Source of the DNA: Flavobacteriales bacterium
GTDB lineage: Bacteria > Bacteroidota > Bacteroidia > CAIKAF01
Reading direction: 5' to 3'
Assembly: GCA_044376575.1 (NCBI GenBank)
Contig: JBILKR010000006.1
Span: 24,211 to 88,210, forward strand
DNA length: 64,000 bases
Shown here: piece by piece, positions 1 to 64,000 of the stretch
How positions within the stretch are numbered: position 1 is the first letter of the stretch
Layout: each line of letters opens with the position of its first letter
The notes under the pieces: model-generated
What the model was told of the DNA's origin: nothing
Databases searched by the model: none
What the model saw: the letters and a program-made list of their open reading frames with translations, nothing else
Made by a program: the position numbers and the translations under genes

Positions 1-1026
1 AGTGACCAAGATGGAAATGTGCTCAACCGATATACTGAAGATTATACACCCCTCAGCTCAGACACCAATTTTATTCAGCCATACATTACTAACGGATACG
101 CAGATTATCCACGTTTTATTCAACCCGATTTTAATTATAATTTTCAGAGTAACGGATGGTTACCTTTAACAGACAGCACCACTTTTAATGTAAAAAATTA
201 CATCATCAATCTGGATTCAGATATACGTCAGGAAAATGACACCTTTCTGTTGACGCAACGCTTCTTCTCTCATTTTGCTTATGATGATGGCACTGCAGAG
301 CAGGCCATTTGGCTAGGCACTCTTGGCTCAATGGCTATGAAGTTTAAAAACAATTTTCCGGATACTTTACGTGCTGTTCAGTTTTATTTTAATCCGCTGA
401 AAGATGATGTGAGTTCACGCTATATTGATATCAAAGTATGGAGCGATCTTACACCAACCACTAATGAACTTTATTCAGAAAAAAGACAAATAAAAATTTT
501 ACCGAGCGATACAATGGCTTATATCAATCCTGTAAATAATGGATATAGTACTTACATCTTAGAAGAGCCTGTTCCTTTGCCTGCCGGAGATTTTTATATT
601 GGCTGGTATCAAAATCAAACATTTAAAATCAATCTCGGATTTGATAAAAATACAAATAGCAAGCAATATTCATTTTATAAAACAACCGGATCATGGGATA
701 CGTTATCACTCGATGGCTCACTGATGATTCGGCCAATACTTGGTTCCGCAATAACCAAATCACAAATCGGATGGGATGAAATAGATACAAATGAAGAGAT
801 AATTGTTTATCCTAATCCTGCTGATGAATTTATTTCAATACAATGGCCATCAGCAATTCAAATGCATGAGATTGTTTTGTTCGATATTAACGGTAAAGAA
901 GTGCAGCGTCATGTAAACCCACAAACGCATACAATCGATGTAAGCAAATTAATTCCAGGAGTATATGTTATCCGCTGCCAAATACAGCAAAACGAATTTA
1001 CACATCATAAAATTATCATTCACTAA
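1..1026 (+). CDS. Secreted protein with T9SS type-A C-terminal sorting domain, partial at 5' end (the frame is open from base 1, so the gene probably starts upstream of the window).
   Basis: The C-terminal ~80 aa (IVYPNPADEFISIQW...GVYVIRCQ...KIIIH) match the Por_Secre_tail pattern (YPNP near the start, G-Y-hydrophobic near the end). No stop codon between base 1 and the track start at 19. Confidence 0.6.
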   Translation, partial: SDQDGNVLNRYTEDYTPLSSDTNFIQPYITNGYADYPRFIQPDFNYNFQSNGWLPLTDSTTFNVKNYIINLDSDIRQENDTFLLTQRFFSHFAYDDGTAEQAIWLGTLGSMAMKFKNNFPDTLRAVQFYFNPLKDDVSSRYIDIKVWSDLTPTTNELYSEKRQIKILPSDTMAYINPVNNGYSTYILEEPVPLPAGDFYIGWYQNQTFKINLGFDKNTNSKQYSFYKTTGSWDTLSLDGSLMIRPILGSAITKSQIGWDEIDTNEEIIVYPNPADEFISIQWPSAIQMHEIVLFDINGKEVQRHVNPQTHTIDVSKLIPGVYVIRCQIQQNEFTHHKIIIH

Positions 1027-2093
1027 TGCCAGTGAACGAAGTATGGGATGAGTCAGAAGAAACCGGCAATGATGACCTTTACGAACATCATCGGTTTATT
1101 GTAGATAAAGGACAAGATTTGCTGCGTATTGATAAGTATCTGGGTTATAAATTAGAAAAAACATCACGCAACCGCATCCAAAAAGCAGTAGAAGCCGGAG
1201 CCGTAGTAGTAAATGATAAACCGGTAAAAAGTAACTATCGGGTAAAACCAAGAGATGTGATTTCGATTGTATTTGCACATCCACCACATTCCAATTTACT
1301 TGTTCCGGAAGAAATGTCATTAAATATCATGTATGAAGATGCAGATCTGCTGATTATCAACAAACCTGCAGGGCTGGTAGTTCATCCGGGACATGGAAAT
1401 TACTCAGGCACACTGGTGAATGGTTTGTTATATCATTTACAACAACTACCTGTTGCTTCTCATGAAAAATCAGGACCACTTGACGAAATTCGACCGGGCT
1501 TAGTGCATCGCATCGACAAAGACACATCGGGTTTGATGGTGATTGCAAAAAATGAAATTGCAATGACATTGCTGGCCAAACAATTTTTTGACCGCACCAT
1601 TCAACGAAAATATATTGCACTGGTATGGGGAGATGTGAAAGAAAATGAAGGCAGAATTGAAGGAAATATCGGCAGAGATAAAAAAGATAGAAAAGCCATG
1701 GCTGTCTATCCCGAAGGAGATGAAGGGAAACACGCGGTAACTAATTATAGAGTTATAGAACGATTCGGATTTGTTACACTGGTAGAGTGTAAACTGGAAA
1801 CCGGAAGAACTCATCAGATTCGTGTTCACATGAAACATATCGGACATACACTGTTTAATGATGATCGATATGGCGGAAAAAAAATATTAAAAGGAATTGA
1901 ATCGGCGAAGTACAAACAATTTATAGAAAATTGCTTTGAAATGATCCCCGGACAGGCACTACATGCAGCCACTTTGGGTTTTATACACCCCACCACTGAA
2001 AAAGAATTGTTTTTCGAAGCAGCACCTCCGGAAGGATTCAAGTTGTTAATTGAAAAATGGAGAAACTACAGCAAATCGATATTAAAAGTGTAA
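1026..2093 (+). CDS. rluD: RluA/RluD-family 23S rRNA pseudouridine synthase with an S4-like N-terminal domain.
   Basis: The catalytic motif HRIDKDTSGLMVIAKN is present, an S4-like segment precedes it, and the length is 355 aa. The start overlaps the upstream stop (TAATG). Confidence 0.8.
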   Translation: MPVNEVWDESEETGNDDLYEHHRFIVDKGQDLLRIDKYLGYKLEKTSRNRIQKAVEAGAVVVNDKPVKSNYRVKPRDVISIVFAHPPHSNLLVPEEMSLNIMYEDADLLIINKPAGLVVHPGHGNYSGTLVNGLLYHLQQLPVASHEKSGPLDEIRPGLVHRIDKDTSGLMVIAKNEIAMTLLAKQFFDRTIQRKYIALVWGDVKENEGRIEGNIGRDKKDRKAMAVYPEGDEGKHAVTNYRVIERFGFVTLVECKLETGRTHQIRVHMKHIGHTLFNDDRYGGKKILKGIESAKYKQFIENCFEMIPGQALHAATLGFIHPTTEKELFFEAAPPEGFKLLIEKWRNYSKSILKV

Positions 2094-2106
2094 ATTATAC
2101 ACTTTG

Positions 2107-2769
2107 TTACATGTCTATAAAATTCATCAGCTGACGAAAACGGTCATTCATATCATCATCCTGACTTGTTTCCATGAATAATCCTTTAATTGTGTAATTA
2201 TAACGAGAGAATGTAGCAATAATTGCCCGCAAATCTGTTCTGTTTAATTTTAACACTACTTCTATTTTAGTAGATTCAGGGATGGTATTGATGTAACTAC
2301 TTAAAATTTTACAATCGTTACTTTCCACGATATGTGCAATCTGAGAAAGATTATAATCTCTTTCATTGAGCTCTAATACAAGAATAGCTCCCGGATCTTT
2401 AATAGAAGATAATTCTGCGAGTTTTTTAACCAGATCAGTAATTGTAATGATGCCTAAATAATTTTCTTTATCATCGAGTACAGGCACCAGCGATAAATTC
2501 ATTTGCGCAACTACGCGTATCACTTCATAAATGTGCTGGCTTGATTTTACATACGGCTTGTAAAGAGACAGCCGATGATTCCCCAATGGCTCTTCGGGAG
2601 AATTCAGATTAAAAATATCCTCTTCAGAGATTACTCCCAGCAGTTCCTGATGGTTTACAATAGGTAAATGAGAGATGCGAAATTCTTCCATCCATGCCAT
2701 CGCTTTCAACCCACTATCTGATGTTTTTAATGGCGGGATTTCATTTGAAATGAGTTCTTCAGCAATCAT
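2107..2769 (-). CDS. CBS-domain pair protein.
   Basis: 220 aa with two CBS-like repeats (HLPIVN...LLGVISEEDI and LVPVLDDKENYLGIITITDLVK). Confidence 0.55.
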   Translation of the reverse strand: MIAEELISNEIPPLKTSDSGLKAMAWMEEFRISHLPIVNHQELLGVISEEDIFNLNSPEEPLGNHRLSLYKPYVKSSQHIYEVIRVVAQMNLSLVPVLDDKENYLGIITITDLVKKLAELSSIKDPGAILVLELNERDYNLSQIAHIVESNDCKILSSYINTIPESTKIEVVLKLNRTDLRAIIATFSRYNYTIKGLFMETSQDDDMNDRFRQLMNFIDM

Positions 2770-2879
2770 AATTCTGCACTTTCTTTTTTTCTAAACGCTA
2801 TTTTAACTTATTTCGTTGTCCGTAAATATATTTATTAAAACAAAAGAGCACCTCTGTTGGTTCTTAAAAAACATCAAAC

Positions 2880-3599
2880 ATGATTAAACTTAGTGTAAAT
2901 ATCAATAAAGTAGCAACACTGAGAAATGCCCGAGGCGGGAATATTCCTAATGTTCTACAGGTAGCACTTGATTGCGAACGGTTTGGTGCCGATGGAATTA
3001 CAGTTCATCCCAGGCCAGACCAGCGTCACATTCGATATTCTGATGTTGTTGCATTAGCTCCGGTATTGAACACAGAATTTAATATCGAAGGAAACCCAAC
3101 CCCTGATTTTATTGATTTAGTAAAAAAAATAAAACCGGCGCAAGTTACACTCGTTCCCGATGCTCCCGATGCCATAACATCTAACGCAGGTTGGGATACG
3201 ATAAAGTTTAAAGATTTTCTGAAAGAAGTAATTGCTGAATTTAAAAAAGAAAATATTCGCACTTCTATTTTTATTGATCCTAAAGAAAATATGGTTGAAC
3301 ACGCTGCGGAAACAGGTGTTGATCGTATTGAACTATATACTGAAGCTTATGCCAGTGAATATTTTAATGATAGAGAAAAAGCAATTTCTCCTTATATAGC
3401 AGCTGCAAAATGCGCCAATAAGGTAGAACTTGGAATTAATGCAGGTCATGATTTGAATGCAGACAATCTGCATTATTTTGCATCAAAGATTCCCGGATTG
3501 CTTGAAGTATCCATCGGACATGCTTTAATTGCAGATGCATTGTATTTCGGACTGGAAAATGTTGTTCAGATGTATAAACGAAATTTGATGATTGATTAA
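2880..3599 (+). CDS. pdxJ: Pyridoxine 5'-phosphate synthase.
   Basis: The N-terminus [20 protein letters not shown] and the segment [16 protein letters not shown] are characteristic of PdxJ. Length 239 aa. Confidence 0.9.
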
Positions 3600-4362
3600 G
3601 ATGAAATTATTTTTCAGAAAATGGGGAGAAGGACAACCTCTTTTTATTTTACATGGATTATTTGGTACCGCAGATAATTGGAACACTCTGGCTAAAACTT
3701 ATGGTGAAAAATACTGCACGTATGCCATTGATTTGAGAAATCATGGCCAATCGCCACACAGTGAAGAATGGAGTTATGCCCTGATGGTTGAAGACATAAT
3801 AGAATTAATGAAGGACGAAGGATTAGAACACATCCATTTGATGGGACATTCAATGGGAGGAAAAGTTGCGATGTTTATGGCCTGTAAATACCCTCAGTTG
3901 ATTGACAAATTAATTATTTCAGATATTGCACCCAGATATTACCCGGTGCATCACACAGAAATTATTGATGCACTTCATTCTGTACCACTTCATATTATTT
4001 CTTCAAGAAAAGAAGCAGAACAAATACTTGAAAAGAAAATTTCAGATGTTGATATCCGACAATTTTTATTAAAAAATTTATATTGGAAAGACGAGCGGCT
4101 GGCTTGGCGTTTTAATCTTGATGTAATCAGCAGTAACATCGAAGAAGTTGGTAAAGCACTTGAACAAGAAGATCGATTTGAAGGCTATACATTATTTATT
4201 CGAGGAGAAAAAAGCAATTACATTTCGATTCAGGATGAAATAGAAATTCAACATCATTTTCCCTACAGCAAAATAATAACTATTGTGAATGCAGGGCATT
4301 GGGTGCACGCAGAAAATCCTAAAGAATATTTAACTGAAACAATTCATTTTCTAAACAGTTAG
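3592..4362 (+). CDS. Alpha/beta-hydrolase fold esterase (YbfF-like).
   Basis: HGLFG oxyanion motif and GHSMGG nucleophile elbow. There is an 8-nt overlap with pdxJ. Confidence 0.75.
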
Positions 4363-4459
4363 CATAGTATTTTTCCTATTACCAAATCGTTGTTTTTCTA
4401 TTTTACATTTTTTATTTATTATTTCTTAGTATTAATGCTAAAATATATTGTAGGAAAAT

Positions 4460-4467
4460 TAATTTTG
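4460..4467 (+). promoter_or_regulatory. Possible Bacteroidetes sigma-A -7 element (TAnnTTTG) upstream of the 4491 gene.
   Basis: TAATTTTG lies 24 nt upstream of the ATG. I did not find a convincing -33 TTG at the expected spacing. Confidence 0.2.
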
Positions 4468-4490
4468 CAGCTTGAAAAAAAATACTGCAA

Positions 4491-6293
4491 ATGACCAAAC
4501 CAATCTATTTTTCAACTTGTTTCTTCTTTTTTTTATTGGTGTTACAGACTGATTTCATTTATTCAAATAACATTCAGGTAACCAACGTAACGCTTACATC
4601 ACAAAACACATCTGCAGGAGCAAACAACAGCGCTAATTATACCCATATTCAATTTGATGTGCAGTGGGAAAATTCCTGGAGATTATCCTCCGGTCCATCA
4701 AACTGGGATGCCGCATGGATATTTGCAAAATTCAGGGTGGGTGGATCCGATCCACAGTTTAGTAATGTGAGTAGCAGTGGTACAACCGTTACCGTAAGCA
4801 GCACTTCTCAGCTTAGGGTAGGAATGCCTGTACGTGTAACCTCCGGCACAGGAACACTTGTTACCAATACTACCATTTCAAGTATTACCAACAGCACTCA
4901 ATTTGTTGTTAGCAATACTCCAACTGTTGCATTGCTTAATGCTACAATTATTTGTACTAGAGTCTGGGAGCATGCCTGGCTTAATAATTCAGGGCATACA
5001 GCAACAAGTGGCACAACCATTTCAAATGGACTTGTAACACCATCGTCTTCATTTAACGCTACTACCAATCCTGTAATTGGTATATTTATATATAGAGATG
5101 CAAACGGAAGCGGAACATTTAATGGAACCGGAACCACCCTTCGCTGGAACTATGGTGCCCATGGAATAAAAGACAATCAGATTGTAGATGTAAGAGTTTA
5201 TGGTATTGAAATGGTATATATTCCACAAGGAAGTTATAGTGTAGGCGATGGCTCTGTGACCAGTGTAGCAGGAAACTTCAGGGATGGCGGTAGCAATATC
5301 CCATTTTTAATTAGTAGTGAGGCCGCAATAACATTGGGAGGAACAACCGCTGGCAACTTAGCCAATAACAATAATAGCGGAATGCATACAGCAGATGATT
5401 TTAATAATACAACAACACAAAATCTTCCTGCAGAATTTCCAAAAGGATACAATGCATACTATTGCATGAAGTATGAAATTTCACAACAACAATGGATTGA
5501 TTTTTTTAATACACTGATTCCACGCCAAAAAACTACTCGTGATATAACTTTTAATAAAGGAACCGATGCTTTGCATTATTCCAATAATAATGTCAACTGG
5601 GACGCAACCAATACATTTTCAGATGCTACGCTCAATAATGGCACTTATGGTAATACCGCAATGACTTGGCTTAGCTGGGCTGATTTTGCGGCATACCTGG
5701 ATTGGGCGGGATTACGGCCAATAACAGAATTGGAATACGAAAAAATATGTCGCGGAACACAAACACCTGTCGCAGATGAATATCCATGGGGAACGAATAC
5801 GATTTATACAATATCGGCGCTTAATTCTTATTATTCTATCAGCAATGAAGGGGAAGCCAATGAAGGTATTTCAGCCAATTACAGCACTACATCCGGGAAT
5901 GCACATTATGGAATAGTTTATAATTATGATGGGGTGAGACGAGTAGGTGTGTTTGCAGCCAATGCCAGCAATACAGGAAGAATTACCTCCGGAGCAAGTT
6001 ATTACGGATTAATGGAGTTGGCTGGTAATGTTTTTGAACGCACCATTTCTGTTGGCAGATCAGAAGGACGATCATTTACCGGAGCACATGGAAACGGGGC
6101 TCTTACTAGCGCTGGTGATTACAATGTAACAGGATGGGGATCTACCTCTGGTACACAATCCGGTGTTCGAGGTGGTGGATACGATGACATCTCATCCCGT
6201 TTAAGAGTATCAGATCGATACCTTGCATCAAGCAGTGCATTGAGTGCCGGAGGTTTTAAAAGTGGAGGAAGAGGAGGAAGAACGGCTCCGTAA
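4491..6293 (+). CDS. Secreted protein with an N-terminal S/T/N-rich beta-rich region and a C-terminal FGE-sulfatase (SUMF1/formylglycine-generating-enzyme-like) domain.
   Basis: Signal peptide MTKPIYFSTCFFFFLLVLQ. The FGE-like core starts at MVYIPQGSYSVGDGS, contains YPWG, and ends with RGGGYDDISSRLRVSDR (RGGSW-type). The C-terminus is a Gly/Arg-rich tail (GGRGGRTAP). Confidence 0.6.
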   Translation: MTKPIYFSTCFFFFLLVLQTDFIYSNNIQVTNVTLTSQNTSAGANNSANYTHIQFDVQWENSWRLSSGPSNWDAAWIFAKFRVGGSDPQFSNVSSSGTTVTVSSTSQLRVGMPVRVTSGTGTLVTNTTISSITNSTQFVVSNTPTVALLNATIICTRVWEHAWLNNSGHTATSGTTISNGLVTPSSSFNATTNPVIGIFIYRDANGSGTFNGTGTTLRWNYGAHGIKDNQIVDVRVYGIEMVYIPQGSYSVGDGSVTSVAGNFRDGGSNIPFLISSEAAITLGGTTAGNLANNNNSGMHTADDFNNTTTQNLPAEFPKGYNAYYCMKYEISQQQWIDFFNTLIPRQKTTRDITFNKGTDALHYSNNNVNWDATNTFSDATLNNGTYGNTAMTWLSWADFAAYLDWAGLRPITELEYEKICRGTQTPVADEYPWGTNTIYTISALNSYYSISNEGEANEGISANYSTTSGNAHYGIVYNYDGVRRVGVFAANASNTGRITSGASYYGLMELAGNVFERTISVGRSEGRSFTGAHGNGALTSAGDYNVTGWGSTSGTQSGVRGGGYDDISSRLRVSDRYLASSSALSAGGFKSGGRGGRTAP

Positions 6294-6298
6294 AATGT

Positions 6299-8035
6299 AT
6301 GAATTGTATGTCTTTAAAATTTAATATTACTTATCTTCTTTTTTATTTTACTGCGGCTGTTTCATCTATTGCCCAAAATGAGCCATATCTCGGTGGCAAT
6401 GGGAGGGGTGATGTAGCAACACAATTGAGTACGGAATATCTTGATGGCACAACAGCTACTCCATACAGATTAAATTTCTTTAACCAGCCCCCTCCAACTA
6501 CTTATATTGGCAATACCTTCAACTGTAATGTTGAGATCATTTATACGGATTCAACACGGGTAACTACTGCTTCCAATGCAATAACCCTCTCAATTGGGTA
6601 TAATCCCGGGAACAGTACTCTTTCCGGCACTGCCGTTCTAAATGCAACAAACGGGCTGGCAAGCTATACCGGATTAGGATTAAATAATCCCGGAACTGAT
6701 TATACATTGACAGCATCTGCTTCAGGATTTTCAAATATTACATCCCATCCGTTTGATATATATTCAAATATTTATTTAGGAGGTGTCGGACGAGGTGATG
6801 ATGTGGATGATACAAACGCAACCCTACTTGGCAAAAATGCATGGGTAAGCACCACTACCACAGACTGGGCTACTACTTCAAATTGGATGCATGACCAGAT
6901 TCCGGCTCATAACGAGAATGTATTAATTGCAGAATGGGCCACAAAAAATTTACATCTAGATCAATCACGCACCATCAGAAATTTAGATTTTAATCATGTA
7001 GGTCTGAAAGTAGTTCTTAATGACGTTGACCTTACAATTACAGGAGATATTACTTCTGCTGATGCTAGCAATTATATTCGATCAAACGGTACGGGAAATA
7101 TCAAGCGAACAGTAAATCAAAGTCAAGCATTAGAATTTCCCATCGGGAACAGTACTTACAATCCATTAACCATAACCAATAACTCAGGATCCTCTGATTT
7201 ATTTTCAGTTCGTGTTTCAGATCAGATTGAATTCCCTACTTCCTTTTTATCGCTGGCTTCTTATGTAAACCGAACCTGGAATATTTCGAAAGCAAATCCC
7301 AATGGTGGTCCCGGCGTTGATTTAATTTTCAACTGGAATGATCAGGAAGAAGTAGGTACACTCACTATCCCTGTATTAAATCACCATAACGGATCAGTAT
7401 GGGAAGTGGCCAGTCCTGGAACTAACACGTCTTCATTAAACACTTTAACCTATACCGGATATACCGGAAGTTTTTCTCCTTTTGCCATTGCAGATCAAAA
7501 CACTCCCCTGCCCGTAGAACTGGATTATTTAATCACCACATGCCATCAATATCGTCCCGTTATTCAATGGCAAACTTTTAGCGAAATCAATAACGATTAT
7601 TTTTTGATTGAACAATCAGATGATCAAAATACATGGGAAAAATTAGATATAATTGATGGTGCCGGGAACAGCAATCAAATGATTGCGTATCAATTTGAAT
7701 ATACAAAACCACTTGATGCAACTCTTTACATTCGTTTAAAACAAGTTGATTATAACGGAACAACTGAAATCATCGGAACAAAATCATTGATACCGTGCGA
7801 TGATGAAAGTAACATCCAGGTTTATCCTAATCCTACGCATGGCGAAATTCACTGGAGCGGATTCGATGCGCTCTCTTCAATATCTATTATCAATCAATTT
7901 GGAATAACGGTTTCAACTTTTACCTCATCTGCTGATGGTAACGGATCGGAAATAATCTCTGTATCACCCGGTGTTTATTATATTCAGGGAATAAAAAACA
8001 AAACGATAACAACTGAAAAACTTATTGTTTACTAA
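6299..8035 (+). CDS. Secreted protein with T9SS type-A C-terminal sorting domain, probably co-transcribed with the 4491 gene (5-nt gap).
   Basis: Signal peptide (FYFTAAVSSIAQ). The C-terminus IQVYPNPTHGEIHW...GVYYIQG...KLIVY matches the Por_Secre_tail pattern. It has two copies of a GG-x-GRGD motif. Confidence 0.6.
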   Translation: MNCMSLKFNITYLLFYFTAAVSSIAQNEPYLGGNGRGDVATQLSTEYLDGTTATPYRLNFFNQPPPTTYIGNTFNCNVEIIYTDSTRVTTASNAITLSIGYNPGNSTLSGTAVLNATNGLASYTGLGLNNPGTDYTLTASASGFSNITSHPFDIYSNIYLGGVGRGDDVDDTNATLLGKNAWVSTTTTDWATTSNWMHDQIPAHNENVLIAEWATKNLHLDQSRTIRNLDFNHVGLKVVLNDVDLTITGDITSADASNYIRSNGTGNIKRTVNQSQALEFPIGNSTYNPLTITNNSGSSDLFSVRVSDQIEFPTSFLSLASYVNRTWNISKANPNGGPGVDLIFNWNDQEEVGTLTIPVLNHHNGSVWEVASPGTNTSSLNTLTYTGYTGSFSPFAIADQNTPLPVELDYLITTCHQYRPVIQWQTFSEINNDYFLIEQSDDQNTWEKLDIIDGAGNSNQMIAYQFEYTKPLDATLYIRLKQVDYNGTTEIIGTKSLIPCDDESNIQVYPNPTHGEIHWSGFDALSSISIINQFGITVSTFTSSADGNGSEIISVSPGVYYIQGIKNKTITTEKLIVY

Positions 8036-8037
8036 AC

Positions 8038-8070
8038 AAAAAAGGTAGCATTTCTGCTACCTTTTTTATT
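8038..8070. terminator. Bidirectional rho-independent terminator between convergent genes.
   Basis: Hairpin GGTAGCA-TTTC-TGCTACC flanked by an A-run upstream and a T-run downstream. Confidence 0.7.
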
Positions 8071-8086
8071 TGATCATAATAATTTA

Positions 8087-10669
8087 TTATTGATACTCTG
8101 GATCTAATTCAGGCTCAGCCTCATATCCATCTTCATTTGTAGGCCCTGTAGGCGCATCAGCCGGACCATCTGTGGATACATTTTCTACAACTCTAGAGGA
8201 ATGTATATAACCTTCTACGCCATCTTCCATACGTACTTTTTTATATTCACCTTCAGTTCCAATCACCTGAAAGGTAGTACCTTCATAAACCTCTTTAATA
8301 ATTTCTCCATCTGGAGTTGCACGTAAATTAGAGTATCCATCCGGATCAGAAACAGTATACCATAAACCATCAGTTGTTTCTGCTGTTGTTTTTTCTGGTT
8401 CAGATGGTATTGAAAGATCTTTTCTTCGATTAACAAGAACATTTAATGAATCAACACTCTTCTTCAATTTAGGAATACGCTGAGCCCAAAATTCAGCATA
8501 GGTTTGAGTTGTGCCTTCAATTTTAAAATTACTGTTATGATTAATTTTTAAAAGCACTTCATCTATATTCATCATGCGTTCTAATGAAGATTCTTCCGCA
8601 TGATTCTCTTCCGTTTCAGATGACATATTGTTCATTCTCTTTTCTGATTCAAAAGCAACGAAACTTGTATTTTGAATAGTATCAGCAGCAGTCCAAGTTA
8701 TAAAATCAAGAATAAGTTTTTCATTAACCAAATTCTCTGCATGTAAATTATAAGCATCTTTTTTAGGTTTGAGATACATAAAATATACAACAGAAAATGC
8801 CAGCGATAATATCCAGATTAAAATAGAAAGGCTCACCTGCCATGTTGTAATAAACTGCTTAAACTTACCTTTATATCTTGCTAAGTTTTCATCAATTTTT
8901 GTACTGTATTCTTTAACCAATTGTACTTCTTCTCGCTCTTCCAGTTTATCTTCCAAAGACATTGCCTTTAATGCCCCAACAACCTCATCAGCTGTTTCAC
9001 GATTTGAAATCACGAAATCATCATCATTTAAAGCCGGAAGCTCCTTTGATGACATCAGTTTAAAGAGTTTAGCTTTTTCTGAAGCGGTATATTCTTTTAA
9101 GCCAGAAATTCGATTAGCTAATACTAATTTTTCTTCTTCTTCAATCATTCCATCGGCTTTGGCTATATAAATAAGCATTTTAATTTCATTATACTTATCT
9201 CTTTTCTGACGATAAGATTTTGTGATAAATGCTTCAGCCCATTTTGATTTATAAATTAACCATATATTTTTTAATGAAAAATGACTAACTGCAGTAGGAT
9301 TACTATGAAACATAACCTCATTTGCACTCGCTGGATCAACAAAAGAAACCTTATGCTGTGTACTTGTAAGAATATGGAGATACCCCAAAGTCTTCGCCGG
9401 GATAACATCATAATATACCGACTCTAAAAAAAGCTTAGGATAATCATCTTTACTTAAACCAGATGCCTCTTCAATTTTTCTGCAAACATCTCTTGTAAAA
9501 TCATCGTAATTGTTAGAGATTGATCCATTATTATCAATATAAGTTTCAGTTAATACTAATCCATCTTTATCTAAATACTTAAACCCTGATTCAGGCGTAT
9601 TATCAAGTGTTGGAATGATTTCGTTTTGATACATGTAATATTCTGCATCTATATCCTGAGGCTCCAATTCAACATAAACCATTTCACCTAGTTTACCATG
9701 CCCCTTACAATTTTTACAAGTAATCACACCGCTACCTTCACAAAAATCTGTACCCGATACAGAGTCATATAATTTACCTACACCATACTTTGAATTATAC
9801 TTTTTGCTGCATGGACATTTCCCATTTCCACCAAATGAACTACAAGTTGGGCAATCCACCTTGCCTTTATTACAATGAATACATCCCTTGCCGTCGCAAT
9901 CATAATGATCTATTTTTCCATTTTTACAAGCAAAATGTACATTACCTCCCGGACCTCCATTTTTATTAGGAAATACTTTACCCGGACATTTAATTTGACC
10001 AGTTCCACTACATGTAGTACACTCTGATTTTCCTTGACCATGACAAGGATTACAATCTTTAGAAGAAGTTAGGTCTGGAATAAAATACAAAGGCTGATTT
10101 TCACTTGGCGATGTTCCATTAAATCGAACATCCATCGCTGAAAAATAATTACTTTTTAATGATGAATACTCAGATGAACCCGAAGAGGATGATTCAAATA
10201 AACTTGCAAACTTTGATTTGGATCCGATATTTTCACCAAAAACAAACGGAGCTCCATTTTTAGATGCCCATTTTTGGAAGCTTTCCTTTAAATAAGACAT
10301 CCCTTCTATCTTGTCTGCAATACCCGGAGATGATGGAGCAGAAATATTATCAGATGAAATATTTGTTTCTGAACGTTCAATTTTTGAAATAAAAGAGGGA
10401 TCCACCTCAGCAGCCCTTCCACTTCTTCCATCATAATTAGTGCCAAACTCATAAGAAACATTATCATCTAGTATAAACTTTACTCTTTTCGGTTTATAGC
10501 TTACAAATCTTGCGTGATATCTAATGTAAAAAACATGATTATTATCTGCATCTGCATCTACAATCATCTGATCATATTTTTCCTGAAAGCCACTTTTTAA
10601 CTGGTCAACCAATTTATTTTTATCAATCTGGTTCGCAGATGATATTTTTTTCTCAACAGATTGTTTCAT
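8087..10669 (-). CDS. Large multi-domain membrane protein of unknown function. Domain order: unknown N-terminal region, DnaJ-type CxxCxGxG zinc-finger repeats, TerB-like domain, single TM helix, SH3-like domain, acidic tail.
   Basis: Cys-rich block CNPCHGQGKSECTTCSGTGQIKC...CIHCNKGKVDCPTCSSFGGNGKC...CEGSGVITCKNCKGHGKLG at about aa 205-330. TerB-like signature IYIAKADGMIEEEEKLVLANRISGL at about aa 500-580. TM segment WQVSLSILIWILSLAFSVVYFMYL. SH3b-like segment WYTVSDPDGYSNLRATPDGEIIKEVYEGTTFQVIG. No HPD J-domain motif is present. Confidence 0.55.
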   Translation of the reverse strand: MKQSVEKKISSANQIDKNKLVDQLKSGFQEKYDQMIVDADADNNHVFYIRYHARFVSYKPKRVKFILDDNVSYEFGTNYDGRSGRAAEVDPSFISKIERSETNISSDNISAPSSPGIADKIEGMSYLKESFQKWASKNGAPFVFGENIGSKSKFASLFESSSSGSSEYSSLKSNYFSAMDVRFNGTSPSENQPLYFIPDLTSSKDCNPCHGQGKSECTTCSGTGQIKCPGKVFPNKNGGPGGNVHFACKNGKIDHYDCDGKGCIHCNKGKVDCPTCSSFGGNGKCPCSKKYNSKYGVGKLYDSVSGTDFCEGSGVITCKNCKGHGKLGEMVYVELEPQDIDAEYYMYQNEIIPTLDNTPESGFKYLDKDGLVLTETYIDNNGSISNNYDDFTRDVCRKIEEASGLSKDDYPKLFLESVYYDVIPAKTLGYLHILTSTQHKVSFVDPASANEVMFHSNPTAVSHFSLKNIWLIYKSKWAEAFITKSYRQKRDKYNEIKMLIYIAKADGMIEEEEKLVLANRISGLKEYTASEKAKLFKLMSSKELPALNDDDFVISNRETADEVVGALKAMSLEDKLEEREEVQLVKEYSTKIDENLARYKGKFKQFITTWQVSLSILIWILSLAFSVVYFMYLKPKKDAYNLHAENLVNEKLILDFITWTAADTIQNTSFVAFESEKRMNNMSSETEENHAEESSLERMMNIDEVLLKINHNSNFKIEGTTQTYAEFWAQRIPKLKKSVDSLNVLVNRRKDLSIPSEPEKTTAETTDGLWYTVSDPDGYSNLRATPDGEIIKEVYEGTTFQVIGTEGEYKKVRMEDGVEGYIHSSRVVENVSTDGPADAPTGPTNEDGYEAEPELDPEYQ

Positions 10670-10726
10670 AGAGGTTTTTTTGTGTTACATATTAGTTGGC
10701 TAAATTAGTAAAAATTCTAAATTTTG

Positions 10727-10756
10727 TTAAAAATAAAAAAGGGGGCATAGCCCCCT
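10727..10756 (-). terminator. Rho-independent terminator of the minus-strand sdh operon.
   Basis: Hairpin GGGGGC-ATA-GCCCCC, followed on the minus strand by TTTTTTATTTTT. Confidence 0.7.
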
Positions 10757-10783
10757 CAATATAGAATTGCAAATATTAATTAT

Positions 10784-11572
10784 TTACATCGCTCCTGAAC
10801 TTTCTTTTCTTTCTTTTTTATTCAGACTTGCTTTCATATAATCTCTGTTCATGCGCGCGATATTTTCAAGCGAGATACCTTTTGGACATTCAACTTCACA
10901 AGCACCCGTATTGCTACAATTACCAAATCCTTCCTTATCCATTTGATCTACCATGTTCAATACCCTTTCAAATCTTTCTGGCTGGCCCTGTGGTAACAAC
11001 GCAAGCTGAGAAACCTTTGCAGACACAAATAACATAGCCGAACTGTTTTTACATGTAGCTACACAAGCTCCGCAACCAATACATGCAGCAGCCTCGAAGG
11101 CTTCATCTGCATCAGGTTTGGGGATTGGAATATTATTAGCATCTTTTGCACTTCCTGTATTAACAGAAACAAAACCACCTTTTGCAATGATACGGTCAAA
11201 TGCAGAACGATCCACCGATAAATCCTTGATTACCGGGAAAGCCTGTGCTCTCCATGGCTCAACCACAATGGTATCTCCGTCTTTAAATGATCGCATGTGC
11301 AACTGACAGGTTGTAATTCCTGTCTTGGGACCATGTGCGCGGCCATTGATGTACATGCTGCACATTCCGCAAATTCCTTCACGGCAATCGTGGTCAAATA
11401 CGATGGGTTCTTCTCCTTTATTGATGAGCTGCTCATTCAATACATCAAACATTTCAAGGAATGACATATCTGGAGAAATGTCGCTCACCTGATACGTTAC
11501 CAGTTTTCCTTCGGTTTTTGCATTTTTCTGACGCCAAACTTTCAGCGTAAGATTCATATTTCCTGTACTCAT
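10784..11572 (-). CDS. sdhB: Succinate dehydrogenase/fumarate reductase iron-sulfur subunit.
   Basis: 2Fe-2S motif CREGICGMC and ferredoxin-type Cys clusters CIGCGAC and CxxxxxCP. Length 262 aa. Confidence 0.9.
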
Positions 11573-11602
11573 ATTTCTTTATTTTGAGTTTGAAAAATTC
11601 AA

Positions 11603-13648
11603 TTATTTATATGATCGTTGAGCGATTTTAATGGCTTCGAATTTCAGTTCTTCTTTGTGCAGTTTTGGGTCTTCTCCAGTCCATTCCCAAGCGGCAACAT
11701 AAGCAAAATTATCATCGTCGCGAAGCGCTTCTCCTTCCTCGGTTTGGTACTCTTCACGGAAGTGACCACCGCATGATTCATTCCTGTTCAAGGCATCAAT
11801 ACACATGAGTTCTCCGAGTTCAATAAAGTCAGCTACACGACCTGCTTTTTCCAATTCCTGATTCATCTCATCTGCTGATCCTGGTACTCGAACATTACTC
11901 CAGAATTCTTCACGAATTTTTCTTATCTCATCAATGGCATATTTCAAACCTTTTTCATTTCGAGCCATTCCGCAATAATCCCAAATGATTTTACCCAAAC
12001 GTTTATGGAAGTAATCCACTGATTTTGTTCCCTTGATATTTAATAATGTATTGATCTGATCATTAACTTTTTTCTCCGCTTCAGCAAACGCAGGGTGATT
12101 CGTTTTTAACTTATCGATAGCATCCTGTTTATCTTTTTCAGCACTCATTCGGCTCACTTCCGTACTTAAATATGATCCAATTGTATAAGGAATAACAAAA
12201 TAACCATCTGCCAACCCCTGCATCAATGCAGACGCACCCAGCCTGTTGGCACCATGATCACTGAAGTTGGCTTCACCCAATGCATACAAACCTGGAATTG
12301 TTGTCATCAAATTATAATCTACCCACAATCCACCCATGGTGTAGTGTACCGCAGGATAAATCTGCATGGGTTCTTCATACGGATCAACACCTGTGATTTG
12401 CATATACATATCAAACAGGTTCCCGTATTTTTCTTTCACTACTTCTTTCCCGAATGCTTTTAGATCAGCATCTGTTGGATTGGCAACGCCTCTTTTTGTA
12501 GCTTCAGCCCTTCCGTATTTTTCTTTCATGTTGTACATGAAATCAAGAAATACTGCCTGACCTGTGGCATTTACTCCAAATCCAGCATCGCATCGTTCTT
12601 TAGCCGCTCTGGAAGCAACATCACGGGGTACTAAATTTCCAAAGGCAGGATATCTTCTTTCCAAGTAATAATCTCTGTCTTCTTCTGCAATTTCACTGGC
12701 TTTTTTCTTTCCGGCGCGAAGCATTTCCGCATCTTCTTTTTTCTTAGGCACCCAGATGCGTCCATCATTTCTTAAGGACTCAGACATCAAGGTTAATTTT
12801 GACTGATGATCTCCTGAAACCGGAATACAGGTCGGGTGAATCTGCGTATAACATGGATTACTAAAAAAGGCTCCTTTCTTATGTGCTTTCCATGCTGCAG
12901 TAACATTGCTTCCCATGGCATTGGTAGAAAGGAAGAATACATTACCGTAACCTCCGGTGCATAACAATACAGCATGTCCAAAATGACGTTCCAATTCTCC
13001 TGTTACCAGGTTTCTGGCAATGATTCCTCTTGCCTTTCCGTCGATAGTCACGACATCAAGCATTTCGTGACGTGCATACATTTTTACATTTCCCAATCCG
13101 ATTTGTCTTTCCAATGCGCTGTATGCACCTAATAATAATTGCTGGCCCGTTTGTCCTGCTGCATAAAATGTACGTTGTACCTGCGTTCCTCCAAATGAAC
13201 GGTTGCTTAATAATCCACCATATTCACGTGCTAACGGCACTCCTTGTGCTACGCACTGATCAATGATATTTCCGCTGACTTCAGCCAAACGGTGAACATT
13301 GGCTTCGCGTGCGCGATAGTCGCCACCTTTAATTGTATCATAAAACAAACGGTAAATACTATCACCGTCGTTCTGATAATTCTTAGCCGCGTTGATACCT
13401 CCCTGGGCCGCGATAGAATGCGCTCTTCTGGGTGAATCCTGAAAACAAAATACTTTTACTTTATATCCCATCTCTGCCAGTGTGGAAGCGGCTGAAGATC
13501 CGGCAAGTCCGGAACCCACAACAATCACCTCCATATTTCTTTTATTGGCAGGATTAACGAGAGGAACGGTAGAACGGTACTTGGTCCATTTCTGATCGAG
13601 TGTACCTTCTGGTATTTTTGAATCTAACTTACTCATAACAGTATTCAA
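11603..13648 (-). CDS. sdhA: Succinate dehydrogenase/fumarate reductase flavoprotein subunit.
   Basis: FAD-binding motif [14 protein letters not shown] and the covalent-FAD histidine context [14 protein letters not shown]. Length 681 aa. Confidence 0.9.
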
Positions 13649-13653
13649 TTAAA

Positions 13654-14322
13654 TTAATGAGTGAAAAAATGATAGAGTGCAATTAAGGCGAAACCTACAG
13701 GAATAGCAACCGCATATAGGGTTCCTACTTTCTGTATGGTTGGATAATATTTAGGATGACGTGCTCCAACCGATTGGAATGCCGATTGGAATCCGTGCAA
13801 CAAGTGCAATGATAAAAACAGGAATGACAATACATATAATGCTACTCTGACAGGGTCTGTGAACTTGTGCACTAACTCTTCGTAATAGCGATATCCATTA
13901 CCATCATGAAGCAAACCGGAAGTATCTCCCTGGATATACTTAATGTTAATTTCTGGAATCCAGAAATCATAAAAGTGCAGTGCTAAAAACAACAACACCA
14001 TTAAACCGGAAACAATCATGTTGCGGCTCATCCATGAAGAGTTTGCAGCTGGATTAAAGGCAGCATATTTCACCGGTCTGGATTGTCTGTTTTTTAATTC
14101 TAAAATAAAACCCATAATGAAGTGAAACATCACTCCGGCCATCAATACCGGCTGAAGTAAAAACTGCACCATCGGATTTGTTCCCATAAAATGAGAAACT
14201 TCATTAAATGCATCTTTACTGATCACAGATAAAAAGTTAATGCTGAAGTGTTGAGCTAAAAATACAATTAGGAATAATCCCGAAATGGCCATCCAGTATT
14301 TTCTGGCTAATGATGAATTCAT
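13654..14322 (-). CDS. sdhC: Succinate dehydrogenase/fumarate reductase cytochrome b subunit (single membrane-anchor type, as in Bacteroides and Wolinella).
   Basis: 222-aa polytopic membrane protein with conserved His residues, located immediately upstream of sdhA on the same strand. Confidence 0.75.
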   Translation of the reverse strand: MNSSLARKYWMAISGLFLIVFLAQHFSINFLSVISKDAFNEVSHFMGTNPMVQFLLQPVLMAGVMFHFIMGFILELKNRQSRPVKYAAFNPAANSSWMSRNMIVSGLMVLLFLALHFYDFWIPEINIKYIQGDTSGLLHDGNGYRYYEELVHKFTDPVRVALYVLSFLFLSLHLLHGFQSAFQSVGARHPKYYPTIQKVGTLYAVAIPVGFALIALYHFFTH

Positions 14323-14512
14323 AGATGATACTGTTTATTTAGTTTGCAAATTTAATAATTCAACGTAGTTAAAGAAGTAAATTTTCATTTAGAATTATTC
14401 TATAATGTAAATTTTACTTTCACTTTTCTATTTCAGTATTTCTAACAAATAAATTGGAGGGATTGTTTTAAGAATGTACTTTCGTAATTGTAAAAAAAGA
14501 AAATCAATAAAT

Positions 14513-15802
14513 ATGAGATATAATCCGGCTCCGTCAGAATTATACATAACCAACCGAAGAACACTGGCACAGCAGATTCAAGGCAAAGGCATGGTAGTGA
14601 TTGACAGTAATGACATTATGCCCACCAATGCTGATGGGAGTATGGGTTTTCGTCAAAACAATGATCTCTTGTTCCTTTGCGGAATTGATCAGGAAGAAAC
14701 AATACTTGTATTATTTCCCGAATGCCACGATGTTAAACACCGGGAAATTCTTTTTATCCGCGAAACAAATGAAACCATTGCCATTTGGGAAGGTGCAAAA
14801 CTAACCAAAACCGAAGCCTCCGCGCTTAGTGGTATTCAAACGGTATACTGGATTCATGAATTCAAGACCATCATGAAAACGCTGATGTCTGAAGCGGAAG
14901 AAGTTTATGTATCTACTAACGAACATACGAGAAGAGAAAATCCGGTAGAAACCCGAAATCAAAGATTACTTCGACAGCTTAGAACTGACTATCCAGTTCA
15001 TGAATACAAAAGACTTTCACCATACATTCAGCGCTTGCGAAGTGTGAAGCATCCACTGGAAGTAGCACAGATTCAGGAAGCCTGCAACATTACTGAAAAA
15101 GGATTCAGAAGGTTACTGGGATTTGTTAAGCCTGGAGTGATGGAATATGAAATTGAAGCCGAACTGATGCATGAATTTTTGCGTAACCGTTCACGTGGCT
15201 TTGCCTATGGACCCATCATCGCTTCGGGGTTCAGTTCTTGTGTTTTGCATTACGTTGAAAACAATAAAGCATGTAAAGACGGAGATATTTTATTACTCGA
15301 CGTAGCAGCAGAATACGGAAATTATGCGAGCGATCTAACGCGCGCCATTCCAGTAAACGGGAAATTTTCAAAACGACAAAAAGATGTTTACAATGCTGTT
15401 CTTCGTGTTCAGAAGCAAGCTATTCAAATGTTACATCCTGGCAATACCCTGAAAAAAATAAATGAAGAAGTGGGATTACTGATTGAAAAAGAGCTAGTAG
15501 ATCTGGGATTAATCAGCTTGAACGATATTAAAAATCAGGATCCGGTATGGCCTGCATACAAAAAATATTTTATGCATGGTACTTCACATTTTCTTGGGCT
15601 AGATGTGCATGATGTAGGCTACTTCCATGAGCCGATTCAGGCAGGCATGGTGTTTACCTGTGAGCCTGGAATTTATATTCGTGAAGAGAGTTTAGGGATA
15701 CGTATAGAAAATGATATTCTTGTATCCGAAAACGGACCGATTGATCTGATGAAAAATATTCCGATTGAAGCAGAAGAAATAGAAGACCTAATGAATCGCT
15801 AA
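14513..15802 (+). CDS. pepP: Xaa-Pro aminopeptidase (M24B family).
   Basis: Pita-bread fold metal ligands (HGTSHFLGLDVHD, ENDILVSENG) and an N-terminal creatinase-like domain. The ORF opens at 14474, but MRYNPAP at 14513 is the more plausible start. Confidence 0.8.
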   Translation: MRYNPAPSELYITNRRTLAQQIQGKGMVVIDSNDIMPTNADGSMGFRQNNDLLFLCGIDQEETILVLFPECHDVKHREILFIRETNETIAIWEGAKLTKTEASALSGIQTVYWIHEFKTIMKTLMSEAEEVYVSTNEHTRRENPVETRNQRLLRQLRTDYPVHEYKRLSPYIQRLRSVKHPLEVAQIQEACNITEKGFRRLLGFVKPGVMEYEIEAELMHEFLRNRSRGFAYGPIIASGFSSCVLHYVENNKACKDGDILLLDVAAEYGNYASDLTRAIPVNGKFSKRQKDVYNAVLRVQKQAIQMLHPGNTLKKINEEVGLLIEKELVDLGLISLNDIKNQDPVWPAYKKYFMHGTSHFLGLDVHDVGYFHEPIQAGMVFTCEPGIYIREESLGIRIENDILVSENGPIDLMKNIPIEAEEIEDLMNR

Positions 15803-15804
15803 AA

Positions 15805-17843
<2,039 letters not shown>

Positions 17844-17899
17844 AACTGAAATCAGCTTTTTCTTTTTTTTAAAATAGAAAAATATTACTAAAAGTCCCC

Positions 17900-19858
17900 G
17901 TGATTAAGAAAGAAAGTATTGAACGAGTTCGCGAGACTGCCCGCATCGAAGATGTGGTTGGGGATTACGTTTCATTAAAAAAAAGAGGTGCTAATATGCT
18001 AGGACTATGTCCTTTTCATAACGAAAAAACACCCTCTTTTACAGTATCACCGGCGAAGGGAATTTATAAATGTTTTGGATGCAGTGCTTCAGGAGATTCG
18101 CTGAAATTTATCATGGAACTTGAGCATTTCTCTTATCCTGACGCCATTAAATACCTGGCAAAAAAATATAATATTGAACTAGAAGAAACCGAAATTACAC
18201 CGGAGTATCGTCATGAGCTGGATGTAAAAGAAAGTTTATTTGCAGTTAATCAATTTGCAGAACAACATTTTATTCATAACCTGTGGGAAGATGAAAAAGG
18301 ACAGGCCATCGGATTAAGTTATTTTATTGAACGAGGATTTACTGACGCTACAATAAAAAAATTCAGGCTGGGATATGCACAGGATGAATGGACTCACTTC
18401 ACCACAGCAGCACAACAGGAAGGATATAAAATTGAATATCTCAAAGCAGTTGGTCTTACCTCTTCCGGTGAAAAAAATGTTGATGTATATCGCGGCCGGG
18501 TAATGTTTCCTATACATAACATTTCAGGACGTGTGCTTGGATTTGGCGGAAGAATTTTAAAACAGGACAAAAACTCGCCCAAATACATCAATTCTCCGGA
18601 GTCTGATATTTACAATAAGAGTAATGTTCTATATGGTTTATATTTTGCAAAAAATACGATTGTAAAACAAGACAATTGTTTTTTAGTAGAAGGCTACACC
18701 GATGTAATTGCATTGCATCAGGCAGGAATTGAAAATGTGGTTGCTTCATCCGGAACATCATTAACTGAAGGACAGATTCAACTCATCAAAAGATACACCC
18801 CAAACATTACCATTTTATATGATGGAGATGCCGCAGGAATAAAAGCATCTTTTCGTGGAATCAATATGATATTATCTTCAGGAATGAATGTGAGTGTTGT
18901 ATTATTTCCTGATGGCGAAGATCCTGATTCATATTCGCGAAAAGTATCGCTAGAAGAACTGACAACTTTTTTAAGTAATAAAGCGCAGAATTTTATTCGC
19001 TTTAAAACAGATATCCTGATGAAAGATGCAGGAAGTGATCCATTAAAAAAAGCTGCGGTTATCCGTGATATGGTAGAGAGCATTGCATTGATACCAGATG
19101 GGATAAAAAGAAGTTTATTTGTTCAGGAGTGCAGCTCTATCATGAAAATAGAAGAGCAGGTATTGTTGAATGAATTAAACAAAATCCGCAGACAGCAAAC
19201 CAAAGAAAAATTCAAAAAAGAAGGATACAATCCTAATGATTTAGATGTAATTCCAATCGAGACAGTTCAGGCAGAACAAGCCAGAACTACAGAACAAAAG
19301 CATGAAGCGCAGGAGCGGGAGATTATTCGAATACTATTGAATTACGCTCAAGATGAAATGTTGCATGAAGAAAAAAATGATGATGGAGAGGTCATTACCT
19401 TTAAAGAAAAAATTGGACCATACATCATTGAAGATTTAACCAATGATGAGATGCTTCCTGAAATTCCTTTGTATGCTTCCATATTTAAAGAGATAGAAAA
19501 AATTATGACAGAACCGGATATGAATATTCAACAATATTTTATTCAGCACACTGATGATTCTATCCGTTCCATGGCCATTGAATTGATGACAGATAAACAC
19601 TCCCTGAGTAAAAACTGGATAGAGAAATATGGAATTGTAACACAAAACGAAACAGAATTTTTACATCATCTGGTAATTGAAGCTATTCATCAATTAAAGT
19701 TGCGCAAACTGAATGACCTTATTGAATCAGAGAGAAAAAAACTCAATGCAATTGAAAACGAAGAAGAACTCAACCAAACCATAACCTTTATTCTTCATTT
19801 GGAAACGATTAAGAAAACACTATTTGAAAAGCTGAGTACCGTTATTTTTCCCAATTAA
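17900..19858 (+). CDS. dnaG: DNA primase.
   Basis: Zinc-binding motif CPFHNEKTPSFTV...YKCFGC and a Toprim region (LVEGYTDVIA...YDGDAAG). Length 652 aa. Confidence 0.9.
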   Translation: MIKKESIERVRETARIEDVVGDYVSLKKRGANMLGLCPFHNEKTPSFTVSPAKGIYKCFGCSASGDSLKFIMELEHFSYPDAIKYLAKKYNIELEETEITPEYRHELDVKESLFAVNQFAEQHFIHNLWEDEKGQAIGLSYFIERGFTDATIKKFRLGYAQDEWTHFTTAAQQEGYKIEYLKAVGLTSSGEKNVDVYRGRVMFPIHNISGRVLGFGGRILKQDKNSPKYINSPESDIYNKSNVLYGLYFAKNTIVKQDNCFLVEGYTDVIALHQAGIENVVASSGTSLTEGQIQLIKRYTPNITILYDGDAAGIKASFRGINMILSSGMNVSVVLFPDGEDPDSYSRKVSLEELTTFLSNKAQNFIRFKTDILMKDAGSDPLKKAAVIRDMVESIALIPDGIKRSLFVQECSSIMKIEEQVLLNELNKIRRQQTKEKFKKEGYNPNDLDVIPIETVQAEQARTTEQKHEAQEREIIRILLNYAQDEMLHEEKNDDGEVITFKEKIGPYIIEDLTNDEMLPEIPLYASIFKEIEKIMTEPDMNIQQYFIQHTDDSIRSMAIELMTDKHSLSKNWIEKYGIVTQNETEFLHHLVIEAIHQLKLRKLNDLIESERKKLNAIENEEELNQTITFILHLETIKKTLFEKLSTVIFPN

Positions 19859-19913
19859 TCGAACTATTTTTTTTACAATATGACAATGATTGCATATATT
19901 TGATTATCAAGTT

Positions 19914-22472
19914 ATGAAATCAAAATATTCCATCGTTCTGTCTTTCATCTTCTGGATACATGCAATTGTTGTATTGCATGGACAGACAACAGTGTTTATG
20001 GATAATTGTAATGTTTTGGGAGGATGGACAAACACTGGAAGAATTTTTCCTGCGAATTTACCCGGATATGACTGGTTTTCAGTGGATCCCATTGTTCCGA
20101 CAGATGATCATACAGGAGGAGGAAATTGCTTTTATGTAAACGGGAACAACAATTATCTGCAAGCCGGTGGTGGCAGTTACATTATTTATCAACTTGTATC
20201 TCCATCAATAAACTTAACCGGATTTAATAATACACGATTAGAGTTCTGGATGCAGATGCGCAGCGAAACAGGCAACTGGGATGGTGGATATGTTGAATGG
20301 TCGCACAATGGAGTAACCTGGACAAAAATTACTGCAGCTCAAATGTGTATTCCATTTGACGGGCCAATGTCTCAAAATGCTTCTTCTACTCCTTATTATC
20401 CCTTAAATACACCGGCATGGTTTAATCCGAAATTAGTATGGACTCGTGTTTTGGTTGATATTTCTGCCATTGACAATGTTCCTTCGTTTAGGCTGAGATT
20501 TACTTTTCATTCAGATGAAGCATTGGCTGACCGAGGATGGACAATTGATGATATCCATATTGTAAGTGTTGCAATACCACAAGTGCAAGGTAATGCTATC
20601 ATTATTCCTGACAATGATATTACGCCGATTATAGCAGACGGAACTGATTTTGGACAGGTTCCTATCGGACAATCCACCACGCAAACATTTTTTATTCACA
20701 ATATCGGAGAAGCACCGCTCACGCTCACAGGCACACCATACGTTACTGCAACCGGAACAGGATTTACAATTCTTAGCCAACCGGCCACCAATGTGATTCC
20801 TGCCGGAGGATCCGTACCATTTACTGTAGAATTTTCACCTCCGTCTGCCGGAACATTCAACGGAACAATTAATATTCCAAACAGCGATAATTTTTCTGCC
20901 TGTACACCACCTAATCCATACAATTTTGCGGTTAGAGGAAAGAACTTAAATACAGCACCTTATCTTACCAATCAAATTCCGGACACAAATATCTGTGCCA
21001 ATGCAAATAATGTTCAGATAAATTTTTCTTTCAATGACCTGGAACAGGCTCCAGGGAGTATAACATTTACTGCTAATTCCAGCAATCCTGCTGTAGTTGC
21101 CAATGCCAACATTAATATTTCTACTGTAGGGAATAACGGCACTATTACAATTACACCAACGCCCCCCGCCATTGGCTCTGCTACTATTTCAATTACATTG
21201 AATGACGGACAAACCATCAACAATGACTCAACATTTACATTCAATATTAACTTTGGTGATACACTACCGCCCGTCGCCTTGTGCCAAAATCTGCAGGTAC
21301 AACTGGATGCGCAGGGGTTTGGAAGTATTACTCCTCAGCAGGCGAACAATGGAAGTTCAGATGATTGCCAGATTGCACAAATGACCCTAAGCCAAACACA
21401 ATTTACCTGTGCTGATGTTGGAAATATACCTGTTGATTTTACAGTTACTGACTTAACAGGAAACAGCAGTGTTTGCCAGTTAATGGTTACGGTACTGCCT
21501 CCTCCTATATTAATACAACAGACCATCAGTTCTTACAATGGTTTTGAAGTATCATGTAATCAGGGTAACGATGGCTTTATTCAATTACAGGTGAGCGGAG
21601 GTTGTGCTCCTTATCAATATGCATGGAGTAATAATCCCGCAAATAATTCACCTAATGCAAACAATCTGATTGCCGGTAACTACACCGTTGTTATTACAGA
21701 CATTTCAGGACAATCACAAAGTGTAAACATTACACTAACCTCTCCCACTGCTCTTACAGATGCTTCCATGATGGTTCCAATTTCTTGTGGAGGTGCTATA
21801 GACGGAGAAATTCATTTAAGTGCAGCAGGAGGAATAGCTCCATATATCTTTAGTACAGGACCGGATTTACAAAATCTTCCTCCCGGAAATTATAATTATT
21901 CTATTACCGATGCAAACAACTGCGTGGTCGATGGCAGTTATTTACTGATTAATCCCAATACCATATCAATTACTGGAGATACATATTATTCCATGTATTG
22001 CGGGAAAGCAGTTTCGCTCGACATAACAGCCAATGGTGGTTCCGGAATATTGAATTATCAATGGAACAACATAGATTTTCTGGATTGCTCAACCTGCGAA
22101 GATCCTGTAGCTACGCCTCCGGGGTCAATGCAATTTGTAGTGACTGTTAATGATGAGAACGGATGCAATAATCAATATGCAGTGATTGTTGAAGTGGAAT
22201 GTAATTTATTTATTCCCAATTCTTTTACGCCTAATACAGATGGTAAAAACGAAAAATTTCATATATATACCGGAGGTATTAAAGCCCTTGAATTTCGAAT
22301 CTTTAACCGTTGGGGAGAAGAATTATTTTTTACTGATGACGAAACACAGGGATGGGATGGAACCTACAAAGGCAATTTAGTTCCTGAAGGAACGTATGTG
22401 TACAGCGTATGGTTGATAATGCCTGATGGAACAGAAAGAGATCTTAAAGGGATGTTGCAGTTGATCAGATAG
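19914..22472 (+). CDS. Large secreted adhesin-like protein with SprB/HYR-like repeats and a type-B T9SS C-terminal domain (gliding-motility-associated CTD).
   Basis: Signal peptide MKSKYSIVLSFIFWIHAIVVLHG. Repeats of the form ...ISGQSQSVNITLTSPTAL.../...CGGAIDGEIHLSAAGG.... The C-terminus FIPNSFTPNTDGKNEKF...RWGEELF...GWDGTYKG...EGTYVY is a CHU_C/type-B CTD signature. Confidence 0.65.
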   Translation: MKSKYSIVLSFIFWIHAIVVLHGQTTVFMDNCNVLGGWTNTGRIFPANLPGYDWFSVDPIVPTDDHTGGGNCFYVNGNNNYLQAGGGSYIIYQLVSPSINLTGFNNTRLEFWMQMRSETGNWDGGYVEWSHNGVTWTKITAAQMCIPFDGPMSQNASSTPYYPLNTPAWFNPKLVWTRVLVDISAIDNVPSFRLRFTFHSDEALADRGWTIDDIHIVSVAIPQVQGNAIIIPDNDITPIIADGTDFGQVPIGQSTTQTFFIHNIGEAPLTLTGTPYVTATGTGFTILSQPATNVIPAGGSVPFTVEFSPPSAGTFNGTINIPNSDNFSACTPPNPYNFAVRGKNLNTAPYLTNQIPDTNICANANNVQINFSFNDLEQAPGSITFTANSSNPAVVANANINISTVGNNGTITITPTPPAIGSATISITLNDGQTINNDSTFTFNINFGDTLPPVALCQNLQVQLDAQGFGSITPQQANNGSSDDCQIAQMTLSQTQFTCADVGNIPVDFTVTDLTGNSSVCQLMVTVLPPPILIQQTISSYNGFEVSCNQGNDGFIQLQVSGGCAPYQYAWSNNPANNSPNANNLIAGNYTVVITDISGQSQSVNITLTSPTALTDASMMVPISCGGAIDGEIHLSAAGGIAPYIFSTGPDLQNLPPGNYNYSITDANNCVVDGSYLLINPNTISITGDTYYSMYCGKAVSLDITANGGSGILNYQWNNIDFLDCSTCEDPVATPPGSMQFVVTVNDENGCNNQYAVIVEVECNLFIPNSFTPNTDGKNEKFHIYTGGIKALEFRIFNRWGEELFFTDDETQGWDGTYKGNLVPEGTYVYSVWLIMPDGTERDLKGMLQLIR

Positions 22473-22474
22473 TA

Positions 22475-22996
22475 TTACTTTTCAAAATCCTTAAAAAGCA
22501 AACTGGGCTGAATGCCTTTATTCCCTTGATACTTCCCACTTCTGTATAGATCATATTCTCCTTCGATACTGTGATAGAAAATCTGACAGATCTGTATGCC
22601 CGGATATATTCTAATGGGTTGTACGCAAAACATTTCAAGTGTCCAAAAACCGCTAAAACCAACATCTCCGAAACCGGCGGTAATATGTACAAAAAGACCA
22701 AGTCTTCCAATAGATGAACGACCTTCTAACATAGGAACATACGCATTGGTTTCTGTAAATTCAATTGTACGGCCGAGATAAAGTTTATTAGGTTGCAATT
22801 CGTATCCTTCTTCCGGGATGATTACTTGGGATGCTGTATTTTCTTTTTTCATGTCAAGCACATGGTTATCATATACAAGCATTTCGTTATGCAGTGTCAG
22901 GTTATAGCTATTCGGATTTAACTGAGATTCGTTATATGGTTCTATTTTAATCTTAGTACCCAGACATTTTTTTATTTCTTTCCCGCTTAATATCAT
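22475..22996 (-). CDS. dcd: dCTP deaminase.
   Basis: MILSGKEIKK...NPNSYNLTLH... is typical of Dcd. Length 173 aa. Confidence 0.88.
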   Translation of the reverse strand: MILSGKEIKKCLGTKIKIEPYNESQLNPNSYNLTLHNEMLVYDNHVLDMKKENTASQVIIPEEGYELQPNKLYLGRTIEFTETNAYVPMLEGRSSIGRLGLFVHITAGFGDVGFSGFWTLEMFCVQPIRIYPGIQICQIFYHSIEGEYDLYRSGKYQGNKGIQPSLLFKDFEK

Positions 22997-23059
22997 ATCA
23001 AAATTTTTTCAAAAGTATAAATCCATTTTGAGACTTGAATCCCTTTTAATATTGACCAT

Positions 23060-24118
23060 CTAATTATTTTTTAAGAAAATGCTTAATCGGACCGGCTGGT
23101 GATCTGAATTTTCAAAATTCAATTGCACTCCTTTCACATCTATTACACGAATATTTGGGGAGCATAAAAAATAATCAATCACTACTTCATCATTTATCCC
23201 TTTTACATAAGGTACATTTAACTTACGATTAGTATTCACAACGGTATCGTAGCTCCAATTCCATCCCGTTGCAGGATATTCCTTATCTACATTCATCGCC
23301 ACTACATTTTCAGGTCCCTTCAACTGAGGAACATATCCGGGAGGAAATTGATTCCAGTCGCCACCCACAACAATATAATTCCCTTTTGCATACTCATTCA
23401 ACAAATATTTTTTAAGCGTATCCATTTGTTGTTGTTTAACCGAACCATCATCATAGGCACTCAAGTGCTGATTGATAACAATAAGCTCTTTCCCGTTTAA
23501 CATGGGATATCGCCATTCCATGAAACACCGCTTCAGCATAAAAATTCCTGTTGGCCATGAAGCATCAGCCGCCAAGGCATGGCGTTGTGCAATTGTTGGT
23601 GCATATTTTGAGAGTGACATTAAACCCCCAACTGCCCTGCCATACGGATTAGATACAGGCTGAGGAACAAACAGTGAATGATAGTTTTTTGCAAACGAAT
23701 ACGCAAATCCAGGCATATCATTTGCAATAGAAGTTACCTGATCGATATAGTAACTCCGTCTTGAATCACGATCCACTTCCTGCAGTAAAATAAAATCATC
23801 GTTAGAAAAAGACTGAATGGTTTTAATAATTCCCTTCAAATATTTTTGTGATAATTCTGTTGTTGGCCTCACTCCTTTACCTCCGTCAAAAAAGAAATCC
23901 TGTTCTTTTCCCAATCCGCCGTAGCCAATGTTCCAAGTAACAAACGTGAGTGTATCTTTTAATTGTATTTCAGCTGGCTTACCAAGCACCTCTATCTTCT
24001 CAATAGCATCCGGTTGATATTCCGTAATTGTCATAAAACCGAGAAAAGAAAGAAACAGCACAATTAGAGTAGCAACTATAATTAGCGTAATTTTTAGTAT
24101 TTTCATTATGGTAATCAT
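23060..24118 (-). CDS. Membrane-anchored endonuclease/exonuclease/phosphatase (EEP) family protein.
   Basis: N-terminal TM anchor and EEP motifs (TWNIGYGG, LLQEVD, SDHQPV). Confidence 0.6.
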   Translation of the reverse strand: MITIMKILKITLIIVATLIVLFLSFLGFMTITEYQPDAIEKIEVLGKPAEIQLKDTLTFVTWNIGYGGLGKEQDFFFDGGKGVRPTTELSQKYLKGIIKTIQSFSNDDFILLQEVDRDSRRSYYIDQVTSIANDMPGFAYSFAKNYHSLFVPQPVSNPYGRAVGGLMSLSKYAPTIAQRHALAADASWPTGIFMLKRCFMEWRYPMLNGKELIVINQHLSAYDDGSVKQQQMDTLKKYLLNEYAKGNYIVVGGDWNQFPPGYVPQLKGPENVVAMNVDKEYPATGWNWSYDTVVNTNRKLNVPYVKGINDEVVIDYFLCSPNIRVIDVKGVQLNFENSDHQPVRLSIFLKNN

Positions 24119-24169
24119 TTAAACAAATATATCATTTCATTATCATCAAATACATGAAATTGATTATCA

Positions 24170-25027
24170 TTGTTTATAATATCATCATCTATGAATGCTT
24201 CCTTTACTTTTAAGTCTGCTGACGGTATAAATATACAGGGCTATACAGGTGAGCCAGCATCAACGCCGGTTGCGGTAATTGCATTATTGCACGGCATGGG
24301 AGAACATGCCATGCGTTACGCGCATGTTGCAGATTACTTCAATCATCAATCCATTGCTTTTACAGCCATGGACCACAGAGGGCATGGCAAATCAGAAGGG
24401 CAGCGGGGACATTCGCCAAGTTTAGATGCCTTACTCAACGACATTGAATTGTTTATTACAAAAACAAAAGAATTGTATCCGGGTATTCCTGTCATTTTAT
24501 ATGGACACAGCATGGGTGGCAATGTAGCTTTAAACTTTATTTTGAGGAAAAAACCACAACTTGCCGGAGCTATTATTACAGGTCCATATCTCCGATTAGC
24601 ATTTAGTCCACCGGCTTGGAAAACAACATTAGGAAAAATCAGCGCACGTATTATTCCAACACTTACGCAACCTACCGGTCTCGAAACAGCAGCTATCTCA
24701 AGAGATACAGATGTTGTAAAGAAATATGAAAGCGATACGCTGGTGCATGATAAAATTACATCTTCGTTTTTCGTAAGTGTTCATTTCGCCGGTCCATTTG
24801 CAATTGAACATGCTGCTGATATAACATTGCCAATGTTGATTATGCACGGTGGTGCAGACCGACTTACTTCCTGCGAAGCAACCAAAGAATTTGCAGCACG
24901 TGCTGATAAAAATGTTGAATTAAAAATTTGGGAGGGGTTATACCACGAAATTCATAACGAACCGGAAAAAGATGAAGTGCTCAACTATGAATTAGGGTGG
25001 ATTAAACGAACAATTCTTTCACATTAA
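24170..25027 (+). CDS. Alpha/beta hydrolase (lysophospholipase/monoacylglycerol-lipase-like).
   Basis: LHGMGEH and GHSMGG motifs, plus a catalytic His near the C-terminus (YHEIHNE). Confidence 0.75.
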   Translation: MFIISSSMNASFTFKSADGINIQGYTGEPASTPVAVIALLHGMGEHAMRYAHVADYFNHQSIAFTAMDHRGHGKSEGQRGHSPSLDALLNDIELFITKTKELYPGIPVILYGHSMGGNVALNFILRKKPQLAGAIITGPYLRLAFSPPAWKTTLGKISARIIPTLTQPTGLETAAISRDTDVVKKYESDTLVHDKITSSFFVSVHFAGPFAIEHAADITLPMLIMHGGADRLTSCEATKEFAARADKNVELKIWEGLYHEIHNEPEKDEVLNYELGWIKRTILSH

Positions 25028-25818
25028 ACTTCTTTGTAAACCCGCTTTGCGATGAGAATACTCAATTCATACAACCCCATCAAGGGGATTGCTACCAGTA
25101 TTTGACTGGCCACATCCGGAGGCGTAATAATGGCTGCCAAAAACAAAATGATAATAATGGCATGTTTTCGATACTGCATTAAGAAAGCAGGAGATACAAT
25201 CCCGGTCTTTGCTAAAAAGTAAATGACTACAGGGAGCTCAAATAAAATACCGCAACCTAATACAACGGTGAGAATGGTTGATATATACGAAGTAAATGCA
25301 GGAGTGTTGCTCACCTGCTCCATTACATCATAATTCCCTAAGAAATTAACGGTTAAAGGTGCCAAAAGATAATATCCAAAACCTATTCCCATCATAAATA
25401 AAATGGATATATAAAAAACGATACCTGTAATTTTCTTTTTTTCATCCGGATGCAATGCCGGTTTAATGAAGCTCCACATTTCCCATGCAATATATGGGAA
25501 TGCTACAACAAAGCCGGCAATAAATGATCCCCACAGATGCCATGTAAATTGTGCCCCCATATCCAGGCTGACAAAATTTGTAAAAGGTAATGCTCCAAAA
25601 CACAGCGCATCGATCCCCAGAAATTTACCTAATGAACAAAACCATTTATAGGTGATAAAATCCTCTTGAGCTGGTGCGAAGATTATATTATCAAAAAGAA
25701 TAGAAGGAAATATGAAGGCAATAATAGCCACAACAAGCACAGCAATAATAGAACGCATGATGTGCCATCTCAATTCTTCAAGATGCTCAAGAAACGACAT
25801 TTCTTTATCTTCACTCAT
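25024..25818 (-). CDS. tatC: Twin-arginine translocase subunit TatC.
   Basis: MSFLEHLEELRWHIMRSIIAVL followed by a 6-TM profile. Length 264 aa. Confidence 0.88.
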   Translation of the reverse strand: MSEDKEMSFLEHLEELRWHIMRSIIAVLVVAIIAFIFPSILFDNIIFAPAQEDFITYKWFCSLGKFLGIDALCFGALPFTNFVSLDMGAQFTWHLWGSFIAGFVVAFPYIAWEMWSFIKPALHPDEKKKITGIVFYISILFMMGIGFGYYLLAPLTVNFLGNYDVMEQVSNTPAFTSYISTILTVVLGCGILFELPVVIYFLAKTGIVSPAFLMQYRKHAIIIILFLAAIITPPDVASQILVAIPLMGLYELSILIAKRVYKEV

Positions 25819-25819
25819 C

Positions 25820-26536
25820 TTATTCGATTAGAATTTGTCCGCCAAGCGAATAGTTCTTTGAAAAATTTCCGGCTGGTAATTGACGATAATAAATCTTTCC
25901 GCCTGATACCGCTTTTGCATCAAATTGCTGAGAAGGGCTTATCCATACTTTTGCTCCAAGGATTGATTTCACTGTAGCATCAGTACATACCAACTTTTCC
26001 ATTTTTACTTTAGAACCGGAAGAGGCATCGATATTAACCACTTCTGATTTCCCGGATACATATACATCAGATCCCTGACCGGCATACACAGTTATTTTTT
26101 TAGTATTTACAAGCAGATTTGTAAACCCATCAAGATTGGCGTCAATGATTAATTCATTTGAATTCAATTCAATATCACATTTAGCCAAACCACCAAACGT
26201 GGGTGTTATTTTTACAATCGGCTGAGTGTAATAAAGAATCGCTTTTATATCTGCATCATTTAAAATTCCTTCTGTTTTAATCACGAATTCATCATTTATA
26301 ACCGATGTAACGATCTTTTCGTTCATGATGTTTTTAGGAAAAATTTCAATCTTATTTTCCTGAGCGGGAATAAGTGTTACAGTGATATTATCAGATACTT
26401 TTACTTTGGTAAATAGAGTAAGATTTCTTGTTTCCTGAACCTGAGCGCACAAAGAAGAAAACATAAAAATCTGAACCAGTACTATAATAATCCTTGCTAT
26501 CATTTGAATGCGTAAAATTAATGAAAATATTAACAA
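25820..26536 (-). CDS. Secreted DUF2807/GIN-domain-like protein (putative adhesin-head-like beta-helix).
   Basis: Signal peptide, then repetitive segments of the form V.V.GSG.V...(SGKSEVVNIDASSGSKVKM, KAVSGGKIYY). The start is possibly at MIARIII (26503). Confidence 0.45.
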   Translation of the reverse strand: MLIFSLILRIQMIARIIIVLVQIFMFSSLCAQVQETRNLTLFTKVKVSDNITVTLIPAQENKIEIFPKNIMNEKIVTSVINDEFVIKTEGILNDADIKAILYYTQPIVKITPTFGGLAKCDIELNSNELIIDANLDGFTNLLVNTKKITVYAGQGSDVYVSGKSEVVNIDASSGSKVKMEKLVCTDATVKSILGAKVWISPSQQFDAKAVSGGKIYYRQLPAGNFSKNYSLGGQILIE

Positions 26537-26564
26537 CGCATCAGATGATGAAACACGCTAATTG

Positions 26565-26669
26565 TTATTGAATAATCATTCCAATAACAGCAATAACTGT
26601 CATGGCCACAACAATAGATAAAATAATATAAGCAAACATTTTTCCTATGCCAGCAAAACAACCACCCAT
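26565..26669 (-). CDS. Possible 34-aa hydrophobic single-TM microprotein. It is not in the ORF track because it is under 60 aa.
   Basis: My own translation is MGGCFAGIGKMFAYIILSIVVAMTVIAVIGMIIQ. It starts 1 nt after the stop of the upstream 51-aa ORF. Confidence 0.3.
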   Translation of the reverse strand: MGGCFAGIGKMFAYIILSIVVAMTVIAVIGMIIQ

Positions 26670-26670
26670 A

Positions 26671-26826
26671 TTATTTATTTATCTTTTTTAAAATCTTGCC
26701 AGCAATTTTCCCTGTGATACGATTTCTAACTCGCTTCACAATATTTCCTTTAGCCACGGCATCCACATCACCTAAAATTTTAGCAGTAGAGTACAAGCTC
26801 CTTCTAATTTTACTTAATAGTCCCAT
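26671..26826 (-). CDS. Possible 51-aa polycationic microprotein. It is not in the ORF track.
   Basis: My own translation is MGLLSKIRRSLYSTAKILGDVDAVAKGNIVKRVRNRITGKIAGKILKKINK. Its ATG overlaps the TAA of the upstream lipoprotein gene (TAATG). Confidence 0.3.
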   Translation of the reverse strand: MGLLSKIRRSLYSTAKILGDVDAVAKGNIVKRVRNRITGKIAGKILKKINK

Positions 26827-27992
26827 TATTTGTCAATTCTATCAAACGGATCATATTTACCCAAATGAAATATCTTACGTATCCATGGTAATTCATCGTA
26901 CTGATATTTCTGAAGTAATTTTTTATTTCCTTCAATTTCAGCCTTGGTTTCCATTTCATCTTTGTGTTTCAGGTAATCAAAATTCATTACTACAGAATCT
27001 TGTTTGAACTGATCCAGTTTATTAATTCGATCCACCTGATCTTGATACTTTTTCATTTCAAATTCCCAGTCACGTTTTGCTTTTGGATTTAATTTTTTCA
27101 AGTATGCCTGATAGATTTTTTCAGCTTCTGAATAACAAGAAGATTGTTGATCAATTAACATATAATATGACATGGCTGCTTCATTAAATCCGGAAGCAGA
27201 AGGGTCATTCGCCTTTCCTAACTCTGCTTTCATAGACGCCAAAATACTTTGGCAATTTGTATTTAGAGATAGCTGAAAATACTCTGCTTTCTTATTCATT
27301 GCCTGGTCAAAGCAGGATTTTGCTTCTATTGGAATGTTATTTAAGATAGTGTAAGCTGCATCATATTTCCTCATTTTTGCTTCTGAATCAGCCTGTTGTA
27401 AAAAGCTATTACAGTTTGATTCATAGAATTGAGCAATTTTATCTTGAGTCTTTTTTAAGAAATCATAGAATTCTTCGTTGTCAAAATTAAAATCCCGGAA
27501 TCCTTGAATAAACGCTTTATCCGGACTATCTCCCACGCCTTTAACTGTAAAAGTATACGAAGCAAAAATGGTTTCTGTAACAACATCCGCAGATAATAAT
27601 GTTACTTCGTAAGTATTCGCATACTTTGTGGGTGCTGTTCCTGTTAAATTTTTGGAAAGCAAATTAATGTCTGGGCCAATAATAAAGCGTGGATTTGCTC
27701 CATCTCCGCCAAAACCAACTTTTGCTACTGCAGCATTGATTCTTGTGGAAAGTATTTGTCTTCCGGATGCTCCCAAATCCGGATAATCAGGAACAAATGG
27801 GGTAAGCTTTATAGACAATTGTAAATCTGTTATTGCGCTACCAGACGAAGACTTACTACCGGACGCATCTGTACTTTCTTGCTTGGTAAACGCACCTTCT
27901 TCATTTTTTCCTTGAGTTAAGGGATCTTCTTTTTTAGTACAGGAGAATAAAACAAAGATCGTTCCGATGATTAGCAGGTTAATTTTTTTCAT
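26826..27992 (-). CDS. Lipoprotein of unknown function (start placed at MKKINLL, lipobox ...LFSC).
   Basis: The ORF extends to 28082, but a signal peptide plus lipobox Cys begins at internal Met 31. The rest is a Cys-containing helical region with no recognised domain. Confidence 0.5.
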   Translation of the reverse strand: MKKINLLIIGTIFVLFSCTKKEDPLTQGKNEEGAFTKQESTDASGSKSSSGSAITDLQLSIKLTPFVPDYPDLGASGRQILSTRINAAVAKVGFGGDGANPRFIIGPDINLLSKNLTGTAPTKYANTYEVTLLSADVVTETIFASYTFTVKGVGDSPDKAFIQGFRDFNFDNEEFYDFLKKTQDKIAQFYESNCNSFLQQADSEAKMRKYDAAYTILNNIPIEAKSCFDQAMNKKAEYFQLSLNTNCQSILASMKAELGKANDPSASGFNEAAMSYYMLIDQQSSCYSEAEKIYQAYLKKLNPKAKRDWEFEMKKYQDQVDRINKLDQFKQDSVVMNFDYLKHKDEMETKAEIEGNKKLLQKYQYDELPWIRKIFHLGKYDPFDRIDK

Positions 27993-28009
27993 TTTAATAA
28001 ATTCAATTT

Positions 28010-28519
28010 TTACTTCACTATTTTTTCGTAATCGGCTATTTTTTTTAACAACAATTTTTGCTGGGTTTCTTCCTTTTTCCAATCACGAGTATCACTTTCA
28101 TTCCAGCCTTCTACATTCCTTAAATCAGATGCCTTTAATGCCCATTTCTTGGCTGATTTATAATCTTCTTTTTCTAAGAAATTATTAACTGCCATCTCTA
28201 TAACTACATACTTTGCTTTTTCTTTTTCATGGTCGTAATAGTTTGTATGGCTTGCTTCATTAATCACATTCAATGCCGCATCAAATTCTCCATTTTTTGC
28301 AAGATATATGCTTTCTGCTTCTGTTATCTTTTGCAGATGTGAGTATGCTCCCAATGATTCATCTGCTGCCATATAAGCTCTTGCCGCCACAAAATCATAC
28401 TTTGAAATACAATCGTCTACGTTTTCACAATCGTACTTGGCTTCAGGCTTTGGAGTTTCTTTTTTTCCACAAGAGAAAAGAAAACCAATACTTAACAGAA
28501 TTAAAATAATTTTTTTCAT
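28010..28519 (-). CDS. Small lipoprotein of unknown function (helical).
   Basis: MKKIILILLSIGFLFSCGKKE is a lipoprotein signal. Length 169 aa. Confidence 0.5.
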   Translation of the reverse strand: MKKIILILLSIGFLFSCGKKETPKPEAKYDCENVDDCISKYDFVAARAYMAADESLGAYSHLQKITEAESIYLAKNGEFDAALNVINEASHTNYYDHEKEKAKYVVIEMAVNNFLEKEDYKSAKKWALKASDLRNVEGWNESDTRDWKKEETQQKLLLKKIADYEKIVK

Positions 28520-28533
28520 AAGAGGTATATTAA

Positions 28534-29547
28534 TTACTTAGTACCTTCAATCACAACCATAGCATCGCCAAGGCTTTGTGTTTTATTTTTTACATTTAGA
28601 CTACATCCTTTCTTCATGGCTTTAGATAGATTCTTAGCAAAATCATAAGCCGTGTACTTTTTACCATCTTCTGTTTTTGCAAATATTCTTACGTTAGTAA
28701 AATACATTTCGGTAGAAGTATTTTTTACCATTTTAAAAGACTGATTTACTGTATTATCTTTCAACCACTCATTAATTTTTTCTCCTATTTCTGTATCACC
28801 ACAATCATCATCTATCTTAACATCACCCTCTTTTTTAGTTGCAACGCGTAAAGTAATTTCAATTCCGTTGGCTAATAAACCGGCAAAATGAGATGTGATT
28901 TGTGTTTTCATATCCCCTATGCTTGACGGGAAGTCTTGTTTAATCAAAGAAGGGATGTCGTTTTCTTTAGATTCTTTGCCAACATTTGCCTTTGAAACTG
29001 AGGCTACAGCTTTATTCGTATATACATCCAAGCATTTTGCAGAATAGGTTACTGACTTATTTAAGTTTCTGCTGGACGGATCAGATTTTAATTCATAATC
29101 TAATTCTACTACATAGTCAGGACGTGCTGTATTTAATAATTCAGCACGCATATCACGTGCAATATCATCCATTTCATCCATTGCATTATTATTAGCAATC
29201 TGTTTTAATTGCTGTTCTAAATCTTCCATTGGGAATCCAGCCTTGGCAAATTCTTCCTGAATAGCAGCTACAGCAAATTTCAAGTCAGGATTTTTAATGA
29301 AAGCTTGCTGATAATTTCTTTCATATGCAACTGTTCCCTGATTTTCCACTTCCTTTAAAAAGCCCATTCGAAGCAACATCGCATCCGATGGCAATACCAT
29401 TATAGTAGGCATAGACTGGCTAAGGGCATTGGCTTCAACCTTAGCTGCCTCTACTTGACCATCTGTGGGCATTAATCCATCAGACTTTTTTTCTCCTCCA
29501 CAAGAAAACAGAATAAAAACGACTAAAATGAATGGAATTTTTTTCAT
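28534..29547 (-). CDS. Lipoprotein of unknown function.
   Basis: MKKIPFILVVFILFSCGGEKK is a lipoprotein signal with the start placed at MKKIPF. No recognised domain. Confidence 0.5.
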   Translation of the reverse strand: MKKIPFILVVFILFSCGGEKKSDGLMPTDGQVEAAKVEANALSQSMPTIMVLPSDAMLLRMGFLKEVENQGTVAYERNYQQAFIKNPDLKFAVAAIQEEFAKAGFPMEDLEQQLKQIANNNAMDEMDDIARDMRAELLNTARPDYVVELDYELKSDPSSRNLNKSVTYSAKCLDVYTNKAVASVSKANVGKESKENDIPSLIKQDFPSSIGDMKTQITSHFAGLLANGIEITLRVATKKEGDVKIDDDCGDTEIGEKINEWLKDNTVNQSFKMVKNTSTEMYFTNVRIFAKTEDGKKYTAYDFAKNLSKAMKKGCSLNVKNKTQSLGDAMVVIEGTK

Positions 29548-29607
29548 AACAATAGTTAACATGTTTATAGATTGATAATATTAAATCAAAAATAATTTTT
29601 TTTTAAT

Positions 29608-29640
29608 AAAAACAAAAAAAGCCTTGCAATTGCAAGGCTT
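29608..29640 (-). terminator. Rho-independent terminator downstream of coxI (minus strand).
   Basis: Perfect palindrome GCCTTGCAATTGCAAGGC, followed on the minus strand by TTTTTTTGTTTTT. Confidence 0.75.
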
Positions 29641-29663
29641 CGTTGTTATATATTCAAAGAAAA

Positions 29664-31478
29664 TTAATGAGCGTGTTCTTTTTCATTTGCAGCCAAAGGT
29701 TCTGTTTGAGGAATAAAGTCAGATTCTTTATCCGGCAAACTATAATCATAAGGCCAACGGTGAACTGCAGGAATTTCTCCAGGCCAGTTTCCGTGTAAAT
29801 GTTCAACAGGGGTTGTCCATTCTAATGTAGTTGACTGCCATGGATTTTGTGGTGCTTTAGGACCTTTCAGAGCACTGTAAATAAAGTTGAAAACAAATAC
29901 AAACTGAACCAATACTCCTACGATAGCAAAAATACTGATGATGGTATTCAAATCTGCAAAGCCATTAAACATTTCGAATGCCGTATAATTGTAATATCTT
30001 CTTGGTACGCCAGCAAGACCTAAGTAATGCATCGGGAAGAATACACCATACGCTGAAGTCAATGTTACCCAAAAGTGAATGTAACCCAGTTTATTATTCA
30101 TCATACGTCCAAACAATTTAGGATACCAGTGATAAACACCGGCAAATGTTCCGAACATCGATGCTACACCCATTACGATATGGAAGTGAGCCACTACGAA
30201 ATATGTATTGTGAAGGTTAACATCCAAAGCAGAGTCTGCCAAAATAATACCTGTTAAACCACCGGTAATAAATAGAGATACAACACCAATTGCAAACAAC
30301 ATACCCGGAGTAAATCGAATATTCCCTTTCCAAAGCGTAGTGATGTAATTGAACGCTTTAATTGCAGAAGGAATCGCAATTAATAATGTAGTAAATGTAA
30401 ACACAGAACCAAGGAATGGATTCATTCCCGTAATATACATGTGGTGACCCCATACAATGAATGACAAGAAAGCAATCGCTAACATAGAAGCAATCATTGC
30501 CCTGTACCCGAAAATTGGTTTTCTTGAATTTACTGCAATTACTTCAGAGGTAATACCCAAAGAAGGTACCAGAATAATATACACCTCCGGGTGACCTAAG
30601 AACCAGAATAAGTGCTGGAATAAAATCGGGCTTCCACCTGTTTGCTCTAAGGCTTGTCCGGAAATAAATATATCTGAAAGGTAAAAACTTGTTCCAAAGC
30701 TTCTGTCGAAGATCAATAATAATGCTGCTGCAAGAAGAACTGGGAATGAAAGTAAACCTAATATTGCTGTAATAAGGAAAGCCCATACTGTTAAAGGCAG
30801 TTTAGTCATCGACATGCCTTTAGTACGCAAATTAACTACTGTAGTAATATAATTTAATCCACCCGTTAATACAGAAACAATAAACATTGCAATACTTAAC
30901 AACCATAATGTCATTCCAAGACCAGATCCCTGAGAAGCCTGAGGCAATGCACTTAATGGAGGATATACAACCCATCCGCTGGCTGCAGGACCTGTTTCAA
31001 CAAACAAAGAAATAAGCATCAATGCACTTGATAAGAAAAAGAACCAGTAGGATAACATGTTCAAGAATGGAGACGCCATGTCGCGCGCACCAATTTGAAG
31101 TGGAATCAAAAGGTTACTGAATGTTCCGCTCAGCCCTGCAGTTAATACCATGAATACAAGGATTGTTCCGTGTATGGTTACTGCTGCCAAATAAAAATTT
31201 GGATCAAGGATACCATCTTTTGCCCATTTGCCTAAAAATGTTTCAAGGATAGGCATCGGTTGACCCGGCCATCCTAGCTGAATACGAAAGACCAAACTCA
31301 ATAATCCTCCAACCAATCCCATAAAAATTCCAGTAATCAGGAACTGCTTGGCAATCATTTTATGATCCATACTAAAGATGTACTTCGATATGAAGGACTC
31401 TTTATGATGATGTCCGTGATCATGATCGTGTGCGGTATGGCTGTGAACTTCCGTGTGTGTTGAATGAATTTCGCTCAT
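29664..31478 (-). CDS. ctaD: Cytochrome c oxidase subunit I (heme-copper oxidase, caa3/aa3-type).
   Basis: 12-TM protein carrying WFFGHPEVY and HHMY/GMNPF motifs. It has a His-rich N-terminal extension (HTEVHSHTAHDHDHGHHHKE). Confidence 0.88.
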   Translation of the reverse strand: MSEIHSTHTEVHSHTAHDHDHGHHHKESFISKYIFSMDHKMIAKQFLITGIFMGLVGGLLSLVFRIQLGWPGQPMPILETFLGKWAKDGILDPNFYLAAVTIHGTILVFMVLTAGLSGTFSNLLIPLQIGARDMASPFLNMLSYWFFFLSSALMLISLFVETGPAASGWVVYPPLSALPQASQGSGLGMTLWLLSIAMFIVSVLTGGLNYITTVVNLRTKGMSMTKLPLTVWAFLITAILGLLSFPVLLAAALLLIFDRSFGTSFYLSDIFISGQALEQTGGSPILFQHLFWFLGHPEVYIILVPSLGITSEVIAVNSRKPIFGYRAMIASMLAIAFLSFIVWGHHMYITGMNPFLGSVFTFTTLLIAIPSAIKAFNYITTLWKGNIRFTPGMLFAIGVVSLFITGGLTGIILADSALDVNLHNTYFVVAHFHIVMGVASMFGTFAGVYHWYPKLFGRMMNNKLGYIHFWVTLTSAYGVFFPMHYLGLAGVPRRYYNYTAFEMFNGFADLNTIISIFAIVGVLVQFVFVFNFIYSALKGPKAPQNPWQSTTLEWTTPVEHLHGNWPGEIPAVHRWPYDYSLPDKESDFIPQTEPLAANEKEHAH

Positions 31479-31498
31479 ACAGTTATATTTTATGAATA

Positions 31499-32740
31499 TT
31501 AAATATTTTTAGTTGATGTTGTATCTTTTACTGCTGTAGTATCTTTTACCTCTATTGCTGCTTCAGCAGATGGAGTTTCAGATGCTAACTGACTTTTGAT
31601 TGTTTTCTTATTCTTTAACCACTTGGTATAATCTTCTTCTGTTACAACAACTATTGGTAATTGCATATTATAGTGTGCAGAACCACAGATGTTGTTACAG
31701 TATAACAAATAATTAAAGTTTGGGTTTTTGAGTTTCGTTCTCATTTCAGCTGTAGTGATTGTCGGTGTAAATGTAAAACCTGTTTTTACACCAGGTACAC
31801 AATACATATGAACACGGAAGTGTGGCAAGTATGCACTGTGAATTACATCCTGACTACGCAAGTGAAGCTCCATCGTTTTATTTACAGGCATATAAATAGT
31901 ATCCTGAAAAACTATATCATCATACGCTGTTTGATATGGAGATTGAGCTGATTTATTTTTGAATTCAATCACTTGCTGAAGTTGTTTTTTTAATCTTTTG
32001 TATGCTTTATTCAAGTCATTCATTTCTTCTTCATTTGGAAAATCAGCCAACTCTTTTTCAAGTCTTGCTTTTTCTTCATTCAGTGCTTTCAATTGCTGTT
32101 CGATATGTTCAGCAGTAATCAGACCCAATGAATTTGTAGCAGAAATCATGGTAAAGTTAGCATCTCCCAGTTGTTTGTCTTCACCGGCAAAACGAACTGT
32201 CCAATCGAACTGACGAGCATATAATTCAAAAATAATTTTATCAGGATCTTCACTTTTTTTAGTAGATTGATTCCACACGATTAATCCTTTCAAAACCAAC
32301 ACAGCCATTACAATCGCAGGAATTATAGTCCATACCATTTCCAATGTATTGTTATGCGCATAGTGATATGCTTTACGATTCTTATTGTATCTGTATCGAT
32401 AAGCAAACCACATCAACAATGTTTGTGTAATAAAAAAGGCAAGAGAAATGATAATGAAATTTAACTCTAACAAATCATCAACTTCTTTTCCATGAAGAGA
32501 AGCTGCAGGAGGCAACATATAGTTGTAGTTATAATACTTGTTAAAGAAGTAAAAGAACATGCCAAATAATCCAACAAGCGATGCTAAAACCAACAGTGCA
32601 TTGGTATTGTTTTCCTTTTCAGAAATTTCATAAGGTTGCTTTCCTCTCAATATTGAAGCAAATTCAAAAACCTTAAGTAATCTGACTGCCGTATAGATTG
32701 TCAGAATGATAACAGCGAGGAGAAGAATATTCATCAACAT
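31499..32740 (-). CDS. coxB: Cytochrome c oxidase subunit II (CuA centre).
   Basis: Two N-terminal TM helices and the CuA motif HS...CNNICGSAHYNMQ. Confidence 0.85.
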   Translation of the reverse strand: MLMNILLLAVIILTIYTAVRLLKVFEFASILRGKQPYEISEKENNTNALLVLASLVGLFGMFFYFFNKYYNYNYMLPPAASLHGKEVDDLLELNFIIISLAFFITQTLLMWFAYRYRYNKNRKAYHYAHNNTLEMVWTIIPAIVMAVLVLKGLIVWNQSTKKSEDPDKIIFELYARQFDWTVRFAGEDKQLGDANFTMISATNSLGLITAEHIEQQLKALNEEKARLEKELADFPNEEEMNDLNKAYKRLKKQLQQVIEFKNKSAQSPYQTAYDDIVFQDTIYMPVNKTMELHLRSQDVIHSAYLPHFRVHMYCVPGVKTGFTFTPTITTAEMRTKLKNPNFNYLLYCNNICGSAHYNMQLPIVVVTEEDYTKWLKNKKTIKSQLASETPSAEAAIEVKDTTAVKDTTSTKNI

Positions 32741-32765
32741 AATGCCTTCGATTAGTTAGTTATTA

Positions 32766-33941
32766 TTAAATATGATGTTGTTTACTTTCATTTAAGAAGG
32801 GGTGATTCGCAGGAACCAGCGGCGCTTTACTTAATGCTGTAAACACCACATATAAGAAAAGACCAAGGAATCCCAAAACCATTCCAATTTCAGTGAAACC
32901 TATATTCCATTTATCTTTCACAGTTCCCGGCATAATAATCTGAAATAAATCCAGATAGTGTCCTACCAGTAATATTGCTCCCACTACAGATAGCAACCAA
33001 GGTGTTCTCTTCGCATCACGATGCATAAGAATAAGTAATGGAAACGCAAAATTGATCACAAGCATAGGAATAACGATGTATTTATAGTCTGTATCAAAAC
33101 GCTCAAGGAAATAGTTAATTTCTTCAGGAATATTTGAATACCAAATCAACATGTATTGAGAGAACCATAAATATGTCCAAAATACACTGAATGCAAACAT
33201 AAATTTTGCCAGATCATGAATATGGTTTTCATTCACCCAGTGCATTAATCCTTGTCTTTTTAAATGCAAAAGAATTAATAACATCATGATGATTCCACTC
33301 ACAAACAAACCAGCAAAAATATACCATCCAAAAAGTGTAGAAAACCAGTGAACATCGATAGACATTAACCAATCCCATGCAGACATAGAAGAAGTAACCC
33401 CAAAAAACACAAGGAAAATTGCACCAAACATTAATCCTTTATTATGATTTTTAAATCCGGGATTTGCATCTTCATTCAATGAAATTTTTCTGAACTGCAT
33501 TGCAAGGAAAATCCATCCCAGTAAATAAACTACTGTGCGGATTGCATAAAATGTATTGCTCAAATAAACCTTCTTTCCGCTATTCATGTAGATTTCATCC
33601 GTTGTCTGGAAATGATGATCCATCCAGTGCCATATATCATGAACACCTAAAATACCGGCAACAACTAATCCGAGCATCACAATTCCTCCAATAGGTAAAT
33701 ATGTACTCATTGCTTCTGGAATTCTTTTGAAACCTGAATGCCATCCAGCTTCTGCCACATAGCTTACAGCAATGAAAAAGGTTCCTGCCAATGCAATGGC
33801 CAGGAAGAAAAATCCATTCAGTAATAAGTTAGCCCAGATTCTTTCGGGTGTCATCACAAAACCGTAGGCAATCGCCGCAACACCTATTCCCATCAGGGCC
33901 AGTGTTAACATTTTTGTTTTTCCTGTGAATGTGTAATTCAT
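32766..33941 (-). CDS. actF: Alternative complex III subunit ActF (NrfD-like polytopic membrane protein).
   Basis: 391-aa polytopic membrane protein, placed last in the ACIII gene order and immediately upstream of coxII. Confidence 0.65.
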   Translation of the reverse strand: MNYTFTGKTKMLTLALMGIGVAAIAYGFVMTPERIWANLLLNGFFFLAIALAGTFFIAVSYVAEAGWHSGFKRIPEAMSTYLPIGGIVMLGLVVAGILGVHDIWHWMDHHFQTTDEIYMNSGKKVYLSNTFYAIRTVVYLLGWIFLAMQFRKISLNEDANPGFKNHNKGLMFGAIFLVFFGVTSSMSAWDWLMSIDVHWFSTLFGWYIFAGLFVSGIIMMLLILLHLKRQGLMHWVNENHIHDLAKFMFAFSVFWTYLWFSQYMLIWYSNIPEEINYFLERFDTDYKYIVIPMLVINFAFPLLILMHRDAKRTPWLLSVVGAILLVGHYLDLFQIIMPGTVKDKWNIGFTEIGMVLGFLGLFLYVVFTALSKAPLVPANHPFLNESKQHHI

Positions 33942-33971
33942 CTTATTCTTCTTTTCTGGTTGATATCCGAA

Positions 33972-34613
33972 TTATTTTATTTTAGTTGAATCTGCTGCAG
34001 CAGTTGCTGGTGCTCCTGATTGTTGTAAGGTTTGTACAAACTGAACAATTTGCCAGCGCTCATACGCTGAAAGTTGTGATGCGTAAGGCCCCATATTTCC
34101 TTTTCCAAATTGCATGGCATGGAATATTTGTCCTTCAGAAATATTTTTTAATTGATCTGAGTTATATGCCGGCGGCTGTAACCCATAGTTTTCTTTAGCC
34201 AATAAAACTTTAACGACTGACCCATCTCCTTTACCTTCTGCACCATGACATGCGATACAGTAAACATTATATAGTCTTTTCCCATTTTCCAAATGTGCTT
34301 CAGATTTTGCCAGCGGACTCTTTAAAAGTGCAATCGCTGAGTCTCTTCCCGCAGCGGTATTGGTGTATGGATAAGGAAAAGAATTCACCATTTTTTCGCG
34401 GTCAAATGAATGTGCAATAGTTCCTGTAACCGGATCCTGATTGGTTTTGCCATCTGCAAAAACCACACTGGCTTCTCCTGCCTTTGATGCAGGCGAATAA
34501 TACATGTCTGGCATGTATTGATATCCGGGACTGTTTTTATCTTTTACGCAAGAGGTCAGCATCACAGCAACTGCTGCAAAACCGAGTATTGTATGCTTAT
34601 TGATGTTTTTCAT
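33972..34613 (-). CDS. actE: Alternative complex III subunit ActE (monoheme c-type cytochrome lipoprotein).
   Basis: Lipoprotein signal (...MLTSC) and a single CIACHG heme motif. Confidence 0.75.
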   Translation of the reverse strand: MKNINKHTILGFAAVAVMLTSCVKDKNSPGYQYMPDMYYSPASKAGEASVVFADGKTNQDPVTGTIAHSFDREKMVNSFPYPYTNTAAGRDSAIALLKSPLAKSEAHLENGKRLYNVYCIACHGAEGKGDGSVVKVLLAKENYGLQPPAYNSDQLKNISEGQIFHAMQFGKGNMGPYASQLSAYERWQIVQFVQTLQQSGAPATAAADSTKIK

Positions 34614-34636
34614 TTTTAGAACAATATCAATTTTTA

Positions 34637-35182
34637 TTAATCTTTATATTTCAATTCAGATGAATTCACTTCATCAGCAGCCGTTTGACTGATGAAAGTT
34701 TTAATCTCAGTTTCAGATATTTTCTGATTATCATCCAATACGATTTCCATTACAAACTTATCATCTGTTGAACGCGGATCTGGATTCATCGCCTTTAATC
34801 CGGGAAACAATCTGGATCTGAATAAGTATGTAAAATTCATCAGGTGAGCTGCAATCAATACCGTAATTTCAAATGTAACCGGAATAAATGCGGGCAGATT
34901 CTGACTTAAAGAGAAACTTGGTTTACCTCCAATATTCATTGGCCAGTCCTGAATATTCATGTACCATATCATGAGTAACGCTAAAGAAGTACCCAATAAT
35001 CCATAGAAGAATGCCACCGTTGATATTCTTGTTGGTTTTACACCCAAGGCTTTATCAATCCCGTGAATTGGAAATGGAGAATATACTTCTCTGATTGTAA
35101 CTCCTTTTTCCATCAGATGCTTGGCTCCGGCTAACGTTTCGTCCGGATCATTGTAAACTGCCAATACTGTCTTTTTATTCAT
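34637..35182 (-). CDS. actD: Alternative complex III subunit ActD (small membrane subunit).
   Basis: 181 aa with two TM segments, located between actC and actE. Confidence 0.6.
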   Translation of the reverse strand: MNKKTVLAVYNDPDETLAGAKHLMEKGVTIREVYSPFPIHGIDKALGVKPTRISTVAFFYGLLGTSLALLMIWYMNIQDWPMNIGGKPSFSLSQNLPAFIPVTFEITVLIAAHLMNFTYLFRSRLFPGLKAMNPDPRSTDDKFVMEIVLDDNQKISETEIKTFISQTAADEVNSSELKYKD

Positions 35183-35213
35183 ATCAAAATGATGTTAGTC
35201 TGTTCTTTATTGA

Positions 35214-36623
35214 TTAATGATGGTGATCATCACCTGCTTTTTCATATAAATCTTCTGTCTTTTTCTTCCATCCATCGCCTGAAACCTTTAAAATAGATTT
35301 GGTTTCTGCAATTGCAATTACAGGGAATGATCTGGAGAATAATAAAAACAACGTAAAGAAAATTCCAAGTGTTCCTATAAAAATTCCGATATCTACATAC
35401 GTTGGATAGAACATCGTCCAAGAAGAAGGAAGATAATCGCGGTGCAATGATGTAACAATAATTACAAAACGCTCAAACCACATCCCTACGTTTACGACCA
35501 ATGATAACAAGAAAGTACCAACCAGGCTTCTGCGTATTCCTCTGAACCAGAAAAGCTGTGGACTGATTACGTTGCAGCTCATCATGATCCAGTATGCCCA
35601 TGCATAAGGACCGGTTGCTCTGTTCAGGAACGCATAGTGTTCGTATTGTACTCCTGAATACCAGGCAATCACTAACTCTGTAATATAAGCAACACCAACG
35701 ATAGACCCCGTAACCACGATAATTTTGTTCATGGATTCAAGGTGATTAATCGTAATATATTCTTCCAGATTCAATACTTTACGCATAATGATCAACAAGG
35801 TCGCAACCATTGCAAAACCTGAGAAGATTGCACCCGCAACGAAGTATGGAGGGAAAATTGTGGTGTGCCAGCCAGGAATTACTGAAGTTGCGAAGTCCAT
35901 AGATACGATAGTGTGAACTGAAAGTACCAGCGGAGTTGATAAACCGGCAAGTACCAACGATACCTCTTCAAAGCGCTGCCAGCTTTTTACATTTCCTGAC
36001 CATCCAAAACTTACCACATTGTATATTTTTTTCATGAATGGGATGATCTGACGATCACGAACAGTTGCAAAATCAGGAATCAAACCAATATACCAGAATC
36101 CTAAGGAAACAGAGAAATACGTTGAAATTGCAAATAAGTCCCAAAGAAGTGGAGAGTTGAAGTTTACCCACAAAGATCCGAATTGGTTAGGAACTGGGAA
36201 GAACCAATAAACAACCCACACACGACCTACGTGAATTCCGGGAAACGTTGCAGCACAAATTACCGCAAAGATGGTCATGGCTTCAGCAGAACGGTTAATC
36301 GCCATTCTCCATTTTTGACGGAACAATAATAAGATTGCTGAAATCAGTGTACCTGCGTGACCAATACCTACCCACCATACGAAGTTGGTAATATCCCACG
36401 CCCATCCTACCGTTTTATTAAGCCCCCAGGCTCCAACTCCTGTACCAAATGTATAGGCGATTAATCCTAATCCCCATAATGCACACATGGCAGAAATGGT
36501 AAACACGAGGTACCACAGCTTATTCGCTCGACCTTCAATCGGTTTGCAAATATCTTCCGTTATCTGATGATAGGATTTATTTCCTAAAATTAACGGTTCC
36601 CTTACTGGTGATTCTATATGCAT
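35214..36623 (-). CDS. actC: Alternative complex III subunit ActC (NrfD/PsrC-like quinol-binding membrane subunit).
   Basis: 469-aa polytopic membrane protein following actB. It has a His-rich C-terminus (DDHHH). Confidence 0.8.
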   Translation of the reverse strand: MHIESPVREPLILGNKSYHQITEDICKPIEGRANKLWYLVFTISAMCALWGLGLIAYTFGTGVGAWGLNKTVGWAWDITNFVWWVGIGHAGTLISAILLLFRQKWRMAINRSAEAMTIFAVICAATFPGIHVGRVWVVYWFFPVPNQFGSLWVNFNSPLLWDLFAISTYFSVSLGFWYIGLIPDFATVRDRQIIPFMKKIYNVVSFGWSGNVKSWQRFEEVSLVLAGLSTPLVLSVHTIVSMDFATSVIPGWHTTIFPPYFVAGAIFSGFAMVATLLIIMRKVLNLEEYITINHLESMNKIIVVTGSIVGVAYITELVIAWYSGVQYEHYAFLNRATGPYAWAYWIMMSCNVISPQLFWFRGIRRSLVGTFLLSLVVNVGMWFERFVIIVTSLHRDYLPSSWTMFYPTYVDIGIFIGTLGIFFTLFLLFSRSFPVIAIAETKSILKVSGDGWKKKTEDLYEKAGDDHHH

Positions 36624-36656
36624 ATCTTTCGACTTCTAATTCTTTAATAATTTATC

Positions 36657-39600
36657 TTAATGATGTGCTGATTCATTTGAATGACCTTCAGACGCATGGG
36701 TTTCAGCATGCGCATGATGACCGTATTCTTCCTCAACGTTACGCACTTTTGTTTGATAAATAACGTTTGGCTTTACACCCACTTCTTCAAGTAAATGATA
36801 AGCTCTTGGATCATTTTCCAACTTGGCAATCATTGCAGCCTCATCATTGTAATCTCCGAAAATAATTGCGTTAGTAGGACAGGCTTCGGCACAGGCAGTT
36901 TTAATTTCCTGATCTTTCACTAATCGATCCTGCTTCTTCGCTTCAAGTTTTCCGGCCTGAATACGCTGAACACACATTGAACATTTTTCCATTACCCCAC
37001 GAGCACGAACAGTAACATCAGGATTTAAAACCAGTTTACCCAATTCATCATTCATGTAATAATCAAACTTCTTATTTTCAGAATACTGGAACCAGTTAAA
37101 GCGACGAACTTTGTATGGACAGTTGTTTGCACAATAACGTGTACCGACACAACGATTGTAAGTCATCTGATTGAGACCTTCTGAACTGTGCGTAGTAGCC
37201 AATACCGGACAAACAGTTTCGCAAGGAGCATGGTTACAATGCTGGCACATTACCGGCTGGAACACAACTTTCGGACTGTTTGAAGGTATTTCTTTCTTTC
37301 TATAATTATCGTTACCTTTTTCATAACGGGTAGAAGGATCAGCGTCAGAAGTATAATATCTGTCGATACGCATCCAGTGCATATCTCTTGATCTTCTGAT
37401 TTCATCTTTGCCAACTACAGGTACGTTATTTTCTACATGACATGCTACAACACATGCACCACAACCATTACAACTATTCAAATCAATGGATAATCCCCAA
37501 CGGTGATTTACCATTTTGAAATCTTTCCAGTAATCAATTTTATCAATTGGTGCTTCGTGACCACCATTGGTCAATGACTGAACATTGGTATGCATCACCT
37601 TATCAGGATTTCCTGATTTCGGATCTTTACCAAATTCTTTCAGTGATGTTTCCTTAACAATATCACGACCCATCATGGTATGATGGGTTTGTGTTCCTGC
37701 CAACTGATGTTTCTTTCCTGCACTTTCAACGGATGCTCCGGTTACGATGGTAGAAAAATTATTTCCTGCAATCTGCAGCAATGGGAAAGCATTGGCTCCG
37801 ATGACTTCGTCATTTTTACCAAACTTTCTACCATAACCTATCGCAATACCAATAGTTCCGGGCGTTTGACCAGGTTGAGCCAGCACAGGCAATTCTAAAG
37901 TTTTACCGTTCACGGTTACTTTTGCCACATTTGCCCACTGGTTCTGACCCATTAATTTATTGAATCCAAACTCCTGTTTGTCCATATCGGCAGGAGACAT
38001 GGTAATATAATTATCCCAGGTTACACGACTGATTGGATCAGGCAATTCCTGTAGTATAGGATTTGCAGCCATCATACCGGTGCCCATTCCTACTTTTTCA
38101 TATAATGTAATTTCCCATCCTTTTGCATTGGATGCAGCGGCATTAATTGCCTGAGCAGACGCAGAAATATTTGCAGTTGAACCTGTCTCTGCAGTTGGTG
38201 TTACAGCGATACTGTAAACGCCATCATGCAAACTTGTATTCCAGAATTCATCAAACAATAATTTACCTGAAGAAGCAAACAAGGTATTTCTCCATGTATT
38301 TTTAATATATTCTCTGTAAGTACTGCTGTTCTTATCTGAACGTGATGCCTTGCCCGCCCATACCAACAAGCTTTCCTGTGCAGCTCTTGTATCGAACAAC
38401 GGATGAATGGTAGGTTGCTGCAAGCTGTATTGACCTGCAACCGGATTAAAATCATTCCATGATTCTAAATAATGATGATCAGGCATCAAATACTGAACAG
38501 TCGTCTCTTCCATTCTGTCTCCAAATGATACAGAGATAGCGGCAGAGGCTAGTGCTTTATTAAAATCAGTACCGTTAGGTAATGTATATGCAGGATTAAC
38601 ACCATATAGAATCACAGCGTTACCTGAAATGTTATTAAACATTTCAGCCATTGCACTATCATTACCATTAAACAAATTAACCGATTGATTAATATCAATC
38701 GTATTTCCGTAGCTACCTAATAATTTATTAATCTCATTTGTGATAGTTTGTGCATTCACGTCATTGATTCCGCAAACAACCAGTGCACTTCCTTTTTTAC
38801 TCCACAAATAATCTCCGCATTTTGCAATGTCTTCCGCAAACGGAACGGTTACTGAACCTGCAGATGGGGCATTCGCTAATTTTGCAATGTGATTATATAA
38901 TGCAACCAATGCTGTTCCGATTTGAGATGGCTTTAACATCACACGGTAATCAGCATTTGACCCTGCCAGCGACATGATAGATTCAAACTGATAATGGCGA
39001 GACATATTTGCATTTTCAGGACGGCGTGTTTCAGCATATTGCTTAGCATAAACACCACTCATCAACCAGCCATTCAGAAAATCGGCACCGAAAGAGGCAA
39101 TCGCGTTTGCTTTATGGAACTGATAAGAAGGAATTACTGATTTACCGAATGATGCCTGATTGGCAAGACGCACCGCCTGGTATGAAACAGCATCATACTG
39201 AACATGAATCACATTATTGTAAGTTGCGATAAAGTCATTAATTACAGCCTGAGTTGAAGGACTGATGATAGTATTAGTTACCAGATACGTTTTCTTTCCG
39301 GCAGCAGCTAATTCCTTTAACTTCGAAGAAATTTCCTCATCAGCTTGACTCCAGGCAACCGGAGCACCGGCTTTTAATGCTGATTTAGCACGTTTACTGT
39401 CATATAAAGAAAGAACAGATGCTTGTAAACGAGCATTTGAAGAACCTGCGGTAACGCCTGACAATTTATTCCCATCAACTTTAATCGGACGACCTTCACG
39501 GGTTTTTACCAATACTGAAAAATAATCTGAACCATCATAGTATGATGAAGCATAGTAATTGGGAACACCGGGAGTAATCGTTTCCGGTTTGATTACGTAA

Positions 39601-39833
39601 GGAATTGCTTTTTTAATAGGCGTTTCACAAGCAGCCAGCGTTGCAGCTGTTACACTGAATCCTAAAAATTTAAGGAAATCCCTTCGATTGGAATTAGAAA
39701 CAGATGTTTTTTCATCTGCCAAAAACTCCGTCATCGGAAGATCTTCTGCAAATTCATTCTCTCTGTTCTTAATGAACTGAGGATCGTTTTCCAGTTCTTC
39801 GTATCCTTTCCAGTATATTTTATTCTTACTCAT
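36657..39833 (-). CDS. actB: Alternative complex III subunit ActB (molybdopterin-oxidoreductase-like plus 4Fe-4S ferredoxin-domain subunit, Tat-exported).
   Basis: Tat signal RRDFLKFLGFSVTAATLAAC and multiple CxxCxxCxxxCP clusters in the C-terminal third. It has a His-rich C-terminal tail. Length 1058 aa. Confidence 0.85.
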   Translation of the reverse strand: MSKNKIYWKGYEELENDPQFIKNRENEFAEDLPMTEFLADEKTSVSNSNRRDFLKFLGFSVTAATLAACETPIKKAIPYVIKPETITPGVPNYYASSYYDGSDYFSVLVKTREGRPIKVDGNKLSGVTAGSSNARLQASVLSLYDSKRAKSALKAGAPVAWSQADEEISSKLKELAAAGKKTYLVTNTIISPSTQAVINDFIATYNNVIHVQYDAVSYQAVRLANQASFGKSVIPSYQFHKANAIASFGADFLNGWLMSGVYAKQYAETRRPENANMSRHYQFESIMSLAGSNADYRVMLKPSQIGTALVALYNHIAKLANAPSAGSVTVPFAEDIAKCGDYLWSKKGSALVVCGINDVNAQTITNEINKLLGSYGNTIDINQSVNLFNGNDSAMAEMFNNISGNAVILYGVNPAYTLPNGTDFNKALASAAISVSFGDRMEETTVQYLMPDHHYLESWNDFNPVAGQYSLQQPTIHPLFDTRAAQESLLVWAGKASRSDKNSSTYREYIKNTWRNTLFASSGKLLFDEFWNTSLHDGVYSIAVTPTAETGSTANISASAQAINAAASNAKGWEITLYEKVGMGTGMMAANPILQELPDPISRVTWDNYITMSPADMDKQEFGFNKLMGQNQWANVAKVTVNGKTLELPVLAQPGQTPGTIGIAIGYGRKFGKNDEVIGANAFPLLQIAGNNFSTIVTGASVESAGKKHQLAGTQTHHTMMGRDIVKETSLKEFGKDPKSGNPDKVMHTNVQSLTNGGHEAPIDKIDYWKDFKMVNHRWGLSIDLNSCNGCGACVVACHVENNVPVVGKDEIRRSRDMHWMRIDRYYTSDADPSTRYEKGNDNYRKKEIPSNSPKVVFQPVMCQHCNHAPCETVCPVLATTHSSEGLNQMTYNRCVGTRYCANNCPYKVRRFNWFQYSENKKFDYYMNDELGKLVLNPDVTVRARGVMEKCSMCVQRIQAGKLEAKKQDRLVKDQEIKTACAEACPTNAIIFGDYNDEAAMIAKLENDPRAYHLLEEVGVKPNVIYQTKVRNVEEEYGHHAHAETHASEGHSNESAHH

Positions 39834-39873
39834 AGGTTATTGAATCCGATTAGGAACTAATTAATATAATCTA

Positions 39874-41358
39874 TTAATAATGACATTTTGAACATTCAAG
39901 ACCACCAATTTTTTCAACGGTAAATGCCTGACCTTTTTTCATTTCATATTCACCGTAGTGCTCTTTGTAATAATTGTGCAGTCTTTCATAGTATCCGTTA
40001 TCTGCATACTGAACTTCTGTTTCTCTGTGGCAATTGATACACCATCCCATCGTTAATGGAGAATACTGATAAACTTTTTCCATTTCTCCAAGTTCACCAT
40101 GACAAGTAGCACATTCTACCTTACCCACAACAACGTGCTGCTGGTGGCTAAAGAATGCATGATCTGGAAGATTATGGATTTGCACCCACTCAACAGGTTT
40201 TTGAATTTGTTTTTCTACTTCATCAAATGCACCTTCTGAATCGCGTAACCATTCAGCGAAAACTTTTTTCACTTCTTCCTTATCCATTGACTGATAATTT
40301 TGGAAGTATTCTTTTTTCACCGGGTTCCATCCGATGGCTGCATAAATTTTAGAAATTTCTTTCTTACCATAATTAGGCCCTACTTCAACTGCTTTATGAC
40401 AGTTCATGCAAACATTGGAAGAAGGGATGCTCGCATGCTTACTTTTTTCAGCAGTGCTATGGCAATATGTACATTCAATTTTATTTTGACCAACATGCAG
40501 TTTATGAGAGAAAGCAATAGGCTGATCCGGCATATATCCAGTAACATTCCCTTCATCATCTTTAAATCCACCATATACTCCAATATCATTCAGCGCCTGA
40601 AATCCTTTCATAGAAAGCCATGAAATCAACACAAGAATAATTACAAAAGAAATTTTCTTGTGTGTCACCATCCACGATCCGATTTTGTTCAGGAATGACA
40701 CATGTTCTTCTTCAGGCTGAACTATTCCTTCTTTCTCATTGGCGACTTTTTCCATGGCTTTTGAAACACTGCGAAGTGCAGAGCTCAGTACCAGTAAAAC
40801 AAAAGCAATACCAATTAAAATAAAAGTTAACTGCGTATCTGAAAAGCCACCACCTTCAGATGAACCGTCGGCGCCACCAGAAGCATTAGCCGTAGAATCT
40901 GCAGTGGGTTTATCTTCCACTGGATTATCAATATACGCCAATAAGTCTGTTAAATCCTGTTCTGATAAATTAGTGAATGCCGGCATTTGCTGACCGCCAT
41001 ATTCTTTATACAAATCGTTGGCATATTTATCACCTGTTTTTAAAAAATCAGAAGAATTAATGATCCACGCTTTTAAGTTTGCTTCATCCGGCCAGCGATC
41101 GCGCACCCCTGCAAGACCAGGCCCAATCATTTTCTGGTCCGTTACATTATGGCAACGGGCACAATTCGTTTTGAAAAGCGTCTTTCCCTTCACCGCATCA
41201 CCTTGTGCATACAGCTGATTGAATAGAGAAAGAGTGAAAACAAGGACAAATGTCATTGCTTTCAACGAAGATTTTTTAAGATACTTAGCTTTCGTCATAA
41301 TCGCTTTAATTAAGCTCCGCAAAGAAATATAATTGTTAACTAATGTCAAATTTTTCAA
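39874..41358 (-). CDS. actA: Alternative complex III subunit ActA (multiheme c-type cytochrome).
   Basis: Six CxxCH motifs (CARCH, CTYCH, CMNCH, CATCH, CINCH, CSKCH) and an N-terminal TM anchor. Confidence 0.85.
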   Translation of the reverse strand: MKNLTLVNNYISLRSLIKAIMTKAKYLKKSSLKAMTFVLVFTLSLFNQLYAQGDAVKGKTLFKTNCARCHNVTDQKMIGPGLAGVRDRWPDEANLKAWIINSSDFLKTGDKYANDLYKEYGGQQMPAFTNLSEQDLTDLLAYIDNPVEDKPTADSTANASGGADGSSEGGGFSDTQLTFILIGIAFVLLVLSSALRSVSKAMEKVANEKEGIVQPEEEHVSFLNKIGSWMVTHKKISFVIILVLISWLSMKGFQALNDIGVYGGFKDDEGNVTGYMPDQPIAFSHKLHVGQNKIECTYCHSTAEKSKHASIPSSNVCMNCHKAVEVGPNYGKKEISKIYAAIGWNPVKKEYFQNYQSMDKEEVKKVFAEWLRDSEGAFDEVEKQIQKPVEWVQIHNLPDHAFFSHQQHVVVGKVECATCHGELGEMEKVYQYSPLTMGWCINCHRETEVQYADNGYYERLHNYYKEHYGEYEMKKGQAFTVEKIGGLECSKCHY

Positions 41359-41553
41359 GAGGCAAATTTACATTTTTCACTGATTTAACCGCCTTATGAG
41401 TCATAATTTTATCACCACATCGTTATTTAAAACAATTCTAAATAAGGGCTCGGGCTTGATTTATTTTTAATGTAAAGAATATCAAAATGTTTTGTTTTCA
41501 AATTTGTATAACCGGACCTCCTGACTATTTTTGCTCAACGATAATTTATAAAC

Positions 41554-43674
41554 ATGAAAAAATACACACTGTTACTTCTAATTAAAATTTCATTTATCGC
41601 AAATTCGTTTGCAGATGAAGGAATGTGGCTGCCCTATTATATCAATAAATTAATGGGCAACATGCAGCAGTATGGCTGCAAATTAACGGCCGATCAAATT
41701 TACAATGCCAATCAATCTTCCATGAAAGACGCCATCGTTCATTTTGGAGGATTTTGTACAGGTGAGATTGTAAGTAATCAGGGATTGGTATTTACCAACC
41801 ATCACTGCGGTTACGATGCCATCTCCACATTAAGCACGGCTGAGGCGAACCATTTGGATAACGGATTTTGGGCTACAGATTTTGCGGCAGAGATTCCAGC
41901 TCCAGGGTTAACTGCTTCTATGCTTGTATATATGAGTGATGTAACTGAGCGTATGGCTAACGCCACTGATAAAGCAGCTGAAATTAAAAAAATAAAAGAA
42001 GAAGCAACTGCAGGTAATCACTATAAAGCTGATGTAAAATCATTTTTCTATGGGAATGAATATTACCTGTTGGTATATGAAGTGTTTAAAGACATTCGTC
42101 TTGTCGGAACTCCACCGCAAAACATTGGAAAATTTGGAGGCGACACCGACAACTGGATGTGGCCAAGACATACCGGCGATTTCAGCATATTCAGAATTTA
42201 TGCATCTGCCGATAACAAACCAGCTGAATACAGTGTAAATAATGTTCCATATAAGCCGAAACATTTTATTCCGCTGAACTTAAAAGGAATTAAAGAAAAT
42301 GATTTTGCCATGATTATGGGATTCCCGGGCAGAACAACCCGTTATTTAACCAATGCAGGAGTGAAAAATGTTGCATATAACAGATATCCTATTTTATCGC
42401 AAGTACTAAAAGAAAAGCTTCAGCAATGGTGGAGTGAAATGTCTAAAGATGTAAATGTTCGTTTAACATTATCGGGCGATTATGCCTCATTAGCAAATAG
42501 TCAAAAATATTTTGACGGAGTAATGAACGCATTAAAATCATCTCCATGTCTGAATAATAAAACCGAGCTTGAAACTGATTTTATTGCATGGGTAAATTCA
42601 AGCGAAGAAAAAAAGAAACAATATGGATCTGTGATTTCAGATTTACAAAAATTATATGATGATAATAAAACCATGACGGGACTTAGCCAGTATATGCGTG
42701 TGGCATACAACGGCGTAAAATTTGCAGAAATGGGAAGTGCGCTTACTGAGTTAAAAACACTTTTGTCAGCAAAAGAAATAGATATGACAAAACTTGCTGA
42801 AGCAAAGAAAAATATAAAAGAGAATTCACGCGAATATTTCAAATACTTCATTAAACCTGTAGAACAAAAAGTATTTGCAAGCATGCTTCGAATTGTTCAT
42901 AAAAATCTTGAAGAAAAATATTGGGTGAGTAATTTAAGAAGTAAAGAATTTTCAAAAATGAAAGGCGATTCTTTCCAGAGCTATGCGGCTTATGTATTGA
43001 ATTCTTCGATGCTTGCTGACTCTGTAAAATTCTTCAAGTTTCTTGAAAAACCATCATTGGCTGGATTACAAAAAGATCCCGGAGCTGCATACGTATTAGA
43101 TGTTGTAAAAATGATGAGTGAATTATCTGCTACTTTCAGGGGGATAAATGAAAAAGAAGAACAACTCATGAAGGTATATGTAAAAGGATTAAGAGAATTT
43201 AAAGGTGATAAATTCTTTTATCCGGATGCAAATTCAACACTGCGCATTACCTATGGTCAGGTGAAACCATATAGTCCGAAAGATGGTATTAAATACAACT
43301 GGTACACGACACATAAAGGGATCTTAGAAAAGGAGAAACCAGGTGATCCTGAATTTGATGTTCCTTCATCATTCAGTCAGGCATTAAAAAAGGGATCATT
43401 TGGTAAATATGCAGATGCCAGTGGAGATCTTCCTGTTGCATTTATCTGTAATCTAGATATTACCGGCGGAAACTCCGGTAGTCCTGTAATTGACGGCAAC
43501 GGTTCATTGATTGGAATCGCTTTTGATGGTGTATGGGAAGGAATGGTTGGTGATTTATACTGGGAACCATCTCAGAACAGAACCATTGCTGTTGATATCA
43601 GATATGTAATGTATGTTGTTGAACAAATGTCAGGTTCAGACAGAATTTACAATGAGGTAAAAACAAATTTGTAA
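41554..43674 (+). CDS. S46-family dipeptidyl-peptidase (DPP7/DPP11-type).
   Basis: The N-terminal DEGMWLP motif follows a signal peptide. Catalytic triad context HHCGYD ... GGNSGSPV. Length 706 aa. Confidence 0.85.
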   Translation: MKKYTLLLLIKISFIANSFADEGMWLPYYINKLMGNMQQYGCKLTADQIYNANQSSMKDAIVHFGGFCTGEIVSNQGLVFTNHHCGYDAISTLSTAEANHLDNGFWATDFAAEIPAPGLTASMLVYMSDVTERMANATDKAAEIKKIKEEATAGNHYKADVKSFFYGNEYYLLVYEVFKDIRLVGTPPQNIGKFGGDTDNWMWPRHTGDFSIFRIYASADNKPAEYSVNNVPYKPKHFIPLNLKGIKENDFAMIMGFPGRTTRYLTNAGVKNVAYNRYPILSQVLKEKLQQWWSEMSKDVNVRLTLSGDYASLANSQKYFDGVMNALKSSPCLNNKTELETDFIAWVNSSEEKKKQYGSVISDLQKLYDDNKTMTGLSQYMRVAYNGVKFAEMGSALTELKTLLSAKEIDMTKLAEAKKNIKENSREYFKYFIKPVEQKVFASMLRIVHKNLEEKYWVSNLRSKEFSKMKGDSFQSYAAYVLNSSMLADSVKFFKFLEKPSLAGLQKDPGAAYVLDVVKMMSELSATFRGINEKEEQLMKVYVKGLREFKGDKFFYPDANSTLRITYGQVKPYSPKDGIKYNWYTTHKGILEKEKPGDPEFDVPSSFSQALKKGSFGKYADASGDLPVAFICNLDITGGNSGSPVIDGNGSLIGIAFDGVWEGMVGDLYWEPSQNRTIAVDIRYVMYVVEQMSGSDRIYNEVKTNL

Positions 43675-43690
43675 CAAATTATTTTGATAT

Positions 43691-43723
43691 AAAAAAGGGA
43701 TTGAAATTTCAATCCCTTTTTTA
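43691..43723. terminator. Bidirectional rho-independent terminator between convergent genes.
   Basis: AAAAAA-GGGATTGAAATTTCAATCCC-TTTTTT. Confidence 0.75.
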
Positions 43724-43734
43724 TTGTAGTTGCG

Positions 43735-44682
43735 TTATTTTAGCTCCTTAAAATACTTTATAACCTTTGATAGTCCATCTCTGAAAGTGGTTCTTTCTCT
43801 TTTCAACAACGTCTGCATTTTAGAAATATCCGGAAGTCGCCTTGTCATATCTCCTTCAGGTAAAGGCGGAAGATGAATGATGTTTGAAGACGATCCTGTA
43901 ATTTCAATAATTTCTTTTGCTAACTGCAAAATGGTTATTTCATCATTACCTCCAATATTCACAACATCATTAATACATGATTCCGATACAAGTGTTTCAT
44001 AACATGCATCTATATTGTCATTGATAAAACAAAAAGTTCTGGTTTGACTTCCATCTCCGTATATGGTAATATCTTCTCCTTTTAAAGCCATATTGATAAA
44101 CTTGGACACAACGAAGTCCGGGCTTTGCTTAGGACCATAGGTATTAAAAAATCTGAAAATTGTATAGTCAAGAGCATATTCCTGCTGATAAGATTTCAGA
44201 AATGATTCTCCTACATTTTTTACAACGGCATAGGGTAATCTTGAATTTAGTGGTGTTGTTTTTTCATTTTGAGGGAACTCCACAGGTTCTCCATACACTT
44301 CTGAAGAAGATGAAAAGAAAACTCTTTTAACACCGGTATTTTTAGATAATGAAAGTATATTTTCAATTCCTTTAATATCTTCTAATACACTCACAGGATG
44401 GCTTAGTGTTCTTAGTACACCAACCAGGGCCGCATAATGAAAAACATAATCAAACCTGTATGCATAAAACACACCTGAAATTTCTTCAAATCTATTAACG
44501 TCACACTTTATAAAATGACTGTTAGAATATTTTTTGGGGTTGGGTAAATGATTAATATCTCCTGTCCTAAAATTATCAACGATTACAACTTCATGGGAAG
44601 AATCCGACAATAATTTCTCTGCCATGGAACTCCCGATAAATCCGGCTCCGCCGGTGACTAAAATTCTCTTTTTCTCACTCAT
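43735..44682 (-). CDS. NAD-dependent epimerase/dehydratase (SDR family; UDP-sugar 4-epimerase/decarboxylase-like).
   Basis: Rossmann motif VTGGAGFIGS and a YxxxK active-site region. Length 315 aa. Confidence 0.8.
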   Translation of the reverse strand: MSEKKRILVTGGAGFIGSSMAEKLLSDSSHEVVIVDNFRTGDINHLPNPKKYSNSHFIKCDVNRFEEISGVFYAYRFDYVFHYAALVGVLRTLSHPVSVLEDIKGIENILSLSKNTGVKRVFFSSSSEVYGEPVEFPQNEKTTPLNSRLPYAVVKNVGESFLKSYQQEYALDYTIFRFFNTYGPKQSPDFVVSKFINMALKGEDITIYGDGSQTRTFCFINDNIDACYETLVSESCINDVVNIGGNDEITILQLAKEIIEITGSSSNIIHLPPLPEGDMTRRLPDISKMQTLLKRERTTFRDGLSKVIKYFKELK

Positions 44683-44684
44683 TT

Positions 44685-45551
44685 TTATAACTCTGTGATT
44701 TTCATTAGGTATTGACCGTAACCACTTTTTAGTAATGGTTTTGCAAGATGATGCAATTGCTCTTTATCAATAAATTTCATCTGATAAGCAATCTCTTCAA
44801 TACATCCGATTTTTAAACCCTGACGTTCTTCAATTACCTGTACAAACTGACTTGCCTGCATCAGCGACTGGAAAGTCCCTGTATCCAGCCATGCAGTTCC
44901 GCGATCAAGCACATGAACTCGTAAGGAATTATTATTTAAATAAATTTTATTGATATCTGTAATTTCATATTCACCGCGGGCGCTTGGCTTTAGTTTTTTA
45001 GCAAATTCAACCACTGAATTATTATAAAAATAAAGTCCAGGAACTGCGAAGTTAGATTTTGGCTGAACCGGTTTTTCTTCGATCGAAACTGCTATGTTTT
45101 CATCATTAAATTCAACTACACCATATCTCTCTGGATCTGATACGTGATATGCGAAAATCTCCCCCCCTTCAGGATTACCAATCAATTGTAGCTGTTTTGC
45201 AAGCCCGGTACCATAGAAAATATTATCACCCAAAATCAACGAAACAGCATCGTTTCCTATAAACTCTTCTCCCAATACAAAGGCCTGTGCCAAACCATTC
45301 GGCTCATGCTGAATTTTATAAGAAAACTTCATCCCTAACGGCTCGCCGGTACCAAGCAAGCGCTGAAAAAAAGGCAAGTCGTGCGGGGTAGAAATAATCA
45401 TAATCTCTCTGATGCCTGCCATCATTAATGTAGAAAGTGGGTAATAAATCATTGGTTTATCATAAATAGGCATCAACTGTTTACTGATGGCCATAGTTAT
45501 GGGATAAAGTCTTGTACCTGATCCGCCGGCAAGAATAATACCTTTCATCAC
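44685..45551 (-). CDS. rfbA: Glucose-1-phosphate thymidylyltransferase.
   Basis: [18 protein letters not shown]...SKQL is the canonical RmlA N-terminus. Length 288 aa. Confidence 0.9.
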
Positions 45552-45559
45552 ATTATTAA

Positions 45560-47902
45560 TTATAAATTATCTTCTTCAATTTCTTCTAATTCCTTCGCTG
45601 TTATTTTCTTTTTATTTAAAGAAAGAACCAGTGACGGCAGCATAAACAGGTTGGTAAACATTGCCAATAACAAGGTTATGGAAACCAATATACCCAATGC
45701 TACTGTTCCTCCAAAATCGGAAGCTATAAATATAGAGAAACCAAAAAATAAAATAATAGAAGTGTAGGTCATGCTTAAACCTGTTTCCTGAACAGATGTC
45801 TCAATTGCTTTTTTAACATCTCCCTGCCATCGTTTTAATTCCTGGCGATATTTTGCAAGAAAGTGGATGGTATCATCAACAGAAATTCCAAATGCAACAC
45901 TAAAAATAATACTGGTGGATGCTTTCAACGGAATACCCATGTATCCCATAATACCAGCAGTAAAAAGCAATGGGAGCATATTGGGCAACATCGAAATCAG
46001 AACCATTTTAAATGACCTGAACATAAAACCCATAATCACGGCAATAAGAAAGATGGCCAGTAATAAACTTGAAATCAGATTTTTTACCAGGTAGTCTGTA
46101 CCTTTCATAATCATAATACTTGCGCCGGTATAAATTACATCCACATCCATGTCTGTAAAAACCTGATTAGTAATTTCTTCGACACGCTTTGTAACCGATT
46201 TCATTTCGTAAGTTCCCATGTCCATCATCTGCGCCCTAATTCTGATGTAACGCTGATTTGAATCAACATAAGAATACATTAATGAATCGCCTTTAGATAC
46301 CCCCGAGGTATATTTTGCTATCCGGCCCATATCCATTTCATTCGGGATACGATATTCTTCGGCATCTCCATTATAGTAAACCTGATTGGCATATTTTACA
46401 AGATCAATTGCTGATACTGGTCTTGAAAAAATCTCCATCGCTTGCAATGAGTCCTGCAGTTCGTTCACTCTTTTCCAAAGTTTTGTTTTTAGAAACGAAG
46501 CTCCTTTTTCTTTTTTAGAGTCAATTAATATTTCAAAAGGCATTACTCCATTAAACTCTTTTTCAAAAAAAGAAAGGTCTGTAAATGCTTTCGAATTCTT
46601 TGGAACATCATCTGCAACCCTCCCCGATGTTTTGATTTTTAAAATTCCAAACACTGCAAAAATGAGGAGCACAAAAGCAACGGCATACACTTTTACACGA
46701 TGTGTCTTGACAATATTCTCGATAAAGTTTAAAAACAATCCTGATCTTTTCCCTTTCAAATGCCGGGTTTGTCTTATCCCTGGAGGTGGCAGATAACTTA
46801 AGAGGATAGGAATTAAAATTATTGAAAGAATAAATAAAGAAATAATATTGATAAACGATACGGTTCCAAACTCAACCATTGTTTTGCTGTTGGTTATAAT
46901 CATCGTACCAAAGCCAACTGCAGTGGTTAGGTTGGTCAGGAAAATCGCTTTCCCTGTTTTTTCAATCACCTTATGTAAGGCGCGGATTCTGTTTCCCACT
47001 TTTAAAAATTCAACCTGATAGCGTGTAATCATGTAAACGGCATTCGGAATACCAATAACAATTAACAGCGGGGGTAGTAATCCTGTAAGAATGGTGATTT
47101 TGTATCCGAGAAGCGCCATGGTTCCTGATGACCAGACAATACAAATAGCAACATTGATAAGCGCAACCAGCAACACCGAAAGTGAGCGAAAAAAAAGAAA
47201 CATCACTATCGAAGTTATAGCCGCAGCCAGTATTACAAATATTGTAATTTCTTTAGACGCCCTAACAATTGAATCAGTTCGCAAAAAAGGTAATCCCGAT
47301 ACACGAACATTCAATCCACTTTTATTCTCAAATTCAGCAACTGTTTGTTTAAAATTTTCAATAACAGCAACACGTTCTTTGGAATGAACAACTTTCTTAT
47401 TTAAGCCGGCAAGCATGATGTATGTGCCTGTTTGTGCATTCCATAAAACACCATCATAAAACTTTAAGACTGCAACTTTATTTTCGATTCCACTTACAAT
47501 TGAATCATTGATAAAATTACTATTCACCAGTTTATTCATTTCAAACCTGGATGAGTCTTCATTTTTTGAAAGCGTCATTGCAGATGAGGGAGATAAAACC
47601 CATTCAATATGCTCAAGGGATTTAACTTTCTGTTCAAGTTCAACCCACCTGTTGAGATGAGAAGATGTAAAAAAAGCGGAATCCTGAACAGCGAGAACAA
47701 GCACATTAGCCTCTTCCCCAAAGATTTTTCTGAAATACTGATAATCCGAATAAGTTTTATCTGTTCGAGGTAAAATTTCAGCCATCTGATAGCTCATCTC
47801 CACTTTGCGCGACTGAATACCCATAAAAATGGTAACAAGGGCTATCAGGATTAATCCCAATACCCTGTATCTAAAAATCAACGTAGAGAATTTATGCCAC
47901 AT
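45560..47902 (-). CDS. MMPL/RND-superfamily exporter (12 TM with two periplasmic loops).
   Basis: 780 aa with two 6-TM bundles, each preceded by a large soluble loop. This is the MMPL-like topology. Confidence 0.7.
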
Positions 47903-48031
47903 GACTCACTTGATGCACGAATGTAGCGACAATAGTTAAGAAGTCCAAAGCAACTTTTTATTACATCAGCAATTACGAAACTGAAGTAATCTGAAAAGGT
48001 TTTACAATAAGTTTTTACCTTAGCGTTCTGC

Positions 48032-49261
48032 ATGAAAAGATATTTCACATTATTCATAGCCAGCCGTTATCTTTTTTCTAAGAAATCAAGAAATATCATT
48101 AATGTGATAACCGGTATTTCAATGGCTACCATTATGGTGGTTAGCGCAGCATTGATTATACTATTATCTGCATTTAATGGGCTTGAACAAACGGTAAAAG
48201 ATTTATTCAATGCATTTGATCCAAGCCTTCAGGTTACAGCAACACAAGGAAAAACCATTGCTGTTTCAGAACAACAACTGAATAAAATAAAATCGCTGAA
48301 AGGAATTGAACATTATTCTCGTATAATCGAAGAACATGTGCTTGCCATTTATGATAACAAGCAACAGATTATTTTATTAAAAGGAGTTGATGATGCATAC
48401 TTTGATCTGGTAAAGATGGATGATATTTTGATTGCTGGGAATACAAAGCTTTTGCATCAGGTTCCGGACAAGGTTATATTGGGAGAAGGACTTGCATCGT
48501 CAATGGGAATCAACATCATGGATTTTTCAATTCCATTAGAAGTTTATTATCCTAAAAAAGGGAAAATAAATATTAATAGTCCGTTTAATGAATCTGTTTT
48601 AATACCGCAAAGCGTTTTCTCCATCAATCACGAATACAACCAGATTCTTGCGATAACTTCATTAGAATGGGCCGCTGAACTTATGGGTATTGAAGAAAAT
48701 GAATACAGTAGCTTAGAAATAGATATTGATGATGATGCAGATATTGATTTTATTAAAACTGAATTGAAAAATATTTTAGGAAATCAGGTCGTCATTAAAG
48801 ATCGGTATGAACAACATCAACTGATGTACAGAATTATGCGTTCAGAAAAATTAGCAGTGTTTTTAATTATCAGTTTTGTATTGATTATCGCCAGTTTTAA
48901 TATCATTGGTGCGTTGTCAATGTTGTTGGTTGAAAAGAAAAAAGACATGATGGTGATGTGGAGCATGGGAAGTTCTTTTGAAAAACTAAAGCGTATTTTT
49001 ATTTTGGAAGGCACGCTTGTTTCGTTTATCGGAGGATGTATTGGAATACTTCTTGGAACTATTTTATCATTATTACAAATGTCTTTGGGTTGGATTAAAC
49101 TTGGAAATTTTGAAGGTGCCCAACCCTATCCTATTCTGTTTGTGTGGACTGATTTTATACTTGTCTTTTTCACTGTAATATTTATTGGCTTTACAGCTTC
49201 GTGGATCAGAATGAAGAGTTTTTTACTTGATACTGCTGAAAATAGATCATTGATCAAGTAA
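48032..49261 (+). CDS. FtsX-like ABC transporter permease (LolE/MacB-type).
   Basis: N-terminal TM, large periplasmic domain, and 3 C-terminal TM helices with an FtsX-like pattern. Length 409 aa. Confidence 0.7.
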   Translation: MKRYFTLFIASRYLFSKKSRNIINVITGISMATIMVVSAALIILLSAFNGLEQTVKDLFNAFDPSLQVTATQGKTIAVSEQQLNKIKSLKGIEHYSRIIEEHVLAIYDNKQQIILLKGVDDAYFDLVKMDDILIAGNTKLLHQVPDKVILGEGLASSMGINIMDFSIPLEVYYPKKGKININSPFNESVLIPQSVFSINHEYNQILAITSLEWAAELMGIEENEYSSLEIDIDDDADIDFIKTELKNILGNQVVIKDRYEQHQLMYRIMRSEKLAVFLIISFVLIIASFNIIGALSMLLVEKKKDMMVMWSMGSSFEKLKRIFILEGTLVSFIGGCIGILLGTILSLLQMSLGWIKLGNFEGAQPYPILFVWTDFILVFFTVIFIGFTASWIRMKSFLLDTAENRSLIK

Positions 49262-50242
49262 TGCAGTAGAATAATGCTCAGCAATTGAATCAAGAATTCG
49301 ATACAGTTGATCGGGGTCATTGTTCGTTACCAATTGCATTCTGAATTCTTTAAAATTAGTAAGACCTTTAAAATAATTTGAATAATGAGGTCTCATTTCA
49401 AAAATTCCTTCAACTGTTCCTTTCCACTCAATACTTTTTTCAAGGTGTTCACGAACAGCTTCAACTCGTTGTTCAATGGATGGAGATGGCAATATTTCAC
49501 CTGTATTGAAATAATGTTTGATCTGATTAAAAATCCAAGGGTTTCCAATAGCAGCTCTTCCTATCATGATACCATCAACTCCAAACCGCTGACGATATTG
49601 AAGAGCCTTTTGCGGTGAATCTATATCACCGTTCCCAAATATAGGAATATGGATATTTGACTTTAGTTTTACCTCACGGATAAGATCCCAATTGGCTTCG
49701 CCTTTATACATTTGTGCTCTTGTTCGTCCGTGTATGGTAAGTGCTTTGATTCCAACGTCCTGTAGGCGCTCTGCTACTTCAAGAATATTAATAGAATGAT
49801 CATCCCAGCCAAGTCGCGTTTTCACCGTTACCGGCAAATGGGTAGCATTTACTACTGCTTTGGTAAGCCTTACCATCAAGTCAATATCTTTCAGTACTCC
49901 TGCACCTGCGCCTTTACATACAACTTTTTTTACCGGGCATCCAAAATTAATATCGACCAAGTCAGGCTGAACTGCATCTACAATCTTTGTGCATAAAGAC
50001 ATGGCTTCTTCATCACCGCCAAAAATCTGAATGCCTATCGGACGTTCATAATTAAAAATATCAAGTTTTCGTTTGCTTTTAATGGCATCACGAATCAATC
50101 CTTCGCTTGAAATAAATTCTGTGTACATCAAATCAGCACCATGTTTTTTGCAAAGTGCACGAAACGGCGGATCGCTCACATCTTCCATAGGAGCCAGAAG
50201 AATGGGAAACTCACTTAGTTCTATGTTCCCGATTTTTACCAT
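49247..50242 (-). CDS. dusB: tRNA-dihydrouridine synthase.
   Basis: LAPMEDVSDPPFR and the catalytic Cys context FGCP. Length 331 aa. Confidence 0.85.
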   Translation of the reverse strand: MVKIGNIELSEFPILLAPMEDVSDPPFRALCKKHGADLMYTEFISSEGLIRDAIKSKRKLDIFNYERPIGIQIFGGDEEAMSLCTKIVDAVQPDLVDINFGCPVKKVVCKGAGAGVLKDIDLMVRLTKAVVNATHLPVTVKTRLGWDDHSINILEVAERLQDVGIKALTIHGRTRAQMYKGEANWDLIREVKLKSNIHIPIFGNGDIDSPQKALQYRQRFGVDGIMIGRAAIGNPWIFNQIKHYFNTGEILPSPSIEQRVEAVREHLEKSIEWKGTVEGIFEMRPHYSNYFKGLTNFKEFRMQLVTNNDPDQLYRILDSIAEHYSTALLDQ

Positions 50243-50244
50243 AT

Positions 50245-50283
50245 TTCATACAAAAATACAAAAGACGATCACAGGGATCGTCT
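50245..50283 (-). terminator. Rho-independent terminator downstream of the exbBD operon (minus strand).
   Basis: Hairpin GACGATC-CCTGT-GATCGTC, followed on the minus strand by TTTTGTATTTTTG. Confidence 0.65.
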
Positions 50284-50309
50284 TTTGTAAAAAATATATA
50301 TCCGGGATA

Positions 50310-50783
50310 TTAATCCAGGATAGCTGCCTTACGAGCGGAGTAATTAATTTTTAAAGCTTTTGCTTCTCTTAATTCTTCTTTCACGTCGGTAACAATTCCC
50401 ATTTTTACTTCTTTGTCCACTTTTAAAGAAACAGTTCTTTTTGATCTTTCAAATTCAGCCGTTTCTTCAATTTCCTGTAATACCCATGGACCAATTTCTT
50501 TTGGTTTGGCAAAAGCATCATCAAGCTGAAGTAATGGCTGATCACCATATTGAGCTTGATAACGGTTCAATGGTTTTCCGATATAAACGTTACTAATCAA
50601 AGACTTGTTTTCAAGTTTTGTTGCTTGGGTAGCATCCGGTTTTCTAACTAAAACCTTTAATGTTACTTCTTTCATTTTCGTGGTTACCATGAAGAAAAAC
50701 AACAACATGAAAACGATATCAGGAAGTGACGCTGTAGATATGGCCGGAACACCGGCTGCTTTTTTCTTTTTAAACCTTGACAT
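50310..50783 (-). CDS. exbD: Biopolymer transport protein ExbD/TolR.
   Basis: LPDIVFMLLFFFMV TM motif near the N-terminus. Length 157 aa. Confidence 0.8.
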   Translation of the reverse strand: MSRFKKKKAAGVPAISTASLPDIVFMLLFFFMVTTKMKEVTLKVLVRKPDATQATKLENKSLISNVYIGKPLNRYQAQYGDQPLLQLDDAFAKPKEIGPWVLQEIEETAEFERSKRTVSLKVDKEVKMGIVTDVKEELREAKALKINYSARKAAILD

Positions 50784-50792
50784 AAAGTTATT

Positions 50793-51395
50793 TTACTTCG
50801 TTGTTTGTTTTGGTTCAGCTTCTGAAATTGAAACCGGTATCGCTTTTTTTATTGCTTCTGCCTGGTCTTCATATTTCGTATCTGTTTTAGCTAACGCTTG
50901 TAATTCATCAAATGACTTTGCGAATTTCTCCTGACTTAGGTCATTTCTTAACTCGTTAAAAGCACGGGTTAACACATCCTGTACTGCCATGTATTTATCA
51001 AATGAAGTTAGCCTGTCGTTTTGCAGGGAAACTACACCTTTAGATACATTGTAAGTTCCGATACCCTCGATGGCAGTTGCCGTTTTTTCAGGTAGTTCAG
51101 ATGAGTTATTCTTATTTAAAATAAACTCCTTCACTTTATCTTTCAAGATGGTGATGTCACCCGGTTCTCCGTTCACCAGTAATTCGTCATTACGGTTCAC
51201 AAGAACGATGAATACGTTTCTTCTTTTTACATCCGGCGGATCAATATTTTCCGGTTGCTTTTCAGGTAATTTACGCTGAATACCGGTATCCTGTTCCATG
51301 GTTGTTGTAACAAGAAAAAACACCAACAACAGGAAGGCGATGTCTGCCATAGACCCTGCGTTAATTTCTGGTGCTGTTCTGTTTTTCTTTGCCAT
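50793..51395 (-). CDS. exbD: Biopolymer transport protein ExbD/TolR paralogue with an extended helical C-terminal tail.
   Basis: MADIAFLLLVFFLVTT TM motif. At 200 aa it is about 60 aa longer than a typical ExbD. Confidence 0.8.
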   Translation of the reverse strand: MAKKNRTAPEINAGSMADIAFLLLVFFLVTTTMEQDTGIQRKLPEKQPENIDPPDVKRRNVFIVLVNRNDELLVNGEPGDITILKDKVKEFILNKNNSSELPEKTATAIEGIGTYNVSKGVVSLQNDRLTSFDKYMAVQDVLTRAFNELRNDLSQEKFAKSFDELQALAKTDTKYEDQAEAIKKAIPVSISEAEPKQTTK

Positions 51396-51403
51396 GAAGC
51401 TAA

Positions 51404-51859
51404 TTATTTAAAAATTTTCCAAACCTCTGTTCCAACAATTGCAGCAAGCGATAACCCGATAAGAATATAAACAGTAGTTAAGGCTCCATCAATCATTTTT
51501 AAGGTGGTGGACGGAATCGATTTAACCATCGCTACCATATCCACTGATTTGCCTTCCAAAGTTACATGATCATTTCCCATGGCATAACCAATAAAGAATA
51601 TAACCAGAACAATACCGACTGCAATAACAGACATTAACGCAGATTTTGGATTCATTAATAAACCGCGAATAATAAAACCTAGAATAATAAGTAATATCAA
51701 TCCAACACCAACGTAGGATAAGTCAAGACCAAATATGACCTTATTTCCTAAAGAATCCATGTCGGATGCATACATCATTATACTTGCAACAAGACCAATG
51801 ACAACAAGCAGAGCCGCAAGAATTCTGCCTGCAAGACTGGCATATTTAAATGTATTCAT
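51404..51859 (-). CDS. Small polytopic membrane protein of unknown function embedded in the exbB-exbD operon.
   Basis: 151 aa with about 4 predicted TM helices. It has no Pro-rich or TonB-C features. Confidence 0.45.
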   Translation of the reverse strand: MNTFKYASLAGRILAALLVVIGLVASIMMYASDMDSLGNKVIFGLDLSYVGVGLILLIILGFIIRGLLMNPKSALMSVIAVGIVLVIFFIGYAMGNDHVTLEGKSVDMVAMVKSIPSTTLKMIDGALTTVYILIGLSLAAIVGTEVWKIFK

Positions 51860-51879
51860 AAATGAATTTCTTAAAATAA

Positions 51880-52686
51880 TTATTTTTTACCTACACCTTT
51901 TTTAACAAGGATATCAATGAAATCGATAGAAGCCTCTTCCATATCTCCAACCAATGAATCAATTTTAGATACGATATAGTTATAGAAAACCTGAAGAATC
52001 ATCGCAACAACAAGACCGAATACAGTAGTAATCAAGGCTACCTTCATACCACCTGCAACGATACTTGGAGAAATATCTCCTGCTGCTTCAATCGCGTCGA
52101 ATGCAAGGATCATACCTACAACCGTACCAAAGAATCCCAACATCGGAGCAAGGGCGATACATAAGTTTAACCATGACATTCCTTTTTCCATTTTACTCAT
52201 TTCAACACCACCGTAAGAAACGATAGATTTCTCAATAATTTCAATTCCTTCATCAGCCCTGTTCAATCCTTCATACAAAACTCCGGCAATAGGTCCGCTA
52301 GTTGAACGGCAAACTTCTTTAGCCGCATTCACACCACCTGAAGATAATGCACTTTCAACATTCTGTAAAAATTTCTGAGTATTGATTGAAGACATATTCA
52401 AATAGATAATACGCTCAATTGACAAAGCAATTCCAAGAATAAACACCAAAAGGATTGGCACCATATACTCGTAACCTCCTTCAATAAATTTATCTTTCAT
52501 TCCCTGTCTAAAACCCACCTCAGTTACCGGAGCAACTTCAGGAGTAGCTGCAGTGGCAGCAGAATCAGGTGCTGCGGCTGCAGCAGAATCTGTTTTGGCC
52601 TGAATGGAATCTTGAGCATTCAACATTGTGTAAGAACTTACAGATAGAGTTAACACAACAGTAAAAAGAGCAATTACTTTTTTCAT
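51880..52686 (-). CDS. exbB: MotA/TolQ/ExbB proton-channel protein.
   Basis: Signal peptide and Ala/Pro-rich linker, followed by a 3-TM MotA/ExbB core (GFFGTVVGMILAF). Confidence 0.85.
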   Translation of the reverse strand: MKKVIALFTVVLTLSVSSYTMLNAQDSIQAKTDSAAAAAPDSAATAATPEVAPVTEVGFRQGMKDKFIEGGYEYMVPILLVFILGIALSIERIIYLNMSSINTQKFLQNVESALSSGGVNAAKEVCRSTSGPIAGVLYEGLNRADEGIEIIEKSIVSYGGVEMSKMEKGMSWLNLCIALAPMLGFFGTVVGMILAFDAIEAAGDISPSIVAGGMKVALITTVFGLVVAMILQVFYNYIVSKIDSLVGDMEEASIDFIDILVKKGVGKK

Positions 52687-52756
52687 CTTTTTGATTTTTG
52701 ATAGTTCAATGTAATATTAATTTTTAATTTTTTTGTTTTGCTTTTGGATTCAGCAG

Positions 52757-52846
52757 TGGCGGAGAGAGAGGGATTCGAACCCTCGATACCCTTACGAGTA
52801 TACTACCTTTCCAGGGTAGCCAGTTCAACCACTCCTGCACCTCTCC
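52757..52846 (-). tRNA. tRNA-Ser (anticodon GGA), 90 nt including the CCA end.
   Basis: Hand-folded. Acceptor stem GGAGAGG pairs with TCTCTCC. D-stem CAG/CTG. Anticodon stem CTACC/GGTAG with loop CTGGAAA. Long variable arm. T-arm GAGGG-TTCGAAT-CCCTC. Discriminator G followed by CCA. Confidence 0.85.
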
Positions 52847-52939
52847 ATCAAGGTTTGCTCCATTCACAAAACGGGTCGAAAATACAAAAAAATAAAGAAA
52901 CCCAAATTAATTTTTAATAAATATAATGCGGATGATGTA

Positions 52940-53962
52940 TTATAATGAAACTTCTCCGCTAATTGATTTGCCCCAAGCCTCTTTAACCTTATTTAGCGAG
53001 TTATAATTTGCAAGCAAATGCATCAACTTGGTAACTGCCGCCTCTCTGGTAATATCAGCTCCTCCGCAAACACCGGCATCTTTTAATGCTTTGCTGGTTT
53101 GATATTTACCCATTTGTACTGCTCCCTGAGGGCATTGTGTAATATTAATAATTACTATTCCACGGCGCTGAGCATCATTAATCAATTCAAAAAACCAGGG
53201 GAGTAGTGGTCCATTGCCAAATCCGTATGTTTCAATTATCAGCGCCCTTAAACCCGGAGTATTTAAAATATTTTCAAATACCACTTTACTAAATCCGGGG
53301 AATAAAGTAAAAACAGCAAGGGATGAATCCAGATTCTTATTAAAAACAGGCAATGAAGATGGCAATGGCAAAATGGCCTTTTCATTAAACTCTATGTTTA
53401 CACCCGCATCTGCAAGCACAGGATAATTCGGAGAGAGATACGCATTAAAATGATTCGCGCTAAATTTAAAAGTTCTGTTAGCGCGATACAATTTATATTC
53501 AAAATAAATACAAACTTCAGGAACCAGAGGTTTATTGTTTTTTTTAGTCGCAGCAATTTCAATCGCTGTAATTAAATTTTCTTTCCCGTCTGTTCTTATT
53601 TTTCCTATGGGCAATTGTGATCCCGTAAATACTATCGGTTTGCTCAAGTTCTGAATCATAAAACTTAATGCAGAAGCAGTGTATGCCATGGTATCAGTAC
53701 CATGTAACACAACAAACCCATCAACAAGTTCATAGTTTTTTTCAATAATTTCAACGAGTTTAATCCAATCGCCAGGGTGCATATCTGACGAATCTTTGGG
53801 TTGGGTAAATGCCTCAACGATGATATCTGCATCTACAATTTTCAATTCAGGTATGTACGAATACAATTGGTCAAAATTTACCGGTTTAAGGGATTGCGTT
53901 TCTGCATCCTCAAAACTTCCAATTGTTCCTCCCGTATATATCAATAAAATTTTTGATTTCAT
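52940..53962 (-). CDS. ansA: L-asparaginase (type I).
   Basis: The N-terminus LLIYTGGTIGS contains the catalytic Thr motif. Length 340 aa. Confidence 0.85.
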   Translation of the reverse strand: MKSKILLIYTGGTIGSFEDAETQSLKPVNFDQLYSYIPELKIVDADIIVEAFTQPKDSSDMHPGDWIKLVEIIEKNYELVDGFVVLHGTDTMAYTASALSFMIQNLSKPIVFTGSQLPIGKIRTDGKENLITAIEIAATKKNNKPLVPEVCIYFEYKLYRANRTFKFSANHFNAYLSPNYPVLADAGVNIEFNEKAILPLPSSLPVFNKNLDSSLAVFTLFPGFSKVVFENILNTPGLRALIIETYGFGNGPLLPWFFELINDAQRRGIVIINITQCPQGAVQMGKYQTSKALKDAGVCGGADITREAAVTKLMHLLANYNSLNKVKEAWGKSISGEVSL

Positions 53963-54747
53963 GAATTTTTATTTTCAAAAACAGACATCGCATTTTGATT
54001 TGTAATATTGGCCAGTTCAGCTAATGAAATTTGAAATATATCTGCCATTTTTCTGGCAATATGAATAAGATGAACAGAATGATTTCTTTGACCACGAAAT
54101 GGAACAGGTGCAAGATATGGCGCATCTGTTTCGAGAACAATTCGATCTAATCCAATATCAGGAAGTATTGAAGCAAGATGTGAATTTTTAAAAGTCACAA
54201 CCCCTCCTATTCCGATATAATATCCCAATTCTATAATTTCTTTAGCCTGTTCGAGGGTACCTGTAAAGCAATGAAAAATTCCCTTCCTTTTCACCTCCGG
54301 CAAGTGCTTTAACAATAAAATCAAGTCATCCATCGAATCTCTCGAATGTATAATAATAGGCAAGTTCAACTCATTTGCCCATGATGCTTGTACGCTAAAT
54401 GCATCTTTTTGTTCCTGGATATAGGTTTTATCCCAATAATAATCCAGTCCAATCTCCCCTACCGCCGCATACTTAACTTCTTTATTATTAAAAGCCTCTT
54501 CAGCGGCATATAATTCTACCTTATAATTCTCTTTCACAGAACAGGGGTGAATTCCCATCATCGGATAAAAAAACTCCGGATTCTTTTTTGTTAATTCAAT
54601 TAATGGTCCGATAGTAGATGTATCTACATTCGGTAAATATACCCGGAACACCCCTGAAGACAGGATTTGCTGTGACAGCATATCCCATTCTTCCTTAAAG
54701 GAATCTTCATATAAATGGGCATGGGTATCAATAAATAGGGAATTCAT
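53959..54747 (-). CDS. tatD: TatD-family metal-dependent hydrolase (DNase).
   Basis: FIDTHAHL metal-binding motif at the N-terminus. The start is placed at MNSLFIDTHAHL; the ORF itself opens at 54810. Confidence 0.8.
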   Translation of the reverse strand: MNSLFIDTHAHLYEDSFKEEWDMLSQQILSSGVFRVYLPNVDTSTIGPLIELTKKNPEFFYPMMGIHPCSVKENYKVELYAAEEAFNNKEVKYAAVGEIGLDYYWDKTYIQEQKDAFSVQASWANELNLPIIIHSRDSMDDLILLLKHLPEVKRKGIFHCFTGTLEQAKEIIELGYYIGIGGVVTFKNSHLASILPDIGLDRIVLETDAPYLAPVPFRGQRNHSVHLIHIARKMADIFQISLAELANITNQNAMSVFENKNS

Positions 54748-54972
54748 TATAAATACAAACATATTGCTCCTAAACGGATTTTCAAATTTTACACCCATGC
54801 AACCACTCAACGTTTCATTCCCTCTTTGATTTTATGGTTATAAAAACTATATTTGACACCTTGTAATAATAAAAATTCCGTCTATAGATAAACCTTTACA
54901 TTGTTTTTAAATTATTTTTTGATTTAAGTTTTTCGGATTAATGCCGATAAACACTTTTGTTTATTATAGTTT

Positions 54973-55560
54973 ATGATAGATCATTTAGACGGTAACATCG
55001 ACAAAATAACACCCACTTACACCGTGATTGACTGTAACGGTATCGGGTACTTAGCCAATATTTCCTTGCATACTTTTTCAAAGATTAAAGAGTTGAAAAA
55101 GGTGAAACTACTTACACACTTATCGATTCGAGAAGACGCGCATGTTTTATTTGGTTTTGCAGAGGAACATGAACGTGACGTATTTCGTCATTTAATAACC
55201 GTATCAGGTGTAGGATCAAATACCGCCCGGATGATTCTCTCTTCTTTAACACCATCAGATACTGAAATGGCTATTCTATCCGGTGACGTACTTACTTTAA
55301 AAAAGGTAAAAGGAATCGGGGCAAAAACAGCAGAACGTATTATTATAGATTTAAAAGATAAGGTTGGTAAATCCGGATCAACTGAGGTTTCATGGTCGGG
55401 AACAACCACAATTTCACATACTCAGGAAGCAACCCTGGCATTGGTTGCATTAGGCTTTAATAAAGCGGCTATTGAAAAAGCTATGCAAAAAGTTCAGTCT
55501 GAATTGAGCAAAGATTCAAAAGTGGAAGACCAAATCAAATGTGCATTAAAATATCTTTAA
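54973..55560 (+). CDS. ruvA: Holliday junction DNA helicase subunit RuvA.
   Basis: MIDHL.G.I consensus start and an HhH pair (ISGVGSNTARMIL / VKGIGAKTAERII). Length 195 aa. Confidence 0.9.
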   Translation: MIDHLDGNIDKITPTYTVIDCNGIGYLANISLHTFSKIKELKKVKLLTHLSIREDAHVLFGFAEEHERDVFRHLITVSGVGSNTARMILSSLTPSDTEMAILSGDVLTLKKVKGIGAKTAERIIIDLKDKVGKSGSTEVSWSGTTTISHTQEATLALVALGFNKAAIEKAMQKVQSELSKDSKVEDQIKCALKYL

Positions 55561-55606
55561 ACTTCTTCAGCCAAAATTAATGATATCAAACTTGAATATA
55601 TTTAAA

Positions 55607-58600
55607 ATGAAACAGAAACTTTTCTGTTCGTTTTTTGTATTGGTATTATTGATGAGTGGTTTAACCTCATTTGCTCAGACAGACACCACTAATCATGATC
55701 AAATCGGTGTTACAAATCCTTCAAACATAACAGAAGAAGTTCAGTTTGACGAATCCAACAATCAGTATATCGTTTTAAAAAAAGTAGGTAATATCTTATT
55801 AAGCACTGATTATTACTCTGCAGAAGATTATCGAAAAAAAATGTTGAATCAGTCGGCACTTGATTACTGGAGAGAAAAAGAAAAAAGTAGGGCCGGAGGA
55901 AACGATGCAAACAGCCTGATTCCACCAATCAACATTAAAAATGAATTGTTTAAAGGAATTTTCGGAAGCAATAAAATTGAAATCAGGCCTCAGGGATCTG
56001 CAGAATTAATTTTAGGTGTTCGCGTCAACAAAACGGAAAATCCCAATATTCCATTACAACAGCGAACTGTTACCACATTCAATTTCGATCAGAATATCCA
56101 GTTAAATGTATTGGGGAAAATTGGTGATAAAATTCAATTAAACGCGAATTTTAATACCAAGGCCTTATTCAATTTTGAGAATCAGATGAACTTAAAATAT
56201 GAAGGTGGGGAAGATGATATCCTTCAATTGCTTGAGTTTGGTAATGTATCTCTGCCTCTTACCGGAACATTGATTCAGGGTAGTCAGTCGTTGTTTGGAG
56301 TAAAGAATAAACTAAAGTTTGGAAAGCTGGAAATCACTTCTATTTTTACACAACAGCAAGGTCAAAAACAAAATATTACTGTTGAAGGCGGAGCACAAAT
56401 TACCAAATTTGAAGTATCCTGTGCCAACTACGAAGCCAACCGACACTATTTTCTGGGAGATTATTTCATGCATCAGTTTGATAATGCCAACAAGACATTA
56501 CCATATGTAACATCGCCTGTGTATATCACACGTATTGAGGTTTGGGTAACTAACAGAATCAATGCCACAGAGAATGTTCGAAACATTGTTGCCATTTTAC
56601 CTCTTGGCGAATCTTTGCCTAACACCAATATTTTTCCTCAAAATGAAGGATCAACTTATAACCCTCAATCCCTTCCACCAAGTATTCGTGATATCACATC
56701 ACAAACATTATTCAACCAACTGCAAAACGGGCTGGAAATAGAAAAACTGGCCAATGCCAGATTACTGAACGCAAATGAATTTAGTTTTGATCCCTACCTT
56801 GGATACATTTCATTAAATCAGTCGCTCAATGCTGACGAGGTATTAGCAGTAGCATTTCAATATACCGCTGGCGGAAAAACCTATCAGGTAGGAGAATTTG
56901 GAACAGACCTGCAAGCACCCAATGCACTTGTTGTAAAATTATTAAAGGCGTCCAATTTTGATGTAACCAAGCCCAACTTTCCATGGATGATGAAAAATAT
57001 CTATTCTATTGGAGGTTATAACATCGGGCAGGATGATTTTACGTTGAACATTTTATATCAGGATACCGAAACCGGAGTAAAAGTAAACTACTTCCCAAAT
57101 GCAACAGGTGTAAGTGGTATTCCTCTGATTCGTTTATTTAATCTTGACCGTTTAAATCAGCAAAATGATTTAGTGTTTGATGGATTCTTCGATTTTATTG
57201 AAGGCAGAACAATTAAAGCACAGAACGGAAGAATTATTTTCCCTGTTCGAGAGCCTTTCAGCAAAAATTACTTGTCTAATGTTTTTCAGGAAGCCAATGC
57301 CTCGAACCCAATTTTCAATCCGGAAGAATATGCTGATCGTTATGCATTTGATACTCTATACAAAGTACAACAACAATTAGCAGAATTAAATCAGGAAAAG
57401 AATCGATTTTATATTGCCGGAAGTTATAAAGGTGCTTCTGGAAGTGAAATCTCACTCAACGCTTTTAATGTGCCGCAAGGTTCTGTAACAGTTACAGCGG
57501 GTGGACAAACTTTATCAGAAAATGTGGACTATACTGTAGATTACGCTGCAGGCAGGGTTCGCATCATCAATGAAAGTATATTAAATTCAGGACTGCCCAT
57601 CAACATTTCTCTTGAAAACAATGCAACATTCAATATTCAGCAAAAACGATTAATCGGAACACATATTGATTATAAATTCAATAAGAATTTTCAGATTGGT
57701 GGAACCATCATGAATCTTCAGGAAAGGCCACTTACTCAAAAAGTGGATTTGGGAAATGAGCCTGTTGATAATACCATCTGGGGATTTGATGTAAATTATT
57801 CAACCACTTCAAATTTTATTACCCGCCTCGTTGATAAAATTCCAGGAATTAATACAAAAGCACCGTCACAGATTTTATTAAACGGAGAGTTTGCTCATAT
57901 GATTCCCGGATATAATCCGGTGATTGATCAGAATGGGGAGAATGGAGTTTCTTATGTAGATGATTTTGAAGGTGCAGAAACACCAATTGATATTCGTAAT
58001 CCATTCATGTGGAAGCTAGGTTCTGTTCCTGAAGGAAATCCAAGGTTTCCCAATGGTGATGTATTTAATAATTTACAATACAACTTCAACCGTGCACGAC
58101 TGAGCTGGTTTACCATGGATCCGCTGTTTTATCGATTTAATACATTAACGCCTCAAGCGATTAAAGATAATCCGACGGTTATGACCAATAACTATATTCG
58201 TGAAGTTCAGGTTACCGAAGTATTTCCTGGTTATCAGCCGCCATTACAGCAAGGTATTCAGCCTCAACAGCTCGTATTGGATATGCATTATTATCCTGAT
58301 GAAAGAGGACCTTACAACTACGACGTAAATAATTTTGATGAATCGTTTCTCGATAAATTAAAATTGAAAAATCCCAAAACCAATTTTGGCTCAATGATGC
58401 GCCGAATGGAAACAACAGATTGGGACGCAGCGAATGTATCATATATAGAATTCTGGATGATGGATCCGTTTGATGAAAATGACCTAAATCAAATGAAAGA
58501 ATGGGAAGACGGGATTGGATCTACCAATCAAAATACTACCGGTGATGGAGGAGGTGACTTTATCATTCAAATAGGAAACATGAATGAGGATATCCTGAAA

Positions 58601-61600
58601 GATGGAAGAATGAGTTTCGAAAACGGGATGCCAACACCAACCGATCCGAACCGACCGCTTATTAATACTGCGTGGGGTAAAGTTCCGCTGCTTCAACCCA
58701 TCAATCAGAATTTTGATAATGATCCTGCAACCCGCGAATTGCAAGACATTGGATACGACGGACTAAACGATGTGGATGAAAAAGATTTCTTCACTAATTT
58801 TATTTCAGATGTTCAAAATAAATTCGGCGGACCAGGAAATCCAGTATTTGACTCCATCGCAGCCGATCCGTCAGGAGATAATTTTTCTCACTACAATGCC
58901 GAATCTTTTAACTCTGTTGGCGGTTTTGTTCCAGGATTCAACTATCCACATTCACGATATAAAAAGTTTATCGGTCCTGAAAAAAATTCTCCTGCAAGCA
59001 ACATTAATTTTTCATACGGACAGGTTCCCAACACAGAAGATGTAAACAATAACTTTACACTCGATAAACCTGAAGGTTATTATCAATATTCCGTAAGTCT
59101 CCGCCCCGGTGATTTGAACACTATTGGAGAAAATTTTATTACAGATATCTTAAACACTACTGTTCCTGTAAACATTAACGGACAGATTCAAAATAAAAAT
59201 GTAAAATGGATTCAGTTCAGAATACCTGTAAGAACTGAAGATAAGGAGCAATTTGGAACTATCAACGATTTCAGATCGATTCGTTTTATGCGTATGCTGC
59301 TTCAAGGTTTCCCGGATGATATTTATGTACGACTTGCGACCTTACAACTGGTGCGCGCAGATTGGAGAACCTACACTTCAGAACTATGGGATCCGGATGC
59401 TTTCATTACGCCAAATGCATCATCTTTTAATTCTACTACAGTAAATATTGAAGAGAACACGAGGAAAGAACCATTCCCTTATGCACTCCCTCCGGGAATT
59501 ACCCGTGAAATTGATCCGGCGAATCCTCAGTTACAGCAGTTGAATGAACAGTCACTGGTGTTAAATGTAAATGGCTTGCAAGACGGAGAAGCAAAAGGTG
59601 TATATAAGAACACACAATATGATATGCGTGCATACAAGTATTTAAAAATGTTTGTACACGAAGAACAGGTTTTAAATAATCCGCTCGACAGTCACGACCT
59701 AACATTGTTTGTTCGCCTGGGAATGGATGCCTCCGAAAACTATTATGAAGTTGAAGTTCCGCTAACGCCCTCTGATCCTTCCATCCAGCCAGTGGATCCG
59801 AATCCAAATGATCAGATTCCCAACGATGATCCTGTGTATAAAAGAAACCTTTGGTTAGCACAAAATAATCTGGTGATTGACTTGCAAAGTCTCCCTGATT
59901 TAAAATTAAAACGAAACTCACTTGGTCTGCCCTCTAACCTGCCATTCCAAGATACCGTTGACGGACGAAGAATTACTGTTGTTGGTAACCCTAACATTGC
60001 AAATGTTCGGTCGATGATGATTGGAGTCAGAAACCCGCATCAGAAACATAATCCATGGCAAACAGGTGCAAACGGAACAAAAAAAGATGACGGTCAATCT
60101 AAAACAGCACAGGTTTGGGTAAACGAATTAAGACTTACTGATTATTTTGAAGCCGGCGGCTGGGCTGCAAAGGCAAGAGGACAAGTAAATCTCGCTGACT
60201 TCGGACAAGTATCAATGGCAGTATCACATACTACTTTTGGATTTGGGAATATAGATCAAAAGCCTCAGCAACGCAGTCGAAACAACACTTCTACATTTGA
60301 TGTTACAACCAGCTTCGAATTAGGAAAATTCTTTGGCTCTAAATCCGGTGTTACCATTCCTTTATTCTTTGGGTATTCAACTAAGGTTGATGATCCTCAG
60401 TTCAACCCCCTTGATCCCGATGTATTGTTCCGCGATGCTTTGGATGTATTGCCAACTGATCAGGCGAGAGATTCATTGAAACAGATGTCGCAAACCCTCG
60501 GAACAAAAACAACTTTCAATATTACCAATATGAAAAAGACCCGCACTGACAATAAGCGGAAACCAAAGATATGGGATATTGAAAACTGGGATGCCTCATA
60601 CTCTTATGTAAAAGAAACATTTCGTGATATCCGAACTGAATACAACAATACAACTGAACAAAGGGCATCGCTTGGATATACATTCACACCGCAACCTCAA
60701 CCATGGGAACCTTTCAAAAAATCAAAAGGGCTGAAATCAAAATGGCTGAAATGGGTAAAAGACTTCAACTTTACCTGGTCGCCCAAAAGACTTGCATTCA
60801 GGGCAAATGTTGTTCGTGATGTCAATGAATTTTTACTACGCAACACTACGGATTATCCTCTATTAATCATACCGACATATCGCAAAAACTTTACCTGGAC
60901 CAGAACATACGAATTCCAGTACAGCCCGTTCAAATCATTGAATTTTACATTCAGTGCAAATAACAGTTCACGAATTGATGAACCTGAAATGAAGTTAGAC
61001 TCTTCCGTGACCCCTCGTGTACAGTTTTTTGGAAGAAATACCGGTTATACGCACAACTGGGACGTAAGCTATTCGTTGCCACTAAGTAAAATTCCACTTA
61101 CTGACTGGATTACTGCTTCCATTGGCTACAGTGGAAATTACAAATGGACGGCCGGGAACATGGAGCGAAATCCAAATGGTGATTTTACCATGGGAAGATG
61201 GGGTAATATTGCCCAAAACGCAAATACACTGAAAGGTAATTTGCAATTGAACATGACTACGCTTTACAATAAAATTCCATGGATTAAAGATTTGAATAAG
61301 GCCAAGGGCGGACAAAAGAAAGAAGCAACGAAACAAGGGGCCGGAGGAAAAAAACCTGAAGAAAAGAAGAAAGAAGGAGAAGAGGATGAAGAAGAGGAAA
61401 AAGAAAAAGTGAAAATTAAAATTGTAAAATGGGAAAAAGCAGGAGTTAACTTTAAAGCAGGAAGAAAAAAATTATTCAAGCATAACCTAAAAACAGAAGA
61501 TGTTACATTTAAAGTAACTACACCTGATGGAAAAGTAATTAAGGGAGAGACACAAGTGGTGGATAAGAAAAAAGCGAGATTTATTGCGAGTGAAGATGCA

Positions 61601-63052
61601 AAAGACGCAATGGTTGTTATTGAAGGAAAAATTGAGAAGAAGCCTTTCCGCTGGATGGTGATTCCTGAAACAATTGCAAGAATTGTAACCGGCTTCAAAA
61701 ACTTTTCAGTAAGCTACAATGAATCCAATGGAACTACGCTTCCAGGCTATAAAGCAGGTACAACACTTTTGGGAATGGATATGTATAATCCTTCACTCGG
61801 ATTTGATTTTGTGATGGGACGACAGTTCAGCGATGTGGACCTTGTCAACAATGTAGTAAAGAATGCTTGGCTTATCAGAGACAGTACAATGAATGTGCTG
61901 TTTATGCGCACACACTCTTCCAATCTTACAGCAAATGCTACTTACGAGCCCTTCAAAGGATTCAGGGTTACGTTTACTGCCAATCGCACTTATGTAGAGA
62001 ATTTCCAGTCGAATTACAGATACATCCCGAGTGTGGGAGATTTTATTTCACAAAATCCATTATCTATGGGTAACTTCTCCATGTCTTACATGATGATAGG
62101 GACATCATTTGGTGGAGATGGTCAGAATTTCAGTTCGCGCTGGTTTAGCAATATGCTGAATTCTCGTTCAGTTATTTCAAATCGACTGGCGCTACTCAAT
62201 CCCAATGCCAATCCGGTAAATGGATCGCTTTACCAGTCGGGTTATCAGGAAACTCAGCAAGATGTATTAATGTATTCTTTCCTTTCTGCATATACAGGAG
62301 GAGATCCGGGATCTATGGAACTAAATCCATTCCCGATGATTCCTATTCCAAACTGGAGAATACAATTTGACGGATTAAAAGATATTCCTTTCATTAAAAA
62401 AGTAATGAAGAATATCGTATTGTCTCATGCCTATCAATCTACTTATAGTTTAGCCGGGTTCCAGTCAAACTATGTATATAACGACAAAAATCCTCAGGAT
62501 TGGCTGAATAACCCATGGGATCAAACCTTGAGAGATGACAATGGGAATTTCATCTCCCGGTATTTCTTAAACAGCATTTCACTTGTTGAGTCATACAATC
62601 CATTGATTAAAATTGATATGACCTTCAATAATAGTTTAACGGCAAATGTGGAAATCAAATCAAGCAGAAATATTTCATTGAATTTCCCTAACCAGCAAAT
62701 CACAGAGAATAATACATTTGAAATAATTGCAGGTGCCGGCTATATCATTAAAGATGTAAAATTACCATTCAGGATTGGAGGTAAAGAAATTAAAAACAAC
62801 CTGAACATCCGATTTGATTTTGGGTTAAAAGACAACTCAACGGTAATCAGAAAAATTTCTCCGGTAGTTGAACAGGTTACGGCAGGTCAGCGAGCCATTA
62901 CCATAAAAGGATTTGCAGAATACACCATTAACACCTCATTAAGTGTGCGACTATTTGTTGATCAGATCATCAATAATCCTTTTGTTGCAAATCAATTCCC
63001 CACAGCCAATACCAATGCCGGATTAAGTGTTCGATTTACATTGACACAATAA
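55607..63052 (+). CDS. sprA: Cell-surface protein SprA (T9SS outer-membrane translocon, giant beta-barrel).
   Basis: About 2480 aa with a signal peptide (MKQKLFCSFFVLVLLMSGLTSFAQ). The size, beta-rich composition and position immediately downstream of ruvA match Bacteroidota sprA. The start is placed at the second Met. Confidence 0.8.
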   Translation: MKQKLFCSFFVLVLLMSGLTSFAQTDTTNHDQIGVTNPSNITEEVQFDESNNQYIVLKKVGNILLSTDYYSAEDYRKKMLNQSALDYWREKEKSRAGGNDANSLIPPINIKNELFKGIFGSNKIEIRPQGSAELILGVRVNKTENPNIPLQQRTVTTFNFDQNIQLNVLGKIGDKIQLNANFNTKALFNFENQMNLKYEGGEDDILQLLEFGNVSLPLTGTLIQGSQSLFGVKNKLKFGKLEITSIFTQQQGQKQNITVEGGAQITKFEVSCANYEANRHYFLGDYFMHQFDNANKTLPYVTSPVYITRIEVWVTNRINATENVRNIVAILPLGESLPNTNIFPQNEGSTYNPQSLPPSIRDITSQTLFNQLQNGLEIEKLANARLLNANEFSFDPYLGYISLNQSLNADEVLAVAFQYTAGGKTYQVGEFGTDLQAPNALVVKLLKASNFDVTKPNFPWMMKNIYSIGGYNIGQDDFTLNILYQDTETGVKVNYFPNATGVSGIPLIRLFNLDRLNQQNDLVFDGFFDFIEGRTIKAQNGRIIFPVREPFSKNYLSNVFQEANASNPIFNPEEYADRYAFDTLYKVQQQLAELNQEKNRFYIAGSYKGASGSEISLNAFNVPQGSVTVTAGGQTLSENVDYTVDYAAGRVRIINESILNSGLPINISLENNATFNIQQKRLIGTHIDYKFNKNFQIGGTIMNLQERPLTQKVDLGNEPVDNTIWGFDVNYSTTSNFITRLVDKIPGINTKAPSQILLNGEFAHMIPGYNPVIDQNGENGVSYVDDFEGAETPIDIRNPFMWKLGSVPEGNPRFPNGDVFNNLQYNFNRARLSWFTMDPLFYRFNTLTPQAIKDNPTVMTNNYIREVQVTEVFPGYQPPLQQGIQPQQLVLDMHYYPDERGPYNYDVNNFDESFLDKLKLKNPKTNFGSMMRRMETTDWDAANVSYIEFWMMDPFDENDLNQMKEWEDGIGSTNQNTTGDGGGDFIIQIGNMNEDILKDGRMSFENGMPTPTDPNRPLINTAWGKVPLLQPINQNFDNDPATRELQDIGYDGLNDVDEKDFFTNFISDVQNKFGGPGNPVFDSIAADPSGDNFSHYNAESFNSVGGFVPGFNYPHSRYKKFIGPEKNSPASNINFSYGQVPNTEDVNNNFTLDKPEGYYQYSVSLRPGDLNTIGENFITDILNTTVPVNINGQIQNKNVKWIQFRIPVRTEDKEQFGTINDFRSIRFMRMLLQGFPDDIYVRLATLQLVRADWRTYTSELWDPDAFITPNASSFNSTTVNIEENTRKEPFPYALPPGITREIDPANPQLQQLNEQSLVLNVNGLQDGEAKGVYKNTQYDMRAYKYLKMFVHEEQVLNNPLDSHDLTLFVRLGMDASENYYEVEVPLTPSDPSIQPVDPNPNDQIPNDDPVYKRNLWLAQNNLVIDLQSLPDLKLKRNSLGLPSNLPFQDTVDGRRITVVGNPNIANVRSMMIGVRNPHQKHNPWQTGANGTKKDDGQSKTAQVWVNELRLTDYFEAGGWAAKARGQVNLADFGQVSMAVSHTTFGFGNIDQKPQQRSRNNTSTFDVTTSFELGKFFGSKSGVTIPLFFGYSTKVDDPQFNPLDPDVLFRDALDVLPTDQARDSLKQMSQTLGTKTTFNITNMKKTRTDNKRKPKIWDIENWDASYSYVKETFRDIRTEYNNTTEQRASLGYTFTPQPQPWEPFKKSKGLKSKWLKWVKDFNFTWSPKRLAFRANVVRDVNEFLLRNTTDYPLLIIPTYRKNFTWTRTYEFQYSPFKSLNFTFSANNSSRIDEPEMKLDSSVTPRVQFFGRNTGYTHNWDVSYSLPLSKIPLTDWITASIGYSGNYKWTAGNMERNPNGDFTMGRWGNIAQNANTLKGNLQLNMTTLYNKIPWIKDLNKAKGGQKKEATKQGAGGKKPEEKKKEGEEDEEEEKEKVKIKIVKWEKAGVNFKAGRKKLFKHNLKTEDVTFKVTTPDGKVIKGETQVVDKKKARFIASEDAKDAMVVIEGKIEKKPFRWMVIPETIARIVTGFKNFSVSYNESNGTTLPGYKAGTTLLGMDMYNPSLGFDFVMGRQFSDVDLVNNVVKNAWLIRDSTMNVLFMRTHSSNLTANATYEPFKGFRVTFTANRTYVENFQSNYRYIPSVGDFISQNPLSMGNFSMSYMMIGTSFGGDGQNFSSRWFSNMLNSRSVISNRLALLNPNANPVNGSLYQSGYQETQQDVLMYSFLSAYTGGDPGSMELNPFPMIPIPNWRIQFDGLKDIPFIKKVMKNIVLSHAYQSTYSLAGFQSNYVYNDKNPQDWLNNPWDQTLRDDNGNFISRYFLNSISLVESYNPLIKIDMTFNNSLTANVEIKSSRNISLNFPNQQITENNTFEIIAGAGYIIKDVKLPFRIGGKEIKNNLNIRFDFGLKDNSTVIRKISPVVEQVTAGQRAITIKGFAEYTINTSLSVRLFVDQIINNPFVANQFPTANTNAGLSVRFTLTQ

Positions 63053-63136
63053 TTAATTCAAAAATATTTTTAGAATCTCCGTGATTATTTTTAAAAAAAA
63101 CGTAGGTTTGATGCATCAATTTTAATACAGAGAAAC

Positions 63137-63517
63137 ATGAATATTCCTTCAAATCTAAAGTATTCCAAAGATCATGAATGGATCCGCACTGAAGGTGAAT
63201 TCGGATACGTTGGTATTTCTGAATTTGCTCAGGGAGAATTAGGTGATATCGTTTTTGTTGAAATCGATTCTGTCGGCGAAACAAAATCAAAAGATGAGGT
63301 ATTTGGAAGCGTAGAAGCGGTAAAAACCGTTTCAGATTTGTTCATGCCTGTGGGAGGAGAAGTATTGGAAGTTAACTCCAAACTAGACGGACAACCAGAA
63401 TTAGTTAATCAGGATTCTTATGGTGAAGGATGGTTAATTAAGATAAAAATGTCCAATCCGGATGAAATAAATCAATTGATGGATGCTGATGCCTATAAGG
63501 CACACATCGGACATTAA
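63137..63517 (+). CDS. gcvH: Glycine cleavage system H protein (lipoyl carrier).
   Basis: Lipoyl-lysine motif VEAVKTVSDL and an ...YSKDHEWI... start. Length 126 aa. Confidence 0.9.
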   Translation: MNIPSNLKYSKDHEWIRTEGEFGYVGISEFAQGELGDIVFVEIDSVGETKSKDEVFGSVEAVKTVSDLFMPVGGEVLEVNSKLDGQPELVNQDSYGEGWLIKIKMSNPDEINQLMDADAYKAHIGH

Positions 63518-63522
63518 TATCC

Positions 63523-63909
63523 ATGTTTCTTCGCCATAATGCCATCGGCATCCTATGGATGCTATTTATCTTTTGTGCATGTTTGCTTCCTGGAAAAGAT
63601 GTTCCGGACGGACCTTTTGTAAGTTTTGATAAGGCTTTTCATATCATTGCTTACGCTATACTTTCTTTCCAATTGATTGTAGGCTTAAAAAAGCAATATT
63701 CATTTGTAAAGCTAAAGCACCTCACCATTAGAATTGTGTTGATTTTTTGTATTGTTTATGGTATACTCATGGAGTTGTTTCAGCGGTTTATGCTGAGTGA
63801 CCGAATTGCTGATATTTACGATGTGATTGCCAACAGTATTGGTGCTTTTATCGGCTGGGGACTGTTTGTTTGGGTATATCATCCTAGAAAAGAAGAAACA
63901 TCTGCATAA
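63523..63909 (+). CDS. VanZ-family membrane protein.
   Basis: 128 aa with 4 TM helices. The DKAFHIIAYAILSF motif is typical of VanZ-like proteins. Confidence 0.65.
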   Translation: MFLRHNAIGILWMLFIFCACLLPGKDVPDGPFVSFDKAFHIIAYAILSFQLIVGLKKQYSFVKLKHLTIRIVLIFCIVYGILMELFQRFMLSDRIADIYDVIANSIGAFIGWGLFVWVYHPRKEETSA

Positions 63910-64000
63910 TTAATTATTAGATTTAACGTTGAAGTAGTAAAGTTTAAATAAATTAATTTTTAAATTTACACCTAGATTTATAGAATTATGGAAATCAGGA

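Follow-up and report, generated by a model that had tools for sequence, protein, structure and literature searches.

The TerB domain associates peripherally with membranes, and for the TerB proteins found in validated defence systems the working idea is currently a role in membrane surveillance (bioRxiv 10.1101/2022.05.11.491447, 10.1101/2025.09.30.679545). In E. coli DjlA, a TerB-like domain anchored in the membrane is combined with a chaperone-type module, and the protein feeds into Rcs, a pathway of the envelope-stress response (PMC11709261). CxxCxGxG knuckles without a J domain, as seen in the protein described here, are also present in BSD2 (PDB code 6ekb), the ORANGE-type DnaJE proteins, and Bacillus Anti-TRAP (PDB code 3lcz). 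These proteins work by protein binding and not by catalysis.

The 860-aa protein is encoded in a stretch of 64,000 nucleotides from a Flavobacteriales bacterium (the window; GenBank assembly GCA_044376575.1, contig JBILKR010000006.1, positions 24,211 to 88,210) and shared features with each of these systems. Its TerB domain was similar to those of described TerB proteins (PF05099; PDB codes 2jxu, 2ou3, and 2h5n; Bunzi, Shango, and Dionysus) in its all-alpha character, two acidic ADG..E..EK-type motifs, membrane-proximal position, and, at the level of the family, profile and fold matches. Unlike the ter operon and the Shango, Bunzi, and Dionysus systems, the window gene had neither partner genes nor a PADLOC match, and unlike known TerB proteins, the TerB domain stood at the end of a block of four domains, of which one was a zinc-knuckle array and two were undescribed. 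As in DjlA, an inner-membrane anchor and a TerB-like domain were combined with a module that appears to be DnaJ-derived. However, in DjlA the transmembrane (TM) helix is N-terminal and DnaK is recruited by a J domain at the C-terminus, whereas the window protein had its TM helix behind the TerB domain and no J domain, and it carried the putative CR-type zinc finger part of DnaJ and a large, probably periplasmic domain. The DnaJ CR domain has four CxxCxGxG motifs that form two Cys4 sites (motifs 1 and 4 outer, motifs 2 and 3 inner). The window protein had three exact motifs and two further CxxC motifs. The BSD2/Anti-TRAP-type domains are compact (~60 aa) with two zinc sites; in contrast, the arrays of this family were nested between two other domains and varied from 1 to about 8 putative sites, and the array of the window protein was partly degenerate, with similarity under the Pfam cutoffs. 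The C-terminal SH3b domain was similar in score and SH3 fold to the cell-wall-binding SH3b domains (PF08239, SH3_3) of NlpC/P60 peptidases and endolysins, but no hydrolase was attached to it and it formed the predicted periplasmic end of an otherwise cytoplasmic protein.

Locus and transcription unit

The positions of the gene, its flanking terminators, and the segments of the protein are listed in Table 1.

Table 1. Features of the 860-aa gene and its product, in window coordinates.
Feature	Residues	Position (nt)	Strand	Remarks
ORF of the 860-aa protein		8087..10669	(-)	ATG start; coordinates include the stop codon; stand-alone
Bidirectional intrinsic terminator		8038..8070	both strands	17-pair hairpin, -21.1 kcal/mol, z = -6.7
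Terminator of the upstream sdhB-like gene		10739..10757	(-)	8-pair G+C-rich stem, then T run
N domain	1-198	10076..10669	(-)	new alpha+beta domain; Ser-rich disordered loop at aa ~140-165
Cys-rich putative zinc-knuckle array	199-325	9695..10075	(-)	DnaJ-CR-like; from motifs
Middle domain	326-470	9260..9694	(-)	new beta-rich domain
TerB domain	~476-600	8870..9244	(-)	all-alpha, two acidic motifs
Single TM helix	610-632	8774..8842	(-)	sole hydrophobic segment (hydropathy)
Predicted periplasmic helical stalk	633-765 (about 125 aa)	8375..8773	(-)	acidic, no Cys
SH3b domain	~770-830	8180..8362	(-)	Bacteroidota 'YTVSDPDGYSNLR' subtype
C-terminal tail	831-860	8090..8179	(-)	acidic, Pro/Glu-rich; 8 D/E, 0 K/R

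The downstream hairpin was common to the 860-aa gene and a convergent T9SS-cargo gene (6299-8035). It was bordered by an A run before and a U run after the stem, so that both convergent genes can be terminated there. The upstream hairpin split the sdhB-like operon from the 860-aa gene. With terminators at both ends, the gene is its own transcription unit, in agreement with an earlier note on this DNA that had placed it alone between two terminators, and its promoter must lie within ~70 nt (10670 to 10738). The surrounding genes of the window were of housekeeping type (SdhCAB, DnaG, T9SS cargo, and SprA). No division or elongation genes adjoined the 860-aa gene in the window, and neither a sigma factor, a regulator, nor any gene of the ter operon lay near it. 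Its GC content was slightly below that of the surroundings.

A genome scan with the alignment of close homologues gave five MAG loci only. When the homologue loci were compared, the genomic location of the gene differed from genome to genome, none of the neighbouring genes was conserved, and synteny was not kept. A second ORF of 860 aa in the window (19890-22472) was considered as a paralogue and rejected, as it encodes an unrelated SprB/CHU_C protein.

The four-domain block and its family

The N domain, zinc-knuckle array, middle domain, and TerB domain form one evolutionary unit. In a search with four segment profiles (hmmsearch), which were built from family members with the window protein among them, the complete block was found in at least 66 of 158 representatives, including the window protein. 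The family profile gave 434 matches at E <= 1e-3, with E-values of 1e-231 to 1e-30 for 71 representatives. Close full-length relatives were rare, with 9 clusters in 5.8 billion sequences, all from freshwater Bacteroidota and with 42-57% identity. The family is without a specific name in Pfam, NCBIfam, and the source annotations, where members were merely "TerB family" or "hypothetical"; the TerB survey of Anantharaman et al. 2012 lay outside this comparison. The combination of domains had been presented in the earlier note as one not known to occur together. That claim holds in part, as close full-length relatives are rare, but the block of zinc array and TerB domain, with two further conserved domains that the note had not identified, is recurrent and not a one-off.

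The 66 members with a complete block consisted of 37 soluble proteins, 23 with a TM helix plus an extension, and 6 tail-anchored proteins. About half of the family is soluble, including a homologue in Microscilla marina, which indicates that the core can function without an envelope link. The only invariant residues in an alignment of 34 family sequences were Cys206, Cys209, Cys318, and Cys321 of the array and Asp506 and Lys514 of the TerB domain.

A single structure model of residues 1-605, built with 34 diverse relatives, was confident (pLDDT of 83.8, pTM of 0.74), in favour of the core as a unit. It superseded a whole-protein AlphaFold model made with 9 close homologues, in which the N-terminal 480 residues were below a pLDDT of 50. 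The N domain had a pLDDT of about 90 outside its loop and contained the conserved motifs ..RYDQM.. and ..Y.Y..Y.., with QP.Y..P directly ahead of the first cysteine. The first 200 residues had been noted earlier as resembling nothing known, and no Pfam or NCBIfam model matched the N domain; yet the wider family has it as a conserved domain. The middle domain (pLDDT 85-96) opened with a long beta-hairpin directly behind the last CxxCxGxG motif and carried the motifs ..NG....YD.., YP.L..E.vYYdviP, and Y.HiLT...H..S...FHS.PT. In a permissive Pfam scan of 29 N and middle domain segments, no family was matched by more than one segment, and structure comparison gave no convincing solved counterpart for the N domain and none for the middle domain. 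Neither domain contained polar residues that were invariant, and this speaks against an enzymatic role.

The array held 16 of the 17 cysteines of the protein within residues 206-321 (nt ~9705-10054), a clustering far above chance. It was composed of three exact CxxCxGxG motifs (at residues 206, 217, and 318), two further CxxC motifs (at residues 263 and 273), and several further single conserved cysteines, with a Gly/Asn-rich insert. Eleven of its cysteines were invariant across the 9 close homologues. The family-wide invariance of the first and last CxxC is consistent with an outer clasp. The number of CxxC motifs ranged from 2 to 17 across the family, and minimal members kept a single site made of the first and last CxxC. 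The array was flanked on either side by a beta-strand in a DnaJ-like manner (..YFIPDLT..C..C.G.G... and ...C..C.GHG.lgemvYVEl), and it was the region of lowest confidence in the metal-free model of residues 1-605. The DnaJ_CXXCXGXG model (PF00684; cutoff 32.7 bits) did not match the window protein at E <= 10, matched 3 of the 9 close homologues with a best E-value of 0.17, and reached a maximum of 28.7 bits in relatives, always under the cutoff. Among solved structures, the closest sequences to the array of one relative were BSD2 (E = 0.006) and Anti-TRAP (E = 0.02), and a weak BSD2_CRD similarity was present in relatives. No HPD motif and no DnaJ Pfam match were found anywhere in the protein. 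A DnaJ-type finger without an HPD motif had been proposed previously. The CxxCxGxG array and the missing HPD motif were confirmed, while the motifs and weak profile matches point only faintly to a DnaJ-CR-like zinc finger.

The TerB domain contained two acidic motifs. The first, AKADG-x-IEEEEK, corresponded to AKADGMIEEEEK and included Asp506, Glu513, and Lys514. The second, SLED-x5-E (SLEDKLEEREE), included Asp574 and Glu581. Residues Glu513, Asp574, and Glu581 were kept in at least 90% of the 34-sequence family alignment, and all five residues were invariant in a sub-alignment of 19 TerB sequences. The TerB model PF05099 scored 13.4 bits against the window protein (E = 0.095; cutoff 24.4 bits) and weakly matched all 9 of the close homologues, with a best E-value of 0.0012. 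Four relatives scored above the cutoff (P0026, 42.0 bits; P0097, 38.1 bits; P0019, 32.4 bits; P0021, 30.4 bits), and the best three PDB matches of the family profile were the TerB-type structures 2ou3, 2jxu, and 2h5n. These matches bear out the earlier assignment of a TerB domain from its ADG...EEE block.

The transmembrane helix and C-terminal region

A single TM helix had been placed earlier at 8810-8880. One helix was indeed found, but its true position lies ~35 nt downstream, with partial overlap. The flanks of the helix over 22 members carried 70 K/R and 4 D/E on the N side, and 48 K/R and 61 D/E on the C side. The C-terminal domains of relatives were all of extracytoplasmic or cell-wall types, namely TonB_C, SPOR, SH3_3, YARHG, and PEGA, so that the periplasmic domain of the TM-anchored members appears swappable. 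The flank charges and these domain types strongly support an N-in/C-out topology, that is, the cytoplasmic TerB and zinc-finger part and periplasmic SH3 domain that had been suggested before.

A long helix ran on from the TM segment into the stalk (helices 602-662, 670-681, 702-708, and 724-753), and the helical parts of the stalk had a pLDDT of 74-86 in the whole-protein model. Residues Trp659, Asp663, Thr664, His711, Tyr724, and Trp728 of the stalk were conserved among the close homologues. The SH3_3 model (PF08239) scored 28.6 bits at residues 781-827, above its cutoff of 27, and matched 6 of the 9 homologues, with a best E-value of 6e-11. The top Foldseek matches included the SH3b domains 4krt, 2krs, and 4r0k with a probability of 1.0, at E-values of only 0.02-0.05. 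The tail was predicted to be disordered (pLDDT <50). The SH3b domain and the acidic Pro/Glu-rich tail thus agreed in identity and coordinates with the initial reading of the sequence. The close homologues P0002, P0006, and P0007 had an unrelated C-terminal segment in place of SH3b, and the 'YTVSDPDGYSNLR' subtype of SH3b was also present in many other secreted or anchored proteins. Weak Pfam matches to Methyltransf_3, Sigma_reg_N, and Fib_alpha and a match to the fimbrial protein 7fcf were dismissed as noise or as TM and coiled-coil matches; those to Sigma_reg_N were confined to the TM segment.

Proposed role and alternative explanations

In the reading that we prefer, with a probability of roughly 40%, the protein spans the envelope with its N-terminus inside and its C-terminus outside and serves in surveillance or as a scaffold, connecting the cell wall with a TerB and zinc-finger module close to the membrane. 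The peripheral membrane association of TerB domains and the precedent of DjlA speak for this reading. In this subfamily, the block is tethered to the membrane directly after the TerB domain, and the stalk leads to the predicted periplasmic SH3b domain and tail. The ligands, signal, and output would be as follows. The SH3b domain, or SPOR, TonB_C, YARHG, or PEGA in relatives, would grip peptidoglycan or another envelope component. The partners of SH3b domains may be proteins as well as peptidoglycan, which counts against this reading, as do the soluble half of the family, the three close homologues with another segment in place of SH3b, the low model confidence of the array, and the lack of a conserved neighbour gene. 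The TerB domain would be located at the inner leaflet, where its two acidic motifs could interact with the membrane surface or with a divalent metal ion. The invariant first and last CxxC would hold the zinc-knuckle arm together at its base, and the arm would offer a rigid protein-binding surface. The protein would report or respond to a perturbation of the cell wall or membrane and would itself be non-catalytic.

The features of the array can also be read as those of a DnaJ-like protein without a J domain that is tethered to the membrane and acts as a holdase or in assembly as a chaperone. In such a protein, the array would bind unfolded or specific clients at the inner membrane in a BSD2/ORANGE-like manner, perhaps with DnaK as for DjlA. 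The CxxCxGxG repeats and their setting between beta-strands as in DnaJ agree with such a function, as do the weak DnaJ_CXXCXGXG and BSD2_CRD matches and the fact that BSD2 and Anti-TRAP were the sole solved sequences resembling the array of one relative. ORANGE proteins contain no J domain and only the CR zinc finger, and they are described as DnaJE1 chaperones. In DjlA, too, a chaperone module occurs together with a TerB-like domain and a TM segment (PMC11709261). However, the window protein had no J domain or HPD motif, no DnaK/Hsp70 gene was conserved beside any member examined, the PF00684 cutoff was never reached, and the variation from 2 to 17 CxxC is more in keeping with a spacer or an arm for interactions than with a defined site for client binding. 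A chaperone function is therefore possible but unlikely. The same cysteines would have another role in a metal or redox stress sensor, where the Cys4 zinc sites would form an oxidation- or metal-sensitive switch like that of Hsp33 or zinc-containing anti-sigma factors, and the TerB domain would be a metal-binding module tied to tellurite-type stress. This explanation is improbable. It draws on the density of zinc-type cysteines, the family-wide retention of the TerB acidic motifs, and the historical connection of the TerB family with stress by tellurite and metals (Anantharaman et al. 2012, as cited in PMC11709261), whereas ter operon genes, a sigma factor, and a regulator were absent nearby, the protein contained no DNA-binding or signalling output domain, and the Sigma_reg_N matches covered the TM segment only.

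The periplasmic part and the distant branches bear on two further explanations. A structural scaffold of the cell envelope or of division, fixing an assembly in the cytoplasm to peptidoglycan at particular places, for instance the septum, would account for the periplasmic SH3b domain here, for SPOR in the relative P0016 and TonB_C in another, and for the location of the soluble relative L016 near mreB and mreC; SPOR domains bind septal glycan. A role in envelope structure or division has little probability, since the close subfamily is rare, synteny was not kept, many members are soluble, and the window had no adjoining division or elongation genes. A candidate envelope-stress or defence-associated factor had been put forward in the earlier note. 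A single-gene anti-phage or abortive-infection protein, in which infection would be sensed at the membrane by the core of TerB domain and zinc finger, with the TM and periplasmic part as an effector or sensing site, is rather unlikely. The validated Bunzi, Shango, and Dionysus systems contain TerB proteins (bioRxiv 10.1101/2022.05.11.491447, 10.1101/2025.09.30.679545), and the slightly lowered GC content of the window gene and its varying location between genomes fit a defence gene. In distant members, P0064 carried a ThsB-like TIR domain (Pfam TIR_2 match; PADLOC ThsB, E = 1.6e-30) and P0127 an EAD11 domain. Others were encoded downstream of an FtsK/HerA-type ATPase in the same operon at three independent loci, among them the two-gene operons L020 and L022, with the ATPase matching the SspH, mad8, and HerA models, and a PNP-type effector-like protein adjoined one member. 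Against this, the window protein gave no relevant match to PADLOC models and had no recognisable effector domain or partner gene, its neighbourhood was of housekeeping type, and a scan of viral contigs found no relatives. The defence-type fusions and partners were seen only in distant branches, of about 18-25% identity to the window protein, and none in its own subfamily. The whole block could also be a hitherto unrecognised sensor or adaptor module of bacterial conflict (immune) systems that is plugged into the TIR, EAD11, FtsK/HerA-ATPase, and PNP contexts. The window gene would then be a self-contained trans-envelope version, sensing wall or membrane damage by phages or toxins through SH3b and responding at the inner membrane; we consider this broader proposal similarly doubtful.

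By itself, the window gene is less compelling. It encodes an accessory protein of the membrane in a freshwater lineage of uncultured Bacteroidota, and as long as no phenotype is known it has modest practical importance. TerB domains appear in DjlA, a co-chaperone linked to envelope stress, as well as in several anti-phage systems that have been validated, and this family provides a fixed context for the domain, beside two undescribed domains and a zinc-knuckle arm whose length can evolve. Its soluble, tail-anchored, and trans-envelope members, together with the TIR, EAD11, and FtsK-type ATPase branches, make up a natural series that could reveal what the TerB domain senses and by which route it transmits the signal.

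Domain architecture and predicted topology

The window protein was composed of an N domain, a zinc array, a middle (Mid) domain and a TerB domain, followed by a transmembrane (TM) segment and an SH3b domain, with the conserved outer zinc clasp and acidic TerB motifs of its relatives. Sixteen of its 17 cysteines were located within residues 206-321, which contained three exact CxxCxGxG motifs and two more CxxC motifs. The J-domain HPD motif was absent, as the earlier note had claimed. Residues 610-632 formed the sole hydrophobic segment, in agreement with the single TM helix proposed there, but its position was ~35 nt downstream of the proposed range and overlapped it only partially. The other coordinates in that note were accurate, and most of its domain calls were upheld.

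The SH3b domain, also proposed earlier, exceeded the Pfam cutoff for SH3_3 (residues 781-827; 28.6 versus 27 bits) and its Foldseek matches included endolysin and NlpC/P60 SH3b domains, with a probability of 1.0 and E-values of only 0.02-0.05. Its subtype, 'YTVSDPDGYSNLR', was also found in many other proteins, and about two-thirds of those checked had an N-terminal or internal hydrophobic segment. The window protein alone matched TerB with 13.4 bits and DUF533, both under the cutoffs. Relatives scored above the Pfam TerB cutoff, up to 42 bits, and the three best PDB sequences for the profile of this segment were 2ou3, 2jxu, and 2h5n; the putative TerB domain was accepted on these profile matches. 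NCBIfam and PADLOC gave nothing useful for the window protein, and its direct comparison with PDB sequences gave no significant match.

When charges were counted over 15 residues on either side of the TM segment in 22 TM-bearing members, 70 Lys/Arg and 4 Asp/Glu preceded the segment, while 48 Lys/Arg and 61 Asp/Glu followed it. The C-terminal parts of these members were acidic and nearly free of cysteine. The domains after the TM segment in relatives were SH3_3, SPOR, TonB_C, YARHG, PEGA, and Fib_succ_major, all of extracytoplasmic or cell-surface types. The flank charges and these domain types strongly supported a predicted N-in/C-out topology.

The AlphaFold model of residues 1-605, built from a 34-sequence alignment of diverse members, gave a pLDDT of 83.8 and a pTM of 0.74, with values mostly above 90 in the N and Mid domains and 50-68 in the array. 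A permissive Pfam scan of 29 N and Mid segments gave nothing consistent. Both are undescribed domains, and probably non-enzymatic because they contained no invariant polar residues. A Ser-rich, low-confidence loop was present in the N domain (residues 140-165, nt ~10175-10252), and in four Flavobacteriia-type homologues (P0008, P0009, P0010, and P0011) the equivalent loop was enlarged to a long acidic insertion that contained stretches of 8-10 Asp.

The four-part core and its zinc array

When a profile of the 9 close homologues was run against 1.84 billion cluster representatives, it matched 434 proteins at E <= 1e-3, 173 at E <= 1e-10, and 71 at E <= 1e-30. Many matches were ~550 aa long and aligned unbroken to profile positions ~204-590. 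When the N, zinc, Mid, and TerB segment profiles were scored on the 158 sequences in hand, the complete block was found in 66, comprising 37 soluble proteins, 23 with a TM segment and C-terminal extension, and 6 tail-anchored proteins. The core thus behaved as a unit. Only Cys206, Cys209, Cys318, Cys321, Asp506, and Lys514 were invariant in the 34-sequence alignment, and the near-invariant residues (>= 90%) included Glu513, Asp574, and Glu581; therefore, the outer zinc clasp and two acidic TerB motifs represented the constant functional elements.

The array was built of tandem 11-residue CxxCxGxGxxx units and ranged from a single 4-Cys site to ~17 CxxC motifs. The minimal form was CxxCNGxG and CxxCKGxG separated by ~14 aa, and larger arrays had additional units inserted between the same first and last motifs. 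The zinc-knuckle region, equivalent to window residues 199-325, looks like an arm of evolvable length. The DnaJ-type zinc finger of the earlier note was retained at the level of motifs and weak profile likeness, but Pfam did not detect DnaJ_CXXCXGXG in the window protein. Relatives matched this model, BSD2_CRD, GRXCR1-2_C, and Anti-TRAP with E ~1e-6 to 1e-3, all under the cutoffs. The PDB sequences matched by the regular array of a relative, P0019, were BSD2 (E = 0.006) and Anti-TRAP (E = 0.02) alone, and the family profile aligned its first two and last motifs with those of the DnaJ CR domain from E. coli (1exk), although only at E = 0.88. The array may accordingly be called DnaJ-CR-like and J-less at that level only.

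Members, including a Microscilla marina protein, were named only 'hypothetical protein', 'uncharacterized tellurite resistance protein B-like protein', or 'TerB family tellurite resistance protein' in their sources. No specific name and no Pfam or NCBIfam model covering the family was found, nor any paper in a literature search, the 2012 TerB survey being outside its scope. The domain combination, previously considered unfamiliar, was in this respect new but not singular, as it represented one subfamily of a sizeable family. The window protein was placed among TerB-domain membrane-associated proteins, already known as a kind. The whole family, in which the zinc arm varies in length and links exist to TIR, EAD11, and FtsK-type ATPases, is of more interest than the single gene.

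Features and loci of the window and of related proteins
Feature	Position or members	Description
Window gene	8087..10669 (-)	860-aa ORF
T9SS cargo gene	6299-8035	convergent with the window gene
Hairpin	8038-8070	between convergent genes; -21.1 kcal/mol, z = -6.7; A and U runs at sides
G+C-rich hairpin with T run	10739-10757	upstream of window gene; terminator of sdhB-like gene
Type IX secretion features	4491-8035; 19890-22472; 55580-63052	
TIR protein P0064	L014:16-2439	
P0077/P0067/P0030 branch	L020:536-4542; L021:136-4142; L022:682-4691; L024:3-2826	
P0034	L017:5731-16718; L018	
One 4-Cys site	P0096-P0107	proteins of ~440-450 aa
~17 CxxC	P0073, P0098	

Distant branches and possible function

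The distant relative P0064 had an N-terminal TIR domain (Pfam TIR_2; PADLOC ThsB, E = 1.6e-30) followed by the core and a tail anchor. P0127, also tail-anchored, had an N-terminal EAD11 'effector-associated domain' (29.9 bits, cutoff 26). The contigs of both were too short for neighbours (< 3 kb for P0127). The soluble proteins P0030, P0067, and P0077, with a ~150-aa helical N-extension before the core, were encoded directly downstream of the gene for a ~620-aa FtsK/SpoIIIE-type ATPase (offset within -4 to +3 nt) at three independent loci. These ATPases shared 34-49% identity and matched the PADLOC SspH, mad8, and HerA models; each pair is a candidate conflict system of two genes, perhaps of three at L022, where a 201-aa ORF lies downstream. 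The tail-anchored P0034, with a 330-aa N-extension, was preceded by a 402-aa PNP_UDP_1 protein matching a PADLOC effector model. The C-terminal tail of the latter (..HHGSGDNVAGNKIVSGK) resembled the N-terminus of P0034 (..HTGSGDNVGGDKIENHI), the adjoining termini sharing a GSGDNV.G.KI peptide. Three large unannotated same-strand genes followed (811 aa, 565 aa, and > 1824 aa). These contexts are typical of conflict systems and agree with published work that places TerB proteins in the Bunzi, Shango, and Dionysus defence systems, under a working hypothesis of 'membrane surveillance' (bioRxiv 10.1101/2022.05.11.491447, 10.1101/2025.09.30.679545).

None of these features applies directly to the window gene. 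That its product is a single-gene anti-phage protein is quite unlikely: it had no PADLOC match, effector domain, or conserved partner across homologue loci, a viral contig scan gave no relatives, and its setting was housekeeping (SdhCAB, DnaG, M24 peptidase, ABC-F protein, T9SS cargo, and SprA). A J-less holdase like BSD2 or ORANGE is unlikely, and both a metal or redox switch and a cell-wall or division scaffold are improbable. We tentatively favour a non-enzymatic trans-envelope sensor or scaffold, with a probability of about 0.4. The periplasmic SH3b domain would bind peptidoglycan or another envelope component, TerB at the inner leaflet may bind metal or the membrane surface, and the zinc-knuckle arm could provide a protein-binding surface. 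The nearest working analogy is E. coli DjlA, in which a TM segment and a TerB-like domain are combined with a J domain and which feeds the Rcs pathway (PMC11709261).

Close relatives and genomic setting

Among 5.8 billion sequences, full-length homologues formed only 9 clusters, with 42-57% identity. The alignment of these homologues showed conservation of 11 cysteines, of the ADG/EEE block and TM segment, and of numerous residues in regions previously called unknown. In three homologues (P0002, P0006, and P0007), SH3b was replaced by a conserved ~60-aa C-terminal segment (..VSD.DGEY..IDG..YI..; alignment columns ~820-900), and in another TonB_C followed SH3b. Homologue loci shared no neighbour genes, except between near-identical genomes. 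Genome matches were all uncultured Bacteroidota MAGs, three of five from freshwater sites as judged by sample codes, save one 3-kb contig (CALPVI020000329.1) binned as an 'Actinomyces viscosus' MAG. The homologue on this contig shared 43% identity with residues 302-766 of the window protein (tblastn), and the contig was probably mis-binned because all other close relatives were Bacteroidota.

The claim of a lone gene between two terminators held: the ORF was real and hairpins bounded it on both sides, so it formed its own transcription unit, the downstream hairpin being common to it and the T9SS cargo gene. The GC content was ~33% over the gene (8001-10500) versus 37-41% in flanking genes, at most a mild and not decisive hint of foreign or accessory origin. 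The many type IX secretion features confirmed a Bacteroidota chromosome; they included adjoining genes for an FGE-sulfatase-like protein and a Por_Secre_tail protein (T9SS cargo) at 4491-8035, and a SprA translocon gene encoding 2490 aa. A second 860-aa protein (19890-22472) was a SprB-repeat/CHU_C protein unrelated to the window protein, and its equal length was coincidental.

Follow-up and report, generated by a model that had tools for sequence, protein, structure and literature searches.

PelC, a lipoprotein of the outer membrane, forms a ring in the Pel exopolysaccharide system; it has a small alpha/beta domain and works with a helical-repeat (TPR) partner, PelB. The curli secretion protein CsgG is a lipoprotein of this periplasmic alpha/beta fold class whose small operon also encodes accessory proteins. 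LpoB and LpoA are outer-membrane lipoprotein activators of PBPs, and in LpoB a long disordered linker connects the lipid anchor to a compact alpha/beta domain. In Proteobacteria, three-lipoprotein operons of the GNA1162 (DUF799)/DUF4810/CsgG-like type pair LpoB/CsgG-like alpha/beta proteins with a helical protein, and FlgT belongs to the Vibrio flagellar H-ring. Among phage products, the phiKT gp28 "disruptin" is a cationic antimicrobial-type peptide (bioRxiv 10.1101/515445). Here we describe a lipoprotein gene set that can be compared with each of these systems, in a 64,000-nucleotide stretch of DNA from a Flavobacteriales bacterium (GCA_044376575.1 JBILKR010000006.1:24211-88210), hereafter the window. 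The relevant features are as follows.

29664-31478, minus strand: coxI, directly upstream of the lipoA-to-tatC run
29618-29641, minus strand: intrinsic terminator ending the upstream ACIII-cox operon, a GC-rich hairpin with a T-run
29587-29616, minus strand: candidate Bacteroidota sigma-A promoter, TTTG plus a -7 box match
28534-29562, minus strand: lipoA, 342 aa, Pfam DUF6175 lipoprotein
28010-28519, minus strand: lipoB, 169-aa helical lipoprotein
26826-27992, minus strand: lipoC, 388-aa lipoprotein
26671-26826, minus strand: p51, 51-aa polycationic ORF
26565-26669, minus strand: p34, 34-aa hydrophobic microprotein
25820-26503, minus strand: DUF2807 (GIN-domain) secreted protein, PF10988
25024-25818, minus strand: tatC, Tat translocase subunit

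Seven consecutive minus-strand genes, read from the window ORFs, follow the coxI terminator, as an earlier note on this DNA had observed, and the junctions from lipoA to tatC measure, in order, 14, 17, -1 (a TAATG overlap), 1, 61 and 1 nt. The tiny gaps described in that note were therefore seen at most junctions but not before DUF2807, where the gap is 61 nt. The start of lipoC was assigned to the ATG of MKKINLL rather than the TTG of a 418-aa ORF, and that of DUF2807 to the ATG of MIARII rather than the TTG at 26536; for lipoA, an alternative ATG at 29547 gives 337 aa and is the start chosen by gene callers in conspecific contigs.

Upstream, the transcription unit of the module is bounded by the coxI terminator, in which a 10-bp stem (five GC pairs) and a 4-nt loop precede TTTTTGTTTTT. 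The Bacteroidota -7 consensus is TAnnTTTG, and two exact matches were present on the minus strand between 24900 and 29720, one inside lipoC and the other upstream of lipoA. The latter, TATTTTTG at 29594-29587, is separated by an 18-nt spacer from a TTTG at 29616-29613, and the lipoA ATG lies 24 nt downstream of the box end. An exact box was found upstream of lipoA in seven of 22 related loci, compared with 2.1 expected. No terminator-like site was detected on the minus strand between lipoA and tatC, the sole one lying inside tatC. These data suggest that the module genes are probably co-transcribed from the candidate promoter just past the coxI terminator. The exact box and the lack of an internal terminator-like site agree with the single transcript proposed earlier, whereas a near-match -7 box, TAATTTTA, within the 61-nt gap ahead of DUF2807 does not. 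However, the same scan found no exact box ahead of DUF2807 and the junction between DUF2807 and tatC is only 1 nt, so that, with no terminator-like site from lipoA to tatC, read-through co-transcription is plausible and DUF2807 may be transcribed together with the module.

Comparison with related loci delimited the conserved unit. Wherever a related locus was long enough, lipoA and lipoC were adjacent to and co-directional with each other and one or more lipoB homologues, with gaps mostly of 5-44 nt; such an arrangement in approximately 25 independent contexts, all from uncultured Bacteroidota, is far beyond chance. The genes flanking the trio differed at every related locus, and in a set of 80 further Bacteroidota coxI loci there was no module, no tatC and no coxI-adjacent DUF2807. 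Orthologues of lipoA, lipoB, lipoC and the 51-aa gene were strongly syntenic rather than scattered, and the conserved synteny of the trio bears out the earlier proposal of an uncharacterised envelope module at this locus. Matches were obtained in 20 of 185,579 species genomes, all 20 being metagenome-assembled genomes (MAGs), and lipoA was 52-73% identical across most of them. Their taxonomic labels are Flavobacteriales, Cytophagaceae, Saprospira, Bacteroidales and Rikenellaceae. The module has probably spread horizontally, although the unreliability of MAG taxonomic labels makes this case indicative only, and the GC content of the module lies only about 1 SD under the window mean.

DUF2807 and tatC, in contrast, are neighbours outside the conserved module, being absent from all of the approximately 25 related module loci, and their earlier inclusion in the unit did not survive this comparison. 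In the window, the module sits between the cox operon and this unrelated DUF2807-tatC pair. The DUF2807 protein matches PF10988 (E=1.5e-22) and has a signal peptide that ends in ...SLCA, followed by QVQ; tatC, a housekeeping gene, matches PF00902 (E=5.7e-63) and TIGR00945 (167.9 bits, with the cut-off at 132.7). The signals of lipoA, lipoB, lipoC and DUF2807 contained no twin-arginine motif (S/T-R-R-x-F-L-K) and were Sec-type, MKK or MIAR, instead; the RR of p51 (SKIRRSLY) is not conserved as a twin-arginine pair, its homologues showing RS, RK or RG. The annotated neighbourhood contained no LiaF/S/R-type genes. Given this context, and since DUF2807 is not conserved with the lipoproteins, the LiaG-like envelope-stress setting suggested previously was not upheld.

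The lipoA, lipoB and lipoC proteins each begin with an MKK-type signal peptide, a hydrophobic stretch and the lipobox LFSC, by which they are predicted substrates of signal peptidase II. In some homologues the Cys is followed by acidic residues that recall the export signals of Bacteroidota. The lipoproteins were previously considered to match no domain; however, lipoA matches the named family PF19672 DUF6175, scoring 219.7 bits where the cut-off is 23 (E=5.8e-65) and aligning to positions 2-292 of the 293 in the model. In an alignment of 30 lipoA homologues, mean column identity was 67%, and the lipobox Cys (C21), Cys254 and Cys320 were invariant. The AlphaFold model of lipoA (pLDDT 80, pTM 0.73) places a disordered tether of approximately 30 residues after the lipobox (residues 18-48 below 50), followed by two alpha/beta domains. 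For lipoC, whose lipobox Cys (C18) is also invariant, the model (pLDDT 74) predicts a disordered tether of approximately 40 residues (17-55 below 50), then an alpha/beta domain resembling LpoB and PelC, and next a helical-repeat domain in which four Cys are invariant. The protein closes with a helix of approximately 70 residues (303-374) that ends in the conserved motif EIEGNKKLL.KY.YDELPW. A weak PPR/TPR-like sequence match was seen for lipoC, none of its 176 homologues contained a Pfam domain, and a family-wide Pfam comparison gave no match. The lipoboxes, the invariance of their Cys in lipoA and lipoC and the further invariant Cys pairs point to an extracytoplasmic location. The lipoB protein has a C..DDC pair and a YDF..AR motif, and a Pfam search of the window copy gave no match. 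Every related locus carries one to three lipoB homologues, which are of two kinds, either lipoproteins or N-in inner-membrane proteins with a cytoplasmic TerB/DUF533-like motif, and we propose lipoB as the variable adaptor of the module.

Foldseek searches with the models returned FlgT, DUF330, GNA1162, PelC, HpaA, CsgG and LpoB as the best matches of lipoA, and CC_3750, DUF330, CsgG, Cj1090c, PelC and FlgT as matches of lipoC (E values as low as 2e-4, probabilities reaching 1.0); taken together, the matches belonged consistently to a single lipoprotein superfamily, with PelC, CsgG, LpoB, GNA1162, DUF330, FlgT, HpaA and LptE. Therefore, lipoA and lipoC are predicted to share the LpoB/PelC/CsgG/FlgT/LptE-like lipoprotein fold class, and with modest E values (1e-3 to 2e-4) and low TM-scores it is the fold class alone that is secure. 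Although no sequence homology between lipoA and lipoC was detectable, the earlier description of three unrelated lipoproteins is inaccurate as regards the fold class common to these two. Neither protein belongs to PelC, CsgG or LpoB by sequence, as judged by Pfam, NCBIfam and PDB sequence searches, which gave no match to these proteins.

The resemblance to each known system is accordingly partial. PelC matched with a Foldseek probability of up to 1.0 and a target TM of 0.4-0.58, and the module has a helical-repeat partner too; however, there is no sequence similarity, pelA-G genes and a porin partner are lacking, lipoA is two-domain, lipoC adds helical-repeat and long-helix regions, and a ring is known for PelC whereas here there are genes and monomer models. 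The module differs from the curli system in having no Pfam CsgG match, no evident transmembrane hairpins, no curli subunits and no CsgE/F, and from LpoB/LpoA in being a three-protein, accessory set with no sequence relationship to them and no linked PBP gene. GNA1162, whose function is likewise unassigned, was the third-ranked match of lipoA (probability 0.99), but the module has no Pfam DUF799, DUF4810 or CsgG match, occurs in another phylum and adds a small basic peptide. FlgT, the top match of lipoA, aligned over approximately 290 columns with a low TM-score (0.24), which suggests a multi-domain periplasmic ring-building architecture for lipoA; unlike FlgT, lipoA is lipidated by prediction, and it is found in Bacteroidota, which have no flagella, with no flg genes present.

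The two microproteins are less constant members of the locus. The p51 protein has a net charge of +12, a pI of 11.5 and no signal peptide, next to mildly acidic lipoproteins (net -5 to -7), and the codons that start p51 and stop lipoC overlap as TAATG. Homologues lie directly 3' of the module in loci L001, L003, L010, L018 and L022, at 2-11 nt from the preceding gene, and a 49-aa gene is called at this position in P0009. The family comprises 135 cluster representatives at E<=1e-3, many of approximately 50 aa and others C-terminal fusions; P0247 and P0271 are fusions with phage Neck1/tail-completion proteins (phrog_222; E=1e-33 for the former and 1e-25 for the latter). These matches indicate that p51 is no orphan but a member of a widespread phage-associated small-protein family. 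Like disruptin, it is small (approximately 50-56 aa), strongly cationic, predicted helical, without a signal peptide and phage-associated (bioRxiv 10.1101/515445). However, disruptin is not homologous (2 bits against the p51 family profile), no lysis genes lie beside p51 here, and the p51 family, in contrast to disruptin, also occurs in phages of Gram-positive hosts, including Bacillus phages. Since p51 was found in only about a third of related loci and its family extends to such phages, the gene may be hitch-hiking with the module and not be one of its components. The p34 protein consists of the motif MGGC..GIGK and, after it, a single transmembrane helix; gene callers predict it in conspecific contigs as well, and it has a homologue in L010 (5349-5450, MGCLGGIGK plus a transmembrane helix) and, known from the gene call alone, a 34-aa counterpart directly after lipoC in P0009. 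It is a sporadic accessory gene of the module.

We considered four other readings of the locus. If the seven genes from lipoA to tatC formed one functional envelope-stress or export operon, a LiaG-like DUF2807 beta-helix protein and TatC would cooperate with the lipoproteins. The 1-nt DUF2807-tatC junction, the lack of a terminator-like site from lipoA to tatC and the lack of an exact -7 box ahead of DUF2807 agree with this, but the near-consensus box in the 61-nt gap, the lack of any twin-arginine module protein or nearby LiaFSR-type genes and the absence of both DUF2807 and tatC from every related module locus make it highly improbable. As a functional unit, the seven-gene set is largely refuted by comparative genomics. 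An anti-phage or abortive-infection role, in which the lipoprotein assembly senses envelope attack and variable membrane-active outputs collapse the membrane or block infection, is unlikely, although several observations point toward it. The module is patchy and rare yet highly conserved in sequence and changes genomic context; the p51 family is phage-associated; and decayed module copies occur in L026 and L017. Its conserved core is followed by variable genes, and the candidate outputs would be p51 and p34 here and elsewhere another (type-2) basic peptide with a K+/Castor-Pollux channel or a KAP NTPase. As a descriptive listing, several loci have defence-type neighbours, among them a PvuRts1I/SRA-type restriction-enzyme domain protein, PD-(D/E)XK nucleases, a KAP NTPase, DpdF/Cas3-like helicases, mad3/mad8, PDC-S20 and WYL. 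However, a search of PADLOC-DB 2.0 with six proteins gave no significant match (the best, Cas8a, at E=0.0065 and 14 bits, is noise), the module was absent from 2.9 million viral contigs, many neighbours are housekeeping or T9SS cargo genes, and in the window the flanks are core respiratory and Tat genes.

The fold likeness to PelC and CsgG, the helical-repeat partner reminiscent of PelB and the pairing of acidic lipoproteins with a +12 peptide would also fit a curli- or Pel-like outer-membrane export or assembly apparatus, with lipoA and lipoC shaping a funnel in the periplasm through which a secreted polymer or peptide, perhaps p51, would pass. We regard this as very unlikely: p51 lacks a signal peptide, and the module has no conserved association with genes for a beta-barrel, polymer synthesis or ABC/T1SS export. 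Nor do the lipoA and lipoC models show an evident transmembrane hairpin of the CsgG type, and the Pfam CsgG and PelC models gave no match. LpoA/LpoB-like regulation of peptidoglycan synthases or hydrolases by proteins that span from the outer membrane through the sacculus is also very unlikely. Long disordered tethers before small alpha/beta domains recall LpoB, whose C-terminal domains appear at ranks 28 and 38 of the Foldseek matches of lipoA, and the helical-repeat domains have a counterpart in LpoA. However, essential wall-synthesis regulators would be expected lineage-wide, whereas this accessory module occurs rarely (in 20 species), has no PBP or hydrolase gene conserved nearby and lacks a sequence match to LpoB.

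The reading that we favour, and to which we give an even chance, is that lipoA (DUF6175)-lipoB-lipoC-p51, with p34 occasionally added, is a self-contained, accessory unit, moving as a block, for an outer-membrane-tethered periplasmic scaffold. Such a scaffold may serve as a barrier, a sensor or a conduit. The three lipoproteins would be exported by Sec, processed by signal peptidase II and lipid-anchored, with flexible tethers of 30-40 residues attaching lipoA and lipoC to the periplasmic side of the outer membrane; in lipoprotein-only versions of the module the lipoproteins may be surface exposed, as the acidic residues after the Cys of some homologues would allow. From the co-inheritance of the trio we infer that lipoA, lipoB and lipoC interact physically and oligomerise. 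The LpoB/PelC/CsgG/FlgT-type alpha/beta domains of lipoA and lipoC would assemble into an oligomeric, possibly ring-like, periplasmic scaffold in which lipoB, as a helical-repeat protein, acts as the adaptor, and the long helix at the C terminus of lipoC would extend its conserved tip toward the peptidoglycan or the inner membrane. The p51 protein, made in a fixed ratio with lipoC through translational coupling, would be a cytoplasmic polycationic partner or output that binds membrane or nucleic acid. The inner-membrane anchoring of some lipoB homologues, with their cytoplasmic motif, would place the assembly in the periplasm. We suggest that lipoA-lipoB-lipoC and p51 are a conserved but rare predicted cell-envelope gene set of uncultured aquatic Bacteroidota and that, through such sister lipoB proteins, the assembly would be able to bridge both membranes and signal to the cytoplasm.

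The genes under study lie on the minus strand and follow coxI in this arrangement.

29664-31478, minus strand, coxI, at the end of the ACIII-cox operon
29641-29618, minus strand, strong hairpin and T-run after coxI, the coxI terminator
28534-29562, minus strand, lipoA, first of three lipoprotein genes, with an alternative ATG at 29547
28010-28519, minus strand, lipoB, second lipoprotein gene
26826-27992, minus strand, lipoC, third lipoprotein gene
26671-26826, minus strand, p51, a 51-aa ORF
26565-26669, minus strand, p34, a 34-aa ORF
25820-26503, minus strand, DUF2807 gene
25024-25818, minus strand, tatC

The same arrangement was found in contigs from the same species. From lipoA to tatC the genes are separated by 14 and 17 nt at the first two junctions, overlap by 1 nt (TAATG) at the third, and lie 1, 61 and 1 nt apart at the last three; the true starts of lipoC and of the DUF2807 gene are ATGs internal to longer mechanical ORFs. 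The earlier note had described the seven genes, their junctions and the lipoboxes accurately, but three corrections were needed. Besides the starts of lipoC and DUF2807, its description of tiny gaps throughout does not hold for the 61 nt preceding DUF2807, and it had found no nameable domain in the lipoproteins, whereas lipoA is a full-length match to Pfam DUF6175 (PF19672; E=5.8e-65).

The -7 promoter box of Bacteroidota has the consensus TAnnTTTG. An exact box, TATTTTTG, is present at 29594-29587, between the coxI terminator and lipoA, with TTTG 18 nt upstream of it; on the minus strand of 24900-29720 the only other exact match falls within lipoC. No terminator-like site was found on this strand between lipoA and tatC, the sole other one being inside tatC. 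Because an exact box precedes lipoA and no internal terminator-like site follows, lipoA through p34 very probably form a single transcript. The 61-nt gap 5' of DUF2807 contains a one-mismatch -7 box, TAATTTTA, and the same transcript may run on into DUF2807 and tatC. A convergent plus-strand gene (24170-25027) encodes an alpha/beta-hydrolase; its stop codon and that of tatC overlap by 4 nt (25024-25027), with no terminator-like site between the two genes. Upstream of the module, a long co-directional cluster (29664-41358, minus strand) encodes alternative complex III subunits (Fer4, NrfD, ActD and cytochrome c by Pfam label), then coxII and coxI, a respiratory operon typical of Bacteroidota. 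Elsewhere in the window, the plus strand carries a 2490-aa ORF (55580-63052) and an 860-aa ORF (19890-22472); the counterpart of the latter in a conspecific contig has SprB and CHU_C domains, as is typical for surface proteins of gliding or the T9SS.

For lipoA, 223 homologues were detectable, every one DUF6175; for lipoC there were 176, none with a Pfam domain, and lipoB and lipoC are both without a Pfam family. A scan with the DUF6175 alignment across 185,579 species, each represented by a single genome, gave only 20 loci, all of them in MAGs of uncultured Bacteroidota that come from lake or ocean samples. The lakes include Mendota and Loclat, as well as Tanganyika/Kivu samples. We compared these 20 loci and eight further contig contexts by calling ORFs and then searching with profiles. 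In every locus with sufficient DNA, lipoA and lipoC stood with between one and three homologues of lipoB as adjacent, co-directional genes; the order was A-B-C or A-C-B, and most gaps measured 5-44 nt. All-against-all clustering of the loci revealed no further family common to more than three of them, except for two clusters of antisense shadow ORFs located within module genes. The flanks included RND efflux, NRPS, T9SS cargo, tRNA synthetase, ion channel, nuclease and KAP NTPase genes; DUF2807 and tatC occurred in none of the related module loci, and 80 other Bacteroidota coxI loci had neither tatC nor the module, and no DUF2807 beside coxI. From these two comparisons we therefore regard it as highly probable that the module is A-B-C and that DUF2807 and tatC are mere neighbours in this lineage.

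In a search for the empty site, a metagenome scan with DUF2807 gave no match, and the 80 coxI loci, at most 75% identical, had neither tatC, DUF2807 nor the module downstream of coxI. Neither search yielded an empty-site counterpart that would show insertion of the module directly. The GC and GC3 content of the module was only about 1 SD low and was not diagnostic. Two loci carried a truncated or a split gene: in L026 (10001-10519) lipoA is cut to its first ~170 codons and followed by unrelated DNA, and in L017 (11009-12204) lipoC is in two ORFs. Either the copies have decayed or the assemblies are in error; both loci accord with the turnover that accessory genes would be expected to undergo. 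In another locus, L114, a 51-aa ORF after lipoB (8790-8945) resembles the C-terminal tip of lipoC (...AESAGNKKLLKKY), not p51, and is followed by two more lipoB paralogues, a pattern that suggests local duplication. A protein of 400-432 aa, which has an HTH-like N-terminus and matches no Pfam family, adjoins the module on the opposite strand in four loci (L001 8995-10293, L005 4116-5366, L010 118-1320 and L014 594-1874); it may be a regulator, and no homologue of it was found in the window.

The three large proteins each begin with MKK, a hydrophobic stretch and LFSC, a classical lipobox. In the model of lipoA (pLDDT 80), residues 18-48 after the lipobox Cys are disordered and precede two alpha/beta domains. 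The model of lipoC (pLDDT 74) is disordered over 17-55 and has one alpha/beta domain at ~60-170, then a helical-repeat region in which four Cys residues are invariant, and a single helix (303-374) leading to an invariant motif (G355, N356, L359, K362, D366, P369, W370, F375). Foldseek searches of the PDB with lipoA and lipoC reached the same superfamily, including PelC, CsgG, LpoB, GNA1162/DUF799, DUF330, CC_3750, Cj1090c, LptE, HpaA and FlgT, with E-values of 1e-3 to 2e-4 and probabilities up to 1.0, scores which support an assignment of the models to a fold class only. These targets are periplasmic lipoproteins associated with the outer membrane, and several form rings. Sequence profiles tied lipoA, lipoB and lipoC neither to one another nor to solved structures: hhalign detected similarity among them in the signal peptides only, and a PDB sequence search with the family profiles gave weak PPR/TPR-like matches and nothing else. 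A phage origin of the lipoproteins was rejected, as they were absent from IMG/VR and BFVD gave no convincing fold match. Several DUF6175 proteins (P0214, P0215, P0222, P0226 and P0227) are labelled "nucleoside diphosphate kinase" by JGI/NCBI; Pfam and NCBIfam scans of lipoA detected no such domain, and the label is probably a propagated misannotation.

The lipoB protein is helical, with a C..D.C / YDF..AR core common to the loci. Many of its homologues are not lipoproteins: one or two cytoplasmic motifs of TerB/DUF533 type (ADGKIS.KEK..L.KRA..EG.D.DEFE) come first, followed by basic residues, a transmembrane helix and the YDF domain. These inner-membrane forms were found at the following positions.

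L005, 8196-9002
L009, 11041-11898
L011, 12266-13042
L015, 4839-5642 and 5775-6560
L019, 12214-13488
L021, 6794-8065

The predicted topology of the membrane-type proteins puts the YDF domain in the periplasm, an argument for a periplasmic location of the whole assembly, with the inner membrane as a possible attachment.

The p51 peptide has a net charge of +12 and no signal peptide, and its gene overlap couples it translationally to lipoC. Immediately 3' of the module, at least five other loci carry a homologue, and a sixth has a called gene of 49 aa. As a word-indexed search returned two uninformative matches only, we used an exhaustive HMMER search instead, which gave 135 cluster representatives. 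Most are free-standing and of ~50 aa (consensus ISKIRSALYKTAKLLGDVNAVKKGRVGKRIARRIAGKVTGKLL), and others occupy the C-terminus of larger proteins in one or two copies. In P0247 and P0271, the motif stands in tandem C-terminal to a metagenomic phage tail-completion/Neck1 protein (phrog_222; E=1e-33 and 1e-25, respectively). Free-standing copies occur in Bacillus phages PM1 (a 50-aa gene, NC_020883.1 13744-13896) and vB_BteM-A9Y, and in Bacillus subtilis-group chromosomes, labelled "hypothetical protein." No description of these small basic proteins as a family seems to exist. The closest characterized analogue of p51 is disruptin, phiKT gp28, a 56-aa cationic membrane-disrupting peptide (bioRxiv 10.1101/515445), yet p51 is homologous neither to it nor to LL-37. 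A p34 homologue was found in L010, and a 34-aa gene was called beside lipoC in one other locus.

In some module loci the position of p51 is taken by an unrelated basic peptide of 56-59 aa, which we term type-2 (MFGFGKKLG.SFSLKRL.GI.G.KSSIA.KTG.P.TKGG.ERK in marine Flavobacteriales loci). A relationship to p51 was not significant for the L005, L012 and L015 peptides (~5 bits). Just downstream lies a channel gene, either of K+ type (TVGYGD, TrkA-N) or of Castor/Pollux type; in L112 the channel gene directly follows lipoB, with no type-2 peptide found, and precedes a bestrophin gene.

L005, type-2 peptide 9137-9316, channel 9348-11177
L012, type-2 peptide 9329-9499, channel 10098-11129
L015, type-2 peptide 6616-6795, channel 6826-7854
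L017, type-2 peptide 13221-13379 (degenerate)
L112, channel 8982-10826

The lipoprotein genes form a conserved, compact trio with a candidate promoter of its own, tightly linked to small basic peptides; two members share a fold class and have flexible tethers and invariant cysteines, and the third is predicted to be anchored alternatively in the outer or the inner membrane. The parts belong to known structural kinds. We judge the chances about even that they build an accessory, outer-membrane-tethered periplasmic scaffold able to span the envelope. Its architecture is proposed somewhat more tentatively: lipoA and lipoC would be suspended from the outer membrane and oligomerize, lipoB would bridge them, the long helix of lipoC would extend towards the wall or the inner membrane, and p51 would act on the cytoplasmic side.

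The most interesting of the rival explanations is an anti-phage sensor-effector system. The DUF6175 trio would be the conserved sensor or scaffold of a hitherto unrecognized Bacteroidota trans-envelope system, and the module would represent a new class of defence or abortive-infection modules built on lipoproteins. Phage attack, envelope damage and similar events at the outer membrane or in the periplasm would be coupled through it to membrane-active outputs that are interchangeable between genomes. Candidate outputs are the phage-derived polycationic p51 and a transmembrane microprotein here and, elsewhere, a different basic peptide with a K+ or Castor/Pollux channel, or a KAP NTPase. Such a system is favoured by the patchy distribution, by defence-type genes among some neighbours, by downstream genes that are interchangeable and by p51 with its phage affinity; however, a PADLOC scan of the module proteins returned no match, many neighbours are housekeeping genes, and we consider it improbable. 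PHROGs likewise gave no match to these proteins. Further, still less probable rivals are a curli- or Pel-like conduit, an LpoA/B-like wall regulator, and the seven genes from lipoA to tatC acting as one functional unit.

Our literature searches retrieved no paper mentioning DUF6175 and nothing relevant on DUF799/DUF4810. The practical weight of the proposed scaffold is limited by its carriers, all of which are uncultured, and A-B-C is a clean, well-delimited candidate system. If the scaffold reading is correct, DUF6175, in Pfam a "domain of unknown function," would become the marker of a defined multiprotein envelope assembly that includes two profile-less partner families and has a link to ~50-aa phage-associated basic peptides, a family that is widespread but unstudied. 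A Bacteroidota example would join the lipoprotein machines of the LpoB/PelC/CsgG fold, and lipoB, with its TerB-like cytoplasmic motif, would offer a concrete handle on possible trans-envelope signalling by such assemblies.

Follow-up and report, generated by a model that had tools for sequence, protein, structure and literature searches.

A 51-codon gene at the end of a Bacteroidota lipoprotein operon and its place in a large, phage-borne family of cationic proteins with a predicted two-helix fold

The closest described setting for the small protein considered here is provided by phage tail-completion proteins (lambda gpZ, HK97 gp10, SPP1 gp16.1 and 80alpha gp51; Neck1; phrog_222 and phrog_5). 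These proteins share with it a module of the form LY..AK.LGD..A...G...R...R..G, which they carry once or twice at the C-terminus, and sometimes as a half-copy at the N-terminus. In phage 80alpha, the tail-completion protein sits in the neck lumen with a positive surface turned toward the DNA end (PMC11661146). Within the 64,000-nucleotide stretch of DNA that we analysed (the window), by contrast, the module stands bare, as a 51-aa protein without the tail-completion core and without a match in PHROGs, and its gene belongs to a chromosomal lipoprotein operon instead of a cluster of virion genes. The features of this locus are as follows.

29618..29641, minus strand: terminator-like hairpin after the COX1 gene (10-bp stem with five GC pairs, followed by a T-run).
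28534..29562, minus strand: DUF6175 lipoprotein gene, first gene of the operon (Pfam PF19672, E 5.8e-65).
28010..28519, minus strand: gene for a 169-aa Cys-motif lipoprotein (C..VD.C...YDF), a conserved operon member (from its ORF and homologues).
26826..27992, minus strand: gene for a 388-aa lipoprotein, with a stop codon that overlaps the ATG of the 51-aa gene (176 Bacteroidota homologues; AF2 pLDDT 76).
26671..26826, minus strand: gene for a 51-aa polycationic protein, predicted to be a two-helix hairpin (from its ORF, family similarity and AF2).
26565..26669, minus strand: probable gene for a 34-aa single-pass membrane microprotein (from its ORF, TM profile and strain conservation).
25820..26503, minus strand: DUF2807 gene, the downstream neighbour (Pfam PF10988; public start 26503).
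25818..25024, minus strand: tatC, 1 nt after the DUF2807 gene (from gene calls).

The two small genes had been picked out by a sequence-only reading of the window as an unannotated, tightly packed pair. Their translations match those quoted there exactly, on a strand (minus) that had been left unstated. The 51-aa ORF reads 26826..26671 and opens on a TAATG, in which the stop codon TAA of the lipoprotein gene (26828..26826) overlaps its own ATG (26826..26824). The 34-aa ORF reads 26669..26565, with a single base (26670) between the 51-aa stop and its ATG. Both junctions are present in the sequence as first described, and the appearance of real, tightly coupled genes is upheld for both ORFs, the 51-mer being conserved as well. 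The term 'unannotated' applies to the supplied track only: public gene calls have both ORFs in eight contigs from this species, NCBI GCA_964384755.1 among them, and both are labelled 'hypothetical protein' in the protein collection. Likewise, the roughly 290 nt said to be unexplained correspond to a gap of 322 nt between the lipoprotein and DUF2807 genes, of which 61 nt lie outside the two ORFs. An antisense structured RNA, raised as an alternative, gained no support from Rfam, which gave no structured RNA in 25500-28500 or in L001 and L002.

On the evidence of its conservation, the 51-aa gene is certainly a real protein-coding gene. A phmmer search of 1.84 billion proteins returned 135 cluster representatives at E<=1e-3, and chance is ruled out since the best of these reached 1e-10. 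Against seven homologues, pN lies at 0.20-0.34 and pS at 0.66-0.91, with pN/pS of 0.22-0.47, below the value of 1 that had been proposed as a check on conservation. Judged by sequence and context, the Bacteroidota copies of the family reside in the chromosome, keep synteny and evolve under purifying selection. The 50-residue homologues have a conserved N-terminus of their own, which argues against a programmed frameshift fusing the 51-mer module to the 388-aa lipoprotein; the varied upstream genes and gaps of 0-11 nt led us to reject such a fusion.

Profile searching gathered 1,848 clusters, and by its sequence the window 51-mer is a full-length member of this very large, unnamed family of ~50 residues. 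The family HMM scores the window ORF at 81 bits (E 2e-24), the sole copy within the window, and all eight signature positions (R8, Y12, G19, D20, A23, R32, R36 and G39) are present in it. Net charge across the family runs from +9 to +16, with arginine specifically conserved at positions 8, 32 and 36. The window protein fits this range at +12 (14 K/R against 2 D), the value of about +12 first given for it, and 17 of its 51 residues, or about one third, are hydrophobic. Identity between phyla is ~70%. An AF2 model from 61 sequences takes the form of a two-helix hairpin (helices 3-26 and 29-50, pLDDT 91.6), predicted to be rigid and antiparallel with small-xxx-small ridges in helix 1 (A15-G19-A23) and helix 2 (G39-G43), and the invariant D20 and R32 would also hold it together. 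Helix 2 follows a four-residue repeat of basic, hydrophobic, small and any residue.

These properties do not bear out the view of the 51-mer as a likely amphipathic, membrane-active peptide. The predicted fold is a rigid hairpin, and 538 of 2000 shuffles attain its highest hydrophobic moment over 18 residues (0.56); the C-terminal 11-mer is the only strongly amphipathic part, with a moment of 0.72-0.74. Export by the Tat pathway was considered in view of the RR at positions 8-9 and rejected: R at position 9 occurs in 12 of 61 family members, and K16, D20 and D22 fall inside the would-be h-region, which is consequently not uncharged.

No name, domain model, structure or paper was found for the family. 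Searches of Pfam, NCBIfam, PHROGs and PADLOC with 61 members and both window peptides gave no match except a weak one to phrog_29913 for P0002, a PDB sequence-profile search gave no chain at E<=10 beyond noise, and comparison of the predicted hairpin with the PDB and BFVD in Foldseek gave zero matches. No paper turned up in literature searches with motifs of the family such as LGDVNAV, with locus tags or with DUF6175, and broader searching found nothing specific to the 51-mer family. No part of bacterial and phage genomes is less annotated than their small proteins, and here a 51-codon ORF opens a family of at least 1,848 clusters with a confidently predicted minimal fold.

The family travels via phages and prophages through many phyla. 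Members are found in prophages and phages of several phyla, including the Bacillus phages PM1 and vB_BteM-A9Y and the prophage-like locus L103, and 50 contigs in IMG/VR carry a member near terminase, portal, tape-measure, endolysin, holin or CI repressor genes. Most of the family resides in monoderm bacteria and their phages. The tail-completion fusions that carry the module match phrog_222 or phrog_5, and C-terminal copies are also found on long Lys-rich marine-phage proteins. Three modes of use can be distinguished (a free phage or prophage gene, a terminal module of tail-completion proteins and, in Bacteroidota, an invariable final gene of a lipoprotein operon), and together they offer concrete handles toward the ligand of the family. 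If that ligand is DNA, the family bears on how a phage neck holds and releases the genome end; if it is a membrane or channel, on the regulation of membrane proteins by microproteins.

The operon runs on the minus strand in the order DUF6175, 169-aa lipoprotein, 388-aa lipoprotein, 51-aa gene, 34-aa gene, and the hairpin after COX1 likely marks its upstream boundary. No terminator was found inside it, and a sigma-70 promoter scan, with a model ill-suited to Bacteroidota, gave nothing above shuffles. Related loci show the 51-mer gene to be a conserved closing gene of a lipoprotein operon in Bacteroidota, the link between lipoproteins and 50-mer being strict in the five further operons examined. 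DUF6175 heads the operon in L099, L104, L105, L107 and the P0263 contig, and the gene immediately before the 50-mer in L016, L017 and L104 encodes a homologue of the 169-aa lipoprotein, which L105 has in duplicate. A homologue of the 388-aa lipoprotein precedes the 50-mer in L099 and L105; in L104 a 207-aa lipoprotein is placed between the two, and in the P0263 contig a 34-aa ORF appears to stand between the 388-aa homologue and the 49-aa gene of the family. The DUF2807-tatC pair lies downstream only in this species, is absent from the other operons and falls outside the conserved module. Homology between DUF6175 and the 388-aa protein was considered and rejected, only their signal peptides aligning. 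PADLOC found nothing significant among the operon proteins, a Cas8a line for DUF6175 (E 0.0065, 14 bits) being read as noise.

The sequence-only reading had further proposed that the cationic peptide is paired with a small membrane partner, and this holds in part. In Bacteroidota relatives, the 50-mer gene is often followed by a small membrane-protein gene: a 38-aa homologue of the 34-mer in L017, a 179-aa 2-TM protein in L105, a 63-aa 2-TM ORF in L022 and, in L016, a Pmp3 proteolipid (E 8.9e-10) whose gene directly abuts that of the 50-mer, exactly where the window has the 34-aa ORF. Across Bacteroidota loci elsewhere, what follows the 50-mer is Pmp3, 2-TM proteins, ion channels or nothing. 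However, the syntenic L099/L100 and L104 operons lack a TM ORF although the 50-mer is present, and outside Bacteroidota, where family contexts are heterogeneous, a downstream small TM ORF is no commoner than among control genes (2/57 versus 7/165, and 2/39 versus 39/501). A family-wide small-TM partner was rejected for want of this enrichment. The suggestion of a toxin-like or phage-shock-like system found no support, with no Pfam, NCBIfam or PADLOC match; the PspA, PspB, PspC, PspD and PspG families in particular gave no Pfam or NCBIfam match to either peptide or to the neighbours.

Taken as a whole, the locus may best be explained as small genes at the end of an operon, the first encoding a cationic clamp from a phage-spread hairpin family and the second an optional membrane partner. 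We hold this explanation tentatively, at a little short of an even chance. The 51-mer would stay in the cytoplasm, because it has neither a signal peptide nor a hydrophobic segment, and the ~70% identity between phyla would point to a universal ligand; the protein might dock as a cationic clamp on a polyanionic surface. At this locus the surface could be that of the inner membrane or of membrane proteins on their cytoplasmic side, a target in which our confidence is low and which we nonetheless favour over nucleic acid. We do so because the Bacteroidota gene repeatedly precedes membrane proteins (34/38-aa peptide, Pmp3, 2-TM, Ion_trans), and because the C-termini of the family (..KLFK, ..RLWR) resemble membrane-targeting helices. 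The C-termini of MinD and FtsA are such membrane-targeting amphipathic helices and serve here as work-alikes only: family ends such as ..GKLFK, ..RKLFK and ..RLWR likewise mix basic with aromatic or hydrophobic residues, but their helix is no short appended tail, being built into a conserved hairpin of 50 residues, among them invariant structural ones. The 34-mer would be an optional, exchangeable local partner or anchor, and not an obligatory second subunit. Several points weigh against a clamp at the membrane: the fusions to phage tail-completion proteins speak no less strongly for contact with DNA, the other products of the operon are exported lipoproteins beyond the direct reach of a cytoplasmic protein, the 51-mer as a whole is no more amphipathic than its shuffles, and membrane neighbours are not enriched outside Bacteroidota.

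The rival that survives best, and that we consider on the whole unlikely, takes the 51-mer for a phage-derived small nucleic-acid-binding protein, acting on DNA or possibly RNA or the ribosome, whose basic stripe would lie on phosphate backbones. Co-regulation, or an insertion in the past, would then account for its place in the operon, and its function would not involve the 34-aa ORF. The high charge and the three conserved arginines fit this, as do the one or two copies on tail-completion proteins, a class that in phage 80alpha faces the DNA end (PMC11661146), and the C-terminal copies on Lys-rich marine-phage proteins. The cross-phylum identity would suit a universal ligand such as DNA, and in L012 and L018 the family gene stands beside Lys/Ala-rich proteins, which we read as histone-H1-like. 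Yet the 51-mer shows no likeness to a known DNA- or RNA-binding family or structure, its Bacteroidota context is one of envelope lipoproteins and membrane proteins and not of DNA metabolism, and its 17 hydrophobic residues are more than a two-helix hairpin can bury.

A second alternative concerns the 34-aa ORF, and supposes that only the 51-aa gene is real, the smaller frame having arisen by chance in a spacer that is rich in T (44% on its coding strand) and holds signals for DUF2807-tatC. We regard this as distinctly unlikely, and the 34-aa gene as probably real and lineage-restricted, judging from its sequence. Residues 11-33 have a mean Kyte-Doolittle value of 2.7, in keeping with the single TM helix first proposed. 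T-rich sequence readily yields hydrophobic residues, but an ATG ORF that begins within 12 nt and spans 34 codons or more arises in 1.7% of shuffles of the 167-nt spacer, and in 0.4% such an ORF has a TM-like profile as well. The ATG falls 1 nt past the preceding stop, the frame is intact in 8 of 8 strain contigs with one V21L variant, and the spacer holds no Rfam family or terminator. A homologue of 38 aa, the only one detected among the loci compared, lies downstream of P0006 in L017; its score of 55 was equalled in 0 of 5000 shuffles, and the C, GK, Y, I, V, M and I that the two have in common go further than composition explains. In three other Bacteroidota loci the corresponding slot is taken by another kind of small membrane-protein gene.

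On the other side, the proposed check of pN/pS below 1 went against the 34-mer, the ratio being ~0.97 against this single homologue, and a TM ORF is missing from L099/L100 and L104 and from the region after the closest homologue, P0002. There is also no pairing at the level of the family. Across the loci compared, the 34-mer is an addition confined to its lineage and no constant companion of the 51-mer. No Pfam or NCBIfam model matched it above cut-off, a DUF1328-like NCBIfam model reaching 18.6 bits against a cut-off of 73; unlike the Pmp3/YqaE proteolipids (PF01679), to which it gave no match, it has one hydrophobic stretch only. With regard to type I toxin-antitoxin systems, its ORF lies inside an operon, 1 nt after another gene, and no Rfam RNA is found in 25500-28500. 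For annotation, we would keep the 51-aa gene as it is and keep the 34-aa gene flagged as lineage-specific.

Two further alternatives fare much worse. Aureocin A53 and lacticin Q-type peptides are leaderless, strongly cationic, all-helical bacteriocins of ~50 aa, and small TM immunity peptides are common beside leaderless bacteriocin genes. The 51-mer resembles these class II peptides in its length, lack of a leader, high charge and helical content, and in being followed by a gene for a small membrane peptide, which would make the 34-mer an immunity protein. That it is such an antimicrobial peptide is nonetheless highly improbable. Its two helices do not form a compact multi-helix bundle and have neither tryptophans nor a Trp core; the 61 members have no bacteriocin Pfam match and no similarity in sequence or profile to a solved peptide at E<=10; no exporter or ABC transporter is nearby, the neighbours being lipoproteins, DUF2807 and TatC; the diderm host offers the peptide no obvious exit route; the partner gene is usually absent; and a phage-borne module that is fused to virion proteins and ~70% identical across phyla misfits a strain-level weapon.

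The other concerns the 388-aa neighbour, which has no sequence-family match in Pfam. Its AF2 model has an alpha/beta N-terminal domain and a helical C-terminal part, and in Foldseek it matches CsgG (4uv2), PelC (5t11), GNA1162 (4hrv) and LptE with probability ~1 and TM scores of 0.15-0.46, the matches covering the N-domain only. It shares with these CsgG/PelC/GNA1162 (DUF799)/LptE outer-membrane lipoproteins a lipoprotein signal and the alpha/beta N-domain, and differs from them in a long extra helical C-terminal half and in those low TM scores. It is encoded in a multi-lipoprotein operon. PelC rings funnel a cationic polymer, and the fold matches, the TAATG overlap of the two genes and their strict operon link in the five further operons examined might suggest the 51-mer as cargo or plug of such a ring; this is scarcely credible, since the 51-mer has no signal peptide, its RR at 8-9 is unconserved and followed by no h-region, the TM scores are low, and most of the family is in monoderms and their phages, which lack such lipoproteins.

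Returning to the cationic clamp, a bolder version would have a universal, phage-disseminated polyanion clamp recruited in Bacteroidota as a cytoplasmic regulator or plug of proteolipids and ion channels. We consider it quite improbable; if true, it would tie the control of membrane potential to an operon for envelope lipoproteins, and would define a new class of channel-modulating microprotein of viral origin. As to the channel neighbours, which count toward the membrane-face clamp described above, Ion_trans proteins are encoded near the family gene in L012-L015 and L018, and L054 suggests the same order of lipoprotein then channel, as read from neighbour sequences and not from a domain scan. 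In L107, the operon ends in an unrelated cationic 59-mer, which was rejected as a family member (5.5 bits with the family HMM) and is a positional analogue only; it is followed by a Castor_Poll_mid protein, a channel of the Castor/Pollux type.

Two adjacent ORFs had been proposed, from sequence alone, to encode a coupled pair of microproteins, one polycationic and one hydrophobic. Both were recovered with identical translations, but on the minus strand, in the following arrangement:

29618-29641, hairpin from a perfect 10-bp palindrome, flanked on each side by T-runs and separating COX1 from the DUF6175 operon
29562..28534 (-), DUF6175 lipoprotein gene, then a 14-nt gap
28519..28010 (-), 169-aa lipoprotein gene, then a 17-nt gap
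27992..26826 (-), 388-aa lipoprotein gene, overlapping the 51-aa gene
26826..26671 (-), 51-aa ORF (ORF listing and sequence), then a 1-nt gap
26669..26565 (-), 34-aa ORF (ORF listing and sequence), then 61 nt, DUF2807, 1 nt and TatC (-, gene calls)

The packing is as tight as originally described: the lipoprotein TAA (26828..26826) shares a base with the 51-aa ATG (26826..26824), giving TAATG, and base 26670 alone separates the 51-aa stop from the 34-aa ATG. With 14 K/R and two D residues, the 51-mer carries a net charge of +12, and residues 11-33 of the 34-mer are indeed hydrophobic (mean Kyte-Doolittle 2.7). The suggested amphipathicity of the 51-mer holds locally, in its last 11 residues (hydrophobic moment 0.72-0.74), but not globally; its best 18-residue moment, 0.56, is matched by 538 of 2000 shuffles. 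Likewise, the ORFs are unannotated only in the supplied track. In public data both are called genes, in eight contigs from the same freshwater species (one from NCBI assembly GCA_964384755.1), and both sequences appear in a public protein collection, each labelled 'hypothetical protein'. The region is identical in six of the seven same-species loci retrieved with DNA and compared; the remaining locus has six base differences, of which two are synonymous in the 51-aa gene and a third causes V21L in the 34-mer. A 103-aa plus-strand ORF (26696-27007) lies opposite the 51-aa gene and the end of the lipoprotein gene, and seems to be a shadow ORF arising from the conserved genes on the minus strand.

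The 51-aa ORF is a real gene, one member of a large family that has no name. A word-indexed search with the 51-mer returned one relative only, and an exhaustive phmmer search of 1.84 billion cluster representatives returned 135 at E<=1e-3 (best 1e-10), two of them repeat-protein false positives. A profile built from 61 aligned stand-alone members extended the family to 1,848 clusters at 90% identity, with named sources including Bacillus, Novibacillus, Dethiobacter, Ignavibacteriales, Planctomycetes and Candidatus Hakubella. Every named cluster is a 'hypothetical protein'; the ORF is thus not a new sequence, as its family is already present in databases under that label. No relatives were found by sequence in Pfam, NCBIfam or the PDB, PHROGs gave a single weak match for one family member only (phrog_29913, E 0.0056), and our database and literature searches turned up no publication on the family, nor any name, model or structure for it. 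The family HMM detects only this copy in the window.

The family consensus is xxIxKxRxxLYxxAxxLGDVxAVxxGxVxxRIxRRxxGKxxGxxLxKxxx, with D20 and R32 invariant and R8, Y12, G19, A23, R36 and G39 at least 90% conserved. Net charge has a median of +12 (range +9 to +16), and identity between members from different phyla is ~70%. Against seven homologues the 51-aa gene shows pN of 0.20-0.34 and pS of 0.66-0.91, with dN/dS ~0.1-0.2 where dS is finite, so the reading frame is under purifying selection. The structure predicted by AlphaFold2 from the 61-sequence alignment is a hairpin of two helices (3-26 and 29-50, mean pLDDT 91.6), for which Foldseek found nothing comparable in the PDB or BFVD. This form is explained by the column profile of the family: small residues occupy positions 15, 19 and 23 in helix 1 and 30, 34, 39 and 43 in helix 2, and helix 2 follows a four-residue repeat, basic at 28, 32, 36, 40, 44 and 48 and hydrophobic at 29, 33, 37, 41, 45 and 49.

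In Bacteroidota the family gene has a fixed place, ending a lipoprotein operon, as seen in the loci (L) and protein representatives (P) retrieved for homologues:

L099/L100: DUF6175, 183 aa, 388 aa, then a 51-aa gene (53% identical to the window's)
L104: DUF6175, 391 aa, 207 aa, then a 48-aa gene (HMM score 86 bits)
L105/L106: DUF6175, 202 aa, 197 aa, 376 aa, then a 53-aa gene (HMM score 79 bits)
P0263 contig (JGI 3300059473): DUF6175, 256 aa, 392-aa lipoprotein, 34 aa, 49 aa, then a KAP NTPase
L107: a non-homologous cationic 59-mer closes the operon

In L016 and L017, a homologue of the 169-aa lipoprotein precedes the family gene. On the P0263 contig, the 34-aa ORF apparently lies ahead of the 49-aa gene, the opposite of the window order. 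For the 388-aa protein 176 homologues were found; every one with a named source comes from Bacteroidota, and no Pfam model covers the family. AlphaFold2 (pLDDT 76) gives it an alpha/beta N-domain followed by a long helical C-terminal half; the N-domain is predicted to fold like the outer-membrane lipoproteins CsgG, PelC, GNA1162, LptE and their relatives, with a Foldseek probability of ~1 but low TM scores (0.15-0.46). No operon protein matched a PADLOC defence-system model, and literature searches found no paper mentioning DUF6175. Upstream of the operon, after COX1, the hairpin at 29618-29641 scores as a terminator on both strands.

What follows the hairpin gene varies within Bacteroidota:

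Window species: the 34-mer
L017: 38-aa single-pass ORF, 60 nt downstream
L016: true Pmp3/YqaE proteolipid, zero gap (PF01679, E 8.9e-10)
L022: 63-aa 2-TM ORF
L105: 179-aa 2-TM protein
L012-L015, L018: Ion_trans channel, in some loci with a lipoprotein ahead of it
L054: Ion_trans channel, by reading of neighbour sequences
L107: Castor/Pollux-type protein in the following slot
L099/L100, L104, L001/L002: nothing in the slot

L001/L002 carry P0002, the closest homologue of the 51-mer (68% identical); the ~770 nt downstream of it (L001:346-1118, L002:190-960) contain no ORF above 72 aa and no Rfam match. Outside Bacteroidota, family genes have a small TM ORF in the 100 nt downstream no more often than control genes do (2/57 versus 7/165; 2/39 versus 39/501). 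The 51-mer and the 34-mer do not form a conserved two-component module. Their pairing is one local version of a looser tendency, within Bacteroidota, for the hairpin gene to be followed by a membrane protein. The idea of a pair loses strength, but the family to which the first ORF belongs merits experimental work.

The 34-aa ORF itself is improbable by chance, since only 0.4% of shuffled spacers yield an ORF with a TM profile, and it is kept in all strains; against this, pN/pS is ~1 relative to its one homologue. The L017 38-mer shares C, GK, Y, I, V, M and I with it (score 55, reached by 0 of 5000 composition-preserving shuffles). The 34-aa ORF probably encodes a genuine membrane micro-protein that is confined to its lineage.

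The family is also associated with phages. Among the 135 phmmer representatives, 78 are at most 70 aa long; in 42 of the other 57, which are longer, the module forms the extreme C-terminus, and in 12 it is present more than once. Those with several copies are phage tail-completion/Neck1 proteins, with matches to phrog_222 or phrog_5 (E down to 4e-36), and a second group of long carriers consists of Lys-rich marine-phage proteins starting MKxFKxFYE...VEVEGLP. Bacillus phages PM1 (ORF28) and vB_BteM-A9Y encode stand-alone copies annotated as hypothetical. One core-family query retrieved 50 IMG/VR contigs, on which neighbouring genes include large terminase, portal, tape-measure, endolysin, holin, DNA ligase and a CI-type repressor. 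L103 is a prophage-like region; contexts in 80 metagenome loci are otherwise heterogeneous. Six tail-completion proteins (P0028, P0034, P0043, P0075, P0078, P0103) have a half or nearly full N-terminal copy and a full copy near the C-terminus, so that the core is bracketed by cationic helices. These terminal modules, as far as we could find themselves undescribed, are the closest known counterparts of the 51-mer: the same module in another context. In phage 80alpha the tail-completion protein (HK97 gp10/lambda gpZ class) sits inside the neck and turns a positive surface towards the DNA end (PMC11661146), a lead for a possible DNA-contact role of the phage-fused copies.

The locus can be classed as a small accessory protein of phage-borne type, accompanied by a small membrane protein. 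Because it has neither a signal peptide nor a hydrophobic segment, the 51-mer would act in the cytoplasm, and the high identity between phyla suggests a universal, probably polyanionic ligand. At this locus that ligand may be the cytoplasmic membrane face or membrane proteins, a reading we hold tentatively and at rather less than an even chance; the gene's neighbours in Bacteroidota point this way, as do the C-termini of many members, which are basic/aromatic and MinD-like, and to membrane-targeting helices the 51-mer bears a resemblance only. Nucleic acid is a slightly less likely ligand here; it is favoured by the tail-completion fusions, by conservation specific to Arg and by the Lys/Ala-rich proteins encoded beside the family gene in L012 and L018. 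A bacteriocin with its immunity peptide (leaderless bacteriocins again offer resemblance only), cargo of a CsgG/PelC-like ring and a type I toxin are each very improbable; the defining features of the first were looked for and not found.

Several related loci carry further features. The Bacteroidales operon at L012:1578-7529 (also in L013-L015 and L018) encodes an OmpA-like protein, a TerB-like protein and several Lys-rich basic proteins (89, 115 and 86 aa); after these come the 49-aa hairpin gene and genes for a 600-aa Ion_trans channel, a 97-aa TM protein and DUF4230 proteins, and no PADLOC model was matched. L018 additionally encodes a 167-aa protein whose AKKP tail was read as histone-H1-like. 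P0016 (105 aa, no Pfam match) fuses an N-terminal family module to a Cys-containing segment that recalls a recurrent domain of unknown function. Finally, at L018:4995-6446 (uncultured Bacteroidales MAG, CAKZZD010000002.1), a 49-aa family ORF runs stop-free into a 434-aa lipoprotein ORF (..LLKKLG-MVAVVLLLGACGG..), followed by an Ion_trans channel gene; either the two ORFs are naturally fused, or a stop has been lost, or the assembly is wrong here.
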